IMG/VR virus record: IMGVR_UViG_3300025316_000011
Span: 17,023-81,022 of that record
From: a virus
Length of the DNA stretch: 64,000 nucleotides
Reading direction: 5' to 3' (one strand)
In this document: piece after piece, positions 1-64,000 of the stretch
Layout: the number at the start of each line of letters is the position of its first letter
Position numbering within the stretch: the first letter of the stretch is position 1
The notes under the pieces: generated by a model
Told to the model about the DNA's origin: nothing
Databases searched by the model: none
Seen by the model: the letters and a program-made list of their open reading frames with translations, nothing else
Position numbers and translations under genes: made by a program

Positions 1-8456: not shown

Positions 8457-9292
8457 AGGAAATAGTCAGTTACGGAGGAGGAACCCAATCATCAGCTTTA
8501 ATTATAATGGCATTGGAAGGAGATTATAACTTACCCCGTCCCGACTTCGCAGTATACGCTGATACGGGTGCCGAACCTGAATTTGTGAATGAGTATATCC
8601 GGTATTTCATCGGGTATGTAAAGCAAAAGTATGATTTTGATATTTTCACAACGCAGCATAAAAATGGATTGGTGGATCATCTTAAAAACGGTAAAAAACA
8701 AGATCGTAACGGTCAATTTTATACCACATCCGTTCCTCCGTTATTTACGCTTGCATTGGACGGCACAAAGGGAATGTTAATGAGACAGTGTACTTCCGGC
8801 TTTAAAACGCAACCCTGCAATAAACTGATTAACTCACATTTGAAACGGGCAGAAAAGTATCGGTTTTGGTTAGGAATATCCTTTGATGAACGAAGCAGAA
8901 TGAAAGTATCACCATTAAAGAGGCGTGAAAACTATTATCCGCTGGTAGAAAACTTCATTAACCGTGGCGATTCAATTAAATACCTGAAAGAAAAGGGAGT
9001 TAAGCCAGCACAAAGATCATCCTGTTTCTTCTGCCCGTTTCATTCAGATCGGTACTGGATTTGGTTAAGAAAATATCATCCATCTGAATTTCAAAGGGCT
9101 ATTGAAATGGAAACGGTTATGAATAATTTAGGAGATAAAGGCAGAGTAAAAACCGGAGACTTATTTACAAAGGTTATATATTTCCTTCATTCATCCTGTG
9201 TGCCGCTTGACAAAGTGCAGTTTAAAAACGAAAATCAGTTAAACATGTTCCCGGAGATGATTGATGAATGCGATGGTCTCTGTGGAATTTAA
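8453..9292 (+). CDS. PAPS-reductase-family (PP-loop, Fe-S) protein, probable DNA modification enzyme
   Basis: SYGGGTQS, ADTGAE, RQCT..FK, GISFDE..R, SSCFFCPF, C-terminal ECDGLCG. Confidence 0.8.
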   Translation: MKEIVSYGGGTQSSALIIMALEGDYNLPRPDFAVYADTGAEPEFVNEYIRYFIGYVKQKYDFDIFTTQHKNGLVDHLKNGKKQDRNGQFYTTSVPPLFTLALDGTKGMLMRQCTSGFKTQPCNKLINSHLKRAEKYRFWLGISFDERSRMKVSPLKRRENYYPLVENFINRGDSIKYLKEKGVKPAQRSSCFFCPFHSDRYWIWLRKYHPSEFQRAIEMETVMNNLGDKGRVKTGDLFTKVIYFLHSSCVPLDKVQFKNENQLNMFPEMIDECDGLCGI

Positions 9293-9372
9293 AACCAAAT
9301 CTATATGACCCAATCGCTTGAAATATTAGCAAAAGCCACACTCAACACTCCTGAATTTTTGGAATTTGGGAA
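9290..9372 (+). repeat. 83-bp direct repeat, copy 2
   Basis: identical to 8157-8239. Confidence 0.95.
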
Positions 9373-9409
9373 AACCGGACAATGGCGTGCCGGGAGTATG
9401 CTTACCTGA
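9305..9409 (+). pseudogene. 34-aa truncated ORF sharing its first 22 codons with 8172..8456
   Basis: MTQSLEILAKATLNTPEFLEFG-KTGQWRAGSMLT*. Confidence 0.55.
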
Positions 9410-9509
9410 ATGAAAAAATCGGAAAACCGAAACAGAATGCCCCTAACGAACGAAGTCAGGACTTACCAACTGCCTGACTTCATAACGTGTTCGTATCATA
9501 GGGATATCA

Positions 9510-9695
9510 TTAACCCGCTGCGTTATCCGTAGCGGGTTTTTCGTCTGGAACAGCGGGAATCAACTCAACAGCCATAAGAGTTTTATTAATAGCAACGAGG
9601 TTTGATAAAAAGGATTCCCTGCTGGTGTTTACCATAGCAACATGGCATAAGTCCTCAATTCTGGTCTTTGCTTCCTGGTCAACTAATATCTTCAT
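9510..9695 (-). CDS. small hypothetical protein (possible fibre chaperone)
   Basis: 61-aa ORF directly after the fibre gene. Confidence 0.55.
   Translation of the reverse strand: MKILVDQEAKTRIEDLCHVAMVNTSRESFLSNLVAINKTLMAVELIPAVPDEKPATDNAAG
9512..9541 (+). terminator. intrinsic terminator at early/late convergence
   Basis: AACCCGCTGCG...CGTAGCGGGTT followed by a T run. Confidence 0.65.
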
Positions 9696-9716
9696 AATTT
9701 ATCTGTTTTTAAATTT

Positions 9717-11327
9717 TTAAATCCATGCAAGTACATACCACGAAGAAGTAGCGTGGTCACATCTTAGTTTGGCATAACCTCCGGCACCTGAAAGTACCAA
9801 AGTTGCTACGTCTGCTCCGGTTTTGTCCACAAAGACAGTATCTCCCGCGTTTTTAGCGATAGTCCCCGTATTGGCACCATATTGAGATAATTCTACTACA
9901 GTCCCATCGGTAAGAGTGGAAATCAATGGTAAAGTAGCGGTTTTTGACCCTCCCGTGGTGTCAAGGGTAATTTGGTTTGGAAGGTTGGCATCAGTAAAAA
10001 CGGTATTGGCAATGATGATGTTTGACGATATTACGTTACGGACAACGGCATCAAGTTGCCCCTGAATATCGGATGATACGTTGGTAAGGTAAGTTAATTT
10101 CCCCGCAGCGACACCCGAAGATACCATTAAGCCACCAGCATCCAAAGCAGGTATTGTCGAGGTTGCCAGCGTAGCCATTTTTGACCATGATAAGGCGGCA
10201 CCCGCAGACACGGAAGCATCCACGACTTTCCCTGTAAGTACCAAATCAGCAACTTCGAGGTCGAGGGATGAATTAACCCTTAGATATTTGTCTGATGAAG
10301 CCCCTAACGCAATGGCAGAGTACGAAGTACCGTTGAACCATAATACCGATTTAGCTGTCACAGTAGATCCTACCACGGCATCCATAAGCTGTTTAAAAGT
10401 AGGTGATATTACCTCCCCTGACGAGTTCATAATCATAGCGCCTGCCCCGGCCCCTGCACCACCGCCTCCACCGGGAGTAGCATCATATTTGAAAGTTCCT
10501 GTCACCCATAAGTCACCGGAGATTTTAACGAGGTATGCTGAATCAGCGGCACCACCAATGCCTAACCGTCCCCTCCACGTTGTTCCGTCATAGCAGATAA
10601 GGGTAGAACCGTTTAATCCTCCGTTGACACCGGCACCACCATAGATATAGGCAGAACCTCCTGTTTTAGGATTGGATGGGTCTAATCCCGCCCCACCAAC
10701 GAAATGAAGGTTTGAGCCATTGTTCCCTGTGGATGTTTTCGGGTTGATGTAAGCGTCAGCAGCATAGGTAAGCAGATACGAAGCTGCGGTAACGGGACCT
10801 GTCCCCATATCGAGGGAATCCCCTGATGTGACGGGAGTAATAACCGTAGCGGTATCTTTCCATACACTCCCCGACAATGCTGAATAAAGTAGTTTTTTAG
10901 GTTTGCCGGAATCAGCGGTATCGACAATAACAAGGAAATCCGTTGCTGCCAGGGTAGTCTTTGCTGTCAACGATGTAGGATCGAAGTCTATCTGGTAGTC
11001 AAGCCTGTCAGTTGCGGAAATGGCAGTTACCTTTATACCTTGGTAGGATGAATTACTCGAAAGGAGTTCCGTGCCATTAACCTGTAATGCCGGGAGATGG
11101 GATGGCAACACAACACCGTTACCACTACGGGCCTTACTTACTGCTGTCGTGGCGAGGGTCACGAGCCCCTGAAGTGTTTCAGTAGCATAGTCCCCGGATG
11201 AGACCTTAAAAGGTATGCTATCCATTAAATCCCTGAATGTGTTTTCTGACGGGATATTGTTGGCGTTGAATTTGGTTCCTGCCGTGGTACGTGGGGAATC
11301 GAAGAAAAAAGCCTTGTTGCGTTGCAT
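9717..11327 (-). CDS. putative tail fibre protein (no signal peptide)
   Basis: G/T/A-rich; IPSENTFRDLMDS N-terminus, ATETLQGLVTLAT repeat-type motif, LTYLTNVSSDIQGQLD coil, C-terminal beta domain. Confidence 0.7.
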   Translation of the reverse strand: MQRNKAFFFDSPRTTAGTKFNANNIPSENTFRDLMDSIPFKVSSGDYATETLQGLVTLATTAVSKARSGNGVVLPSHLPALQVNGTELLSSNSSYQGIKVTAISATDRLDYQIDFDPTSLTAKTTLAATDFLVIVDTADSGKPKKLLYSALSGSVWKDTATVITPVTSGDSLDMGTGPVTAASYLLTYAADAYINPKTSTGNNGSNLHFVGGAGLDPSNPKTGGSAYIYGGAGVNGGLNGSTLICYDGTTWRGRLGIGGAADSAYLVKISGDLWVTGTFKYDATPGGGGGAGAGAGAMIMNSSGEVISPTFKQLMDAVVGSTVTAKSVLWFNGTSYSAIALGASSDKYLRVNSSLDLEVADLVLTGKVVDASVSAGAALSWSKMATLATSTIPALDAGGLMVSSGVAAGKLTYLTNVSSDIQGQLDAVVRNVISSNIIIANTVFTDANLPNQITLDTTGGSKTATLPLISTLTDGTVVELSQYGANTGTIAKNAGDTVFVDKTGADVATLVLSGAGGYAKLRCDHATSSWYVLAWI

Positions 11328-11335
11328 ATCGAATG

Positions 11336-11926
11336 TTATTTGAAAAGTAACCCTATTCTTACGTTTACGTATGTGCCATTGAGGTAAACTCCCCCAATCC
11401 CAACTGTCAACTGATCTTGTACTATAATCTGTCCACCTATCCCGATACCAGGAAAGTCTTTGAAGTTTCTCCCGACCATTTCAGCATATAACCCCCAATG
11501 GAGTAATTTGGCTTTGTAGGCGGGAGACTTACTGAAACAAGTGTCTGTTCTTAATGTTATCCTATCAATTTCTTTTGGGAATACAAAGTCTGAAAACGAT
11601 AAGTCGTTAAGGTTCCCTAATATATGTGCCGACCAATGAAACCTGATACCTTTTTGGTTGAAAGTAGAATCATACCAATTTTCACTGATCTCTTTTATGA
11701 TAGTGTCATGGATGATGGTTTTTACTGGAATGGGTTTTATCCTTATTTCAGCGGGAATATGAATAGTGTCATATAATATCACTGTATCTGCTTTTGCTGA
11801 CTTATAGGCCGTCACCTGATCTGAAAGTACATTTATCCTACTATTGGCTGAAATCACTTTGTAGCCAAGGAAACAGGCCAATGCTATCAAAATTCCTATC
11901 ACTACGTATGTTGCTATCTGTTTCAT
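11336..11926 (-). CDS. spanin-like membrane-anchored lysis protein
   Basis: N-terminal TM, short coil, DT(I/V) repeats, amphipathic beta C-terminus; downstream of the holin. Confidence 0.55.
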   Translation of the reverse strand: MKQIATYVVIGILIALACFLGYKVISANSRINVLSDQVTAYKSAKADTVILYDTIHIPAEIRIKPIPVKTIIHDTIIKEISENWYDSTFNQKGIRFHWSAHILGNLNDLSFSDFVFPKEIDRITLRTDTCFSKSPAYKAKLLHWGLYAEMVGRNFKDFPGIGIGGQIIVQDQLTVGIGGVYLNGTYVNVRIGLLFK

Positions 11927-11927
11927 C

Positions 11928-12056
11928 TTAATAAATATGAGGTCTTTCTCTTGTGCAAATGCAAAATATGGCTAATGCGATGATTGCCAACACCAATAAT
12001 CCCACCCCGAAGTTCGGGGTAGGATTTGATGTGGAGTTTGTTGGTTGCGGTGTCAT
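11928..12056 (-). CDS. small membrane protein (42 aa)
   Basis: TAATG coupling to the holin stop; TM FGVGLLVLAIIALAIFCIC. Confidence 0.55.
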   Translation of the reverse strand: MTPQPTNSTSNPTPNFGVGLLVLAIIALAIFCICTRERPHIY

Positions 12057-12292
12057 TACGGTTTTTCGATAGTCAACGGCTGACCCGTTGAGTTCGTGAG
12101 GAAATTTTTGACCAAATAGGCAATTCCGGCACCTACCGCAGATAAAACGACTGGTTGCCAAAATACCCATGTGAAGGCAATGGTCCCTGCCTGTAATGCC
12201 TGATACACTCCGATTACTAATGCTGTGATAACAGCAAGGATAAATCCTTTTAATGCATCGAGCCAATTTAATGAAGCAAAATTTGAGTTCAT
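12056..12292 (-). CDS. putative holin
   Basis: 78 aa with two TM helices; LNWLDALKGFILAV...AYLVKNFLTNS. Confidence 0.7.
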   Translation of the reverse strand: MNSNFASLNWLDALKGFILAVITALVIGVYQALQAGTIAFTWVFWQPVVLSAVGAGIAYLVKNFLTNSTGQPLTIEKP

Positions 12293-12315
12293 TGTTTTTG
12301 ATTTTAAGGTTAATA

Positions 12316-12768
12316 CTAATTGTGTTTAATAATTATATCGGTAATCTTTGTCAAATTTTCTTTAAATAGTTCGGTAAGTATTTTAACACCACCTTCCGAC
12401 ACACTCATTTTATTTTCAAGGTAACTACGAGTAGTGGAAACTAAGTCCCGGAAGTCGTAAATGTTTTTTTCAAGTTTGGCGAGTTTAAGTTCATGCTGAT
12501 TATTGGTTATTTGCCATTCCTTATAAAATACCTGATCGTCTGTTTGAAGTTTGTTGAATTTCTCTGCTAAATTATCATGTTTTGTGATAGCTTTTTCAAC
12601 ATCGAGTATCAAAACTTCTTTTTGCTCCATAACGGTCTTTAAAAGATCCGCCACAGACTGTTTAATCTCCTTTTGATCGGTTTTAAGGTTCCAATAGGTA
12701 AGGGAAATAAACCCTACCATCCCGGTTACTAACCCCGATATTATCCAATAGGCAGTAGATTGTTCCAT
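12316..12768 (-). CDS. TM-anchored coiled-coil protein (lysis cassette)
   Basis: N-terminal TM followed by heptad-rich region. Confidence 0.7.
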   Translation of the reverse strand: MEQSTAYWIISGLVTGMVGFISLTYWNLKTDQKEIKQSVADLLKTVMEQKEVLILDVEKAITKHDNLAEKFNKLQTDDQVFYKEWQITNNQHELKLAKLEKNIYDFRDLVSTTRSYLENKMSVSEGGVKILTELFKENLTKITDIIIKHN

Positions 12769-12911
12769 TACCTGACATTATGAATTTCATGTTTTGTTCC
12801 ACCACTTTCGAGTTTGTTCTCTACCTGCCAAGCTATAATGTATGTCATCAATACAGCGTAAACTATCCACATCATCCTGAATGACCATTTTGTTATTTGC
12901 GATCTGCTCAT
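12768..12911 (-). CDS. small membrane protein (47 aa, absent from ORF track)
   Basis: MSRSQITKWSFRMMWIVYAVLMTYIIAWQVENK...; its TAA overlaps the next ATG (TAATG). Confidence 0.6.
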   Translation of the reverse strand: MSRSQITKWSFRMMWIVYAVLMTYIIAWQVENKLESGGTKHEIHNVR

Positions 12912-13036
12912 ACCCCGTATTGTTTAATAATATATTTGATTTTGTGGTACATAGGCTGGACATGTAAAGTTCCATTTCGAATTATCTATTAATTGAATCG
13001 GTATATCCAAAGACTTGCATTTGGTGTTTTTTTTGA

Positions 13037-13414
13037 TTATTCTTGTGATACCTTGATTTTATAATTTGGCTCAATGGCATCTTTGATTGCTTTTTTTAGT
13101 TTAATATCGCTAAAGAACCCATTCAACGCAGTCTGTATATCGGCAAACCTGATTTGAATTTTCACCTCTTTTACCAGGGTATCGCCAACACCGACAATCC
13201 TTTTTTTGGTTAGAGTTAGTTCAATGTTTGAACCATTCAGCGAAAAATACGATCCTGAATCGACTGCCTGAGTTGAAAACTGTCCAAGGTTCCATTCATA
13301 GATAAAACGCGAACCATGATAGGTTGTGTCAAGCACCACACCGGGATTTTTAATGGATTGCCCAAACCCTGATAATGTCACAAAACAAAGGATAATTAAT
13401 GTTGTTTTTTTCAT
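13037..13414 (-). CDS. secreted protein (Sec signal, Gln +1)
   Basis: true start MKKTTLIILCFVTLSGFG|Q. Confidence 0.75.
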   Translation of the reverse strand: MKKTTLIILCFVTLSGFGQSIKNPGVVLDTTYHGSRFIYEWNLGQFSTQAVDSGSYFSLNGSNIELTLTKKRIVGVGDTLVKEVKIQIRFADIQTALNGFFSDIKLKKAIKDAIEPNYKIKVSQE

Positions 13415-13416
13415 AG

Positions 13417-14484
13417 TTAGAATCCTGTTGAGAAAAGTAAAGAATTGAGAAATTTCCATCCTGAGTTAAAGCCCTGACTTGTTGAGTTGCTTCCAGCCAT
13501 CCACTCCCCCCCTGTGGCTGTGGAATAAGATATATTGCAAAATGATACGCGGGTAATACCTGTTGATTTTGTTATGGCCCACCCTGCCGTACCTGTCCCT
13601 GTTAATGTAATTCTATTGCCTGGGGTTCCGTTGATAGATAAGTTTGTAACTGTTTGTGTTGATCCATCTGTAAACTTTATAAATCGAGTAACGCTACTAT
13701 TAGTACCTAAAGTGGTAAATGTATTATTACCGGAAATAGTCATTCCTCCAGTTGTTAGTGTACCCTCCAAGTACACATTTTCAAATGTTTTACCATTCCC
13801 TTTAAACGCTGGATTACCCGCAGTAAATCGTAAAGTTGACCCTGTTCCTGTGAAAGTGAAATTGCTGCCATTTGTTGCAAAGTCTATTGCCCCGTTTGCA
13901 CTAAAATTAACATTTGCTGCGCCTGTAATAAGTGTTGAGGGATTGGTAGCGTCACTGATAGCAAATGTTTGAATAGTACATGGCTTCCCATTCAAATTAA
14001 TAGTGCCAATAGCTATTCTCATGCCTATACAACTAAGATTATCCATTATCTTTATCTCAGCACTTCCTCCTGACTTATAAAAATTTCCAATAGAAATACC
14101 GTTGCTGTACCAAGTAGCCGAAGAAGCATTCTGCATGAGAAATGTTGATGCCGTTATTGGCATTGTACCACTTAGATAAACATTCCCATAAATATTAACG
14201 TTAAAATTAGTACCATTACCTACAACCGTTCCTCTGAATCCATGACAATTCCAATCCAAACAGTTTATAATTCCAGTAATAGTGCAGGTGACATTCCCTG
14301 CTGCATAAGTAAAATAAAGATTATCAGAACTTGTAGGAAATGCAAGTGCAGTAGTCCATGATGTAGTATCGGTAGCGTAATTTGATAAGGTTGTACTGTT
14401 CCCATTCACGTTCTTCCAATAGTAATTCGTTGAAAATACGTTAAAAGAAATCAGTATTAATATTACAGTGGTTAGCTTTCTCAT
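13417..14484 (-). CDS. secreted beta-helix/adhesin-like protein
   Basis: true start MRKLTTVILILISFNVFS|TNYYW; G/T/N-rich beta repeats; ends NSGWKF. Confidence 0.75.
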   Translation of the reverse strand: MRKLTTVILILISFNVFSTNYYWKNVNGNSTTLSNYATDTTSWTTALAFPTSSDNLYFTYAAGNVTCTITGIINCLDWNCHGFRGTVVGNGTNFNVNIYGNVYLSGTMPITASTFLMQNASSATWYSNGISIGNFYKSGGSAEIKIMDNLSCIGMRIAIGTINLNGKPCTIQTFAISDATNPSTLITGAANVNFSANGAIDFATNGSNFTFTGTGSTLRFTAGNPAFKGNGKTFENVYLEGTLTTGGMTISGNNTFTTLGTNSSVTRFIKFTDGSTQTVTNLSINGTPGNRITLTGTGTAGWAITKSTGITRVSFCNISYSTATGGEWMAGSNSTSQGFNSGWKFLNSLLFSTGF

Positions 14485-14485
14485 G

Positions 14486-17400
14486 CTATTTAATATCTGC
14501 AATCTGTGAACATATATAAACTCCCCCAATATACTTTACAATTAGTAAGTCATTCGCCCCACTCGTATTTGTATAAACAGGGGTTACGCCACCGGGATAA
14601 GTAAACGTTGGGCTTGTAGCTACTGTGTACGTTGTGGTTGATGCCTCATGTGTCATTAATACAGACACTATCTGTCCAGCCACCATATTGCTAAACGTAT
14701 AGGTGCAATTTCCTGTCCTTGTTACTGTGAAATTATTGGAGGTAGAACAATCAAAGGTTATTGCCGTTCCTGAATTACCGGATGCAACAACATCTGAATA
14801 TAACCTACCTGTAACATTTACATTTCCCGTAAACTTTGCAGCCACATTAGTAGTTGCACCTGTTGGTGCCGCAACCTTTAATCCATATCCAGTTGTTACA
14901 TTGGTCAATGCCTTTGTCTCAACTGCGACTGCACAAGACTCTGTTAATGTTGTGTTGGTTCCTCCTGTTGGTGGTCCCTGAATAACCACTCCATCAGCAT
15001 CAGATATTGTCGTTGCACTCGTAGCTGTTAGTGTTGGGGTGGAAATTATAACGCTTCTCTGATTTGTAATTGCCCCTCCATTATGCTGAAGAGTACGAGC
15101 AAGGTTAATATTTACATCTGTTACCTCACTTCCCACATCAACACCTGATTGTGATCCTCCCGTCACGGATACTATATTAACCCCCGATCCCCCTGTAATT
15201 GATGGTTGTGTAACAATTAATTTTGGCGTGGTAATTTGAGTTGTGAAAGTTGGCGAACTTAAATTAGCTTTTAATACTAACTTGGTTGTCATGTCAAAAT
15301 AGGCTGCAAATTTCTTATTTACCCCTGTATCAGATGGTAATGATCTTAATCCTATTGCAGCCATAGTAGTGTAATATGCAGCAAGTTTTTTATTGGCTGA
15401 TGTATCGGCATATAACCAGTATGAGGACATCCCTGAAATTGGTTGATAATTTGCTCCCCACTCGTTTAATCCATCATACATTGCCTTGGGGGTGACATAC
15501 CCATGATGGTAAACGTTGCTATCAGCAAGATTAACATAAGTTCCCAATAGGGTGTGAGCATCAAAATATTTTCTGGTTATATATCCATAACTTGTGTTGG
15601 TATTACTATCTGCACGTTTAGGGAATAATGTAGCAGAGTGATAGTCCCCCCAATTAAAGGCTGTGACACCTTTGTTCTGTTTGGTTCTCCAATCAGTAAG
15701 AGTATCATTATTAATGGCAATAGTTCCCGTAGTTGTGATCGTTCCTCCTGTTAATGGTGAGGTTGTTGAAATTGATGTTACCGTTCCTGAACTTGATGAT
15801 TTATGGTCATTAAAATATTTTAATGTAATTGCATTAGCATTTGTATTTGAATCTGCTTTACTAAAATACAATCCTGCATGATTACCCCACCCATAAACAG
15901 TATCTAATCTATCTATTGAATTTCTAATGTTATAAAAGGGTTTATTGGAATTAACATTAATCATTGTTTCGGGTATAACATTATCTGCAACAATAGAAAA
16001 ATAAGCATAATCAGTTGTTGCTGTCACACCTCTAATGAAAACATGATGAACATCACTTGCTAATCTAATCGCTTGTGAAGACGATCCCGTTTGTTCTGAT
16101 ATATATGATCCACCGTCAATTACACATGAATCACCAGAAATAAATAAAACCAAACCATTTCCAGATGGGTATTTGGGTGAAAACCCACTGCAATTAATTA
16201 ACTTAGCACCCTTAGTAATTCCAGCTAATGAGTTTGTTCCAAATGCGGATATTTGAAATGCAGCAGGTGCTTTTGATTCCGCTGAACAGTTTACAAATGT
16301 TCCTCCTAATGATGATATTCCTTCTAATCCCCCTTCAAGTGCAACACCTACGCACCCATAAGCTATTGAATTATTATATCCCACCATACCCTCATCTGTA
16401 TGAGATAATCCCTTACAATAATATGCTATTGCACTATCGTAAGTGGGAGTTCCATTACCATTTAAAAAACCAACACCAGAATTTGCAGAAATTCCCATAT
16501 CATCGCCTTCACCAATACAGTTATATGCTCTTGCCAATTTACCTAAATTGGCAAACCCTGTTTGACCATGTGAAATACCCTCGCAAAATCTTGCCTCGCC
16601 TTGATTATCGAATGCCGCAGAATAAGGGTGTGTTGTTTCTGCGGTAGATTTAATTACTAATCCGCCCTCATTATAAATTCCAGATTGAACTAATGATGTG
16701 CCATAGCAATCATCTGCTTTCCCACCAGCATCAATATGAATCCCGTATCCCGAATTACTGTTTACCCAACAATCTACAGCATACCCATTGGCACTAACAT
16801 CTAATCCATAATTGCCTCCTGTTAACTTCGTAGCAAGTATTTTTGCACCTGTCAGCTTTCCACTTATCAATGCTCCGTAATTAGTTGTTGATTCAAATGT
16901 GACGTTGTTACAAGTTATTTCACTGCTTGTATTTGTGAGCCATAAACAGACATACTTTGTTGATTTAAAATAAAGATTTGACAATTGACAAATTACCTTT
17001 GTTCCATTATCCTTTACTGCCGTTAATGCTGTTGTATCAATAATGGTTACATTTTTGCCATATCCAAAGATATTAACCCCATTTTTTAGGGTAATCTTTT
17101 CGTAATATGTACCGGGATAAATGACGATTGAATAAGTTGAATCTGCCACAGTAAGTGCTGAATTTACTGTAAGGTATTTCTGACCCGAACCAACATAAAG
17201 TATTTTGTTTCCAATAGGCTGGAATGTCAATCCTGCATGATAAGGAGTTAAATATCCTCTAATACTATCTTCCTTATGAAGAAGCAAAGCTGTATCAACT
17301 GAAGGAAGTTGTGTTAAGTCATATTGTGTTGCATATCCACCCATTCTTACACTATCTTTCTTATGAACAAGTAAAGATGTGTCTGTTGCAGGAGGGATTG

Positions 17401-17800
17401 TAGGCTTATCTGTTAAAGAATTATACGACTTTTCATCGAGATTAGCAAGGCTATCATGATTACTCATAGTTCTATAAGAACCTTTGGGTTGATATAATGT
17501 AGCAGCCTGAGTTTTTCTCAGGAATAACATAGTGTCAATTATCCCACCCCCAATAGACCCCACAGAGACAACCCATCCCATTCTGTACATGGTAGTCATG
17601 GAATCATTGACGGAAGTATTAGTATGAGTAAACTGATACTGCCTACGAGGTACGCTATCGGATAGTACAACGACCTGTGTGGCAGCAAAGATAGCCCCTA
17701 ACTTAGTTCTGTTGTTTGGTAAGGTGAGAATAGGTTTTGTGTTCTGTCCCGCCGCCATAAGGCTAAAAAGGCATAAAGCTATAAATACTAATTTTCTCAT
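14486..17800 (-). CDS. signal-peptide-bearing tailspike/fibre-like protein with pectin-lyase-like beta helix
   Basis: MRKLVFIALCLFSLMAAG|Q; VGSGQKYLTVNSAL...IYPGTYYE beta-helix cap; YGWGNHA/FNWGD fibre motifs; GTVTSI linker; C-terminal ITFDCSTSNNF domain. Confidence 0.75.
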   Translation of the reverse strand: MRKLVFIALCLFSLMAAGQNTKPILTLPNNRTKLGAIFAATQVVVLSDSVPRRQYQFTHTNTSVNDSMTTMYRMGWVVSVGSIGGGIIDTMLFLRKTQAATLYQPKGSYRTMSNHDSLANLDEKSYNSLTDKPTIPPATDTSLLVHKKDSVRMGGYATQYDLTQLPSVDTALLLHKEDSIRGYLTPYHAGLTFQPIGNKILYVGSGQKYLTVNSALTVADSTYSIVIYPGTYYEKITLKNGVNIFGYGKNVTIIDTTALTAVKDNGTKVICQLSNLYFKSTKYVCLWLTNTSSEITCNNVTFESTTNYGALISGKLTGAKILATKLTGGNYGLDVSANGYAVDCWVNSNSGYGIHIDAGGKADDCYGTSLVQSGIYNEGGLVIKSTAETTHPYSAAFDNQGEARFCEGISHGQTGFANLGKLARAYNCIGEGDDMGISANSGVGFLNGNGTPTYDSAIAYYCKGLSHTDEGMVGYNNSIAYGCVGVALEGGLEGISSLGGTFVNCSAESKAPAAFQISAFGTNSLAGITKGAKLINCSGFSPKYPSGNGLVLFISGDSCVIDGGSYISEQTGSSSQAIRLASDVHHVFIRGVTATTDYAYFSIVADNVIPETMINVNSNKPFYNIRNSIDRLDTVYGWGNHAGLYFSKADSNTNANAITLKYFNDHKSSSSGTVTSISTTSPLTGGTITTTGTIAINNDTLTDWRTKQNKGVTAFNWGDYHSATLFPKRADSNTNTSYGYITRKYFDAHTLLGTYVNLADSNVYHHGYVTPKAMYDGLNEWGANYQPISGMSSYWLYADTSANKKLAAYYTTMAAIGLRSLPSDTGVNKKFAAYFDMTTKLVLKANLSSPTFTTQITTPKLIVTQPSITGGSGVNIVSVTGGSQSGVDVGSEVTDVNINLARTLQHNGGAITNQRSVIISTPTLTATSATTISDADGVVIQGPPTGGTNTTLTESCAVAVETKALTNVTTGYGLKVAAPTGATTNVAAKFTGNVNVTGRLYSDVVASGNSGTAITFDCSTSNNFTVTRTGNCTYTFSNMVAGQIVSVLMTHEASTTTYTVATSPTFTYPGGVTPVYTNTSGANDLLIVKYIGGVYICSQIADIK

Positions 17801-17802
17801 GC

Positions 17803-18621
17803 TTATAGTTTTTCAAAGATAAATTCTATGTTAAAGATAGCGTTGTTCCAATCGTCTCCCACCCCTGCATGGTGAAGGTAAATAGTTGTAGGAGTTGTCA
17901 GGGAGAAAGTCTTATTCACCGCAATGGTAGTCAACCCTTTCGTAGTAAGATCGAGCAGGTTCATCCCTGAACAGGCAAAACATTCATTACCTCCCGAAGT
18001 GATCCCCATACTTAGCTGCGCCCAATTAGCGGTCTTATTCTCAAAGACAACATCATTGAATTTGTAGTTTCCCGGAATCAAATTGAGAAATACCGAATCG
18101 GCTGAAATGTTGGTTTTGGTTGCTTTGACGGTACAGCATGAATTGGTGATATTGTTTATGATATATGTAGTAAATGACTGCCATACATTAACAGGGACAG
18201 TAGTTGTGGCAAATCCCGTCGTTTGACCTGAATTACCCCTTATGTGGAATGGGTTCACCGCACCCTGGATTATCATGCTGCCGATACCTCCATTTGAAGT
18301 ATCTCCAATGTACACGTTGATAAGGTCGGCAATGGTCTTGCCTTCAATCCCGGTACATTGTAGTTGCTTTTGGATTTTGTCAATGCAATAGAGTGTCCGG
18401 TAATAACTTAATGGATAAAACAAGCCATTGATAAGGTCTATTTCCCGTTGCTGTTCGATAATATCCAAATAAAACCATAGGTTATGAAGCAGCGATAATC
18501 TCCGGGATTCAGTAACCTTTTTACCCATCACGAAGTCACGTATCATGTCATTGGATATCGACACTACGTAAGGGTGCGCTATTTGCCAATATGCCGTTTG
18601 CTGTTGTTCCCGGACTGTCAT
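17803..18621 (-). CDS. putative tail hub/fibre attachment protein
   Basis: helical N-domain, GIGSMIIQG..PF motif, beta C-domain; lies between cargo and fibre genes. Confidence 0.5.
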   Translation of the reverse strand: MTVREQQQTAYWQIAHPYVVSISNDMIRDFVMGKKVTESRRLSLLHNLWFYLDIIEQQREIDLINGLFYPLSYYRTLYCIDKIQKQLQCTGIEGKTIADLINVYIGDTSNGGIGSMIIQGAVNPFHIRGNSGQTTGFATTTVPVNVWQSFTTYIINNITNSCCTVKATKTNISADSVFLNLIPGNYKFNDVVFENKTANWAQLSMGITSGGNECFACSGMNLLDLTTKGLTTIAVNKTFSLTTPTTIYLHHAGVGDDWNNAIFNIEFIFEKL

Positions 18622-18623
18622 GG

Positions 18624-19712
18624 TTAACAGGTTATATTGATGTTATTGCTCCCTCCGCATAATCCGCAGCGGTCGGTGACTATCTTTAACTTGTCGATCA
18701 TTTGACCGATGTCAGTCAAAAGATCACTCTCGCTTTTAGTGATAGGGTATAATCCTACATACTGGCTTTTCTGTAAATACACCATTTGGTTGATGCTCGT
18801 CACCAGTTCCCGTATCATCAGCAAGTCATGTTTTTTGGCCTTATTATCATCACAGTCGTCACATGGATCATCGCAGGTACAAAGTGTGTACTTAAACAAC
18901 TTCGTGTAACAGGCATTGGCTTTACATGTTTCAAGGATAGGTATGGTAACGACAATCCATGATGTAGGAGTAGGTATATGCTGTTGGTTGCCATTGTTGA
19001 CATAGGCAAGTTCAAATGTGTATGACCCGTCACCATAGGCAGAAAGGTCGATTATCACCGTAGTCCCGGCAAAGGGCAATCCCTCAACCAACAACGTACC
19101 ATCGTAGTTATAAAGCCTTGTCCGAACAACGACACACGATATGTTTATTGCTACCTCCCATTTCAGGCAGTCCGTCTTGGAAAGGACAAAAGCATCTCGG
19201 TCGATAAAGGTTATTGCCGTGGTTGCTATCGAAGTTGCCCCTACTGCCGCAACGGACAACCCTGCCAATGCGTAAATATCGGCAATGGTAAGGGCGGTAT
19301 ATACATAACTCCCTATTGTAAGCGGTTGCCCTACGACAAGCGGGGAGAAATCAGTAACATCGAGTGCGGGATTGGTCCCCGAAGATGAAGGGTTGATAGT
19401 CCCGGTAGTAGTCTTGATATAGAATACCCCGTTATAAAACACTATCCCGAATTGACCGAAATCAATATTATTCAGTGCATCCCATGTGTAGTTATACAGG
19501 GCATAGACTGATATCGTCTGCTGCGCCCCTACGGGGACACTCCATGAATCGGCATTGGATTGGTCAACATTGAAATCGGCGGCAAAGGCATCACTTGACC
19601 AGAATACCATTATCCCTGTCAAATCGCGTTCCCCCGCGGCATAAGGGGTAATGTCGCTGATACCTAAGTACCCATCGAGTGACTTGTCTAAAGAAATTAC
19701 GGGTGTAACCAT
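18624..19712 (-). CDS. putative tail hub protein with Cys-rich C-terminus
   Basis: beta-rich N-part, CTCDDPCDDC...CGLCGG...C; ATG at 19712. Confidence 0.55.
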   Translation of the reverse strand: MVTPVISLDKSLDGYLGISDITPYAAGERDLTGIMVFWSSDAFAADFNVDQSNADSWSVPVGAQQTISVYALYNYTWDALNNIDFGQFGIVFYNGVFYIKTTTGTINPSSSGTNPALDVTDFSPLVVGQPLTIGSYVYTALTIADIYALAGLSVAAVGATSIATTAITFIDRDAFVLSKTDCLKWEVAINISCVVVRTRLYNYDGTLLVEGLPFAGTTVIIDLSAYGDGSYTFELAYVNNGNQQHIPTPTSWIVVTIPILETCKANACYTKLFKYTLCTCDDPCDDCDDNKAKKHDLLMIRELVTSINQMVYLQKSQYVGLYPITKSESDLLTDIGQMIDKLKIVTDRCGLCGGSNNINITC

Positions 19713-19717
19713 GTCCA

Positions 19718-19749
19718 CAAAATTAAGAAAAATTCATACTACTGTCAAA
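19718..19749 (-). promoter_or_regulatory. Bacteroidota promoter for hub/fibre/lysis genes
   Basis: minus strand TTTG-20nt-TAATTTTG. Confidence 0.75.
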
Positions 19750-22700
19750 TTAAGGAGTGGTTAAGGCTACTGCCCTCTTATACCCTCCGTACACTCCTAA
19801 TGTCCCTGCGAGAACGCTGAATTTCTTCTGTCCAAGTCCTACTTCTGTAAGTCTCAATGTCGTACCTAAAATTGGAATAGGGTTTTTCATCCATTCTTCG
19901 GAAGCATAACCAAGCATAAGTTCGCTGTAAAGGTATGAATACTTCTGCTGGTCCTTCTTTGTCAATGTCCCGATGAAATACACCAACCCGGCTAAAGCCC
20001 CAGCATAGACAAGGCTGCGGCCTAAGTTGATACGCCTGTGAGTAGGTAAACTCTGCCAATACTTTAACGGGTCTTTCATGTTTTTAAAATCCCGTAAGTC
20101 GTGGATTACGTGTCTCCATGACTGAAAATGACCTTCCATGATATTCATTTCCCATTTTGTCATGGTGTTGCCTTCTTCATCAAGATATGGGACCCACCTT
20201 CCCCCTCCAATGGTTTCACCTGTCTTTGCATTGACACCAAGATTATTCAAATGTGGCATCATAAACATTCTGAACATCCCGACCATTTTACCCTTCCACC
20301 CGTTTGTCATCAATGCCTTTGTAGCATCGTCAATCCCTACATATACGAACTGTGAAGCATACCATTTGTAATGATTGTTCACAATATCCCAATCGTCTCC
20401 CCTGTCAGGGATAATGTCGCTATCACTCATTTCACCCTGTGACTTTAACCTTTCCGTAAGGGCATTATACATAGCCTTCTGTTTGGCAGATTGGCTCCCA
20501 TCGGAGTTGAAGTACCTCTTGTCTTTAAATCGGTCCCATGCTAAGTCCCCCGACTTAGCATCCACAGAATAGGCTTCCCATGCCCCGTTATGGATAAGTT
20601 GAGACACCAGAGAATGTACCCGCATCGTTTGGTCAACGGAGTTATCAGGTAACATCCCCCATGCTGCGGATAAAGCATTTTTCTTAACACTTAGGTTCTC
20701 CATCGGAGAATGAAGTAGGCTATCCTCCGTCTGATTCCAATAGTGAAACTTCCGGGCAATGGCCCATACCTTTCTACGGTTGGAGAACATTTTACCTGCT
20801 GCCTTTAAGTGGTCAGCCATAGTAGGTAGTATTTCACTCCTTAATTCCTCCGGCATTCCAATATTAGCGGCTGATTGAGCAATGGCATTAACGGTTGATT
20901 TGAATGCTCCCGCGATAAGAACTTTAGGCGCCGTTACGAACCTATACATCAGCAAAATGTTAGTCATGCCACGCATGGCGGTATTGGCTACGTCGGCTGT
21001 TTCCACGGGACCGATAAGCGGAACATCAATAGTTCCTCCGTTATCCCGTTTGTCTGCATTCTGTTTATTGACATAACGGTTAAAGTATTCCTCCATAAAT
21101 TCCCTTGTATGGCGAAGGTTTACGTTGTTGGAATTTTCCCATCCGGTCATTAAAGCCATCTGCGTATTATACTCCGGCAGGAACTCATTGCCAATCATTT
21201 CATCCCTGATACCTTTAAGCATAAAGTAGTTGCCGATTTTCTCAATGTCGTGAGAAGCCTTTTCGTTAAGGTCAGGGTCAAAAAGTTCAAAATGTGAAGT
21301 ATTCCCATCCCTTACCTCTACCAATCCTATCTTTTCATGTGTCTTTGAAGGGTCAAGCATTTGTTGGTTAATACTGCTGAACAACTTGGTCATGCTTTTA
21401 TCCTTGGTGACATCGGTGAAAATCTGGTCCGGTGCTTGGATATTGTCAAAGTATTTCTTCAACCCCTCTTTGAACTTACCCTGCATAAGCATTTCGTTGG
21501 CTGATTTGTCGATTACAGGAATATGACCTTTTGGTGCACGGGAGTTCATGTCGTTAAACTGCTGCTCGGCATCCTCCCATGTAAATTCGCTGATATTCAA
21601 ATCATCATGCTCGCTGCCTATTTCGGTAAATTGATGCTGCCAGTAAATGTCTGCTATGGTACGCTTTCTCATTTCATCGTACATGGCATTGGTGAGTTCA
21701 AGGTCGGCATCGGTAATCTTCCCTTTGTCATATAATGGCTTTGTTTCGGGGTCATTCTTGTCCATGTGGAGAACTGTTCCCCGCACCGTTACCTTATCAC
21801 CCTTTTTGTAGGATTTCCCACCATAGGTCAAGTCCTTACCCGCAACAACGTCCATATCCTTATAGAGATGGTCGAAGTATAAGTTTCCTGCGGTTCCGAC
21901 AAATGGCTGTGCTTTAATGCCATGTTGCGCCACTACCTTCTCAAGCAATGGGAATATCTTTTCATGGTATTTCCAATATGCCGATACGGTACGTTCGATA
22001 GACATTTGCATGGCCCCTGCGGAAGCCTGGATAAAGCTGCTGCGCTGTACCAATGGAGAAGGAATGTTTTCAAGTCCCCCCCCTTTTATGTCAGCGATTT
22101 GGTTTGCCGTCTCAATATGACCAAATCCTGTTCCCGGCCTTTTGAGTTCATCCAACGTGGCACTTACAAGTTGATAGATAGGGTCAGCAAACTTCTCTGT
22201 GTCGCTGCCTATCTTATGGTCTAATACCCTCTGCCATTCTGTTAAGGCTTTTATCTTTGCCTGTTTTGAACCTTTGGTGAGTAAGTCCCGCCTTGCTACG
22301 ACAGATTCCCTTTTCGTGTCAAATTCTTCGTAAGGGTCCATCATTTCTTCCTGATTGGAGAGATATTCACTAAGCTGGTTGATGAAAGGGGTGCGCAGTT
22401 TATCATTCTCTATCCGCTTGTTTTGGATGATACCACGGATAGTGATGCTCCCTACCATATCCATAAATTCAGGTTGTGCCTTTAAAATGTCAAGTATCTT
22501 ACCAATATCCTCAATGCTGTTTACCTGATAAGGCTTAACGCTGTTTTTACGTGTCTCAATGACTGATAACTTTCTGAAGGTAGCATCCATGCCTAACGCT
22601 TGCATCCCAATCATGAGTTTCCGGTAGCTATACATGCTGTCATTGTATTCTGCGGGGCCGCCTAATTTGCGATATTTCTTATCATCCATGATATCCCCCA

Positions 22701-25700
22701 AAATGTTCCGTTGCCTACCAATGACGGCATCCGTTCCCTGACCATAGGAGGTAACATCGAATATAGATACGTCAGCCTTCCCGTTTTTGTCAAATCCATG
22801 AACAACAACGATAGGGTCATAACCTTTTAAATCGTCTTTATACAATGACCTGAAACGTGGGTCTGCGTGTTCCGGCAGTTGGGAGTACCTCACTACGTCC
22901 ATGGCTCCCTGTTCAATACCAAGTAGGTTGATAAGGGTTTTAAGTACCTGTGGGTTGTAGTCTTTTAATCCTACCGTTGAAGCAATATCAGAAATGGTAG
23001 CCTGTTTACTGTTATGAGTAGCAGATAACCCAATAGGGGTATTGGCAAAAGATATGAAGTTCTGTATAAGTTCAGGTACTTTCCCGTCAATCATAGGATA
23101 TTTGGGTGTAACCTGGTTATGAATGGCTTCTTTTAACTTCTCGTCAGTATCGTATTTGTCAGCAGGGAAAACAGTCTGATGGGTTCCTTCGTTGTAATAA
23201 TAGTTACCCCTTGCATTTACTCCCGTCTTTTTAACTTCATTGAAGATTTCATCGGTGACTTCTTCCGGTGTGAGTTTTGAGAACCGTAAAGAATCAGCGT
23301 GATCTGATGCTAAATGAAGTGTAAGGTCGCTAATGTCCAATACAGGCATCTTTGCGGATCTGCTTTCAGCCTTACCCATTTTGTCAATGACTTTCATCTC
23401 GTCAGGGGTGAATGTGAACTTGTCTCCTTTTAATACCTGATTGGTGAAATCTTTAAAGAACTTTTCTAAGTCAGGGTTTCCAATGTCAAACCCGTCTTTT
23501 AATCCGAGTATGCCTTTTAACCCATTCCATAATTCGGTGACATAACGCTTCACGTTCTCATAGATACGTGTGGCGAAGGTTTTATCCGTCTCCGGTATCT
23601 TACTGTCACTTTCCCGTAAAAAGCGTTCTACGGCAGGAATAGAGGTAAACCCTCCCATGGTAGCCATCACTTCGTCAATGTGCTGCTGCCCGTCAAGTTC
23701 GGGATAAGTAATCTTTATCTGTTCCGATAATTTGGCAACATCGTTCCCCCCCTGACTGATAGCATCCTTCACGTAGTTTTCAAATTCAGCATACTTTTCG
23801 GGATTACGTGACTTATACACGGCATTCCATATATGCTGTAACTCATGTACCCCTGTGGATGATGTTACCTTGTCAATGTTGTAATGTATTCCCTGTCCAT
23901 CGACATATCCCCTTGCTGTTGGGCTAATACCTTTTTCCCGTAACGAATCGGAATCTTCCTTAATGAAGTTAAGTTGTTCAAACTGACCTTTTATTTTGTC
24001 AAGCAGGATTTCAAATGATTGTTGAACAACACGGTTATCTTGGATTTTGTTAAGGTCAATAGGCTTTTGAAATAGGGGCAATCCCTGTGCTACTTCATCA
24101 CGCATTTTGGGGGTAATGTCAATAGAATGTTGAGTTGTTGAACCATTAATTTTACGTTCGGATTCTATGGCAATTTCTTGTAATGTCTTTTGTATTGCTT
24201 CCTTAGATAGTTGATTCCCTACATCTATCGGAATTGTAGATAGAACGTCATCATTCCATGCACGTAATTGGTAGTCTCCAGTATGAGGTGATTTAACCAC
24301 AAACGAATCTGTAAAATCATTTTCATTTATAAGCCTTTTTGTACCAATATCTTTTGTTTTCACACTCCCCTTGCCCCACAAACCTTCTGCAACCTGACCG
24401 ACAATGCCTAATTTGCCTTCTGCCGGACTTCCGTAGAAACCTATCATGCCTTTGCCACCAACCTTAATATCCTGACCCGTCAAACTACGCAAAGTTCCTT
24501 TTGGTTCTTGTGCCATAAGTTTTTCAGCAACGTCCTTACCAATAATATCAGGCAAATCTTTAGGTTGAACTCCCGTTCTCTCTATTACAGTATTTCCATC
24601 ATGGTCGTATGCTTTAAGATTGCTACCGCTATAATGAATTTCGTTTATTTTCTTTGACAAATCATACCGTTCATTCTGCTGTTCACCCGTTGTCCAACTG
24701 ATACTTTCTGCACCTTCTTTTATAGCCTGTTTCAACGCAACTTTCAATCCAAGTTTTGTCCATGCTGTCGTTTCGGTGACGAAAGGGGCATGAGTATGTT
24801 TACTCTTGTTAGCATCTTTATTTAAAGTTTCTAACGCATTTTTAATCGCTTCTTCTTTTGTATTTCCTGAATCAAACACGAAATCTTGGGTTGCCCTGTC
24901 ATACCCTTTCGGGGCAGTTATTTTCCAATAATCCTCAAATTTAGTTGGAGGTTCTACTATGAATCCTGTTGGTAATTCAGTTATGCTGTTGGGTTCTTTA
25001 AACCCTTCTTTTTTCCCTTTCTGCCCCCAATCTGACTGAATTTCATCAACAAATAAAACTTTCTTTCCGTTAACGTCAACACGGGTGCTTAACCTTAAAT
25101 GTGCCAAAATGTTATGTTCATCGAAATGGGATGAACGGTAATAAAAATCCCTGCTTGCTAACACATACGAACGTGTATTGCGCTGTTGTGCATCGTTGAG
25201 TTCATCGTAAGGTACATTGTACTGTACGAAAGCCATTTGTTGAAGTTCATCGGTAGTAGGTTCCTTCGGTGGTAACGTTATCAATACCTCTTTGTAGTTC
25301 TCTTTGTCTCCGGGGAGTTGGTACGCCGAATATTTTGTTTGTGATTTTTCACGTTCTTCCTTACTTGTAAGTTTAGTCCTTATTTCATTATTTCTTAATT
25401 CTAATTTCACAAGTTGATCGAATGCTTTTTCTGGTATATATGTCGGTTTCTCCCCTCCATTTTTAATGAAATGATCTACGTCACCCCATATTTCATCTGC
25501 AAAATGTGTGTAATTAGAATCCCGTTCAACTCTACTAAAAATAGCATTTTTTGCGTTTATGATTAAATCATATTCTTCTTGTAATTTAACCTCATTATCT
25601 CCTTTTGAAACTTCCCGAATATCAATCCGGTTATCCTTCATCCATTGCTGGATTTCCCCTCTACTGAAAGTCTTTGAAGGGTTAGCCTTTAACATATCAT

Positions 25701-28700
25701 CTAACCCTGTATAGGTGAGTTCATCGCCCTTTACTCCCCGTGATCGTAACTGTTCGAGCCATTTGTTGCCAGTGAGTTTTTCCGCCTTAATATCCAAAAC
25801 GGCTTTTTCAACGGGAGAATAGAACCCATTGATAACATCAAGGTATGGTGATAATGGCTTTACCGTTGAGGTATTACTCATGGTCCCATCGGTAGTAGTC
25901 TTTTCGGAATCAAACCCTCCATGCGGATAGCGTTTGTAACCTTCGCCACCGGCATAAGCCTTCATTTCCGTAGAAAGGCGGGAATATTCATTTTGGTCAT
26001 TACCTATCCCATCAAGGTATCTGCCAAAGGCAGTAGATTGTTCATGTAACCCATTAGGCTTATCGTAGAACTCTTTTGGGATGATATTGATAGCAGAACC
26101 TTGTTTTGATTCAAGTCCGTTTGTGAGCAATATCTGATAGGCATACTTTGATTGTAAATCTTCCGGCAGTCTCTTAAATTCATCCTGTAAGAACTCAACA
26201 GTTTTTGGGTCAGTTTCACTTATAAGTGAATTTCCCCTGAAACTACGGACAAACATGTTGTCGGTGATGCTGTCATAAAATTCACCAGGATTTCTTACCC
26301 CTATCTTTTCAAGTTCCCCTATGGCTACGTTTTTAGGCATATCGGCAATGCCTTTTAACCATGATTGGTATTTGTCAAACCCTTCAACATATTCCTGCCT
26401 GTCTTTGGCTGAATATAAATGATAGTCCGTCCCGTTAAGGTCAATGGCTTTTTCCCCTATTGACTTCTTAAAGTACCTGTCAAGGAAAAGGTCATGGTAT
26501 GGCTTACCTCCACCAAATTCATCCATTGCATGGTGTTCGATATTGGTAAGTACCTTGTTAACCTCTTTTGACGGGTCAAGTTCCGTCCGGGTAGCCTTGC
26601 GGGACAAATCAGGCATTTGATCTTTAAACCTGCCATGGTCAATATCATAAATCAGGTTGTCAATATGCTTCATGTCCGGCTGATACCTGCCAAACATCTT
26701 ATTGACCATATCCATGAATGCCTGAAATATCCCTTTCGGGGTGTACCACGGGGACTTCTCCTTCTTTTCAAATGGTTTTTCAATGCCTGTCTTACCGATA
26801 TAATGAGCTATCCATTCCTCTGCTTGTAGGTCGGTAATCTTTTTGCCCCGCCATTGTGGGGAATAACGCTTCATGGCGGTTTTGGATTCATTCATTATGA
26901 TACCCTTACTTGGTTCATCCAAAAAGTAGTTATATACCATGTGGAAAAACTCATGCTTTGGTGATGTATATACAATCCCATCCCTCTGCATTTCAAGTCG
27001 TATCCTGCCATTATGAAGGTAGCCAAATACCTGTTTCCCGTCAATATTCAAAAACCCGATGCCATGTTTGTCCAGACTTTCACGAATATCAGCGGCAATG
27101 TCGGGATGAACGTTGGAATCTAACCAAGTGTTGAGGGTTTCTCGGCTGATTCTGCGGGTGTCTGTTTCACGGGATTCTTCAAAGATTGGCCCGTTTTCTT
27201 CTCCATTTCCATCCGCTGGTGCGCCACCCTCATTGCCAAGATTTGACTTGGGGTATACTTCGAGAACTGTTTTTTCATCTGATAAATATTTATATAGGTT
27301 ATTATAACTTTCTTCTGAAAATGGGAACCCTTGGAACTGATCTTTGTTGGCTTCAATTGATGATAACAGTTCTTCTTTTGTTGCCGTTGAAATATCAATC
27401 CCGTTATGTTTAACAAAAGTATCTAATGTCGCAAAGTCAGGGATTTCCGCATAAGCAGCCTTAATACGTTTTTTGCCTTCATTGATACTCATTCCCGTCT
27501 TTTCCTTATACTTGCGGGATATTTCCTTTTGGATTTCAGGAACTTTATCTTTAAATACGCTTTTGTCAGGATTGGAATTGATAAAATCAATAACATCGTC
27601 AGGAGTTATATTTGAGTTATAACCCTCATTCTCTTCGTTTACAAATAAATCAATTCCTTTTAAATTTGTGTCATTTGATTTATCAAGCAACCAATTTTTT
27701 TCTATCGGATGCTTCTTCTTAAACTGGCCTTTCTTTCTCCCTGACTTTTGTTCTACTTTAAGGGTGTTTTCATCCCCAAAACGAACATAACTCTTATATG
27801 AGAATTGTTCAGCTTCCAGCCTTTCCTGCCATGGTTGTAATCCACTTTGGGATGTCAACACTACCTGATCGTAGGCAGCAATTAAATCGTTAGGTGTAGC
27901 ATACTTCGATTCAACCGCCCATTGAGGAAACTGTTCTTCACTGATATTTTCTGAATCGTTTTTCCTATCCTGTAACAAAGATTCAACTTCCGATGTTCTT
28001 GCGGCACGAATGGATTGCTCACGAGTAGTAAGCGTTTCTCCAGCAAATAACTTGTCCGCAATGGTGTTTAACCTTTTATCAGAAACTACGTTGTTGTCAA
28101 CAAACTCCTTATATTCTTTGGCAGGAACCTTTTCATTTTTGTCGGCTTTAATCTTTTCCTTTTCCTGATTTACGAAGTTAATAGCTTCTTCTGCACTTCC
28201 TTCACCTTTGCCAAATGTCACGGGAGGATTCGATTCCGGCCCCGCTTGAACAACTTCACCGGGTTTTATGTCATTAATGAATACTGACGTATGTGGCAGC
28301 AAATCTAAGGTGTTGGTAAGGAATGTACCTGCCCTGCCAGAGAGTATGTCTGAAAGCCCGTATGCCTTGTCAAACGGCAACTCAACATTGCCAAGTTCGG
28401 ATGATCTTTCGATAATCCTGTCAAACATTTTGGCATATCCTTCTTTGTTGGCAAACTCTTTTTTAAGTTTCAAACGATAACCAGCAGCAGCGGTATCATA
28501 TTCCCATTTGCCAAAATCCCCAATGATTTTACCTATCTCTTTATTCTTAAATTGCGCCCTGTTATTATGAATAAAATTGAAAAGCATGGTCCCGTCCATC
28601 TCCCCGTTTTGGGTAAGGTATGTGTCGGTATCCTTCCATGCCTTTAAAATATCGGCAATGGATTTCCCTTCGGCAGCGGCAACCTCCGACATCTTCAATG

Positions 28701-31700
28701 TACGCAGGATGATATAATTTGATTCAGAAATAATGGCAACAGGGTCATATTGGATAATGAGTTTCTGTCTCATTGTCCCTTTCTCATATATGTTCTTTGC
28801 GGTAGCCATGTTCCCAAAGACTACTTTCCCCTCCATTTTGCCAATCAACTCACTGACGGGGATATACTTTGTCCTGCCGTCCTGGTTTTTACCCGTAACA
28901 GAATAAACTTTATAATCATCTCCCAACGGGATATTGTTGGATAATACCACAGGGTCATTTGAGAACTTACCCCGGCCTTCGGTGATTAAGTCTTTTAAGG
29001 CGGCATTATGATCTTCTGAAAGTCCTTTATGTGGTTGGTCAAGCATCATAAGATACCTGAACTTTTCAGGTAATTCTCCCGTCTCATTAACCGATTTCTC
29101 TATTTCGGCAAATGCCTTTTCTGATAACCGGCTCCCCGTGGATCTCTTTAACTGATCGAGAAATTCAGCTTTCTTTGCTCCGTCTTTAAATGTGAATCTG
29201 ACGGATAGCACATCATTCATCGTCACCTTATTCCCTAACGGGTCGGTCATATCCTGACTACGCAGATACACCAATTCGGGATTAAAATAGGCTGAAAGTG
29301 CATGGATATGCTTTGTGATGTCCTGTTTGGTAGTATGATCTTCGGCAGATACATCGCTGCCAAAAGTGTAATGAGTGTAAGCGTATGATTCCCCTGTTTC
29401 AGCGAATGCCGAGGTTTTCCCCTTTGCTACCTTCCCTACGGGTTTGGGAACATATTTATCCCTGTGGTTAGTGTCAATGTAGCTGATACCGCTTATATCC
29501 ATTTTTGACGGCTTCAATAACGGGTCGTCAATGTTAATGGCTTTAACTTCTGCTTCTGTGTCAGCTACCACAACTTTCAACGATATCCCGTCTTTGCCTA
29601 CCGATACTATACGGGCATATCCTTTTGGGTCAATGGTTTTAAATACATCTCCTGCCGTTGGTTTTACGGTAACAGGTAATATCTGGTCGGGGTCAGTTTT
29701 TCCCTTTACAGGTTCTACGGGTTTTACCCCCGTAGTCTGATCTCCTGTAACAGTCCTTAGTCTGTCAATTTCCCTGTCGTAGTACCGTTTGAGCAGGTCG
29801 TCCGGCAGTTGGGCCGGAGTTTCAACCCATGAGACATCTTCTTTACGGCCTTTGTTGAGATCGTCAGCTTTTCTATCCGGGAGTGCGACAAAATCACTTG
29901 CTCTGCCGGTGGCGGTATAGTAATCTGCATCGTTGCCATTCCTCTCAAAGCCGATATATACCTTCTTAAAAATACTGCCACGTATGGATTTCGGAGTTTC
30001 GCCATTGTCTTGTATGTCTTTATCGAGAACGAAAATGTTAGGATTCTTCTTTTCTTCTTCCGTCAAATCTTCGTAATCCAACGGATTAAGGATAAGTGCC
30101 TTTTCCCCTGATGGGTCGGCATAAAAAGCATCAACAACACCTTTGGCATCTTTAAAATACTGGATACCATTACCGTTTTCATCTACAAATCCGTTTGGCA
30201 TGGCATCACCTATACCCCTAAACACATCATGGAGTACATTTACCAATGGGTTGTTATTGTTCTTCCTTTCGGTAAGGGTTAATGACTTTGCTCCTACCTT
30301 TGAGATATTGTCCGTCCCCTGACGGATATCACCCAAAAACAGGATGGTCCCTGATTTACCAAAATGGTTTTTAATCAGGATAATGTCATTGTCTGATAAC
30401 CGCTGTGATTCGTCAATAATGATATGGTCCGCACGTTTTACACGTTCGATAAGGTCGGGACTATTCAGTACGTCCTCTAACCGCAGATATTCAGGCTTAA
30501 TGCCTGATAACCCTTCACCAAGCGATTTCTCATTGCCTACCGATACTCCAATGGCAACAACGTCTTTGGAAAATGGTTCTTCTGAATAGTACGAATGAAG
30601 GTCGTAAAGTCCTTTTAAGAATGATGTGCTTTTTCCCGTCCCGCTATCTCCACCGATAAAAATGGAGTTATCCATAAAGACACGGTTCATGGCATCAACT
30701 TCGGCCTGTATCCCTACCCCTTTCCATGTGGTAAGGTATTTGGATTCCGCTTCAACAACTTTACCGAGTATTTTGTGTGCATTGCCATTATCATTCACCA
30801 TAAAGGAAAAGGCAAGGCTTTGCGCTCCCTGAATCAACGGGTCAACGCTTTCACCTGTTTCGGTAAATGCTTTAAGCCTTGCTAACTCCATGCTCTTTGC
30901 ATGAACGCCAAAAGTCTCAATGAGTGAATTTATGGTGTTGATATAGCCTACGCTTGTCCCGCCTTTGCGCGTTAAATAATCATCTCCCGGTTTTAACTGA
31001 TACAGGGCATCAAGTGACGATTTGTATTCTTTGTTATCGTAAAATTGGGTATTCAGGTAGGTATCTTCAATACCCTGCATGTGACGATGCAATACAAGGT
31101 CGCTAATAAATGCTTCAAATTCTGGACTGTCAATAATCTTGTCCTGTAACTCAAACAGTCTTGATTTTATCTCTACAATCTGGCGGTTGGCTTCATGTAA
31201 CTTTTTACGTTCCCCGTCAGATAAGGTATATTTCATTTCCTTCCATGCTTCGGGAATGGATGGAATAGCCTTTACCAAGTCATTATATTCCGGCATAACG
31301 GAAACAATACCCTGTGCTATATTTTCTAAATCCCGCTTCGCTTTGTCAATACCCTGGATAAAGTATTTGTCGTTGTGGTTGTTTAACTTACTTTCATTAA
31401 GATCATCATACAACCTTAATATCGAATAATACCTATTGAGTAAGTTCAAATGCTTATTTCCCTGATCTTCCGATAAGGTAATGTCGTTTGGGGATAAATG
31501 AGGTTTCAGTTCGTCTTTTGCGCCAAGCAGATAGGCTGACCGAACAATCATTTTATTCTTTTCTACCTTGTCTTGTAAATCCTTAATCTTTTGACGGATA
31601 ACGGTAGGTTCGGAAGTGTCGGAAAACGACATATTGCTAATGGATAACGGATTATCACTGGTAATATCGTTAGCAATATCACCACTAAGCATGTCGCTGA

Positions 31701-34404
31701 TAACCTTTTCCTTGTCGGTAGATAAAAGGTTCTGTTTGTTTTCAAATAAGTTTTCTGTGCCTTCGTATGCTTTGGATAATCCGGCAACATAACCAACATC
31801 GGAATCGGAAAGTACGGGAGCAAACTTCTGCCTGTCTCCCGCCTCCGTAACCAATTTCCCCTTTAAGTCGAGAAATTCATTTTGTAAGTCCAACTGCCGG
31901 GACATATCAATTTTACTTGATACATCATTTATCATCCCGGTAATCTTTCGTACACTGTTTAACCTTTCAACATCATCGGTTAATTTACCGGCACCCCTTA
32001 TTTCTTCCCGTATCTGTTGGACAACGGGAGTTAATGCCTGTTCCTCTGATATAGCCTTCTGGTTGAACTCTTTTCTGCGGGCAATCTCTTTGTCCACATC
32101 GGTAGAGAAAACCTTACTTGCCTCATAGGAACGATTGAGGTTATCATCTTTCAGGTTAGCTTCAAACTTATCCCGCCATGCTTTGGATTTACGGTTTTCT
32201 TCCGTTATGGGATTTGTGTTCCCTACCGAATTACGGTAATCTTCATCGGTTTTGTCAATCACCGCACCCAACGAGATATGATTTGACTTTACAAGGTCGT
32301 TATATGCCTTGGAGAAATCCGTTCCGTCCTCTTTGGTGGTAATGTCTTTTATCCTTTGTTTGGCGGTTTCCTGCTGTTCCTGAATAGCTTTTATCTTTTC
32401 AGGGTCGGATTCCGTCTTTAATGCTTCATTCCCCGATTCAATGGTTTTGCCATTAACAATGACATCACGTAGTAACCCGATATTGTTACCAAAGTTTGAC
32501 CTTATGGCAGGGTCGGCATACATATTGGAAATCTGATCGGTATATTGAAGTTCCTGAACAAACGCCTGATAACGGGATTCATTTTCCGTCATGGCATCGC
32601 TGCCTTCGGTAATTGGGTTCCCGTCTTTGTCATGCGTTTCCCTGCCAAAGAAACTTTTATTCTTTAAGTCCTCCGATATTTTCAGGGCATCCTGTGTCTT
32701 ACCTGATGCAGAAATGTTCTCCATGGTAATGTCAGGCATCTTTGAAAACAGTCCCGGAGAATCAAAAGGTTTCCCCCTTAACGTCTCTACCCCTTTTCTT
32801 GCGGCACCTTCGATTGGAGAATAAAGTAATCCGCTGAAAAACCCACTGACGTAACTTGACATCATCTTATTCGGTAAGCGGTCAATTACGTTTGATATGA
32901 AACTCTTGTTGGCATCGTATTTATCAAACTGGCCTTTTCCCGGTGCTGCGTTTGGGTTCTTCGATAATGCACGTAAGTCATTTAATGTCTGTACCCCGGC
33001 TTCTACTGCTGTACCTGATGCCATCATGGTTCCCATCCCGTGTGCGCCAAGTAATAACTTCCCAACGGGTGTCCCGATACCTTTGACAAAACGAAGTTTA
33101 AGTTCAGGAGATAATAGAGCAAAATCAGTACCCCATTTAAGACCGTAACTTTTCATCTCGTTTGAAATGAGTTTAGTTGTCTGTGCCTTTAATTCGGCAC
33201 CCATAAGTCCTTTCGATAAGAACGTTGGCCCCGTCATAAAAGCGGTTGCGCCAAAAGCGGGTCCGGCTAACATCACCTGCCATGCTAAATCAGCGGGGTC
33301 AACCCCATTTTCTTTTCCCGCTTCGGTATATGAATCCATCCCCATTCCGGTAAATAAGGCAAAGGTGGCGGCACCATGCGCTGATGCTTCCGCTGCCATC
33401 CCCGAACCAAACATACCTGATGCTTCCATTGCTCCCCCTGCACCACGGGTAAGCAGCACAATAGGGATAAGTGACCCTATGGAATATGCTGCGGCTGAAA
33501 ACGAAGAAAACATACTCCCCTGCGCTTCCATGCCAACGGGAATCTGACTACGTTTACTTAAATTCTGAAATACCCTGCCTTCACGTTCTAACCATGAGTT
33601 ACTGTCTTTTCCCGTGGTCATAAAGTCAATGAACTTATTGCTCTGTTCCATGACGGAACCTACCATAGATTGAACACCTACAAGTCCATTATATACCCCT
33701 TTGAGTAGCGCACCATACCAGTTCTCCGTCATTGACTGCGGTCCCCATGAGGATGCTATCTGACTACGAAGGACCTTTGGGTCGTCTGCCGCCACGTTAC
33801 GGTAAATGGAGTTTCCGTACTCATCCTGGTCTATGATACGTACCTTTGATGGGTCGTCTCCCTGTAACAACGGAGCCAATGAAGGAATAAGTGGTGAACC
33901 AATGCCAATAGGGACATTGGCTAACTTCTGTAAAAACCCCGGAGGAGAGTAGGGTACTTTCTTCCCGTCGGTGTCAACGACAAAACCTTTTGAAGCTGCC
34001 AACTCGTCACGGGTAGCGATAATCCTACCGTATTTGTCAACCCCTTCCGGCATCCCACCTGTGACGCTTTCATCGTATTCGGGTGTCTTTAATTCAGGTT
34101 TGTCGTATTGCCAGAAAGGGGCTACGCTGCCATTGTATTTAGTGGTAGCATATCCTCCGTAGGAATCATGTGCCTTTTGGTAAACTTCGTGGAATTTGTC
34201 TTTAGTGATACCTTCGAGCATCCCTCCTTTTGAGGCATATTTCTCGAAAGACTTGTCCTCCGGCAAAAGGGTAAAAGTGTAACCATTTTCCCGTGCATGA
34301 GTAGCCATGTCCTCATGGGTAAAACCTCCGGCAAACATCGGGAGGAAATCTCTTTTTTCAACTTCTTTTTTTTCAGGAGTTATGGTAGGTTGAGTATCTT
34401 CCAC
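19750..34404 (-). CDS. giant polyvalent virion cargo/ejection protein (4884 aa)
   Basis: hydrophobic G/A-rich N-region; SF1 helicase motifs GGDSGTGKST, IIIDESQR, LFLGDIRQ, YTATGRA; zincin motifs HEFFH and HELQH; EIQSDWGQ module. Confidence 0.85.
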   Translation of the reverse strand: MEDTQPTITPEKKEVEKRDFLPMFAGGFTHEDMATHARENGYTFTLLPEDKSFEKYASKGGMLEGITKDKFHEVYQKAHDSYGGYATTKYNGSVAPFWQYDKPELKTPEYDESVTGGMPEGVDKYGRIIATRDELAASKGFVVDTDGKKVPYSPPGFLQKLANVPIGIGSPLIPSLAPLLQGDDPSKVRIIDQDEYGNSIYRNVAADDPKVLRSQIASSWGPQSMTENWYGALLKGVYNGLVGVQSMVGSVMEQSNKFIDFMTTGKDSNSWLEREGRVFQNLSKRSQIPVGMEAQGSMFSSFSAAAYSIGSLIPIVLLTRGAGGAMEASGMFGSGMAAEASAHGAATFALFTGMGMDSYTEAGKENGVDPADLAWQVMLAGPAFGATAFMTGPTFLSKGLMGAELKAQTTKLISNEMKSYGLKWGTDFALLSPELKLRFVKGIGTPVGKLLLGAHGMGTMMASGTAVEAGVQTLNDLRALSKNPNAAPGKGQFDKYDANKSFISNVIDRLPNKMMSSYVSGFFSGLLYSPIEGAARKGVETLRGKPFDSPGLFSKMPDITMENISASGKTQDALKISEDLKNKSFFGRETHDKDGNPITEGSDAMTENESRYQAFVQELQYTDQISNMYADPAIRSNFGNNIGLLRDVIVNGKTIESGNEALKTESDPEKIKAIQEQQETAKQRIKDITTKEDGTDFSKAYNDLVKSNHISLGAVIDKTDEDYRNSVGNTNPITEENRKSKAWRDKFEANLKDDNLNRSYEASKVFSTDVDKEIARRKEFNQKAISEEQALTPVVQQIREEIRGAGKLTDDVERLNSVRKITGMINDVSSKIDMSRQLDLQNEFLDLKGKLVTEAGDRQKFAPVLSDSDVGYVAGLSKAYEGTENLFENKQNLLSTDKEKVISDMLSGDIANDITSDNPLSISNMSFSDTSEPTVIRQKIKDLQDKVEKNKMIVRSAYLLGAKDELKPHLSPNDITLSEDQGNKHLNLLNRYYSILRLYDDLNESKLNNHNDKYFIQGIDKAKRDLENIAQGIVSVMPEYNDLVKAIPSIPEAWKEMKYTLSDGERKKLHEANRQIVEIKSRLFELQDKIIDSPEFEAFISDLVLHRHMQGIEDTYLNTQFYDNKEYKSSLDALYQLKPGDDYLTRKGGTSVGYINTINSLIETFGVHAKSMELARLKAFTETGESVDPLIQGAQSLAFSFMVNDNGNAHKILGKVVEAESKYLTTWKGVGIQAEVDAMNRVFMDNSIFIGGDSGTGKSTSFLKGLYDLHSYYSEEPFSKDVVAIGVSVGNEKSLGEGLSGIKPEYLRLEDVLNSPDLIERVKRADHIIIDESQRLSDNDIILIKNHFGKSGTILFLGDIRQGTDNISKVGAKSLTLTERKNNNNPLVNVLHDVFRGIGDAMPNGFVDENGNGIQYFKDAKGVVDAFYADPSGEKALILNPLDYEDLTEEEKKNPNIFVLDKDIQDNGETPKSIRGSIFKKVYIGFERNGNDADYYTATGRASDFVALPDRKADDLNKGRKEDVSWVETPAQLPDDLLKRYYDREIDRLRTVTGDQTTGVKPVEPVKGKTDPDQILPVTVKPTAGDVFKTIDPKGYARIVSVGKDGISLKVVVADTEAEVKAINIDDPLLKPSKMDISGISYIDTNHRDKYVPKPVGKVAKGKTSAFAETGESYAYTHYTFGSDVSAEDHTTKQDITKHIHALSAYFNPELVYLRSQDMTDPLGNKVTMNDVLSVRFTFKDGAKKAEFLDQLKRSTGSRLSEKAFAEIEKSVNETGELPEKFRYLMMLDQPHKGLSEDHNAALKDLITEGRGKFSNDPVVLSNNIPLGDDYKVYSVTGKNQDGRTKYIPVSELIGKMEGKVVFGNMATAKNIYEKGTMRQKLIIQYDPVAIISESNYIILRTLKMSEVAAAEGKSIADILKAWKDTDTYLTQNGEMDGTMLFNFIHNNRAQFKNKEIGKIIGDFGKWEYDTAAAGYRLKLKKEFANKEGYAKMFDRIIERSSELGNVELPFDKAYGLSDILSGRAGTFLTNTLDLLPHTSVFINDIKPGEVVQAGPESNPPVTFGKGEGSAEEAINFVNQEKEKIKADKNEKVPAKEYKEFVDNNVVSDKRLNTIADKLFAGETLTTREQSIRAARTSEVESLLQDRKNDSENISEEQFPQWAVESKYATPNDLIAAYDQVVLTSQSGLQPWQERLEAEQFSYKSYVRFGDENTLKVEQKSGRKKGQFKKKHPIEKNWLLDKSNDTNLKGIDLFVNEENEGYNSNITPDDVIDFINSNPDKSVFKDKVPEIQKEISRKYKEKTGMSINEGKKRIKAAYAEIPDFATLDTFVKHNGIDISTATKEELLSSIEANKDQFQGFPFSEESYNNLYKYLSDEKTVLEVYPKSNLGNEGGAPADGNGEENGPIFEESRETDTRRISRETLNTWLDSNVHPDIAADIRESLDKHGIGFLNIDGKQVFGYLHNGRIRLEMQRDGIVYTSPKHEFFHMVYNYFLDEPSKGIIMNESKTAMKRYSPQWRGKKITDLQAEEWIAHYIGKTGIEKPFEKKEKSPWYTPKGIFQAFMDMVNKMFGRYQPDMKHIDNLIYDIDHGRFKDQMPDLSRKATRTELDPSKEVNKVLTNIEHHAMDEFGGGKPYHDLFLDRYFKKSIGEKAIDLNGTDYHLYSAKDRQEYVEGFDKYQSWLKGIADMPKNVAIGELEKIGVRNPGEFYDSITDNMFVRSFRGNSLISETDPKTVEFLQDEFKRLPEDLQSKYAYQILLTNGLESKQGSAINIIPKEFYDKPNGLHEQSTAFGRYLDGIGNDQNEYSRLSTEMKAYAGGEGYKRYPHGGFDSEKTTTDGTMSNTSTVKPLSPYLDVINGFYSPVEKAVLDIKAEKLTGNKWLEQLRSRGVKGDELTYTGLDDMLKANPSKTFSRGEIQQWMKDNRIDIREVSKGDNEVKLQEEYDLIINAKNAIFSRVERDSNYTHFADEIWGDVDHFIKNGGEKPTYIPEKAFDQLVKLELRNNEIRTKLTSKEEREKSQTKYSAYQLPGDKENYKEVLITLPPKEPTTDELQQMAFVQYNVPYDELNDAQQRNTRSYVLASRDFYYRSSHFDEHNILAHLRLSTRVDVNGKKVLFVDEIQSDWGQKGKKEGFKEPNSITELPTGFIVEPPTKFEDYWKITAPKGYDRATQDFVFDSGNTKEEAIKNALETLNKDANKSKHTHAPFVTETTAWTKLGLKVALKQAIKEGAESISWTTGEQQNERYDLSKKINEIHYSGSNLKAYDHDGNTVIERTGVQPKDLPDIIGKDVAEKLMAQEPKGTLRSLTGQDIKVGGKGMIGFYGSPAEGKLGIVGQVAEGLWGKGSVKTKDIGTKRLINENDFTDSFVVKSPHTGDYQLRAWNDDVLSTIPIDVGNQLSKEAIQKTLQEIAIESERKINGSTTQHSIDITPKMRDEVAQGLPLFQKPIDLNKIQDNRVVQQSFEILLDKIKGQFEQLNFIKEDSDSLREKGISPTARGYVDGQGIHYNIDKVTSSTGVHELQHIWNAVYKSRNPEKYAEFENYVKDAISQGGNDVAKLSEQIKITYPELDGQQHIDEVMATMGGFTSIPAVERFLRESDSKIPETDKTFATRIYENVKRYVTELWNGLKGILGLKDGFDIGNPDLEKFFKDFTNQVLKGDKFTFTPDEMKVIDKMGKAESRSAKMPVLDISDLTLHLASDHADSLRFSKLTPEEVTDEIFNEVKKTGVNARGNYYYNEGTHQTVFPADKYDTDEKLKEAIHNQVTPKYPMIDGKVPELIQNFISFANTPIGLSATHNSKQATISDIASTVGLKDYNPQVLKTLINLLGIEQGAMDVVRYSQLPEHADPRFRSLYKDDLKGYDPIVVVHGFDKNGKADVSIFDVTSYGQGTDAVIGRQRNILGDIMDDKKYRKLGGPAEYNDSMYSYRKLMIGMQALGMDATFRKLSVIETRKNSVKPYQVNSIEDIGKILDILKAQPEFMDMVGSITIRGIIQNKRIENDKLRTPFINQLSEYLSNQEEMMDPYEEFDTKRESVVARRDLLTKGSKQAKIKALTEWQRVLDHKIGSDTEKFADPIYQLVSATLDELKRPGTGFGHIETANQIADIKGGGLENIPSPLVQRSSFIQASAGAMQMSIERTVSAYWKYHEKIFPLLEKVVAQHGIKAQPFVGTAGNLYFDHLYKDMDVVAGKDLTYGGKSYKKGDKVTVRGTVLHMDKNDPETKPLYDKGKITDADLELTNAMYDEMRKRTIADIYWQHQFTEIGSEHDDLNISEFTWEDAEQQFNDMNSRAPKGHIPVIDKSANEMLMQGKFKEGLKKYFDNIQAPDQIFTDVTKDKSMTKLFSSINQQMLDPSKTHEKIGLVEVRDGNTSHFELFDPDLNEKASHDIEKIGNYFMLKGIRDEMIGNEFLPEYNTQMALMTGWENSNNVNLRHTREFMEEYFNRYVNKQNADKRDNGGTIDVPLIGPVETADVANTAMRGMTNILLMYRFVTAPKVLIAGAFKSTVNAIAQSAANIGMPEELRSEILPTMADHLKAAGKMFSNRRKVWAIARKFHYWNQTEDSLLHSPMENLSVKKNALSAAWGMLPDNSVDQTMRVHSLVSQLIHNGAWEAYSVDAKSGDLAWDRFKDKRYFNSDGSQSAKQKAMYNALTERLKSQGEMSDSDIIPDRGDDWDIVNNHYKWYASQFVYVGIDDATKALMTNGWKGKMVGMFRMFMMPHLNNLGVNAKTGETIGGGRWVPYLDEEGNTMTKWEMNIMEGHFQSWRHVIHDLRDFKNMKDPLKYWQSLPTHRRINLGRSLVYAGALAGLVYFIGTLTKKDQQKYSYLYSELMLGYASEEWMKNPIPILGTTLRLTEVGLGQKKFSVLAGTLGVYGGYKRAVALTTP

Positions 34405-34415
34405 GGTAGTTTAGT

Positions 34416-36308
34416 TTAATATTTGCCTTGGTTACTGTATTGGTCCATTGCTTGCTGCTTGGCCTTTCTTTCTGCTTCATCTCTTGCCTCAATCGCACGT
34501 TGTGTACCCTTGGCATATTCTTTGTTTTCAAACTGAATAAGCGTTTCCGGCTTTACTGGCATATCCAACGGAATGATCTTATATTCCTGTTTGCCTTTTT
34601 TACCTCCGGCAAATTCATCGTACCATACTGATTCATATTGCCCTTTGTCAACACCTGATTCTATGTTTACTCCCTGAATGCGTTTAAGGTTTTTAAAGAA
34701 AGGACTATCCGCAGGGACAGCCATACGGACCCTTACGGTAGGAACCACGGCACGCCTTAAATTATCAATAGGCTTTTTTACGTCCATAAGGTCAAGGGTC
34801 TTTCCCCCGTCTTTTGATTCAGGTATGAAGTTTTCCTGAACCTCCCCTGAAATCCCTACAATACGGGCATGGGAACCTTCAAAGATAGACATGGAATTTG
34901 GTGCGCCATCGGGAGAATAAAAGAAGTTCATACCCTTTGAGAAATAGTCAGGCATGATACCCCCTTCATGGGTCATAAATGAAGTTGCATTGTTATTAAA
35001 CTCTGTGATGTTACTCAATGGGACTTCCCAACGATTAAGTTGTAATTCTTCCTTTGTCTTTACGTCAACAAACTTTTCAGTTCCTCCAGAAGGTCTTAAT
35101 GTTCCACCTTCCTTATATGCTATTTCAGATGGTCCTGACGGTTTTGATTCACCTGTAAGTATTTTAGTAAAACCACCCTTAACTACGTTTCCTTCTCCCG
35201 TCCCTGCATCTTTAACTTTGATATGTTCGGTAGCATCCGTTACGGTTGTTCTGCCGGGAATTTCAGATAATATAAGGTCTTTACCGTAACCCTTAATCAT
35301 ATCGTTTAACCGTTCCTTTTCGTTACGGTCAAGTTTCTGCATATTCAAAAGTTTGGAAACGATACCGGATTCTTCTTTGTTGAAGGTAAAAACCCCTTTA
35401 TCGTTATCCATCGAGAACCCTATATTGCCATCCTTTGTCTGCCTTGCATGGAGTAGTTTCTCATAGAATTTACTTGTAAGGTCAAGTCGGGCAGGTTCCG
35501 TCATGTTTTCCATCATGTTATTCGCTGCATCCCTCAACTTATGTGCATCGGTGCTGCGAGTAAGTACGTTGATATAACTCATGTTTTCAGTTCCATAGAC
35601 GGGAATTACTACCTGCGGTGCATAAGTTACTTTACCATTGGCATCGGTAACGGGAATAGGTACAGATTCTTTACTTTTACCTGCTTTACCATATTCTTTA
35701 TCAACAAACTTATTCCATGAACCTGTGTAGTTGATTTTGGTATCTAATCCCGTGTGAACAGGCATACCTGACTTTTCCCCCGGTGCATAATCAAAACCTC
35801 TTACCGCTTCGATATGGGTAAGCCATCCTGGACCTCCCTCTTTGTCCCCAATGACAGGCATATAAACACCGTTATCATCGGTAAGTGCGATACTGTTTGC
35901 GGTGCTTTCATCTCCACCTTCTACAAGGGCTTTTTCGTAACCTTTGGACTGAATGTAGTTTTGCTTATACAGGCTGGATTCCGCCTGTAACTTCATTTTC
36001 TGCTGGTCAATATCCATCAATTCCTTGTTCCACTCCCGCTGCATATCGGATGAAGGGATATTCTGTGACTTGGAGAAGTATTCCATCATCTTACTCCTAA
36101 GACCTTGTTCCCGTCCCGATAAGGATGATTGCTTTTCAAGGTAATACATTTTCTGACCGGGAAGCATATCTTCGTCAGCATGTTCCTCTTTGTATTGTTC
36201 CTTTTGGTAAAAGTCAGGCTGTGATGATTGCCTTAACTGCTTCATCTCGTCAGCCTGACCTTCTACCTGTGGATTTCGCTGCGGAGCCGGGAGTACCTGC
36301 CATGCCAT
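34416..36308 (-). CDS. putative virion cargo protein
   Basis: 630 aa with N-terminal coiled coil, immediately upstream of the giant protein. Confidence 0.6.
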   Translation of the reverse strand: MAWQVLPAPQRNPQVEGQADEMKQLRQSSQPDFYQKEQYKEEHADEDMLPGQKMYYLEKQSSLSGREQGLRSKMMEYFSKSQNIPSSDMQREWNKELMDIDQQKMKLQAESSLYKQNYIQSKGYEKALVEGGDESTANSIALTDDNGVYMPVIGDKEGGPGWLTHIEAVRGFDYAPGEKSGMPVHTGLDTKINYTGSWNKFVDKEYGKAGKSKESVPIPVTDANGKVTYAPQVVIPVYGTENMSYINVLTRSTDAHKLRDAANNMMENMTEPARLDLTSKFYEKLLHARQTKDGNIGFSMDNDKGVFTFNKEESGIVSKLLNMQKLDRNEKERLNDMIKGYGKDLILSEIPGRTTVTDATEHIKVKDAGTGEGNVVKGGFTKILTGESKPSGPSEIAYKEGGTLRPSGGTEKFVDVKTKEELQLNRWEVPLSNITEFNNNATSFMTHEGGIMPDYFSKGMNFFYSPDGAPNSMSIFEGSHARIVGISGEVQENFIPESKDGGKTLDLMDVKKPIDNLRRAVVPTVRVRMAVPADSPFFKNLKRIQGVNIESGVDKGQYESVWYDEFAGGKKGKQEYKIIPLDMPVKPETLIQFENKEYAKGTQRAIEARDEAERKAKQQAMDQYSNQGKY

Positions 36309-36323
36309 ATTCCGAAGTGTTAA

Positions 36324-36740
36324 TTAGTTCTTTAACGATAATGGTTTTTCACCTTTAATGGCTTTGGCTTTTTCCTCTACTTTGAATTTTAATGATTGTG
36401 TTTCTTCTGCGGTCGGGGTGCATTTGCCTAAGATAAGAGCATAACGGATACATGGATAATCAATACCATCCATGATAACATACTCTGTCCCACGTTCGAG
36501 GATTTCCCCCGGAAGATAAACAATATCCCCTTTTTTAATGTCCATGTCGTATTTGATACCTCCATTCATGTAGTAAGGAGAAACATACATTACTAATCCC
36601 CGATAGGGATGATCTTTGAAATTACCCTTTGATGCGTAAGGCAGTTGAGTATTAGGATTGATAAGTGGGCTTGATGTTGTTGGTTCGGTGTATATGGGTT
36701 TCACCACTACGTAACCATTTAAAGGCTGATACTCTGTCAT
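36324..36740 (-). CDS. groES: GroES-like co-chaperonin
   Basis: YQPLNGYVVVKP...GLVMYVSP...DIKKGDIVY...GTEY..DGIDY..IR...ILG. Confidence 0.8.
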   Translation of the reverse strand: MTEYQPLNGYVVVKPIYTEPTTSSPLINPNTQLPYASKGNFKDHPYRGLVMYVSPYYMNGGIKYDMDIKKGDIVYLPGEILERGTEYVIMDGIDYPCIRYALILGKCTPTAEETQSLKFKVEEKAKAIKGEKPLSLKN

Positions 36741-36763
36741 ATTTCTTTAGTTTTATGTTGCTG

Positions 36764-36798
36764 CAAATATATACTTTTACTATATTAAAGTCAACAAA
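36764..36798 (-). promoter_or_regulatory. Bacteroidota promoter for groES/cargo genes
   Basis: minus strand TTG-20nt-TATATTTGCA. Confidence 0.75.
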
Positions 36799-36810
36799 GT
36801 TAGAAAATAA

Positions 36811-38823
36811 TTATTTCCTCATATACATATCCGCCATCAATTTTGAATAGACCGCATCCTTCATCCTCTGCTTTTGTTTGAGGTCGTCATATTCAACCGG
36901 ACCGTAGATTAGGTTCACTAAAGCCTTGTATCTTTCAGTATCTTGGAGACCTGCGGTTTTAAGTCTTTCCAATTCCAAGGTAGCGTTCTTCGTGGCTACA
37001 TCGGCATCCATGGCTGACTGCGTAAGGCTAAACTGATTAGAAGTCCGTGCGTTTTCCGATTGAGCCTTTGTCTCCATTTCAGCATTAATCCCGGCATACT
37101 GCTCCCCGACTTTATTGGTGGCTTCGATACCAGAAGCGATAAGGCTTGGTATCATGTCGGTTCTGCCTGTTTGGGTAAGTTTCTCCACCCCTGCGTTTAT
37201 CTGCCTTCCTACTTCGTCTAAAGTAGCTTTTGGGTTCTGATAGCGGGGTGTTACCATTGTGGGAGTTCCGGCAGGAGTATTAGGTACTCTTACCTGTTGA
37301 GGTTTGGGTTGAAGAATGGTAATCAGGTTGGCGGCTACATCCCCTAACATTTTCTTTTCAGCATATCCAAATTTAAACTTACTACCTGTTTCAGTTGTTT
37401 TAGACAAATCAGGAGGATTCATCAGAGATTCAGGGTCCATTGTTTGGGGATCTTCTTTTTGAGGGAATAGTCCGCCTGATTTCGCAATATCATCCCATCC
37501 CGATAATGCCATGTCGGGGGTATCTTCAAACGTTGCATGTGGAGGTGTCTTAGGTGCAAAACCTGCCACATTTTCATCATATTTCCAATTAGGGAATGTC
37601 CCTAATCCCTTTGTTTTTCCACTAAGATCAAAAGCAGGATTCTCATATTTCCCTAATCCAATACCACTTGTCTTTAATTTACCTAATCCGATATTACTTT
37701 TAAAATCCCCTCCCGTGTCGGAGGTCCCTGTCCCCAAATCTCCCCTTACTCCTTTTTCAATAGGCACTTCATTGACGGGGCTTTTACTTGTCGGTGCGCC
37801 TGTAAATGGATTTTTGCCTTCCTTTACCAACTGCTTCATCCTTTCTGTATTCGGATGTGCATTACTCGATGTCCCAAACAGTGCGGAGAAATTAACAAGT
37901 CCTGTGTGTGGATTGAAAAATTCATCCCCATCTGGTGGATTATCTGCTCCGTTGACTGCTTTGCCAACACCATTGACATTTGGGATGCTATCGAGAATGG
38001 ATTTTAATGTTTCCCCTGAATTAAGTCTCCCCTGTTGATCTTTGTTTAGAATGGCATGGTTCTTAGGTAACTTTAAATCAATCCCGCCTTGAGCATGTGA
38101 CGGGCCTACAAGCGGCTTTTTGCTTATGATCTTATGGTTGTTATCAAATTCAACAACGATTTCTCCACCTTCGGCTTCAACGGGTGCGGAACCTGACTTG
38201 TTTTTGCCCCCATTTTTAAGAACAGGTTCTTCAAACGTGGCTTCCTTTGGAGTAGAAGGAGATAAGGCTTCCGTTGTCCCTGGTGCATCCATAACGGTCG
38301 AAGTAGGTCCCCCAATCAATGATGTGCTACCTGATCCCGGCAATGCGTTTTGAGTAAATGCGGGAGACGAACCACCTACCGATGCCCCATTTTGTAATAC
38401 AGAAGAAGTCATTCCCGCCCCTTCAAATGCACCTGCGCTATTTAATCCACCAACAACGGATGATGCTGCGCTTGCAACACCCATAACGGTATTATGGGTC
38501 TGCTCCATACCGTTGATTTTGTCAACCTGCTTTGGGTCGAGTTCTGTCCCGTTGATAAGGCTTACGTCACGATATGCTCCCGCCACTTTCCCCAAAGAAC
38601 TCCCTGCGGCATTCTGCGATACTGCGGTTTTACCCGATCTCCGGTATAACTTTTTTTTGGCTTTGTCGGCGGCACTCCCGGCAGCAAAACCATATATGCC
38701 TCCTGCCACGGCACCTACTCCAGCACCTATTAATGTCCCCACTCCTGGAATTACAGACCCTATCGTTCCACCTACGGCAGCACCCGTTACGGCATCGCTA
38801 CCTGCTGTTCCCCATTTATCCAT
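36811..38823 (-). CDS. virion cargo protein with glycine-zipper TM segment
   Basis: GAAVGGTIGSVIPGVGTLIGAGVGAVAGG; EAEGGE...GPSHAQGG motif; follows the muzzle gene. Confidence 0.7.
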   Translation of the reverse strand: MDKWGTAGSDAVTGAAVGGTIGSVIPGVGTLIGAGVGAVAGGIYGFAAGSAADKAKKKLYRRSGKTAVSQNAAGSSLGKVAGAYRDVSLINGTELDPKQVDKINGMEQTHNTVMGVASAASSVVGGLNSAGAFEGAGMTSSVLQNGASVGGSSPAFTQNALPGSGSTSLIGGPTSTVMDAPGTTEALSPSTPKEATFEEPVLKNGGKNKSGSAPVEAEGGEIVVEFDNNHKIISKKPLVGPSHAQGGIDLKLPKNHAILNKDQQGRLNSGETLKSILDSIPNVNGVGKAVNGADNPPDGDEFFNPHTGLVNFSALFGTSSNAHPNTERMKQLVKEGKNPFTGAPTSKSPVNEVPIEKGVRGDLGTGTSDTGGDFKSNIGLGKLKTSGIGLGKYENPAFDLSGKTKGLGTFPNWKYDENVAGFAPKTPPHATFEDTPDMALSGWDDIAKSGGLFPQKEDPQTMDPESLMNPPDLSKTTETGSKFKFGYAEKKMLGDVAANLITILQPKPQQVRVPNTPAGTPTMVTPRYQNPKATLDEVGRQINAGVEKLTQTGRTDMIPSLIASGIEATNKVGEQYAGINAEMETKAQSENARTSNQFSLTQSAMDADVATKNATLELERLKTAGLQDTERYKALVNLIYGPVEYDDLKQKQRMKDAVYSKLMADMYMRK

Positions 38824-38826
38824 AGC

Positions 38827-41800
38827 TTAATCGTATGAGATGTCAAAGTCACTGATTACACTCTTTAACTCTATATCCTGATCTCCTTCATAGACAAGGG
38901 TTACTTTTATCCATATACCTCTTAATTCGCTTGTAGTCTCATAGGCATCATTGTCCGCCGATGTTTGTATAATGACCGGAACGTGCCATTTGTGTTCAAG
39001 GTATTCTGCTACGTTCCAAAAATCACTACTCCCAAAACTATAATATCCCTCTTGGTATTGTGTCGTAAAGGTAATGGAACTTAACGGCACGTTAGCCATT
39101 TCAATATCGAGACTGTTGATAATCTTAACCAATTCGGCTGCGCTTTCCTTTTCAGATACCCCATTGATGATAAATGATATTTTCGTCTGCTGTTTGTTCC
39201 CAAAGAACGTAGCAAAGTTAGGTGTGCCGTCAGCCTTTACCTTTTGATTATACAGATACACCCTGTTATCGGTAATGTAGTCAAATCCTACCCCGATATT
39301 CTTATATCTGCTGTGTTGACTGAAAAGCATGTTCCCCAACGTCAGGTACAAATGCTCTGCAAAAGGGTAGTCCCCTCTATACCCGTCAATCTTTTCGGAA
39401 AAGATAATGGTTCGCATCAAATGACCATTCTCATAGGTAGGGATAGGAAGTAAAAAGGTCATACCTATTTCTTCATTGTCAATGTCTGCATAGGCTACAA
39501 TTCCGCACCCGGATAACGGATCATCCGGTAAATCATCGGAAGCGTCACGGTACGGAGAATAGGCATCCGAAAGTTTGGTAAGTTCATCCTGGATAAATGC
39601 CCTCCCTGATACATCTTCCATGACAAGCCTTGCACCTCCAGACAACATACGTTCGGTGTTTATCTTCCACCATACGTTTTGAATGAAGTCATATCCGTAT
39701 GTCCCCCGCGTTCCGTTGGTAATAGAACTTTTATGCTGTGTGCCAAACCATCCTATCTTTTCTATTTTATCTGAAAAGAAGGTAAGCGATGTACCGAGAA
39801 TTACGTCCTGCCCCTGATTGGTCTGCCCTACTACTTCTTCATTGAAAAATATCTGGTTAGTCCCGTTTCGTTGAACTATAAAGGCTTTTGACATGTTCTT
39901 TCCAATGTAGTTTATGTCCCCGTCCTCAATGGCGAAATCCTGATATGAGTTATCCTGAATTGACCTGTACCCGTCAAGGAATGCCCCCGCAATATGAGCA
40001 TCAGAAGCGTAAACCCTGTTTGGTTTGTTCTGTTCAAAGACAGGCTGCGTTACATCGTAACCCTTATAAGTCTTATCTGACTTTACCTTGTTATACCCAC
40101 TGTTGATCTGTAAGGCTTCTTCCATGTATTTCCCGGCTTCAATGGCAATAAATTGGTCAATGGTTATTCCGTCCACCATGCACTTAGGGAAAAAGGTGTA
40201 TTCGAGGTATTTGTCGGTAGTATTAGCGGCAATGACGTTATTCCTCATTCCGGCATTATACCTACATTCGACGGTAACGCCAATCATAAAGCCATGCTGA
40301 TACCAATAACAGTTCTTGTCAATGAAGTTACGGGCGTATCCGTCCTGCGTGCTACTGCAAATACTATTTTGAGCATCGCTATTGTTGTTGTGCGAAATAT
40401 TGTACCACCTGTGGGTCCTGAACCATACCTTCTGAAGAAAACAATCCCCTTTAAAGCACTGATACATGCTACTGAAATTGTTTATATCATCAAATGTCAC
40501 AAGTTCAGATATGATATTATATTGAGTAAAGGTAGTCCCAAAAGAATCATTGGTAGCCTTTATCCAATCAGAATCCATAGTGTTTTTATATACGCTGACA
40601 ATGCAGGTTCTTTCTTGGTTGTTGTTGTAATTGTAAGGTGATGAAGGGTTGTATTTTGCGTATAAACCTCTCATGGTTTTGTCCGTCGAAATATCCTCAA
40701 CTCCTATATAGGCGGAAGTACCAATATCCCGGTTCCAAATGTGAGAAAATGCTACAAATCCTATGTTCACTCCGTCACCCGTAAGGTGTGAAGTGAAATT
40801 AAGATTTCCTTTACCCTGTAAATGTTCTACCCTTGTTGCACTTACCTTTATATCATCAGAGGAAATAAGATCATCAGCCAACGATATTGCGTTAGCCGCT
40901 GCCATTGGGTTAAGGTCTATCCCGTAGATAGAACTCGAAGCCTTACTTGTGCGGGGTAATACCTTTCTCGCTGCTGTAATGATATATGGGTTTTCACCCG
41001 AAGGAGTAACGGCATCGAACTTAAACAATGGTTTGACCACTGCATTTGTCGGGACAATAATACCACCTTCATCAAACAGTAGGTCGGGGCAAAAGATACC
41101 ATGTTTGTTCCCGTATGGATTAGGGGAGTTAAACATACTCTCTGTATATGCCCCTGCGATGTTATCCCACCGTGCAGGGAGGGTAATCTGATGTTTAGAT
41201 GCTTCCACTATCCCACTGAAATTATAGGCAAAATACCCGTCAAATCCGGTAGGCTTGTAGTCCATACGTGGTGAAGGAGGGGTATGTGCTCCATAATCAT
41301 CGGTGTAACCATAATAGGCATCAACATCTTCATGGACAGTAGGCATATATCCCCGGTAAAGCGGGATGATAGCTGCGGTCAATGGAAAGAATGTAGTAGT
41401 GTTGTTGGCGATATTATGTGTGTCAGGTTGAATGTCTCCTTGAAATGAACATGGGTAGCTTCTGTTTTCATCTGTTACAGCAACACCATGATAACCATGT
41501 AATGATACTCCTTGACAGATAAAGTTGTCTATCCGGTCCGCCCTTGCAAAGTAAAAGCCCACAATGTCGGCAAAGTCAGTCTTATGATTGTTGTAGTAAT
41601 CCCTTGCGTAAGCGGTCATAAAAGATACCCCTGTAATCCTATCCTGCTTTGGAAATGTACTACCTCCATACATGGATGCAGTAGCCCAATCTGCGAACTT
41701 ATAAAGCCCCTTTTCGGTCAACTGACCAAGATTCCCCTGGCATGGGAACGCTTCTGAAATAGTCCCGTCAGAAAACTTGAAAACACATGCAAAAGGATAT

Positions 41801-43077
41801 ACCTGATCTTTGAAATAACCTACGTACTTATATACGTTTTCCGACACCGAATAGGCTGTTAACCCTCCGTTGACGGCATCATTGATATTTGTTGAAGCAA
41901 AATATTCATCATGGTAAAATTCACCTATTACGACCTTGCTGGCAAAGGATATAAGACTATCCCTTTTATAACTCAACGCTGACCGTTTCACGTTAGCCTT
42001 TAAAAGACGTTTCTCTATCTGTGTTTGAGTTTTAGAGATAGGATAAGGGAATGGTTCTTTTAGTATTTCTGTGTATAACAGGCTTTCCTGTGGCTCGTCA
42101 CCGTAAATGGAAAATTGACTTGACGTGCCGGAAATAGGATAGTAGTTTCCGATAAGCCATATATCCCGTTGTGCGGGGCCATTCTCCGTTGTGGCACTAT
42201 AACGGACAACTCCTACCTGAATATAGGAAAAATTAGGATCGAGATTGTCAATGTTTACGTCAATCCTTTTGTTGGTCACATTGTCTATACCCGTAGTCCA
42301 GTTCTTTTCCTGATAACCTACATGGTACTTAGGGACATTCCCAACATCAATGCTCAGCGGTCCTATCTCTTTTACGAAATTTGTTTTCCCGTAATTATAG
42401 GTGAGATAGCGGATATACAGGTATATGTTCCCCGGCTTTAAATACCCTCCATCAACAACCTGAACATCGTTTACCTTTATCTCCTTATTAGTGAATGGAA
42501 CATGGTTTAATGCCCCGTCAAAGTTACTTAAATACACATAACGGGGTACGGATTCCCCCGTCACCTTAAATCCATTATTGATTACCCTGTCGGGATTGTA
42601 GTTATCAATGAAATACAGGTCAACGGTGTTGTCGTAAGACTTTTTAGCAACGACATCGACCTGGTGGTGTATGCTGAAATTGAATTTTGTAGTCCTTAAC
42701 GGAAATGGACCATACGGCGGAGCATTCCCAGCTACGGGCATCCCTCCCCCTAAATTTAGCAACGGGAAATAGTATTTACTGAAACCTGCCGTTGCCCTGT
42801 TTGGAGTAGGATATGTCCCTATCTCTCCTTCTCCCGTAAGTTGATTTAAGGAAAAGATATAAGCCACTCCTTCAAGTTCACAACCCCCGATGATTTCAAA
42901 GCCTTCGGTAATATCAAAAAATTCCACGTTCCCCGGAACAACGGTAGCAATAAGTCCCTTCCCTGCTTTATTGAATACCCTTATTCCAACGGTAGGAAAT
43001 ACAATGATGTCTCCCTTAATGTCGGATACGTCAATGTCTGATATTATGTTCCCCGAAAACTTATTTATCTGCTTCAT
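38827..43077 (-). CDS. tail stabilisation/muzzle protein (crAss-like)
   Basis: 1416 aa, beta-rich; NKFSG.I.SD start, GEIGTYP, YFIDNYNP.R.IN, FKGDCF, LRG.WIKVTL end. Confidence 0.8.
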   Translation of the reverse strand: MKQINKFSGNIISDIDVSDIKGDIIVFPTVGIRVFNKAGKGLIATVVPGNVEFFDITEGFEIIGGCELEGVAYIFSLNQLTGEGEIGTYPTPNRATAGFSKYYFPLLNLGGGMPVAGNAPPYGPFPLRTTKFNFSIHHQVDVVAKKSYDNTVDLYFIDNYNPDRVINNGFKVTGESVPRYVYLSNFDGALNHVPFTNKEIKVNDVQVVDGGYLKPGNIYLYIRYLTYNYGKTNFVKEIGPLSIDVGNVPKYHVGYQEKNWTTGIDNVTNKRIDVNIDNLDPNFSYIQVGVVRYSATTENGPAQRDIWLIGNYYPISGTSSQFSIYGDEPQESLLYTEILKEPFPYPISKTQTQIEKRLLKANVKRSALSYKRDSLISFASKVVIGEFYHDEYFASTNINDAVNGGLTAYSVSENVYKYVGYFKDQVYPFACVFKFSDGTISEAFPCQGNLGQLTEKGLYKFADWATASMYGGSTFPKQDRITGVSFMTAYARDYYNNHKTDFADIVGFYFARADRIDNFICQGVSLHGYHGVAVTDENRSYPCSFQGDIQPDTHNIANNTTTFFPLTAAIIPLYRGYMPTVHEDVDAYYGYTDDYGAHTPPSPRMDYKPTGFDGYFAYNFSGIVEASKHQITLPARWDNIAGAYTESMFNSPNPYGNKHGIFCPDLLFDEGGIIVPTNAVVKPLFKFDAVTPSGENPYIITAARKVLPRTSKASSSIYGIDLNPMAAANAISLADDLISSDDIKVSATRVEHLQGKGNLNFTSHLTGDGVNIGFVAFSHIWNRDIGTSAYIGVEDISTDKTMRGLYAKYNPSSPYNYNNNQERTCIVSVYKNTMDSDWIKATNDSFGTTFTQYNIISELVTFDDINNFSSMYQCFKGDCFLQKVWFRTHRWYNISHNNNSDAQNSICSSTQDGYARNFIDKNCYWYQHGFMIGVTVECRYNAGMRNNVIAANTTDKYLEYTFFPKCMVDGITIDQFIAIEAGKYMEEALQINSGYNKVKSDKTYKGYDVTQPVFEQNKPNRVYASDAHIAGAFLDGYRSIQDNSYQDFAIEDGDINYIGKNMSKAFIVQRNGTNQIFFNEEVVGQTNQGQDVILGTSLTFFSDKIEKIGWFGTQHKSSITNGTRGTYGYDFIQNVWWKINTERMLSGGARLVMEDVSGRAFIQDELTKLSDAYSPYRDASDDLPDDPLSGCGIVAYADIDNEEIGMTFLLPIPTYENGHLMRTIIFSEKIDGYRGDYPFAEHLYLTLGNMLFSQHSRYKNIGVGFDYITDNRVYLYNQKVKADGTPNFATFFGNKQQTKISFIINGVSEKESAAELVKIINSLDIEMANVPLSSITFTTQYQEGYYSFGSSDFWNVAEYLEHKWHVPVIIQTSADNDAYETTSELRGIWIKVTLVYEGDQDIELKSVISDFDISYD

Positions 43078-44459
43078 CTTGTGATAGTCTTTAGGAAACG
43101 ATTAACTTTTGCAGGGACTACTATGGGTTCGGGTTTCTTTTCTTCGGGTTCCTTTTCTGGTTCTTTTGCCGGTGCCGTCGGTTTATCTGAATAGAAGTTT
43201 ACACCAAGTTTATCCATCAACTCAATATGGTCAAAAACTTCATCGAGTTTGTCACTCGGAAAGTCCAAATGTCTTGTTTTAACATCGCCGATTATCCCTT
43301 TTACATTCTCAATAGCTTCTTCAAGTGTGTTTCCGCAAGCGACTACCGCACCAATTTCCTGTAATTTATATGGTTGTGGAATTACCCTTGGAACTCCGTC
43401 AATGACAACGTAGTTTTTAAGGAAAACGTTGTTCCGGTACTTTTCATGTATTTCGACGGAAATAAAATGATCTTCTGAAAATTCAGAATGGATGATAACC
43501 TGAACACCAAACTTGTACTTGGTTATAGGTTCCACAATTTGTCCCATTCCCAATCCCATGTAAATATCGGCAATGTTCTCATACATATACTGCATAAGTT
43601 CTACCGGAGGATGTGGCATTCTGCATGTTGAATCAATAAAATAAGGTTTTTTCTCTTTACCGTACCGGATTTCGGTTGAAAAGTGTTGTTGGTATCCAAC
43701 TGCGGAAAAGGCTTCGGTAAATGCCGTGTTAATAACCTTAATAGGTTCAGGAACGTCTTTTATGTTGATAAACTTTGCCGTATAGGAACAGTCCTTTGTC
43801 TCAATACCACAAAGCATATTTTCGGCAAATTTACCCCCTGCGAAGAAAGTGTCACACCCAAATTCAACCATATCATCATCCCCAATCGGGTCCTGTACGA
43901 GAAATTCAATCTGTTCACGTAAGTCACCTAACCTGTAAGAAATATCATCCAATTCACTTGCTGAAATCCTTTCGTTGATATACTGCATGGTTTCAGTAAT
44001 GCCACGGAGATTTGATATTTTGATAAACTTCTTCTCCTTGTCTTTAAGGTACTCCCGTAACTTAGTTATGCCTTTAATTGGAGTAAAGTCATTAACGGGT
44101 AATCCTTTTGATTTAAGGAACTCTTGTAAATAACTACGGTCAAGTTCAAACTTTTTGCCGTAGAATGAAGAAACAACGTGTTTCCCTATTTTCCGTAAAT
44201 GGTCGGCTAAGTCTCCATCATAAACATCGGTAAATATGATAAGGTCCACCGTCTCATTATCTATAACCTTCCATAAGTCCTCAACCTTCTCAACTCCCGG
44301 AATGCCTACCCCAATGAATCGTGGATTATAGTCAGGAAATCCCGATTGTGTCCAAGGTGTAAAGTAATACACCTTTTTGAACTTAGGAACAAGTAAACGG
44401 GCAAGTTCACAACTCGACCCGTTATCATAAATCAACACAACCGCTTCTTTCGTTATCAT
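43074..44459 (-). CDS. ATP-grasp ligase (GAR-synthetase-like fold)
   Basis: ELDRSYLQEFLKSKGLP, KFIKIS, FLVQDPI, EFGCDTFF.GGKF, STEIR...PYFIDSTCRMPHP. Confidence 0.75.
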   Translation of the reverse strand: MITKEAVVLIYDNGSSCELARLLVPKFKKVYYFTPWTQSGFPDYNPRFIGVGIPGVEKVEDLWKVIDNETVDLIIFTDVYDGDLADHLRKIGKHVVSSFYGKKFELDRSYLQEFLKSKGLPVNDFTPIKGITKLREYLKDKEKKFIKISNLRGITETMQYINERISASELDDISYRLGDLREQIEFLVQDPIGDDDMVEFGCDTFFAGGKFAENMLCGIETKDCSYTAKFINIKDVPEPIKVINTAFTEAFSAVGYQQHFSTEIRYGKEKKPYFIDSTCRMPHPPVELMQYMYENIADIYMGLGMGQIVEPITKYKFGVQVIIHSEFSEDHFISVEIHEKYRNNVFLKNYVVIDGVPRVIPQPYKLQEIGAVVACGNTLEEAIENVKGIIGDVKTRHLDFPSDKLDEVFDHIELMDKLGVNFYSDKPTAPAKEPEKEPEEKKPEPIVVPAKVNRFLKTITR

Positions 44460-44851
44460 AAGGTCATTACAGTTTCATTGTGGCCATTCCATGAAATCCC
44501 CATAAATCCGCAAAGCATCATTTCGATAGAAGTAGCAAGTGCGTGCATGTTCATATATGGACACCTTGGATCAAAACCAGGTTCATCAATATCGCTATGA
44601 AGCCATTCTTCTCGTTCCTTTTCGTAAGCAAGATCAAAGTCCATTATATCCTGTTCTTTAATCTTATAAAAATCTGTAGTAATCCATTCCGCAAGTTCAT
44701 GCAAAGCCACAAGGCAATTATTTACTGTATGCGGCATCTTGGACACCCGGATTTGTAAAGTATCTCCTTCAATCCAATAGTCCCCACACGTTGAGTAACG
44801 CTGACTTTCGTGAGGGATGAACTCAATATTTATCCGGTTGATTTCTGTCAT
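44456..44851 (-). CDS. small zincin-like metal-binding protein
   Basis: QRYSTCGDYW...LVALHELAE...EPG.DP.CPY..MHALATSIE. Confidence 0.55.
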   Translation of the reverse strand: MTEINRINIEFIPHESQRYSTCGDYWIEGDTLQIRVSKMPHTVNNCLVALHELAEWITTDFYKIKEQDIMDFDLAYEKEREEWLHSDIDEPGFDPRCPYMNMHALATSIEMMLCGFMGISWNGHNETVMTL

Positions 44852-45183
44852 TGCTGCGGTTCATTTTCAGGTTGTCCCGGCTGCTGACCCTGCTGACCTC
44901 CACCTTGGCTGAATACCCCCACGATCATCTGTACCAGCTTTTTCACATCGTCAGGCTGTTTGATACTCATGTTACCAAGCGGTTGAGACTGACCATTAGC
45001 ATTCACCGCAATGGTTACATCAACGGATATGCCCCCGCCCTGCCCCGGCTGTTGACCCTGTGTAGGTCCACCTTGTCCCGGCTGCATAGGCTGTTGTCCC
45101 CCCTGCGGAGCCGACATATCGGCATTTACCAATCCATTAGCGGCACAATTCTTAGATTTCTTTTTAGTGGTTTTGTATTTCAT
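44848..45183 (-). CDS. Q/G/P-rich small protein with basic N-terminus
   Basis: MKYKTTKKKSKNCAANG...PQGGQQPMQPGQGG; ATG at 45183. Confidence 0.65.
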   Translation of the reverse strand: MKYKTTKKKSKNCAANGLVNADMSAPQGGQQPMQPGQGGPTQGQQPGQGGGISVDVTIAVNANGQSQPLGNMSIKQPDDVKKLVQMIVGVFSQGGGQQGQQPGQPENEPQQ

Positions 45184-45187
45184 GGTG

Positions 45188-46492
45188 TTACATTTTAAAA
45201 AGGTTGCTGACAAAATTAACGTCCCCGGCAAGGTCTGGCTTGTTGTATAACTGCATCCAATCATCCATGTTTGGGGTGTCCTGCTCTATGCCTTCCCCTG
45301 CTGATCGTGTGCCTGTTGTTGGTGTCTTTGGTAATGGCTTGTTTAAACTTGGCAAAGTGGTCCGCTGAACCGGGAATAAAGTAGTTTTCCCCGGTATCTC
45401 CAACTCCCTGTTTGACTTCTGATAACTTGTCATATCAGCCAACGAAGGAGTTAGATTCTGCGGTAATCCCGGTGGGGTCATTTTGGATTTGTATGACGGG
45501 TCAAACCATCTCCTTATTTCCCCTACCGTTATCTGCTGATCTTTGTCAACGTCAATGGCAGGGTTTAATTTGGCTAACTTTGCTCTTGATTGTTGGTCCG
45601 TCCCAATAGCGTAATCATCCGATTTACCTAATGCAGCGGGATACATATTCGCTATGTAAAGGTCCGATGGTTGTTTTATCTTGTCTTTATACTGGTTCCA
45701 ATATTTAAAGGCAAAAGGCAACTGCTCGGATGCTGTCATGTGCCGCAGTTCTTCGGCAGAAGTCCCCATAGCTTTTGCCGTGGAATCAATCATCTGAACG
45801 ATACCGCTTGCGGACCCATGTGGATTATGTGCGGAGGAATCACCACCGCTTTCGATATGAATAAGCCTGTTAACCCAATCCTTGTTTATCCCTGATTTCT
45901 TGGATAAAGATTCGAGGACGGAGTTAAATTCAGGATCATCCATTGCTTGATGTTTTACACCACCAGCGGCAAATACTTTTCTTGGTTGATCGTCAGCGGC
46001 AGAATATGGGTCCATTAAGGCGGTGCTTGCTCCACCACTTGCATTCTTAATCCCATTCTTACCTTTGGGACTTTGCATTTTATATTTAAACTGTTGTTTA
46101 TCCCCTAACTCACTCCATGTAGGATTATCAATAATAGTATCATTTGATCCTTTTTTACGATATTCCCTAACGTCCCCGAAATTAACACCTTTTGCTGATG
46201 AAGGATATTCTCTCATTTCTGCACCCGGACCCATTGGCACCCATTCATAAGGTGTTGGGACCATGCTTTTCATTGGATGCCTTAACAACGTATTGTTATT
46301 GGATGAGGGGATTCCTGTTGATAGAATAGGCTGCATTGGGATTAATGAGTTTGATGATAAATCAATATCATTAACAATCCCACCCGCTGCTTTATGCGAA
46401 GAATATTTTGCCCCGCCAATCTGCCTTTTTTTGGCATTTAGCAGGTCCATCCGGTTTCCGGTAGTGCTTTTCTTGCGTTTATGGGAGTACAT
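45188..46492 (-). CDS. virion cargo protein with lytic transglycosylase (SLT-like) domain
   Basis: LIHIESGGDSSAHNP..SASGIVQMIDSTA...EQL..A.KY...DLY.A..YP. Confidence 0.8.
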   Translation of the reverse strand: MYSHKRKKSTTGNRMDLLNAKKRQIGGAKYSSHKAAGGIVNDIDLSSNSLIPMQPILSTGIPSSNNNTLLRHPMKSMVPTPYEWVPMGPGAEMREYPSSAKGVNFGDVREYRKKGSNDTIIDNPTWSELGDKQQFKYKMQSPKGKNGIKNASGGASTALMDPYSAADDQPRKVFAAGGVKHQAMDDPEFNSVLESLSKKSGINKDWVNRLIHIESGGDSSAHNPHGSASGIVQMIDSTAKAMGTSAEELRHMTASEQLPFAFKYWNQYKDKIKQPSDLYIANMYPAALGKSDDYAIGTDQQSRAKLAKLNPAIDVDKDQQITVGEIRRWFDPSYKSKMTPPGLPQNLTPSLADMTSYQKSNRELEIPGKTTLFPVQRTTLPSLNKPLPKTPTTGTRSAGEGIEQDTPNMDDWMQLYNKPDLAGDVNFVSNLFKM

Positions 46493-47144
46493 GCCTTACG
46501 TGGTGTTTTACTTCATCCGACAATAACCATAACTTAGCGGGTTGAGGAAATTCATCAAAGGTAATCTTCATCTCCTGGTTAAGTTCATCCCGTGTCTTAA
46601 ACTGTAACGAGTAACATTGTGCTGCCAATATCTCGTTTTCTTTGTTCAACTTTACTTCCTGCCAAAAGTTAGCATTGATTTTTCCCGTCCCGAAGTCTGA
46701 AAACAACGCATTATACACACAGAACCATTCACATGCTAATTCGTGACCACGTTGTATTAACGGCTCCCCCGTTTCCATGTCAATAGGGGACCCGTAGTAG
46801 TCGATTAACGGGTTGGTGACTTTATCCCTTGGGTTGAAGATTAAGTATGAGCCTAAGTCGTTAAACTTAACTCTACCACCATTCCCGTGGCTGCCATGTT
46901 CGGTATAAACATCAACGATACGGTAAGTATTACACGGGACCCGCGCTTTATCGTTATAAACCTTTAACGGGACTTGTGTATAGATATACATATTGTCAAC
47001 GTTGACACAAATCTCGTTTTCAATCTGCATACACCATTCCAATACTTCCGCAGAAGAAACGGCCTTGTTAAAGCCTTTAAGCCGAGCCATGACCCGGTTT
47101 TCGATTTCAGCGTAATTGGCGTATTTATAGTTGTTGTCAGACAT
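46479..47144 (-). CDS. tail tubular/ring protein
   Basis: position after IHF-like gene; V.N.KA.VPC, IDYYG.PID.ETGEPLI...A..WFC pattern. Confidence 0.65.
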   Translation of the reverse strand: MSDNNYKYANYAEIENRVMARLKGFNKAVSSAEVLEWCMQIENEICVNVDNMYIYTQVPLKVYNDKARVPCNTYRIVDVYTEHGSHGNGGRVKFNDLGSYLIFNPRDKVTNPLIDYYGSPIDMETGEPLIQRGHELACEWFCVYNALFSDFGTGKINANFWQEVKLNKENEILAAQCYSLQFKTRDELNQEMKITFDEFPQPAKLWLLSDEVKHHVRHVLP

Positions 47145-47718
47145 TTTTCGGTGGGTCTAAACGCATAATTTCTTTTGCTCTTTCCCCCTCAAACACAGGG
47201 ATATATTCTTTTACTTCTGATAAATCTTTAGAGTAATTTGTCGGGTGATAAGGAACTTCATCATAGTCTTTCCCTGCCTGTACCAACTTACTCAACCTTG
47301 TATATCCGGCCCCATATCTTAACCACGGGAATACTAAGGCAGGTTTCATCTTTCGTTCAAGTTCAGGGGATAAACGAGCATACGCTTTATAGTAATGACC
47401 ACGGAACTTAGACCTCCATCTGTATCCATGACTGACATTCTTAAAGTCCCGTATTGACAAGGCCATATATGGTTCATCATCCACATGGAATCCTACGGTA
47501 ACACCATTCTCAAGAATATCGTTCACTGCCAGTTCCATGTACTTTGTAATGATTGCTTTTGCCAATGTCTCAAGTCTCTCTGTCTTTATTGGTCCTTTAC
47601 CTATGTAATACCTGCGATACAACTGCTTCCACCCGACAAAGTGTATGGGGTATGTGGATTTGTCTCTTAATATATCATATACACTTATTTCCTTAATGTT
47701 TGACTTAGTGTTTATCAT
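47137..47718 (-). CDS. IHF/HU-like protein of crAss-like structural module
   Basis: AIITKYMELAVNDILENG.TV.F....MALSIR; basic; conserved position. Confidence 0.5.
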   Translation of the reverse strand: MINTKSNIKEISVYDILRDKSTYPIHFVGWKQLYRRYYIGKGPIKTERLETLAKAIITKYMELAVNDILENGVTVGFHVDDEPYMALSIRDFKNVSHGYRWRSKFRGHYYKAYARLSPELERKMKPALVFPWLRYGAGYTRLSKLVQAGKDYDEVPYHPTNYSKDLSEVKEYIPVFEGERAKEIMRLDPPKNV

Positions 47719-48136
47719 ATCTTTCTGTTTCTCTTAAGTCTCTTAACCTTACCTGGTCAACGTTTACATTGCGAACATGTTGCCGTATGTTAAACCCTAA
47801 GAACTTTTTGGTCTGTTCAACGACATCGGTATGCCCTCCCGTGGTGGGAGCCGCTATATCTTTTGTCCGGGATGCTTCCCATTTCTCAATGGACCCTCTC
47901 ATATCGGTACTTGGTAATTCTGCTTCAATTAAAGCCGCCATATCAGACGGAATGGTGTAGGTGGCATTACCTACCACAATGTCATAAACGATGATTCCTG
48001 CGCCTTGGCAGGTGTCCCTACATGAATTATAGAGTGAACTTACAGGGGCAATTCTCTGTCCGAGTAAAGCGTATTGCTGTGGTGATAAAAACCACCTTCC
48101 CCCTATCTGCCTGTTTTCGGTTATCTGGACAATCAT
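47705..48136 (-). CDS. hypothetical protein
   Basis: 143-aa coupled ORF in the late operon. Confidence 0.65.
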   Translation of the reverse strand: MIVQITENRQIGGRWFLSPQQYALLGQRIAPVSSLYNSCRDTCQGAGIIVYDIVVGNATYTIPSDMAALIEAELPSTDMRGSIEKWEASRTKDIAAPTTGGHTDVVEQTKKFLGFNIRQHVRNVNVDQVRLRDLRETERYDKH

Positions 48137-48816
48137 TGTTCTTCTTCTGACTGTGGTTTAACTTTCTGCTGTGGTGCCTGTCCTGCTGCCGTTACACTTC
48201 CTCCTACTAGGTCAGCAAGTAACGGTGTTTGTGTGATTGAATTTTTTACGATGATCTTTATGGCTTCTACCGAAGCTGTGGGGAAATTACTTGTTTCGTT
48301 ATCCCATCCCGGAACAGTACGGGGATCTTCAAAGATAGCCACAAGCAATCCTGACGAGAATCCTTTCGGTATATTCTTCATTATGGCAATGTCTCCCAAA
48401 AGGGTGTATATGGGAAATTTTGAAGTCCATCGTGCCGCCTTGCGAGTTACAAAGTCCTGAATGTCCATTCTCGATATTTTCTCGTTATATCCGAGCATTC
48501 CGAAATAGGAAATATTGGCATCCCCGATGAACTTTACGAGTGGTGGTAATTCTGCTTTGTAGTAAACCGTCTTATCGGTAAATACGAATCCTGCGACGGT
48601 ACATGTATCTCTTTGGCATACAACGGGAACATCGGGAAATATCTGAAAGAACCCTTCAATTGGCATCTTTTCAGAAAAGAACTTTTTAAGGACTGAAAGA
48701 TTGGCTTCGACAATTTTATCCTCCACTAACTCAAGGTCAATGGCCAAGTCATTAGTGACGTTGTACTTCTTTAAATCTTCAATTATTTCGTCCCGGAGTG
48801 CCGCTAATGTTGCCAT
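48133..48816 (-). CDS. putative tail ring protein
   Basis: MATL..L..EI...L N-terminus, AIFEDP, FP motif; crAss-like position. Confidence 0.6.
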   Translation of the reverse strand: MATLAALRDEIIEDLKKYNVTNDLAIDLELVEDKIVEANLSVLKKFFSEKMPIEGFFQIFPDVPVVCQRDTCTVAGFVFTDKTVYYKAELPPLVKFIGDANISYFGMLGYNEKISRMDIQDFVTRKAARWTSKFPIYTLLGDIAIMKNIPKGFSSGLLVAIFEDPRTVPGWDNETSNFPTASVEAIKIIVKNSITQTPLLADLVGGSVTAAGQAPQQKVKPQSEEEQ

Positions 48817-48835
48817 ATCCTATTTTTATGTATTA

Positions 48836-48865
48836 AAGGAAAGGGAGGGGGACGATTCCCCCTCC
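48836..48865 (-). terminator. intrinsic terminator
   Basis: GGAGGGGGA-ATCG-TCCCCCTCC then CTTTCCTTT on the minus strand. Confidence 0.7.
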
Positions 48866-48882
48866 GCATTCTACGATAAATG

Positions 48883-50352
48883 TTAGACTACGGCAACGTA
48901 GTCCGTTCCGTGGGTTAGTCCACTCCAAGCATCGAGCAGACCATTGATAGTCGCATTGGCAACAAAGTTTGCATTGTCGGTTACACTTTCGGTCATGTAA
49001 TCGGTCCCGTACCACAGGTTAGTAGAACCCAATCCCTGCTGGATATATACGGCAACACGCATGTTGTAGTTATCCCGGTGCGATGCCCCGTTGAGGGCGG
49101 AAGTGGCAGGATTGTATTCAATGGTGATTTTGTTCCACAGTGAATCTACCGAAGGCTGACCAAGGACAACGAAGTTGCTCAACTTGTCCATGCCCTGTGC
49201 ATTCAGGAACTCGTTGAACACCTGTTTCCATGTCAGGGCGGGCCATACACCTTTCCCGGAATATCCTGCGGAAATAGTTGTGTATGCATCGAGAAGATTG
49301 AACTTCAGCTCATTTGCCCCGGAATAAACATAAATGTCTTTCCGGTTTCCGGTAGTCTTTGCCATGGCAAACACGCTTCCAGCAACTCCAAGGGTCCCGG
49401 CATTGATGTTGGTGGCAATGGTGGATGAAGCGGCTGCGGTGACAATGGTGTTCGATGTACCACCGATAGCGATTTTGATACTTCCAGCTCCGGTAGCAGT
49501 GTTAGCCACTACTGCAAGGTTGAAAGGAGTTACGGTAGCCCATCCAAACTGCGGGAAGTCAATGTAAAACTTCGGGTCCGTGTACTTAGCGTAAATCCAC
49601 ATATAGCGGGTAATTGCCCCGATAGTGGTTACTCCACCTCCGTCAGCGATGTAGAAAATCAACCCAGGGTTTACACTTGTTACAGCGATATGGGTTGCAT
49701 CAATGGCAAAGGCTACGAGGGATGCAGAGAATGTGGCATCGGAATTGAGGGCGTTGATAGTTGCAGCAAGAGAAGCCCCAAGTGCGATAGTCGTAGATAC
49801 ACCTGCTACGATGTATGTCAGAGAATCGGTCACGGCATTGGCAGTAGAGAAAGTGTAAAGCCTTTTAGCGTGGACAATGTTTGGTTCGCGGGTGCTTCTG
49901 AATACGGCCTGGTCGCTTTCGATCTGCGTGATGATATTATCCTCCATGATGATTTTGTCACTGTCAGCCATATAACCGCCCGAAGGGGTCTGGATGGCTT
50001 CGATAACTCCACCGAAGGACTTTGTTGCGGGGTAGTAATCATCATTCATAACCCCCGGCTGCTGCCATTTCCGGTGAACGTTGATTTCATACTCATAATG
50101 GCACATGGCGCACGGGGCGGGAGCATTGACGGCAACGAGAACACTCTTAAAAGCACCTGCTTTGGTGACATCGTTTTTCAACGTTGTCAGTCCGGCAACC
50201 CACGGGATTTGCATTCCTTTGCCTTTGCCTTTCAGCACAAGCATGTGGGGAACAGCCCCTGTGTCAGGGTCTGTAGAAACATAGTATCCAAAATCCTTAA
50301 CGGTTAAGGTATTAATGAGATACTTCATTCGCGGATAATTCAGATTTTCCAT
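48883..50352 (-). CDS. auxiliary capsid/structural protein
   Basis: 489 aa, T/A/G-rich, GC-rich codon usage like the MCP; followed by a terminator. Confidence 0.6.
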   Translation of the reverse strand: MENLNYPRMKYLINTLTVKDFGYYVSTDPDTGAVPHMLVLKGKGKGMQIPWVAGLTTLKNDVTKAGAFKSVLVAVNAPAPCAMCHYEYEINVHRKWQQPGVMNDDYYPATKSFGGVIEAIQTPSGGYMADSDKIIMEDNIITQIESDQAVFRSTREPNIVHAKRLYTFSTANAVTDSLTYIVAGVSTTIALGASLAATINALNSDATFSASLVAFAIDATHIAVTSVNPGLIFYIADGGGVTTIGAITRYMWIYAKYTDPKFYIDFPQFGWATVTPFNLAVVANTATGAGSIKIAIGGTSNTIVTAAASSTIATNINAGTLGVAGSVFAMAKTTGNRKDIYVYSGANELKFNLLDAYTTISAGYSGKGVWPALTWKQVFNEFLNAQGMDKLSNFVVLGQPSVDSLWNKITIEYNPATSALNGASHRDNYNMRVAVYIQQGLGSTNLWYGTDYMTESVTDNANFVANATINGLLDAWSGLTHGTDYVAVV

Positions 50353-50378
50353 TTTTTCAGATATTTGGAAATTACAGA

Positions 50379-51065
50379 TTATTTTCCTTGCTGTGTGACC
50401 ATCATCTCTTGGAGTTTGCTCTTATATCGAGGGTCCCCCCTGTTCTCTAAAAACAACCTCACAGCAATCTCTACTATTTCTTCATTCTGTACTGGATTTG
50501 TTTCAGGGTCCACTTTGTTAAGGTAGGACACTAATACAGGATAGCGATAGTATTCTAAAATCATTTGTCCAGAAGTCCGTCCGATTAGCGAAATAACGTC
50601 ATTGCGGTACTGATAATATGGCCTACCATAGTTCGGCTTGCGATACTTGTTCCATGTCATTACTCCCGCCTGTTCTGATCTGCGAACGTGTGCTTCAAAT
50701 TCCAACCCGTTATCATCACCGATAAATGTTACCCTTAGTCCATGCAAATATAACGGATAATTACCGGACATCAAAAGCCCTGCGGTAGTCATTGAAGTAT
50801 ATGCACTTGGGACAGCGAATGTGCCACCTGACCCTGAAATGACGAGATAGTTTGAACCGTCAGTAAGAACGACAAACTTCTCAAGATCGTCAATCCTTTT
50901 TTGGTTAAACTCTGCCAGAGGGAGTTTCTGCCGCATCCAATCCAAAGTAGCATCTCCATGCCAGCTTTCCCATTCAATGGGAGTGACGGTATGGTTAGCT
51001 ACTTTGCGGATGCCTTGGAGAAACTTACGGTAAGCATCTTCGGCGGTGATGATAAGGTTAGCCAT
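50379..51065 (-). CDS. putative head-tail ring/adaptor protein
   Basis: EFNQKRIDDL, LEYYRYP, EEIVEIAV.LFLEN..DPRY motifs. Confidence 0.65.
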   Translation of the reverse strand: MANLIITAEDAYRKFLQGIRKVANHTVTPIEWESWHGDATLDWMRQKLPLAEFNQKRIDDLEKFVVLTDGSNYLVISGSGGTFAVPSAYTSMTTAGLLMSGNYPLYLHGLRVTFIGDDNGLEFEAHVRRSEQAGVMTWNKYRKPNYGRPYYQYRNDVISLIGRTSGQMILEYYRYPVLVSYLNKVDPETNPVQNEEIVEIAVRLFLENRGDPRYKSKLQEMMVTQQGK

Positions 51066-51982
51066 TAATCGGGGATTTTTTCGGTTTTAGACCTTCTATC
51101 GGCTACGTCAAGTTGTGTTTGCCACTTCGCCACGATATCCCTGTTCTTACGGTCGTCAATCCATTCTGTTACGGAATCGAACGTTTGTCCGATATAAATG
51201 TCTCCATAATAGAAGTCATTGTTCTTTTTACGGGCAATGATGTTATGGCTGACAACCTTTACTGCAAAGATAATCCTGTTGGCACCCGGACCCTTCATTT
51301 TCAATACCTCCTGCGGGAACCTACGGCAAGCATCCAACACCAAGGCTTTTAACCTGGTATCTGAAAGGTTGCCTACGGTAACTTTGTATTCAGGAACCGC
51401 ATAACCGAGGAAGATAAGGACTTCGTTGAAACGGCCTGTTCCGATGTCGTTACGGACAAACTGCTCCGCATCGTAAGCCAAATCAATGTTATTCAACTTT
51501 TCCTGTGCTTCAACCTCTTTGTCGTCAACGTAGAAGTTATGCTTGTTTTTGTTGTATAACACTTTTGACTTAGCCACCGGGGATTCTGATGCCGCCAATA
51601 TAGCGGTAAGTTCCGCATGGTCCTTTGGGTTTACATAAATCCGGTCAACCTCAACATCCTTTCCTTCTTTGTTTGGTTCAATGTAGGAATCATAACTGTT
51701 ATCATATTCATAACCGTGCATGATAAGGATATGGTTGGCGGGGTCGATGATGTATGGGTTAGGTCCCATGTGAAGGTCGTGCTTTTCGGCAGGGGTGAGT
51801 TTATCCGCTCCCGTCCATTTTGCCGGTTGGGTAATAATGTCATCCTGCCCCGTTACGGGCATTCTGGTCCTTACCGATGTTGGACACGCATACTGATAGG
51901 GAGCCTTCGTGTACTTCCCCTTTGGCGTAATGATCTTAACCTTTTGGGTTACTCTGATTACTGTTACTGAATCTTTTGCCAT
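51065..51982 (-). CDS. conserved structural-module protein downstream of MCP
   Basis: FYVDDKE.EA, ..P.E.L, YYGD.YIG.T pattern; crAss-like position. Confidence 0.6.
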   Translation of the reverse strand: MAKDSVTVIRVTQKVKIITPKGKYTKAPYQYACPTSVRTRMPVTGQDDIITQPAKWTGADKLTPAEKHDLHMGPNPYIIDPANHILIMHGYEYDNSYDSYIEPNKEGKDVEVDRIYVNPKDHAELTAILAASESPVAKSKVLYNKNKHNFYVDDKEVEAQEKLNNIDLAYDAEQFVRNDIGTGRFNEVLIFLGYAVPEYKVTVGNLSDTRLKALVLDACRRFPQEVLKMKGPGANRIIFAVKVVSHNIIARKKNNDFYYGDIYIGQTFDSVTEWIDDRKNRDIVAKWQTQLDVADRRSKTEKIPD

Positions 51983-52009
51983 TGTTAAATTGTTTTTGGT
52001 TTTAGTAAA

Positions 52010-52034
52010 GGGTGAGTGCTTTACGCACCCACCC
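52010..52034 (-). terminator. terminator/stabiliser hairpin after MCP
   Basis: GGGTGGGTGC-GTAAA-GCACTCACCC-TTT on the minus strand. Confidence 0.65.
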
Positions 52035-52053
52035 CGGATTGTTTAATTGTCGG

Positions 52054-53517
52054 TTACGCCGCCCACGGCATGAAGCAATAGTGAACGGTAGTACGGGACA
52101 CGATACCCGTCTGCCACAGGTGATGTTTGCTGGACCCGTCAACGGAACTTGCCAAATCTTCCTTACCGGAATCAAGGCCATTGACTGTACCGGAAACAGC
52201 GGGACGAAGCTGTACGAGTTCCATCATGTTGTCACCTTCAGCGGTAAATCCGATAGGACAAACGATAGCATCCCATGAACCTTTCTTGTCACCATTGGAC
52301 AGGATTTTCGTGGCACGTTCTTCGTTGTCAAACCAACGGTAACGCATAGGTATAATACGAACTCCCATGAACTCATAGTAAGCATAGTCCATGTTCACGC
52401 CTTTGTCTGCTCCGTCACCAACGACGTTGTTGTTCAGGGTCTTGTATCCAAGTTTGAACATAAGGTCATGGAACGAAGCGATATTGTTGTAACCACCAAC
52501 GATAACGGCTTCTTTTTTGCCTTCTCTGCCGCTGCGAAGGTCAAGGTCCTGCATCATGGAACGGAGGTATTTTTCAGTCCATCCTGCGGTAGTCATGGGG
52601 CGTTCAACGGCTCCATCGTTACCATAGAGGACACCACCACCTGCCATGATTTCCCTGCCACGTTTATCGTGCATAAAAACTTTTCCGTCAACGTCAACGG
52701 TGCTTTTACCGAACAGCATCTGGTATTCGTGATACTTCACGGCCCTTCTCATCATTTCTTTTTCGGCATGGTCGAGATACCCGTAGGATTTTCCACCCTG
52801 TTTGTTCTTGTAGGCGTACCAGTCACGGCTTGGCTTCATTGCCGCGGCACTCCCTGAATAACTCATTTTGACACGCTGCAAGGTAAGGTACGCATGACCC
52901 CATCCATCGAAAGTGTATTTCTCACTCCCGGTTTCAGAAAAGTCATGTTCGTACTGTGTCATACCGACACCGGCTTCTTCGCCTTCGCCCAAAAGCAGGG
53001 GATCGCAGAAATCTTCCGGGTCATTGGTATTTAACCGGACATCGTAACGCATAACTCCGTTGAACTCGGTGGGTTCGTCGGGGTCAAACAAGTACAGTTG
53101 GGTACGGTTGTCGGAAAGTTCAATTACTTCCTTGGGACGGGCCCAGTTATTATCTACATAAATGTAGAATGAGGTTCCCCTGTAACCGGGTTTCGTTGGG
53201 TATGCCGCCGAATAGAACGTAACGCCCGTATCGTTGGCTGTGAAGTGGATTTTGCGCTTCTGCGAAGAAGCGATAGGATACATGATATGGTTTGAAGAAA
53301 CTGTCCTGAATTTGTTGGACCATGTGCCTTCACGCAATCCTGTGGTAAAATAACCTTTGTCGGTTAAGATAGCGGAAAGCGGTGAATATTCCTCATCGTT
53401 AAAAGGCTGATACACTCTTGGGAGCATGTCAGCATCAACTACGGCACTGCGGGTTAGTGAATAACTGGTAATGCTTTCACCAACGACATCTGCGGGTTGA
53501 CCGGGAAGTAATCTCAT
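52054..53517 (-). CDS. major capsid protein (crAss-like)
   Basis: 487 aa after portal and scaffold; YEHDFSETG, EYQMLFGK, GREIMAGGG, SSVDGSS.H motifs; biased codon usage. Confidence 0.85.
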   Translation of the reverse strand: MRLLPGQPADVVGESITSYSLTRSAVVDADMLPRVYQPFNDEEYSPLSAILTDKGYFTTGLREGTWSNKFRTVSSNHIMYPIASSQKRKIHFTANDTGVTFYSAAYPTKPGYRGTSFYIYVDNNWARPKEVIELSDNRTQLYLFDPDEPTEFNGVMRYDVRLNTNDPEDFCDPLLLGEGEEAGVGMTQYEHDFSETGSEKYTFDGWGHAYLTLQRVKMSYSGSAAAMKPSRDWYAYKNKQGGKSYGYLDHAEKEMMRRAVKYHEYQMLFGKSTVDVDGKVFMHDKRGREIMAGGGVLYGNDGAVERPMTTAGWTEKYLRSMMQDLDLRSGREGKKEAVIVGGYNNIASFHDLMFKLGYKTLNNNVVGDGADKGVNMDYAYYEFMGVRIIPMRYRWFDNEERATKILSNGDKKGSWDAIVCPIGFTAEGDNMMELVQLRPAVSGTVNGLDSGKEDLASSVDGSSKHHLWQTGIVSRTTVHYCFMPWAA

Positions 53518-53552
53518 TGTAGTACGGTATTAAAATTCTTTAATGTTTTGAG

Positions 53553-53566
53553 CCGTCGATTTATGG
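53553..53566 (-). promoter_or_regulatory. 14-bp motif CCATAAATCGACGG, copy upstream of MCP
   Basis: exact match to 60228-60241. Confidence 0.5.
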
Positions 53567-54601
53567 TAACGGGAGGTTTCCGCCTGATGGCTTTCCTATC
53601 GTACCGCTTTTGGCTTTGGGGGCTATGTCTAATTTCTCGTTCAACAATATCTCTTTGAAATTCTCTTTTTGAGCAGAGAGATATTCATTAATGTAGTCCC
53701 CTCCAAACATGGTGCTTGCGAGGACAAACCGCATGAGTTTTTTGTTGTCATTCAACAAACCCAATAGGTGTGGTTTCCCTGTCGTCGGGTCAATTTGATT
53801 CAATAATATGAAGTCGCGTTTCGCTTGTAATTTCTGTTCAGGTGTCAGCGGGACCCCGCTGAAATCACTCATGGTGTCAATTTCGGCAGCTACGGTTTTG
53901 GCAATCTCCACCCTTTGCTTATTGATGCTGGATATACGTTCTGCTGACTGCTGCGTATGTTCTTCTGTCCCCCTGTTATAGTATTCATCGAACTGCCTAC
54001 GGGCAACACCGTCAATCTCTGCTGCCTTCTGGTCGAGTTCGATAGGGGTGAGTTTGCCGATATAGTCCTTAATGGCTTTATCGTCATACTGACGAACTTC
54101 GTTTCCATTGGCATCTTTTTTAACCAAGGACTGATACCATGATTCAACTTTTTTGTCGGCAGATAAGTTAAAGAACTCCTGGCTGTCATTGTAAGTCTTT
54201 ATATATTCCGCCCGTTTATCCGGTGCGGTTCTTTTGTAGTTGGCAATGAAAGCATCTTCATCGGCAGGTTCTTCGTTATCCGGTTCAAATTCGGTGTTTT
54301 CAATTACAAGTTGGCGAAATGCGGACCATTCATCAACACCTTCACCAAACTTTCCCTGTTTGAAATCATCGGGAATAGAGATACCATCTTTTTCAAGTTG
54401 TTCCCATGCGGGCTTTAAGGAAAAGGAATAAGATTGATCCTGTTGTCCCGCCTCATTACCCTCACCACCCATATCTCCGGGTTCAGCGTTCGGTTGTTCA
54501 GGTTCTTTACGCTGCGCCTCCTGCTGATAAAAGTCATATAATGGTGAATTTTCCGGCACCGATACCGGGGATGCTGCTGTACTTTCTACTTCTGGTTCCA
54601 T
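53561..54601 (-). CDS. putative scaffold protein
   Basis: acidic N-terminus, helical; lies between portal and MCP. Confidence 0.7.
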   Translation of the reverse strand: MEPEVESTAASPVSVPENSPLYDFYQQEAQRKEPEQPNAEPGDMGGEGNEAGQQDQSYSFSLKPAWEQLEKDGISIPDDFKQGKFGEGVDEWSAFRQLVIENTEFEPDNEEPADEDAFIANYKRTAPDKRAEYIKTYNDSQEFFNLSADKKVESWYQSLVKKDANGNEVRQYDDKAIKDYIGKLTPIELDQKAAEIDGVARRQFDEYYNRGTEEHTQQSAERISSINKQRVEIAKTVAAEIDTMSDFSGVPLTPEQKLQAKRDFILLNQIDPTTGKPHLLGLLNDNKKLMRFVLASTMFGGDYINEYLSAQKENFKEILLNEKLDIAPKAKSGTIGKPSGGNLPLP

Positions 54602-54612
54602 TGTTCTGTTTT

Positions 54613-54813
54613 TTATGATTGTTGATTCTGTTCTGCAAATTTAGCAATCTTTGACACTCTTAGCAATTTACCTTTGTAATAACCACGTGCGGATGCTATT
54701 TTTTTTCTACCGCATTCTATTATGTTTGATAATGTTTCAGCATTCACCTGAACCTTTCCTTCAAGTATGTCCAAGTATTGTTGGAGACACAGATCATCCA
54801 TTCGTATTAACAT
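54613..54813 (-). CDS. small hypothetical protein
   Basis: ATG 54813 just after the portal stop. Confidence 0.55.
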   Translation of the reverse strand: MLIRMDDLCLQQYLDILEGKVQVNAETLSNIIECGRKKIASARGYYKGKLLRVSKIAKFAEQNQQS

Positions 54814-54817
54814 AGCG

Positions 54818-57445
54818 TTAGTTTTTATCGGGTTGCTTTTGAGATTCAAGTAATTTCTGGATATGATCTAAGCGGGCTTTCATGATTTTTATAGATTCAT
54901 CTGCCCTGTTATGCTCATTCTTTACCTGCATGGTCATTTTGTTGCTTTCAAATTCAGAATTGGCTTTAAACTCACCAAGTTCCTTCTTTAAATCAAGTTC
55001 CCGTCCCTTTAACTCTAATTCGGCTTTGGCGGTATAACTTTCAAGTTGTAACTTCTGCTTCTGAACTTCGATATTCATTTGGTCAATCTGCCGTTTCTGT
55101 TCTTCGACAACCTGAACCATTTTACCCTGTAATTCGATTTTCTGATTTTGTAAGTCAGCCATAGCCTGATTCTGCTTCTGCTGTGATTCACCGGCTAACC
55201 GCTTGGCTTCTTCATCGAAATATTCAGCCATTCTCTGAACTTCACGTAAACTGTCGGAGTTGTATATGCTTGTAAAGTCTCTTAATGATAAAGTACCTTT
55301 AGAATAACTCTGGAGGGAGTAATTCTTAAACTCATTAAGTTTCCTTTCTTCGAGGTTGTTGTTGGCAAGTAAGATTTCATAGTCCGCCATGTTAAGGGTA
55401 TTTGCCGGAATGTCCACAATATCTTCTTCATTGTTTTCATTTATGTAAGACATTATGGTATTCTTGTCCCAAAGGTATTGACGGGCAATGTTCATCATCA
55501 TTGTCAATGCCCTGCGTTCTACTTCGTCATGTTTGGCGTATAAGACTTCGGTGATAAGCATTACAGACTGTTGAGACATCTTCATAGTCCCAACTTGGTC
55601 CTCATTATTCACTTGTCCCATTGCTTGCGGGGAAAGTCCCATAATCAATCCCATCTGAATATCAAGGTTCTGTAATATCTTGTCCAAATACTGAATTGAA
55701 TCAGATAATGAAAGATCAAGTACCTGCCATTGGTTAAAGGAGGACTGAATTTGGTTTACTCCCGACTTTTTAGTCTCCAATGGCATATCACCAAGTTTGC
55801 GGGAATAACGATATTCCTTGTCTGACATGCCTTTTGGTTTGAAAAGCATATCGTAAAGCAATGTTTTGGTCCCCGCCAGAGCAAACATAAGTTCCTTATG
55901 CCAGGATACTATGTTTATCATCCGCTGAATCTCCTTAGTGGCCCATATCAGGGAGTAAGGCTGCTGCGTTATGTTGTTGAATGTTTGTCCAACGATAGGA
56001 AGTAGTGTCTTTGAGTAATTATCAACGCTACGGGGCTGAATGGGGTCTTTCTCGGCCTTGTAGATACTGTTGTTGATAATCGCACCCTTATAACGGTCGT
56101 AAACATACCTTACAACGACTTCATCACCTGCATTTGTGTCGATAACTTGTGCCTTTTCATCATCAATGGTTTCAAGTAGCCCTCTTTTATCGTTCGGTTG
56201 CGCCCTTAAAACCCATTGGCTAATCTTTTTTCCGTTTGCATCACGGTAGTAGTTGTATTTGTAGTCCTTTTTGTCAACAACATCTTGTTTTTTGTCGTTA
56301 GGTCCGATGAAATTGGTGAAATAACGACCTTTACGGTGTGGGTTCTCCCGTCTTATTGCCTTAATCTGCCTTTCAGCTACCCACCATACCCGTTTCACAT
56401 TAATCCCGGCAGAAGCATTGACTGACCCGCTTGGCACGAAGTTAGGACCACCATCAACGACACTTCCGTTTTCATCAACGACAAATGGACCTGCATTACT
56501 CCCTATTGAGGATTCCCCTGTATTGAAGTTTTCAATCTGTGTTTTCTCGCCTCCTGTAAGTCCAAATTCGCTGATAACGTCCTGCGGTGTCATATTTTCT
56601 TCAAATCCCGCCCAATCAAGGTTCTGAACCCACTCGACATCATCCGCTGCCTGATAAAAGACATTATGTCCCTGCAATGGTCGGTAAATAGGCAATTTGT
56701 CTCCCGGTCTGTAATCAACGTAGTAGTATTCCTTACCCGTAACCATGGATGCCGTAAAGTTCTGAACGCCTTTTTGCTTAACGTTCAAACTCTGCATGTA
56801 GGACTTCATGGCTTTTTGTGCCGTGATCTCGATAAAGTCCTTATTGGTATATCGCTGTAACTGGTCGAGTTTGCGGATATTCTGCATGGTAAAGACTTCG
56901 GTATCCTGTAAGGTCTGACGGATAGTCTCTATCTGCGCTTCGATTTGGGGAAATGCCTTTTTAGCCTGTAACTGCGCTTGCTGTTGTTCTTCGTTTTCAG
57001 GCTTTTGTTGTAACTGTTGTTCGAGTTCCTGTTTCTTCTCAAGGATCTCTTTTAACTGACCTTCGATTTGATTGTATTGCCCCCGGAAACTTGCGATGTA
57101 CTTATCTACATAGAACTTAGTACGGGCTTCTTTTTTCTTTATGAGGGAACTGTTATCAACGGCTGATACGGAAAACTGAAATGGTCTTTCAAGTTGCCTT
57201 CCAATAAGATAGTTTAACTTTGGTCGTTGTGCGGGGATATGCTGAAACTTGGCAGGTAAGTCGTTCCCGCCAATTTTCGTTAAATACTCAAATTCACGTA
57301 TATCGGTGTAATTGTTGTAAAGCTGCCAGCATTTGGTATCAACCATACGGCTTACCGAACTTGCAGCAGTACAAAGGCTTTGAAGGATGTCGATACGACC
57401 GCATTCTGATTGTGAATGAGTGTTTAAGTTTACTAAAGTTGCCAT
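54818..57445 (-). CDS. portal protein
   Basis: 875 aa after TerL; PKLNYLIG.Q.ERPF, TGKEYYYV, VKRVWW, FNQWQVLDLSL, MGLSPQAMGQ, coiled-coil C-terminus. Confidence 0.88.
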   Translation of the reverse strand: MATLVNLNTHSQSECGRIDILQSLCTAASSVSRMVDTKCWQLYNNYTDIREFEYLTKIGGNDLPAKFQHIPAQRPKLNYLIGRQLERPFQFSVSAVDNSSLIKKKEARTKFYVDKYIASFRGQYNQIEGQLKEILEKKQELEQQLQQKPENEEQQQAQLQAKKAFPQIEAQIETIRQTLQDTEVFTMQNIRKLDQLQRYTNKDFIEITAQKAMKSYMQSLNVKQKGVQNFTASMVTGKEYYYVDYRPGDKLPIYRPLQGHNVFYQAADDVEWVQNLDWAGFEENMTPQDVISEFGLTGGEKTQIENFNTGESSIGSNAGPFVVDENGSVVDGGPNFVPSGSVNASAGINVKRVWWVAERQIKAIRRENPHRKGRYFTNFIGPNDKKQDVVDKKDYKYNYYRDANGKKISQWVLRAQPNDKRGLLETIDDEKAQVIDTNAGDEVVVRYVYDRYKGAIINNSIYKAEKDPIQPRSVDNYSKTLLPIVGQTFNNITQQPYSLIWATKEIQRMINIVSWHKELMFALAGTKTLLYDMLFKPKGMSDKEYRYSRKLGDMPLETKKSGVNQIQSSFNQWQVLDLSLSDSIQYLDKILQNLDIQMGLIMGLSPQAMGQVNNEDQVGTMKMSQQSVMLITEVLYAKHDEVERRALTMMMNIARQYLWDKNTIMSYINENNEEDIVDIPANTLNMADYEILLANNNLEERKLNEFKNYSLQSYSKGTLSLRDFTSIYNSDSLREVQRMAEYFDEEAKRLAGESQQKQNQAMADLQNQKIELQGKMVQVVEEQKRQIDQMNIEVQKQKLQLESYTAKAELELKGRELDLKKELGEFKANSEFESNKMTMQVKNEHNRADESIKIMKARLDHIQKLLESQKQPDKN

Positions 57446-57458
57446 GATGTAATTCTCG

Positions 57459-64000: not shown

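Follow-up and report, generated by a model that had tools for sequence, protein, structure and literature searches.

Does a tailed phage of Bacteroidota send part of its fibre apparatus through the periplasm? The question is raised by three consecutive late genes (A, B and C) of an uncultured lake phage, each of which begins with an 18-residue Sec-type leader. In the textbook view, tailed phages are assembled wholly in the cytoplasm. The stretch of DNA that was analysed (the window) covers 64 kb of the 81-kb genome, which is that of a crAss-like phage.

Locus and gene order

In the genome, genes for terminase, portal, capsid and muzzle are followed by a giant cargo gene, two small genes and A-B-C; the cassette is thus found at the distal end of the phage tail module. 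Gene A (14486–17800, minus strand) encodes a leader-bearing fibre-like protein of 1104 amino acids (aa). Gene B (13417–14484, minus strand) encodes 355 aa, with an 18-residue leader and a single right-handed parallel β-helix module, and gene C (13037–13414, minus strand) encodes 125 aa, with an 18-residue leader and a small conserved protein without an assigned fold. The true ATG of B (14484) lies 15 codons within an open reading frame (ORF) that begins with TTG, and the gene ends at 13417; C runs from its ATG at 13414 to 13037. The three genes are separated by 1–2 nt, inside a long late operon.

Directly upstream of A, two leaderless genes (17803–19718, minus strand) encode candidate tail adaptors of 272 aa and 364 aa; the C-terminus of the longer one is rich in Cys. 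A match (19718–19749, minus strand) to the Bacteroidota-type promoter consensus TTTG-N-TAnnTTTG lies between the 364-aa gene and the giant gene and may show where transcription of the unit with A-B-C begins; this evidence is weak, because the window contains five matches where 3.2 are expected. Scans for sigma-70-type promoters gave numbers at chance (36 against 33.9; 7 against 8.1).

On the other side of the cassette, a 150-aa protein (12316–12768, minus strand) that combines a membrane helix at the N-terminus with an extended charged helical part is spanin-like by eye, and a 78-aa protein (12056–12292, minus strand) with two hydrophobic helices is holin-like by eye; a 13-bp hairpin (11998–12026) lies after the latter gene. 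These are accompanied by a 196-aa protein (11336–11926, minus strand) with an N-terminal membrane anchor of about 20 residues and by a 536-aa fibre-like protein (9717–11327, minus strand), the sole leaderless fibre candidate near the cassette. Two more leader-bearing genes (60272–61322, minus strand), for proteins of 112 aa (GFC↓Q) and 236 aa (VFA↓Q), are located just upstream of the terminase genes.

Leader peptides

Leaders were called by using our own hydrophobicity/charge heuristic, and the split after residue 18 is our own reading. The leaders occupy residues 1–18 and end in AAG↓Q in A (17747–17800, minus strand; Gln19 at +1), in VFS↓T in B (14431–14484, minus strand; Thr at +1) and in GFG↓Q in C (13361–13414, minus strand). 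Each N-terminus has a positively charged n-region with two Lys/Arg residues (RK in A and B, KK in C), a hydrophobic core of 14 residues, which is inside the range of about 7–15 expected of such leaders, and a small residue at both −3 and −1. Such cores are too short for membrane anchors, in contrast to that of the protein at 11336–11926. Eight of the 98 non-overlapping ORFs in the 81-kb genome were flagged by the scan, namely five leader genes, this longer membrane anchor and two short doubtful ORFs outside the window. Gln is found at +1 in four of the five leader proteins (A, C and both 60272–61322 products), B being the exception. The predicted leaders of A, B and C are of the canonical Bacteroidota Q-rule type for Sec and signal peptidase I. 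A reading of this DNA from the sequence alone (the sequence-only reading) had described signal peptides on three consecutive late genes and on two more at 60272–61322; the translations agree with the former, and both of the latter were flagged. A, B and C were rejected as lipoproteins (signal peptidase II) for want of a lipobox Cys after the leader; a Cys in the 112-aa protein stands at −1 of its G-F-C↓Q site, an arrangement unlike a typical lipobox.

The same reading had made its case depend on conservation of the leaders, which was found in relatives of all three genes. All four database relatives of A have a leader followed by Gln; among the 149 representatives that match A, 22 are leader-like, 18 of them with a small residue and Gln at the site. 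Three full-length relatives of C have leaders, the sequence of which drifts among the homologues without loss of the hydrophobic core or the G/C-Q site, and the closest relatives of B (P0009 and P0010) carry leaders as well. Judged by these comparisons, the predicted leaders are conserved in kind.

Fibre architecture of A

The leader of A is followed by a sequon-rich stalk (residues 19–195) with the motif SNHDSL..DEKSYNSLTDKPT, a Cys-rich block (residues ∼196–640) with 71% identity to P0004, fibre repeats (residues 641–850), a widespread fibre domain (residues 851–1000) and a tip (residues ∼1000–1104). The repeats are marked by YGWGNHA (residues 636–642) and GTVTSI (residues 672–677). Searches with the fibre domains gave 1362 matches at E<0.001; PHROG domains for tail fiber or tail spike are present in some of the partners, and virion proteins of cyanophages are among the matches. 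No match to A was obtained in Pfam, PHROGs, NCBIfam or PDB sequences, and none to the B family with hhalign (probability 1%). The fibre hallmarks that had been named earlier were confirmed as far as WGNHA and GTVTSI are concerned; a β-helix was modelled for B only, and for A it stays conjectural. Assignment of A as a phage tail-fibre-type protein is supported by its domain matches.

Family and fold of B

The model of B (pLDDT 87.4) is a tailspike-like β-helix that resembles tailspike depolymerases and autotransporter passengers (Z 13–15 over 280–298 residues), and nine phage matches were found in BFVD. Polysaccharide lyases, epimerases and adhesins share this fold just as tailspikes do, and the periplasmic enzymes AlgG and VexL are among them. 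Among 64 homologues, 46 begin without a leader at the conserved motif MA[ND]RYWVGG and six have a leader. One leaderless family member opens a 925-aa protein of the Methylophilaceae phage P19250A, where it is immediately preceded by genes for host-specificity protein J and a tail fibre. Sequence and model thus support B as a putative member of a tailspike family, with a leader placed before the family's usual N-terminus; that the leader precedes a motif with which most homologues begin supports export.

Modules of the B type also occur in tandem in Bacteroidota proteins of 1000–5000 aa with leaders and Por_Secre_tail (80 kept of 219 relatives). These cellular type IX secretion system (T9SS) proteins share the leader-module junction with B: in L026 and L029 a leader that ends in A-Q directly precedes YYWVGG and a B-type β-helix module. 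In contrast to them, B is one module without a sorting domain, and it shares 34–40% identity with leaderless stand-alone proteins against 25–29% with the cellular modules. A, B and C as T9SS cargo were rejected, as no match to Por_Secre_tail, TIGR04183 or TIGR04131 was obtained with Pfam and NCBIfam at E up to 0.1; the Pfam library that missed them detected the sorting domain in L026, L029 and one ORF of the contig L081.

Gene C and relatives of the cassette

C accompanies A and B in L081, a MAG contig. No paralogues of A, B or C, leaderless ones included, were found in the genome. Seven of nine IMG/VR ORFs with the fibre motif start with leaders and are followed by one to three more leader genes; one of these fibre-motif ORFs is placed after a tape measure gene. 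No common docking domain was found after the leaders, which are followed by several unrelated N-terminal families instead.

O-glycosylation motifs

The general O-glycosylation motif of Bacteroidota, D[ST][AILVMT], is modified in proteins that are exposed to the periplasm. It occurs 20 times in the five leader proteins against 7.0 expected (2.9×), a number reached by 0 of 5000 shuffles, and 58 times in the other 92 ORFs against 70.0 expected (0.83×). Two of three control motifs were flat; the reversed motif was mildly enriched (12 against 6.9, P 0.04). A contains 12 sequons (4.6 expected), nine of them within residues 48–255, whereas B contains one (0.8 expected) and is not enriched. One sequon falls inside a conserved fibre motif (DSL). 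The anchored protein at 11336–11926 has four such motifs against 0.5 expected. The enrichment in leader-bearing proteins supports export.

Cultured phages and known systems

The leader-on-fibre pattern is not unique to the window and is already present in GenBank records of 2013. Cellulophaga baltica phages phi18:3 (KC821620, Pachyviridae; gp085–087), phi10:1 (KC821618, Assiduviridae; gp091–095) and phi46:3 (KC821622; gp079–083) resemble the present cassette in having runs of three to five large late leader genes at the end of the tail genes, with leaders of 18–21 residues followed by Gln; some of the proteins are annotated as pectate lyase. The runs of phi18:3 and phi46:3 have small membrane proteins and a lysin-like glycosyl hydrolase downstream. 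These phages differ from the lake phage in family and in their marine habitat. GenBank notes of the type "structural protein, experimental MS/MS" are attached to phi18:3 gp085–087 and phi10:1 gp091–094, and all seven proteins have Q-rule leaders. They favour virion association by analogy only, because no sequence similarity was detected between A, B or C and the Cellulophaga leader proteins, and MS/MS of gradient-purified phage can include co-purifying envelope fragments. In a literature search, the leaders of these structural proteins were not mentioned in any text found, and no paper was found on leader-bearing phage fibres as a pattern.

Classical tailspikes and fibres share several traits with the cassette: their genes stand at the end of the tail module, P22 gp9, Phi92 gp150, CBA120 TSP3, K64-1 S2-4 and phi29 gp12 have the β-helix fold of B (Z 13.9–15.0), and A is built of modules, its tip being exchangeable. 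The classical proteins lack a leader and are joined to the particle in the cytoplasm, whereas A, B and C all bear one. T5 Llp, lambda Lom and Bor, and the o-spanins are encoded by phages, exported by Sec and active at the envelope, and some lie among tail genes, but they are small lipoproteins or outer-membrane barrels without fibre architecture, several with their own promoters. In Porphyromonas gingivalis phages, genes with Q-rule leaders have been read as using the host Sec pathway (Matrishin et al. 2023, PMC10367356); in the passages of that paper that treat them, these five genes of unknown function are proposed to modify the outer membrane and are not called fibre-like. The MAT fibres of Bdellovibrio, as far as described in the sections on them (Caulton et al. 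2024, PMC10769870), are phage-fibre-like trimers with signal peptides (21 of 21) that work outside the cytoplasm, in which they resemble the predicted products of A, B and C and lend feasibility to the proposed route; they differ as cellular proteins on the predator's own surface and by a common domain of ∼130 aa after the leader, which is absent from the phage proteins here. Leaderless tail proteins of Maribacter phage Molly share a tip domain with the leader-bearing fibre L092, so the leader is dispensable for that fibre type in this phylum.

Proposed route and alternatives

Predicted export of A, B and C is well supported, and three leader-bearing fibre-type parts probably mature outside the cytoplasm. 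The sequence-only reading had proposed appendages that are exported, modified by the host and docked on virions during or after lysis, or that act at the envelope; its predicted export and the fibre character of A and B are supported by the leaders, homology, the fold of B and the motif enrichment. That the cassette encodes tail fibres that are exported, matured in the periplasm and joined to the particle late is given an even chance. A, B and C would be made with a Sec leader, cross the inner membrane unfolded and be cleaved by signal peptidase I; the host would cyclise Gln19 of A and C to pyroglutamate, and folding would take place in the periplasm, where host O-glycosylation very probably would decorate the N-terminal stalk of A. 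By analogy with the MS/MS-annotated Cellulophaga proteins, all three would be true virion appendages, with A as a long fibre that binds the receptor by its tip, B as a β-helix spike and C as an assembly factor or small partner. Particles without fibres would be built in the cytoplasm and would not meet the fibres until the inner membrane is opened by the products of the nearby holin-like and spanin-like genes, or until lysis has taken place. Tailspikes and fibres come last in assembly, and P22 and T4 particles can take them up in vitro; we know of no tailed phage with late, extracytoplasmic fibre attachment.

Every argument for export counts equally for proteins that are not virion parts and act on the envelope of the infected cell or, after lysis, on the surroundings; this is the main rival reading, and we consider it somewhat unlikely. 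They could be depolymerases or adhesins that strip or mask capsule or surface-glycan receptors, keep progeny off debris, exclude superinfection or sensitise neighbouring cells; the periplasmic route would in that case do no more than harden soluble proteins (pyroglutamate, glycans, disulfides). The holin-like and spanin-like neighbours (as in phi18:3 and phi46:3), the lyase, epimerase and adhesin relatives of the B fold and the envelope action of T5 Llp and lambda Lom/Bor fit such roles, as does the leaderless protein at 9717–11327, which could be the real receptor-binding protein and so speaks against A-B-C as virion fibres. The P. gingivalis phage proteins point the same way, being read as host surface modifiers in the part of that paper concerned (PMC10367356). 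Against this, seven analogous proteins from two phage families are annotated as structural by MS/MS, A has the architecture of a complete fibre with a tip domain, no leaderless paralogue could serve the virion in its place, and the predicted co-transcription with structural genes would be late for exclusion; in addition, as they have no T9SS sorting domain, the proteins could not reach the cell surface before lysis by a known route.

Hydrophobic N-termini that do not lead to export (a tether on the cytoplasmic face of the inner membrane, a segment buried in the tail, a bypassed start or Sec shut off late) are considered improbable. A does contain an in-frame Met15, from which a leaderless protein could start (MAAGQ...), but one lake contig has Val in its place (depth 3.4, possible error), B has no Met before residue 107 and C no second Met anywhere; the core length, the small −3/−1 residues and the frequent Gln at +1 match the cleaved leaders of the host rather than anchors, the junction of B recurs in cellular T9SS proteins, and the enrichment of a periplasmic glycosylation motif would be left unexplained. 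Even less credit, very little indeed, is given to the idea that the cassette has nothing to do with the virion, being either a fragment captured from the gene for a host surface protein (a T9SS adhesin) or a moron that a prophage expresses to the host's advantage. Such an origin would suit the tandem B-type modules of leader-bearing Por_Secre_tail proteins, the lower G+C content of the cassette region (0.375–0.381 against about 0.42–0.44) and L081, where the cassette adjoins a truncated Dam-type methylase and ordinary bacterial genes; however, B resembles leaderless stand-alone proteins and phage proteins more closely than the cellular modules, no sorting domain is present, the domains of A are phage fibre domains, and, with only 1–2 nt between the genes of the putative late operon, a separate promoter for the cassette would have no intergenic space.

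Implications

A wider claim, which we hold at slightly less than an even chance, is that many Bacteroidota phages from at least three morphologically different groups (crAss-like phages, Pachyviridae and Assiduviridae) use a two-compartment route, in which heads and tails are put together in the cytoplasm and exported, pyroglutamate-trimmed and host-glycosylated fibres, spikes and helpers are snapped on at holin opening; the receptor-binding parts of the virion would in that case bear glycans made by the host. A Sec-routed fibre would add an extra compartment and a late docking step to the assembly of tailed phages, and would make the host signal peptidase, glutaminyl cyclase and O-glycosylation system phage assembly factors. 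If the proposed route is true, abundant Bacteroidota phages of the environment and the gut, including crAss-like ones, would have glycoproteins as receptor-binding proteins, which would bear on host-range prediction, on the expression of fibres for structural work and on annotation, where the presence of a leader currently counts against calling a protein structural. Should they be exported effectors instead, the proteins would make up a large and so far unstudied class of envelope-acting phage proteins derived from fibres. With the cultured Cellulophaga phages, the question is testable now.

Leader-bearing genes of the cassette

The sequence-only reading had described three consecutive genes of the fibre locus with signal peptides, and these were recovered as A (14486-17800; 1104 aa), B (13417-14484; 355 aa) and C (13037-13414; 125 aa). 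The genes are separated by gaps of 1–2 nt, and A starts 2 nt past the preceding gene. Each N-terminus is a Sec-type leader in which two basic residues precede a hydrophobic core of 14 residues and a small-x-small site ends at residue 18; the +1 residues agree with those reported earlier (Gln in A and C, as in the Q-rule leaders of Bacteroidota, and Thr in B), the cleavage sites being our own reading of the sequence. B and C lie inside longer ORFs, and Met-Lys/Arg starts 1–2 nt beyond the upstream stop codon yield the conserved proteins. Position 17758 differs in one lake-metagenome contig (depth 3.4), where Met15 of the leader of A is read as Val; the change is conservative and removes the sole ATG able to give a leaderless A (GTG can start too), and it may be an assembly error.

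A crude leader scan of the whole genome flagged eight of 98 non-overlapping ORFs. These were A, B and C, the two further leader genes already proposed at 60272-61322, a 196-aa protein (11336-11926) with a longer, membrane-anchor-like core, and, outside the window, two short ORFs of doubtful status. The 236-aa leader protein at 60612-61322 (minus strand) has Atlas neighbours in viral clusters with Mtd_N and phage-tail trimerisation domains, at scores of 0.83–0.88 and TM <0.5, which makes them leads only.

Genomic setting and source

The window covers bases 17023-81022 of one contig of 81,022 bp. It contains one long late gene block on the minus strand, which includes the large terminase (57459-59594), the portal (54818-57445), a Crassvirus-type major capsid protein (52054-53517), a 434-aa SLT/hub-like protein (45188-46492), a weak match to the Crassvirus muzzle (38827-43077) and a 4884-aa ORF (19750-34404). 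GenBank phages yielded no tblastn match when queried with A, B, the capsid protein or a leaderless 536-aa fibre-like protein (9717-11327), and no relative was retrieved from IMG/VR in scans that used A and the capsid protein. We read the source as a divergent crAss-like freshwater phage; the leaders, together with nearest relatives in Bacteroidota MAGs, point to Bacteroidota as the host phylum. Apart from the possible source sample, three metagenome studies of lakes and fresh water contain DNA near-identical to the A-B-C cassette. The lake contigs span the stretch in pieces only, and uncovered parts are uninformative. No RNA dataset was listed with the stretch.

The 4884-aa protein contains no cysteine, and neither do the nearby 630-aa (34416-36308), 670-aa (36811-38823) and 434-aa proteins, against 1.5–3% in the tail-end proteins. 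The cysteine-free proteins may be ejected or need to stay unfolded; cysteine content fails to separate the leader proteins from other tail proteins. Upstream of A, a 364-aa protein (18624-19718, minus strand) has a C-terminal stretch dense in cysteine (11 Cys in total, several CxxC-like pairs) and had no match in a family search. For the cassette neighbours, family searches returned sub-threshold rows in Pfam and nothing in PHROGs.

The Bacteroidota-type promoter motif TTTG-N17-23-TAnnTTTG has five matches in the window against 3.2 expected, which is not above chance, and scans for sigma-70 promoters and terminators also remained at chance level. Three of them, at 19718-19749, 36764-36798 and 63039-63068, fall between genes and on the strand that encodes the late block; the one at 19718-19749 may start the transcription unit of the cassette. 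These three are among the five promoter-motif matches. A 13-bp G+C-rich hairpin at 11998-12026 (minus strand), with no clear T-tail, lies between a holin-like gene and the gene of the 196-aa protein.

Conservation of the leaders

The leaders proved to be conserved in relatives of A and C. Four relatives of A besides itself were retrieved by searching 5.8 billion proteins, and all four have a leader followed by Gln. An exhaustive profile search gave 1362 matches at E<0.001, most of which align to residues 850-1000 and the tip; among the best 149 of these, 22 have a leader-like start by our own rule (a small residue and Gln in 18 of the 22), and the N-termini of the remaining 127 are like those of ordinary phage fibres. 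C has four relatives; the three of full length vary in leader sequence and keep the hydrophobic core and the G/C-Q junction, a pattern that would be expected of a working leader. For B, the motif M-A-[ND]-R-Y-W-V-G-G forms the N-terminus in 46 of 64 homologues and is preceded by a leader in six; the other 12 are fragments or start differently. B is the clearest case of a leader added to a family otherwise without it.

Fibre ancestry and fold

Family searches with A, B and C returned sub-threshold rows in Pfam and nothing in PHROGs, NCBIfam or by PDB sequence. Cultured phages that infect Betaproteobacteria have leaderless modules of the B type: in Methylophilaceae phage P19250A such a module opens a 925-aa protein encoded right after "host specificity protein J" and "tail fiber protein", and Limnohabitans phage DC31 has four places matching the B family. 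One DC31 match (L082 9001-10008, equal to PQ492658.1 3113-4120) covers 98% of the query; only small CDSs on the other strand are annotated there, and the B-type gene is seemingly unannotated.

The AlphaFold model of B (pLDDT 87.4, pTM 0.83) is a right-handed parallel beta-helix from residue 20, with residues 2-13 as a separate helix. Its top VIA-align match is an autotransporter passenger, followed by the depolymerase tailspikes K64-1 S2-4, Phi92 gp150 and CBA120 TSP3 and by phi29 gp12 (Z 13.9–15.1 across 282–298 residues). Nine phage matches at E≤0.001 were obtained in BFVD, and Foldseek against the PDB gave nothing at that threshold. The 850-1000 domain of A was linked to tail fibres by PHROG tail fiber/tail spike domains in three of nine partner proteins tested, and P0073, a leader-bearing relative, gave matches to tail fibre proteins and virion structural proteins of cyanophages. 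The central Cys-rich block of A is 71% identical to P0004 and was not assignable to a fold by Pfam, PDB sequence, NCBIfam or hhalign against the B family; as hhalign of A against the B family gave a probability of 1%, a beta-helix in A stays an unconfirmed candidate. No similarity was found between A and the 536-aa fibre. The predicted fold of C (pLDDT 39.7) was unusable, and the Atlas held no usable match for it. A and B come from virion fibre families.

The B module in host proteins

A search of 185,579 species genomes located the B module in 219 places of Bacteroidota-dominated genomes, 80 of which were kept; it forms tandem repeats there within proteins of 1000–5000 aa. The module is a beta-helix of about 340 aa with the signature YYWVGGxGxW...NNTGW (e.g. 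L003, L021, L030 and L058 among loci L001-L080) and corresponds to no Pfam or NCBIfam model. In the cellular proteins the first module follows a leader ending in A-Q, 1–2 residues ahead of the YYWVGG motif, the same junction as in B, and both cellular proteins tested end in a Por_Secre_tail sorting domain.

An origin of the B leader by capture of a T9SS gene from the host was rejected because of the sequence identities: 34–40% to leaderless stand-alone proteins (E 1e-31 to 1e-39) versus 25–29% to cellular modules (E 5e-15 at best). Searches of Pfam and NCBIfam gave no T9SS sorting domain in A, B or C. Because B is nearer to the leaderless stand-alone proteins and has no sorting domain, it is not a captured host adhesin; judged by these comparisons, B is a putative spike of phage type to which a leader of the host kind has been added.

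O-glycosylation motifs

The general O-glycosylation system of Bacteroidota recognises the motif D-(S/T)-(A/I/L/V/M/T). The five leader proteins contain 20 such motifs versus 7.0 expected from shuffles of each protein, and at least 20 were reached in none of 5000 shuffles. The other 92 ORFs (24,024 aa) contain 58 versus 70.0 expected, and the 4884-aa protein six versus 15.8. Control motifs with Glu or Asn replacing Asp were flat, and the reversed motif was mildly raised (12 versus 6.9). A has 12 motifs versus 4.6 expected, nine of them within residues 48-255, the membrane-anchored 196-aa protein four versus 0.5, and B one versus 0.8. DSL at position 116 of A is part of a fibre repeat that is itself conserved, so some of the motifs may not be glycosylation sites. 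The enrichment in the leader proteins is a second signal that would fit a periplasmic life.

Related layouts in other loci

IMG/VR was scanned with the back-translated fibre motif DEKSYNSLTDKP, which gave nine loci. The ORF holding DEKSYNSLTDKP starts with a leader in seven, is cut at its 5′ end in one and has no leader in one. In L086, L087/L088, L090 and L092 between one and three further genes with leaders come after a big leader-bearing fibre. Ahead of the L092 fibre gene are those of a tape measure protein and of a virion structural protein, which indicates a long-tailed phage. The genes after the fibre at L087/L088 7149-7673 and L092 712-2529, on unrelated viral contigs, share their start (a leader, then QKLPI[DT]GLCL) and are candidates for a conserved exported helper.

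In a contig from a Bacteroidota MAG (L081 1-2514; JBAXOB010000037.1), the C-terminus of an A homologue is followed by homologues of B (63% identical) and C (66%), an order which indicates that the cassette moves as a unit. Beyond C lie a D12-class (Dam-type) adenine methylase cut to 182 aa and ordinary bacterial genes (HlyD, AcrB, a T9SS cargo protein and Nramp); the site is either a prophage edge or remnant, or an assembly junction in a chimeric contig.

A division into leader-bearing forms only in Bacteroidota and leaderless forms only in other phyla was rejected, since Maribacter phage Molly has leaderless fibres. The tip domain of the L092 fibre, which bears a leader, recurs in tail proteins of Molly that have none, and this counts against a general rule.

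MS/MS-annotated Cellulophaga proteins

In Cellulophaga phage phi18:3 (KC821620), gp085, gp086 and gp087 are annotated in GenBank as "structural protein" from experimental MS/MS proteomics; their leaders end in S|Q, A|Q and A|Q, and small membrane proteins and a glycosyl hydrolase lie downstream. Phage phi10:1 (KC821618), of a different family, carries the same note on gp091-094, all four with leaders; tail genes lie upstream, and the next gene, a pectate lyase, also bears a leader. Phage phi46:3 has five leader-bearing genes in a row. None of these leader proteins shows detectable sequence similarity to A, B or C and the evidence consists of GenBank notes, so the virion argument for A-B-C is one of analogy.

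Proposed mechanism and alternatives

The sequence-only reading had asked whether the fibre-locus proteins pass through the periplasm to the virion or act at the envelope. Export and cleavage of A, B and C are highly probable given the sequence evidence; that the N-termini go unused for export is unlikely. A and B would then be folded and modified in the periplasm and bind particles once the inner membrane opens, with C as partner or helper. By analogy with the Cellulophaga phages, we favour, at about even odds, the reading that A and B are true virion appendages that join particles in this way. Fibre-like trimers can be Sec-exported, as in the 21 Bdellovibrio MAT fibres, all of which have signal peptides according to PMC10769870. 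The cassette is followed directly by a membrane-helix and coiled-coil protein (12316-12768), then by a two-helix holin-like protein (12056-12292) and the anchored 196-aa protein (11336-11926), and phi18:3 and phi46:3 show the same neighbourhood beside their leader genes. Fibre assembly factors are commonly encoded downstream of the fibre genes themselves; if the fibre is exported, its helper would have to carry a leader too, in keeping with the observed runs of genes with leaders.

The main alternative, possible and of lower probability, is that A, B and C are exported effectors (depolymerase, adhesin or receptor mask), in which case the leaderless 536-aa protein (9717-11327) would serve as the virion fibre; the fibre ancestry of A and B and the MS/MS-annotated leader proteins speak for appendages. 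The phage genome holds no paralogues of A, B or C, which are therefore not exported copies of leaderless virion proteins. A host-derived moron is very improbable in view of the distance of B from the cellular modules, even with the cassette present in a Bacteroidota MAG.

Relation to earlier work

In P. gingivalis phages, Q-rule leaders on genes of unknown function are read as marking surface modifiers (PMC10367356), and according to the Hankyphage paper (PMC6199706) phage DGR target proteins have no signal peptides. The literature searched on phage fibres or structural proteins, signal peptides and Bacteroidota contained no description of leader-bearing tail fibres of tailed phages. The raw facts on leader-bearing structural proteins have been in GenBank since the Cellulophaga records were filed. 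The present analysis adds the B family, with a leader visibly bolted onto a family otherwise without one, its link to host T9SS proteins together with its distance from them, the A-B-C cassette in a MAG and, with phi10:1, a second phage family with MS/MS-annotated leader proteins.

What the first reader, a model, noticed from the sequence alone, without database searches (positions are those of the whole stretch)
43074..45183. ATP-grasp ligase + zincin-like protein + Q/G-rich protein coupled inside the virion operon
Seen: three genes chained by ATGA overlaps to each other and to the muzzle gene, with no other purine-pathway genes nearby. Established: ATP-grasp ligases paired with peptidases form peptide-tagging systems, and the GAR-synthetase fold activates a glycine carboxylate for amide formation. 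Inference: a phage-encoded write/erase modification or cross-linking system acting on virion proteins. One speculative route is ligation of Gly-ended fragments produced at the A-x-G-G motifs; the low-complexity QPGQGG protein is a candidate substrate.
Basis: partly seen in the sequence, partly recalled or inferred. Interest (0 to 1): 0.75.

Follow-up and report, generated by a model that had tools for sequence, protein, structure and literature searches.

The report
PurD-like phage ligase plus metalloprotein
A divergent crAss-like phage carries, inside its tail-gene operon, an uncharacterised ATP-dependent ligase shaped like a purine-synthesis enzyme next to a small metal-binding protein, a gene pair that recurs in many uncultivated phages and whose target is still unknown.

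Summary
On the minus strand, genes at 44848-45183 (Q/G-rich, 111 aa), 44456-44851 (131 aa) and 43074-44459 (461 aa) are chained to each other and to the muzzle-like gene by ATGA overlaps. The 461-aa protein is a catalytically intact ATP-grasp enzyme with PurD architecture (fold TM 0.70; profile E 5.8e-8). It is not PurD: it scores 18.7 bits against a 288-bit cut-off and lacks the PurD substrate loops. The 131-aa protein founds a large phage family (1,824 representatives). Its signature is a near-invariant HExxE...H...E, not HExxH, and its likeness to M78/SprT zincins is weak. The two genes are adjacent in 33 of 80 ligase loci and 45 of 80 partner loci, in both orders. Either gene also occurs alone. 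The Q/G-rich protein is lineage-specific and not a conserved partner. No result shows that virion proteins are the target. AdoMetDC-like neighbours and chromosomal homologues in Chitinophagaceae suggest a small-molecule amide. Fusions of the partner to Erv1 and SET, and the cargo-gene context, keep protein modification open. This is a widespread, unstudied module of moderate interest.

The parts
43074..44459 (-). 461-aa ATP-grasp ligase with PurD-like four-domain architecture; founding member, in this window, of a phage-specific family
   Evidence: ORF. 20 homologues, none with a Pfam domain. Model pLDDT 90.2. Best PDB folds are PurD. Profile against PDB gives E 5.8e-8 to Aquifex PurD. TIGR00877 scores 18.7 bits against a 288-bit cut-off.
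43620..43634 (-). Codons for D276-S-T-C-R280, the Mg/phosphate-binding loop of the ligase (aligned with E-F-N-C-R of E. coli PurD)
   Evidence: Invariant D276 and R280 in A1. D or E in 103 of 106 homologues and R in 103 of 106. Alignment to PurD. Intein-like inserts sit exactly between T and C of this loop in L072 and L084.
43077..43199 (-). C-terminal tail of the ligase (residues 421-461): a low-confidence Pro/Glu/Lys-rich linker, then a short helix at 450-460; present only in the closest (crAss-type) homologues
   Evidence: pLDDT below 50 at 427-443 and helix at 450-460. The tail aligns only in P0001-P0005, P0013 and partly P0010. A docking or packaging role is my inference only.
44456..44851 (-). 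131-aa metal-binding protein ('ZL'): three-stranded sheet plus four helices, signature HExxE...FD...EPG...PY..H......E; weakly zincin-like
   Evidence: ORF. Alignment A2. Model pLDDT 94.1. Weak M78/SprT similarity. 1,824 representatives at E <= 0.001. Motif kept in at least 148 of 150.
44687..44701 (-). Codons for H51-E52-L-A-E55 of ZL, the variant of the zincin HExxH helix motif
   Evidence: Sequence. Invariant in A2. H in 149/150, E in 150/150 and E in 148/150 representatives.
44848..45183 (-). 111-aa protein with Q/G/P-rich low-complexity arms around a conserved core; lineage-specific neighbour, not part of the conserved module
   Evidence: ORF and start. Only 2 homologues. No such ORF beside the ligase in the other 128 loci.
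45188..46492 (-). 434-aa protein with a lytic transglycosylase (SLT) domain at about residues 185-340; context gene, likely an ejected or tail-associated wall-degrading protein
   Evidence: Pfam SLT 22.5 bits against a 21.3 cut-off. PHROG baseplate hub / transglycosylase families at E 1e-21.
38827..43077 (-). 1416-aa muzzle-like protein; context gene, starts in the ATGA overlap with the ligase stop
   Evidence: Pfam crAss_MUZ 26.9 bits (cut-off 27), E 1.7e-6. Overlap.
46479..47144 (-). 221-aa tail ring protein 1-like gene; context. In phage crAss001 the R1 gene (gp43) is numbered directly before the muzzle gene gp44, so the four genes 43074-46492 look like an insertion between R1 and muzzle
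   Evidence: Pfam CrAss_Ring_1 26.7 bits (cut-off 27). R1 = gp43 in passages of PMC10172136. That the muzzle is gp44 is recalled and comes from no call. The insertion reading is inference.

Best explanation
The conserved unit is a two-gene accessory module. The first gene encodes an active ATP-grasp carboxylate-amine ligase that keeps the PurD scaffold and ATP/Mg machinery but has different substrate pockets. The second encodes a small His/Glu metal-binding protein of zincin-like fold that most likely hydrolyses or prepares an amide bond in the same pathway.

Mechanism (inferred from the superfamily): the ligase phosphorylates a carboxylate with ATP to an acyl-phosphate and passes the acyl group to an amine. 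ZL, with E52 as general base and H51/E55/H103 (or E110) holding a metal, cleaves or trims a related amide.

In this phage the pair is translationally coupled to tail and cargo genes. It is therefore made late, in amounts matched to them.

My lean on the target is a non-purine small molecule, meaning an amine or amino-acid-type metabolite, possibly polyamine-like, needed at packaging or at the start of the next infection. I lean away from a virion protein. The Q/G-rich protein is a lineage-specific neighbour, not a component.

Shown here: the fold, conserved catalytic residues, non-membership in PurD, and recurrent adjacency. Inferred: enzymatic activity, hydrolase role of ZL, and substrate class.
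For: Ligase fold and active site:
- PurD structures are the top matches, and all 50 listed structural neighbours are small-molecule ligases or carboxylases: PurD, PurT, PurK, biotin carboxylase, carbamoyl-phosphate synthetase, L-amino-acid ligase.
- The profile hits PurD at E 5.8e-8.
- Across 106 non-identical homologues: E105 106/106, K147 92, E199 99, E220 101, K222 100, E263 91, D/E276 103, R280 103, N295 92.
- Intein-like inserts split the D-x-T|C-R loop in two lineages. Such inserts favour essential catalytic sites (Pfam intein hits are below cut-off).

Not PurD:
- TIGR00877 scores 18.7 against 288 bits. There are no Pfam GARS hits for the window protein.
- In the end-to-end alignment with E. 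coli PurD, the GGREHA and GPNTGGMG stretches are replaced.
- All 4 cellular genomes that hold a homologue also hold a canonical GARS_A gene elsewhere (236-270 bits).

Coupling with ZL:
- Adjacent in 33 of 80 ligase loci and within 400 nt in 45 of 80 ZL loci. These include divergent ligases (E 1e-10 to 1e-17) and both gene orders.
- On a tree of 107 ligases, order flips at least 11 times among 63 pairs and presence changes at least 14 times, yet the genes stay adjacent.

ZL metal site: H51, E52, E55, D73, H103 and E110 are kept in at least 148 of 150 representatives.

Small-molecule lean:
- An AdoMetDC-like pyruvoyl-enzyme gene lies just upstream of the ligase in 8 loci (cluster c13). One member was scanned by Pfam: 25.4 against 25 bits. 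In L005 the order is ZL, AdoMetDC-like, ligase.
- Three Chitinophagaceae chromosomes carry a homologue among housekeeping genes (PriA, PorP/SprF, GNAT, histidine kinase) with no phage genes seen.
Against: - No substrate was identified and no activity was measured.
- The pairing is facultative, so ZL is not needed for the ligase to work.
- ZL's nearest folds are peptidases that act on proteins (M78/IrrE, SprT).
- ZL is fused in other phages to protein-modifying domains: Erv1/Alr (31.9 bits, L004 type, 9 loci) and SET. One ZL locus has a radical-SAM neighbour.
- In unrelated phages the ligase sits beside portal, terminase or very large cargo-type proteins. That placement fits a role on virion or ejected proteins as well as it fits late metabolite synthesis.
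- AdoMetDC-like neighbours occur in only about 10 of 80 loci. Two of those (cluster c93) are called by motif resemblance alone.
- My tree is FastTree without support values, and 47 of its loci were chosen through ZL, which biases the counts.
Confidence: 0.4

Rival explanations
1. One reading: the ligase writes and ZL erases (or processes) an amide or isopeptide modification on virion or ejected cargo proteins, for example adding an amino acid or amine to Glu/Asp/C-termini, or cross-linking.
For: - The module is embedded between ring-1-like and muzzle-like genes and coupled by ATGA overlaps.
- In other phages the ligase lies next to portal, terminase, DarB-like, NADAR-bearing or other 1,000-1,900-aa proteins.
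- ZL's nearest folds are zincin peptidases.
- ZL is fused to Erv1/Alr thiol oxidase and SET, and neighbours a radical SAM enzyme. All are typical protein- or peptide-modifying enzymes.
- crAss-type ligases carry a disordered linker plus terminal helix that could dock to a particle (inference).
- Passages of PMC5512222 describe zincin domains with variant active sites that process packaged polyvalent proteins.
Against: - No conserved small-protein partner exists. The Q/G-rich ORF is unique to this lineage, and the small neighbours differ between phage groups.
- All 50 listed structural neighbours of the ligase act on small molecules. Protein-modifying ATP-grasp enzymes do not appear among them.
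- Chromosomal homologues sit in a non-phage context.
- A-x-G-G motifs are not in the cassette.
Confidence: 0.3
2. The two genes are neighbours without a shared pathway. ZL is a stand-alone processing metallopeptidase for the large packaged proteins (like the MPTase domains of polyvalent proteins), and the ligase has a separate job.
For: - Either gene is common without the other: 47 of 80 ligase loci lack ZL nearby, and 13 of 14 near-complete records among them lack it entirely. 33 of 80 ZL loci lack the ligase.
- ZL alone also sits beside portal or terminase genes.
- A 4884-aa ORF and other large proteins lie downstream in this window.
Against: Adjacency recurs with divergent ligase subfamilies, in both orders, and survives at least 11 order flips. 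That is hard to explain without selection for linkage. Many junctions are 1-4-base overlaps.
Confidence: 0.15
3. The ligase modifies a nucleotide or the phage DNA/RNA (for example acylating an amine-bearing base or nucleotide), by analogy with PurD/PurK/PurT, which all act on ribonucleotides. ZL is a nucleic-acid-associated zincin like SprT/IrrE.
For: - The closest folds all use ribonucleotide acceptors.
- The conserved N-domain residues D12, G14, Y32, P42, G50 and G52 sit where PurD holds its nucleotide. The role of that region in PurD is recalled.
- Weak ZL matches include SPRTN and PprI-ssDNA structures.
- 8 of 10 long ZL forms scanned carry an N-terminal HNH nuclease.
- The genes lie near terminase and portal.
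Against: - No nucleotide-metabolism or DNA-modification genes were seen beside the pair in the loci examined.
- The HNH fusions may be homing endonucleases or merged gene calls (one has NUMOD3).
- PurD's nucleotide-binding loops are not conserved.
Confidence: 0.1
4. Plain auxiliary metabolic gene: a phage purD (GAR synthetase) that boosts purine synthesis.
For: - PurD is the best structural and profile match.
- GenBank records of Aquificae viruses label homologues 'phosphoribosylamine-glycine ligase' or 'phosphoribosylaminoimidazole carboxylase'.
- Virome surveys list purD among auxiliary genes (search listing only).
Against: - 18.7 against 288 bits for the purD equivalog model, and 12-15% identity to PurD structures.
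- PurD substrate loops are replaced.
- Cellular genomes with a homologue also keep a canonical purD.
- There are no other purine genes in the record by GARS_A search, and the neighbours are structural.
Confidence: 0.03

Closest known systems
PurD, phosphoribosylamine-glycine ligase (GAR synthetase; e.g. PDB 2yw2, 1gso)
   Same: Same four-domain ATP-grasp architecture over about 440 aligned columns (TM 0.70/0.75). Shared ATP-binding Lys, the D/E-x-N/T-x-R Mg loop and the R-x-G/P-x-P stretch after it. The C-domain is alignable.
   Different: 12-15% identity. Fails TIGR00877 and the Pfam GARS models. The N-domain GGREHA and A-domain GPNTGGMG stretches of E. coli PurD are not conserved. Encoded in a tail operon, not with purine genes. 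Coexists with true PurD in cellular genomes.
PurK / PurT / biotin carboxylase branch of ATP-grasp enzymes
   Same: Next-best structural neighbours (E 1e-17 to 1e-14). Automatic names of the large viral clusters are 'biotin carboxylase family protein'. A GenBank homologue is annotated as PurK.
   Different: No sequence-level membership: no Pfam or NCBIfam hit. Whether the acid substrate is bicarbonate, formate, an amino acid or something else is unknown.
ImmA/IrrE (Peptidase_M78) and SprT-like minimal zincins
   Same: Small size, and a three-stranded sheet followed by a helix with H-E at the same positions. These are the nearest named folds (Atlas TM 0.53 and 0.50; BFVD probabilities up to 0.97 at E 0.015). 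1 of 11 members hits Peptidase_M78 at E 0.005.
   Different: HExxE instead of HExxH. There are extra near-invariant residues D73, E90-P-G, H103 and E110. No significant match was found. No known substrate.
Zincin-like MPTase domains of phage 'polyvalent' packaged proteins (Iyer et al. 2017, PMC5512222, passages read)
   Same: The paper describes the core as a three-stranded sheet plus helices bearing HExxH and a downstream Glu, with many active-site variants, in proteins packaged and injected by phages. ZL sits among cargo-type genes. Two weak BFVD matches are 'large polyvalent protein associated' proteins.
   Different: ZL is a free-standing 131-aa protein, not a domain of a giant protein. 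The HExxE variant is not among the passages I read. No homology was demonstrated.
Ligase/amidase pairs such as glutathionylspermidine synthetase/amidase, and ATP-grasp peptide-tagging systems such as RimK (recalled, not tested)
   Same: The logic of an ATP-dependent amide ligase joined to a hydrolase that reverses or trims the product.
   Different: No sequence or structural link was found here. These are analogies from memory only.

Membership tests
GAR synthetase (PurD) | Scores above the curated equivalog model TIGR00877 / Pfam GARS_N, GARS_A, GARS_C | tested here: not met
   TIGR00877 scores 18.7 bits against a 288 cut-off. No Pfam family at E <= 0.1 for the window protein. Among 20 family members, 1 hits GARS_A (E 0.01) and 1 hits GARS_C (E 0.075).
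GAR synthetase (PurD) | PurD substrate-side loops (the GGREHA stretch in the N domain and the GPNTGGMG stretch in the A domain of E. coli PurD; their status as defining is recalled) | tested here: not met
   In the hhalign alignment of A1 to E. coli PurD, these stretches face Y-D-N-G-S-S-C-E and C-S-Y-T-A-K-F-I. That alignment has low probability (12%) because the template is a single sequence.
GAR synthetase (PurD) | Overall N-B-A-C domain fold | tested here: met
   Foldseek E 1.5e-19 to 1e-17 and TM up to 0.70/0.75 to PurD structures.
GAR synthetase (PurD) | Is the cell's or phage's only GAR synthetase / complements purD | tested here: not met
   4 of 4 cellular genomes with a homologue also have a canonical GARS_A gene at 236-270 bits elsewhere. 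Complementation is not testable here.
ATP-grasp superfamily (carboxylate-amine/thiol ligases) | ATP-grasp fold with conserved Lys and the acidic/Asn-type Mg loop followed by Arg | tested here: met
   Fold. K147 92/106, E263 91/106, D/E276 103/106, R280 103/106, N295 92/106. Loop aligned with E-F-N-x-R of PurD.
ATP-grasp superfamily (carboxylate-amine/thiol ligases) | ATP-dependent ligation through an acyl-phosphate | not testable with these tools
   Needs enzyme assays.
Zincin metallopeptidases (HExxH) | HExxH motif on the active-site helix | tested here: not met
   The motif is H51-E52-x-x-E55. The second position is E in 148 of 150 representatives (1 S, 1 D), never H.
Zincin metallopeptidases (HExxH) | Third metal ligand on a following helix | tested here: inconclusive
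   H103 (148/150) and E110 (148/150) lie on helix 100-117. No coordinates were available to measure geometry.
Zincin metallopeptidases (HExxH) | Significant fold or sequence similarity to a zincin family | tested here: inconclusive
   PDB best E 0.56. BFVD best E 0.015. Atlas TM 0.53 to M78 and 0.50 to SprT-type clusters. Pfam Peptidase_M78 in 1 of 11 members at E 0.005. Profile against PDB: nothing.
Ligase-peptidase protein-tagging systems | A conserved substrate or tag protein encoded with the enzymes | tested here: not met
   The Q/G-rich protein has 2 homologues. 1 of 129 ligase loci (the window itself) has a Q/G-rich ORF within 3 kb. The small neighbours differ between phage groups.
Ligase-peptidase protein-tagging systems | Obligate co-occurrence of ligase and peptidase | tested here: not met
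   33 of 80 and 45 of 80 are adjacent. 13 of 14 near-complete ligase records without an adjacent ZL lack it altogether.
Crassvirales virion gene block | crAss-type major capsid, ring and muzzle proteins | tested here: met
   Crass_capsid 72.2 bits at 52054-53517. CrAss_Ring_1 26.7 and crAss_MUZ 26.9 bits, both just under the 27-bit cut-offs.

The most novel reading that the evidence does not exclude
The HExxE domain is the hub of a previously unrecognised phage toolkit for post-translational modification of packaged or ejected proteins. In different phages it is teamed with, or fused to, an ATP-grasp amide ligase, an Erv1/Alr thiol oxidase, a SET methyltransferase or a radical SAM enzyme. In this crAss-like phage the ligase-HExxE pair covalently modifies tail or cargo proteins (or host proteins after ejection).
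Probability: 0.2. Interest if true: 0.8.

Novelty: new variant of a known kind. Interest (0 to 1): 0.55.

Why it matters
Both proteins belong to large families found almost only in viruses, and neither has a Pfam, PHROG or NCBIfam model. The ZL family has 1,824 representatives at 50% identity. The nearest Atlas cluster of the ligase has 1,438 members, 96% viral.

No cultured phage in the GenBank set carries them. Only three metagenome-derived Aquificae virus records match, and they are annotated as purine enzymes. Automatic pipelines will therefore report this ligase as a purD or purK 'auxiliary metabolic gene', which the tests here contradict.

The ligase has conserved catalytic residues, inteins in its catalytic loop, and a steady place in late and morphogenesis gene blocks. 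It is likely to perform chemistry that matters for particle formation or early infection. Finding its substrate would add either a new virion or host protein modification, or a new phage-made metabolite.

Tried and rejected
- Sequence-only searches of the window proteins gave nothing useful. Pfam and PHROGs found no hit for the ligase, ZL or the Q/G-rich protein. phmmer of the ligase against PDB gave only chance adenylate-kinase matches.
- Complex prediction on ligase plus ZL returned 'no answer' (score 0.00; the mark is 0.32; controls not run). It counts neither for nor against binding.
- A small HExxH protein (cluster c10, 10 loci) near some ligases was compared with ZL by hhalign: probability 5%, a 26-column match over the H-E helix only. 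Homology is not shown.
- In Thermocrinis virus BK013347, the small genes flanking the ligase homologue were translated, and by eye neither carries the HExxE signature. A ZL-profile search of that locus found no match.
- The promoter/terminator scan of 38000-50500 found no more sites than shuffles (32 against 28.3; 12 against 11.3). It says nothing about internal transcription units, and Bacteroidota-type promoters are not covered.
- Literature: 'ATP-grasp' + 'crAss-like' gave 3 papers, of which 1 was listed, and I did not open it. 'ATP-grasp' + bacteriophage/portal/structural module gave no paper on this family among the 15 listed. The Aquificae virus paper (PMC7689252) does not contain the words ATP-grasp, purK, carboxylase or phosphoribosylaminoimidazole. 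Passages of the crAss001 structure paper mention no ligase, peptidase or transglycosylase. The 2009 amidoligase review (PMC3268129) is not held. Supplementary tables of these papers were closed and may list such genes.
- The search of earlier findings was not open.
- The Atlas lead to Pfam T4_Y16D (48% of one neighbouring cluster) was not followed. Pfam scans of two long ligase forms did not hit it.

Full report
**1. What is in the sequence**

The window is part of an 81-kb virus record. Its minus strand carries a long late operon. Pfam finds a crAss-type major capsid protein at 52054-53517 (72 bits). It finds a ring-protein-1-like gene at 46479-47144 (26.7 bits against a 27-bit cut-off) and a muzzle-like 1416-aa gene at 38827-43077 (26.9 against 27 bits). 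The phage is therefore a divergent crAss-like virus.

Four genes lie between the ring-like and muzzle-like genes:
- a 434-aa protein with an SLT lytic transglycosylase domain (45188-46492);
- a 111-aa Q/G/P-rich protein (44848-45183);
- a 131-aa protein (44456-44851);
- a 461-aa protein (43074-44459).

The last three junctions, including the one into the muzzle gene, are ATGA overlaps. The SLT gene ends 4 bases before the Q/G-rich start. The finding's coordinates and description are correct. From the ORF list I count four-base overlaps at two other junctions in the window. Tight coupling is thus the operon's habit, though three in a row occur only here.

In phage crAss001 the R1 gene is gp43 (passages of PMC10172136). 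I recall the muzzle gene as gp44, directly after it. If so, the four genes look like a cassette inserted between R1 and muzzle. This is inference.

**2. The 461-aa protein**

Plain sequence searches are blank. It has 20 homologues of 29-64% identity in the 5.8-billion-cluster collection, none with a Pfam domain.

With that alignment AlphaFold gives a confident model (pLDDT 90.2). Foldseek against the PDB returns PurD structures first (E 1.5e-19 to 1e-17; TM 0.70/0.75 to Aquifex PurD). PurT, PurK, biotin carboxylases, carbamoyl-phosphate synthetase and an L-amino-acid ligase follow. A profile of the family reaches Aquifex PurD at E 5.8e-8.

The catalytic frame is kept. In 106 non-identical homologues from viral loci, E105 is present in 106, K147 in 92, E199 in 99, E220 in 101 and K222 in 100. 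E263 is present in 91, D or E276 in 103, R280 in 103 and N295 in 92. The D276-x-T-C-R280 loop aligns with E-F-N-C-R of PurD.

Two lineages (L072/L081 and L084) carry an intein-like insert of about 345 aa exactly between T and C of this loop. The Pfam intein and LAGLIDADG hits are below cut-off. This is a typical sign of a functionally critical site.

It is nevertheless not PurD:
- The NCBIfam equivalog scores 18.7 against 288 bits.
- In an end-to-end alignment with E. coli PurD, the GGREHA and GPNTGGMG stretches are replaced (a low-probability alignment).
- All four cellular genomes that hold a homologue also hold a canonical GARS_A gene elsewhere.

**3. The 131-aa protein (ZL)**

It has no Pfam, PHROG or NCBIfam hit. 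A profile search of 1.84 billion representatives finds 1,824 relatives at E <= 0.001.

The model (pLDDT 94.1) is a three-stranded sheet followed by four helices. In the 150 best representatives, H51 is kept in 149, E52 in 150, E55 in 148, D73 in 150, G92 in 150, H103 in 148 and E110 in 148.

Structure searches give no significant match (PDB best E 0.56; BFVD best E 0.015). The weak matches are mostly zincins: ACE2, SPRTN, PprI/IrrE, and IrrE- and SprT-like viral proteins. The Atlas gives TM 0.53 to an ImmA/IrrE cluster and 0.50 to an M78/SprT cluster.

'Zincin-like' is a fair description of the fold. The family's motif, however, is HExxE, never HExxH. H103 or E110 are available as a further ligand. 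Two His plus one Glu would still be possible (H51, H103, E55), but I could not check the geometry.

**4. Is the pairing conserved?**

From the ligase side, 83 IMG/VR stretches encode a relative and 80 loci were fetched. ZL lies next to the ligase in 33 of the 80: 9 upstream and 24 downstream, one of them on the other strand.

Of the 47 records without a nearby ZL, a whole-record search finds ZL in only 1. Among the 14 that are at least 90% complete, 13 lack it.

From the ZL side, 135 stretches were confirmed and 80 fetched. A ligase lies within 400 nt in 45 of the 80 and further off in 2. The other 33 have none (30 of those have at least 1.5 kb of flank on both sides). The adjacent ligases include divergent ones (E 1e-10 to 1e-17 to my profile).

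On a FastTree of 107 non-identical ligases, ZL presence changes at least 14 times (shuffled labels: mean 30.1, minimum 24). Gene order flips at least 11 times among 63 pairs (shuffled: mean 20.9, minimum 15). The tree has no support values, and 47 loci were picked through ZL.

My reading is that this is a real, repeatedly re-formed linkage, but a facultative one.

**5. The Q/G-rich protein**

It has only two homologues (95% and 62% identity). They conserve a central core and the low-complexity arms. A scan of 129 ligase loci for Q/G-rich ORFs of 50-250 aa on the ligase strand within 3 kb finds only the window's own. It is not part of the conserved module.

A-x-G-G motifs are absent from the three cassette proteins. 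They occur 3 times in the SLT protein (0.18 expected) and 3 times in the 670-aa protein (0.98 expected).

**6. Context elsewhere**

GenBank phages. Only three Aquificae/Thermocrinis virus records hold a ligase homologue. They are annotated as PurK, PurD or hypothetical. None matches the window's ZL. In Thermocrinis virus BK013347 the gene lies two small genes after the portal.

IMG/VR. One group has TerL, a Wzy_C-like gene, an AdoMetDC-like gene, the ligase, a small gene and then the portal. The AdoMetDC-like cluster c13 is in 8 loci. One member scores 25.4 against 25 bits in Pfam, and the members share an I-T-E-S motif. Two further loci have a c93 protein that I judge similar by motif only. 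In L005 the order is ZL, AdoMetDC-like, ligase.

Other groups place the ligase after 1,400-1,900-aa proteins. One of these has a DarB-like PHROG hit. One has a NADAR domain, with a 1,547-aa His_Phos_1 protein downstream (L065).

Four of 48 ligase-bearing records searched have a crAss-type capsid gene. Three of those four have ZL directly upstream of the ligase, as in the window.

ZL architectures. ZL is fused to an Erv1/Alr thiol oxidase in the L004 type (233-236 aa, 9 loci; one was scanned, 31.9 against 27.6 bits). It is fused to a SET domain in 1 of the 10 long forms scanned and to an N-terminal HNH nuclease in 8 of those 10. ZL without a ligase sits by portal, terminase, a radical SAM gene or a sigma-like gene.

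Cellular genomes. Only 6 loci were confirmed in the collection of 185,579 species genomes. Three are Chitinophagaceae contigs of 0.18-1.2 Mb where the neighbours are PriA, PorP/SprF, a GNAT, an outer-membrane barrel and a histidine kinase. No phage genes were seen. One is a Bradyrhizobium chromosome with terminase- and portal-cluster neighbours, that is, a prophage-like context.

**7. Interpretation**

The ligase is very probably active and uses the ATP-grasp acyl-phosphate mechanism on a non-purine substrate. ZL is very probably a metal enzyme and is functionally tied to it in many phages. The class of substrate is open.

For a small molecule:
- every close structural relative acts on small molecules;
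- the whole PurD scaffold, including N- and C-domains with conserved residues, is retained;
- an amine-making pyruvoyl-enzyme-like gene is a recurrent neighbour;
- the gene lives happily in bacterial chromosomes without phage proteins;
- there is no conserved partner protein.

For a protein target:
- the steady placement in morphogenesis and cargo gene blocks;
- ZL's peptidase-like fold;
- ZL's fusions to thiol-oxidase and SET domains;
- the disordered linker plus terminal helix on crAss-type ligases.

I put about 0.4 on a small-molecule amide pathway, 0.3 on protein modification, 0.15 on unrelated functions, 0.1 on nucleotide or nucleic-acid modification and 0.03 on a plain purD.

**8. Novelty**

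Searches of the held literature found no paper on this family. Supplements were closed, and the 2009 amidoligase review is not held. The module is a new family pair within known superfamilies, so I file it as a new variant of a known kind.

Noticed in passing
L072:4296-6674, L081:5779-8157 and L084:5399-7726: Ligase homologues of 775-792 aa carry an insert of about 345 aa that starts with Cys and ends ...N before a Cys. The insert splits the catalytic D-x-T|C-R loop at the same site in two lineages. Pfam Intein_splicing (24 bits) and LAGLIDADG_3 (21.8 bits) are both below cut-off.
   Followed up: partly
L004:7250-7951 (also L006, L007, L010, L022, L028, L029, L056, L078): ZL is fused to a C-terminal Erv1/Alr sulfhydryl-oxidase domain (31.9 bits; only L004 was scanned), directly downstream of the ligase. 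A small basic two-Cys protein (cluster c20) lies upstream in several of these loci.
   Followed up: partly
P0091, P0102, P0119, P0127, P0139, P0155, P0083, P0125 (HNH); P0158 (SET): Of 10 long ZL-family proteins scanned, 8 have an N-terminal HNH nuclease (one with NUMOD3) and 1 has a C-terminal SET domain. The HNH forms may be homing endonucleases or merged gene calls.
   Followed up: no
L005, L011, L013, L014, L019, L020, L021, L031 (cluster c13); L032, L039 (cluster c93): An AdoMetDC-like pyruvoyl-enzyme gene of about 125-145 aa (I-T-E-S / I-E-S motif) lies just upstream of the ligase. Only L020:136-519 was scanned by Pfam (25.4 against 25 bits).
   Followed up: partly
L163:6268-6270: In a 163-kb contig binned as uncultured Bacteroides, the ligase homologue has one in-frame TGA at a position where the family consensus is Trp (G-K-x-V-W-G). 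This is possible TGA-to-Trp recoding, or a broken gene.
   Followed up: partly
L164, L165, L166 (Chitinophagaceae MAG contigs): Ligase homologues of 31-35% identity sit among chromosomal genes (PriA, PorP/SprF, GNAT, histidine kinase), with a conserved unknown gene of about 211-215 aa upstream in L165 and L166. All three genomes also have a canonical purD.
   Followed up: partly
window 19750-34404 (-): A single 4884-aa ORF lies downstream of the muzzle and cargo genes. It is presumably a giant packaged multi-domain protein. It was not analysed.
   Followed up: no
window 45188-46492 and 36811-38823 (-): A-x-G-G occurs 3 times in the SLT protein (0.18 expected by composition) and 3 times in the 670-aa glycine-zipper protein (0.98 expected). 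It is absent from 19 of the 25 proteins checked.
   Followed up: partly
window 48883-50352 (-) and 48844-48865 (-): The 489-aa Ala/Thr/Gly-rich ORF has no Pfam hit and is not the capsid gene, which is 52054-53517. A strong terminator-like hairpin (9 pairs, 7 G-C) follows it on the minus strand.
   Followed up: no
L065:3-5594 and L065:7620-13257: In a 111-kb crAss-type record, the ZL-ligase pair is flanked by a protein of at least 1863 aa ending in a NADAR domain, a GIY-YIG/HTH homing-endonuclease-like gene, and a 1547-aa protein with a histidine-phosphatase domain.
   Followed up: no
L072:7108-7395, L025:2256-2537 and 8 more (cluster c10): A 95-120-aa protein with a canonical HExxH helix recurs in ligase-bearing phages. 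It lies right after ZL in L072 and L081, and 3-4 kb upstream in the ZL-less group. The similarity to ZL is not significant (hhalign probability 5%).
   Followed up: yes
P0006, P0007: One source names two ligase homologues 'predicted RNase H-like HicB family nuclease'. That does not fit the ATP-grasp fold and is probably a mis-annotation.
   Followed up: no
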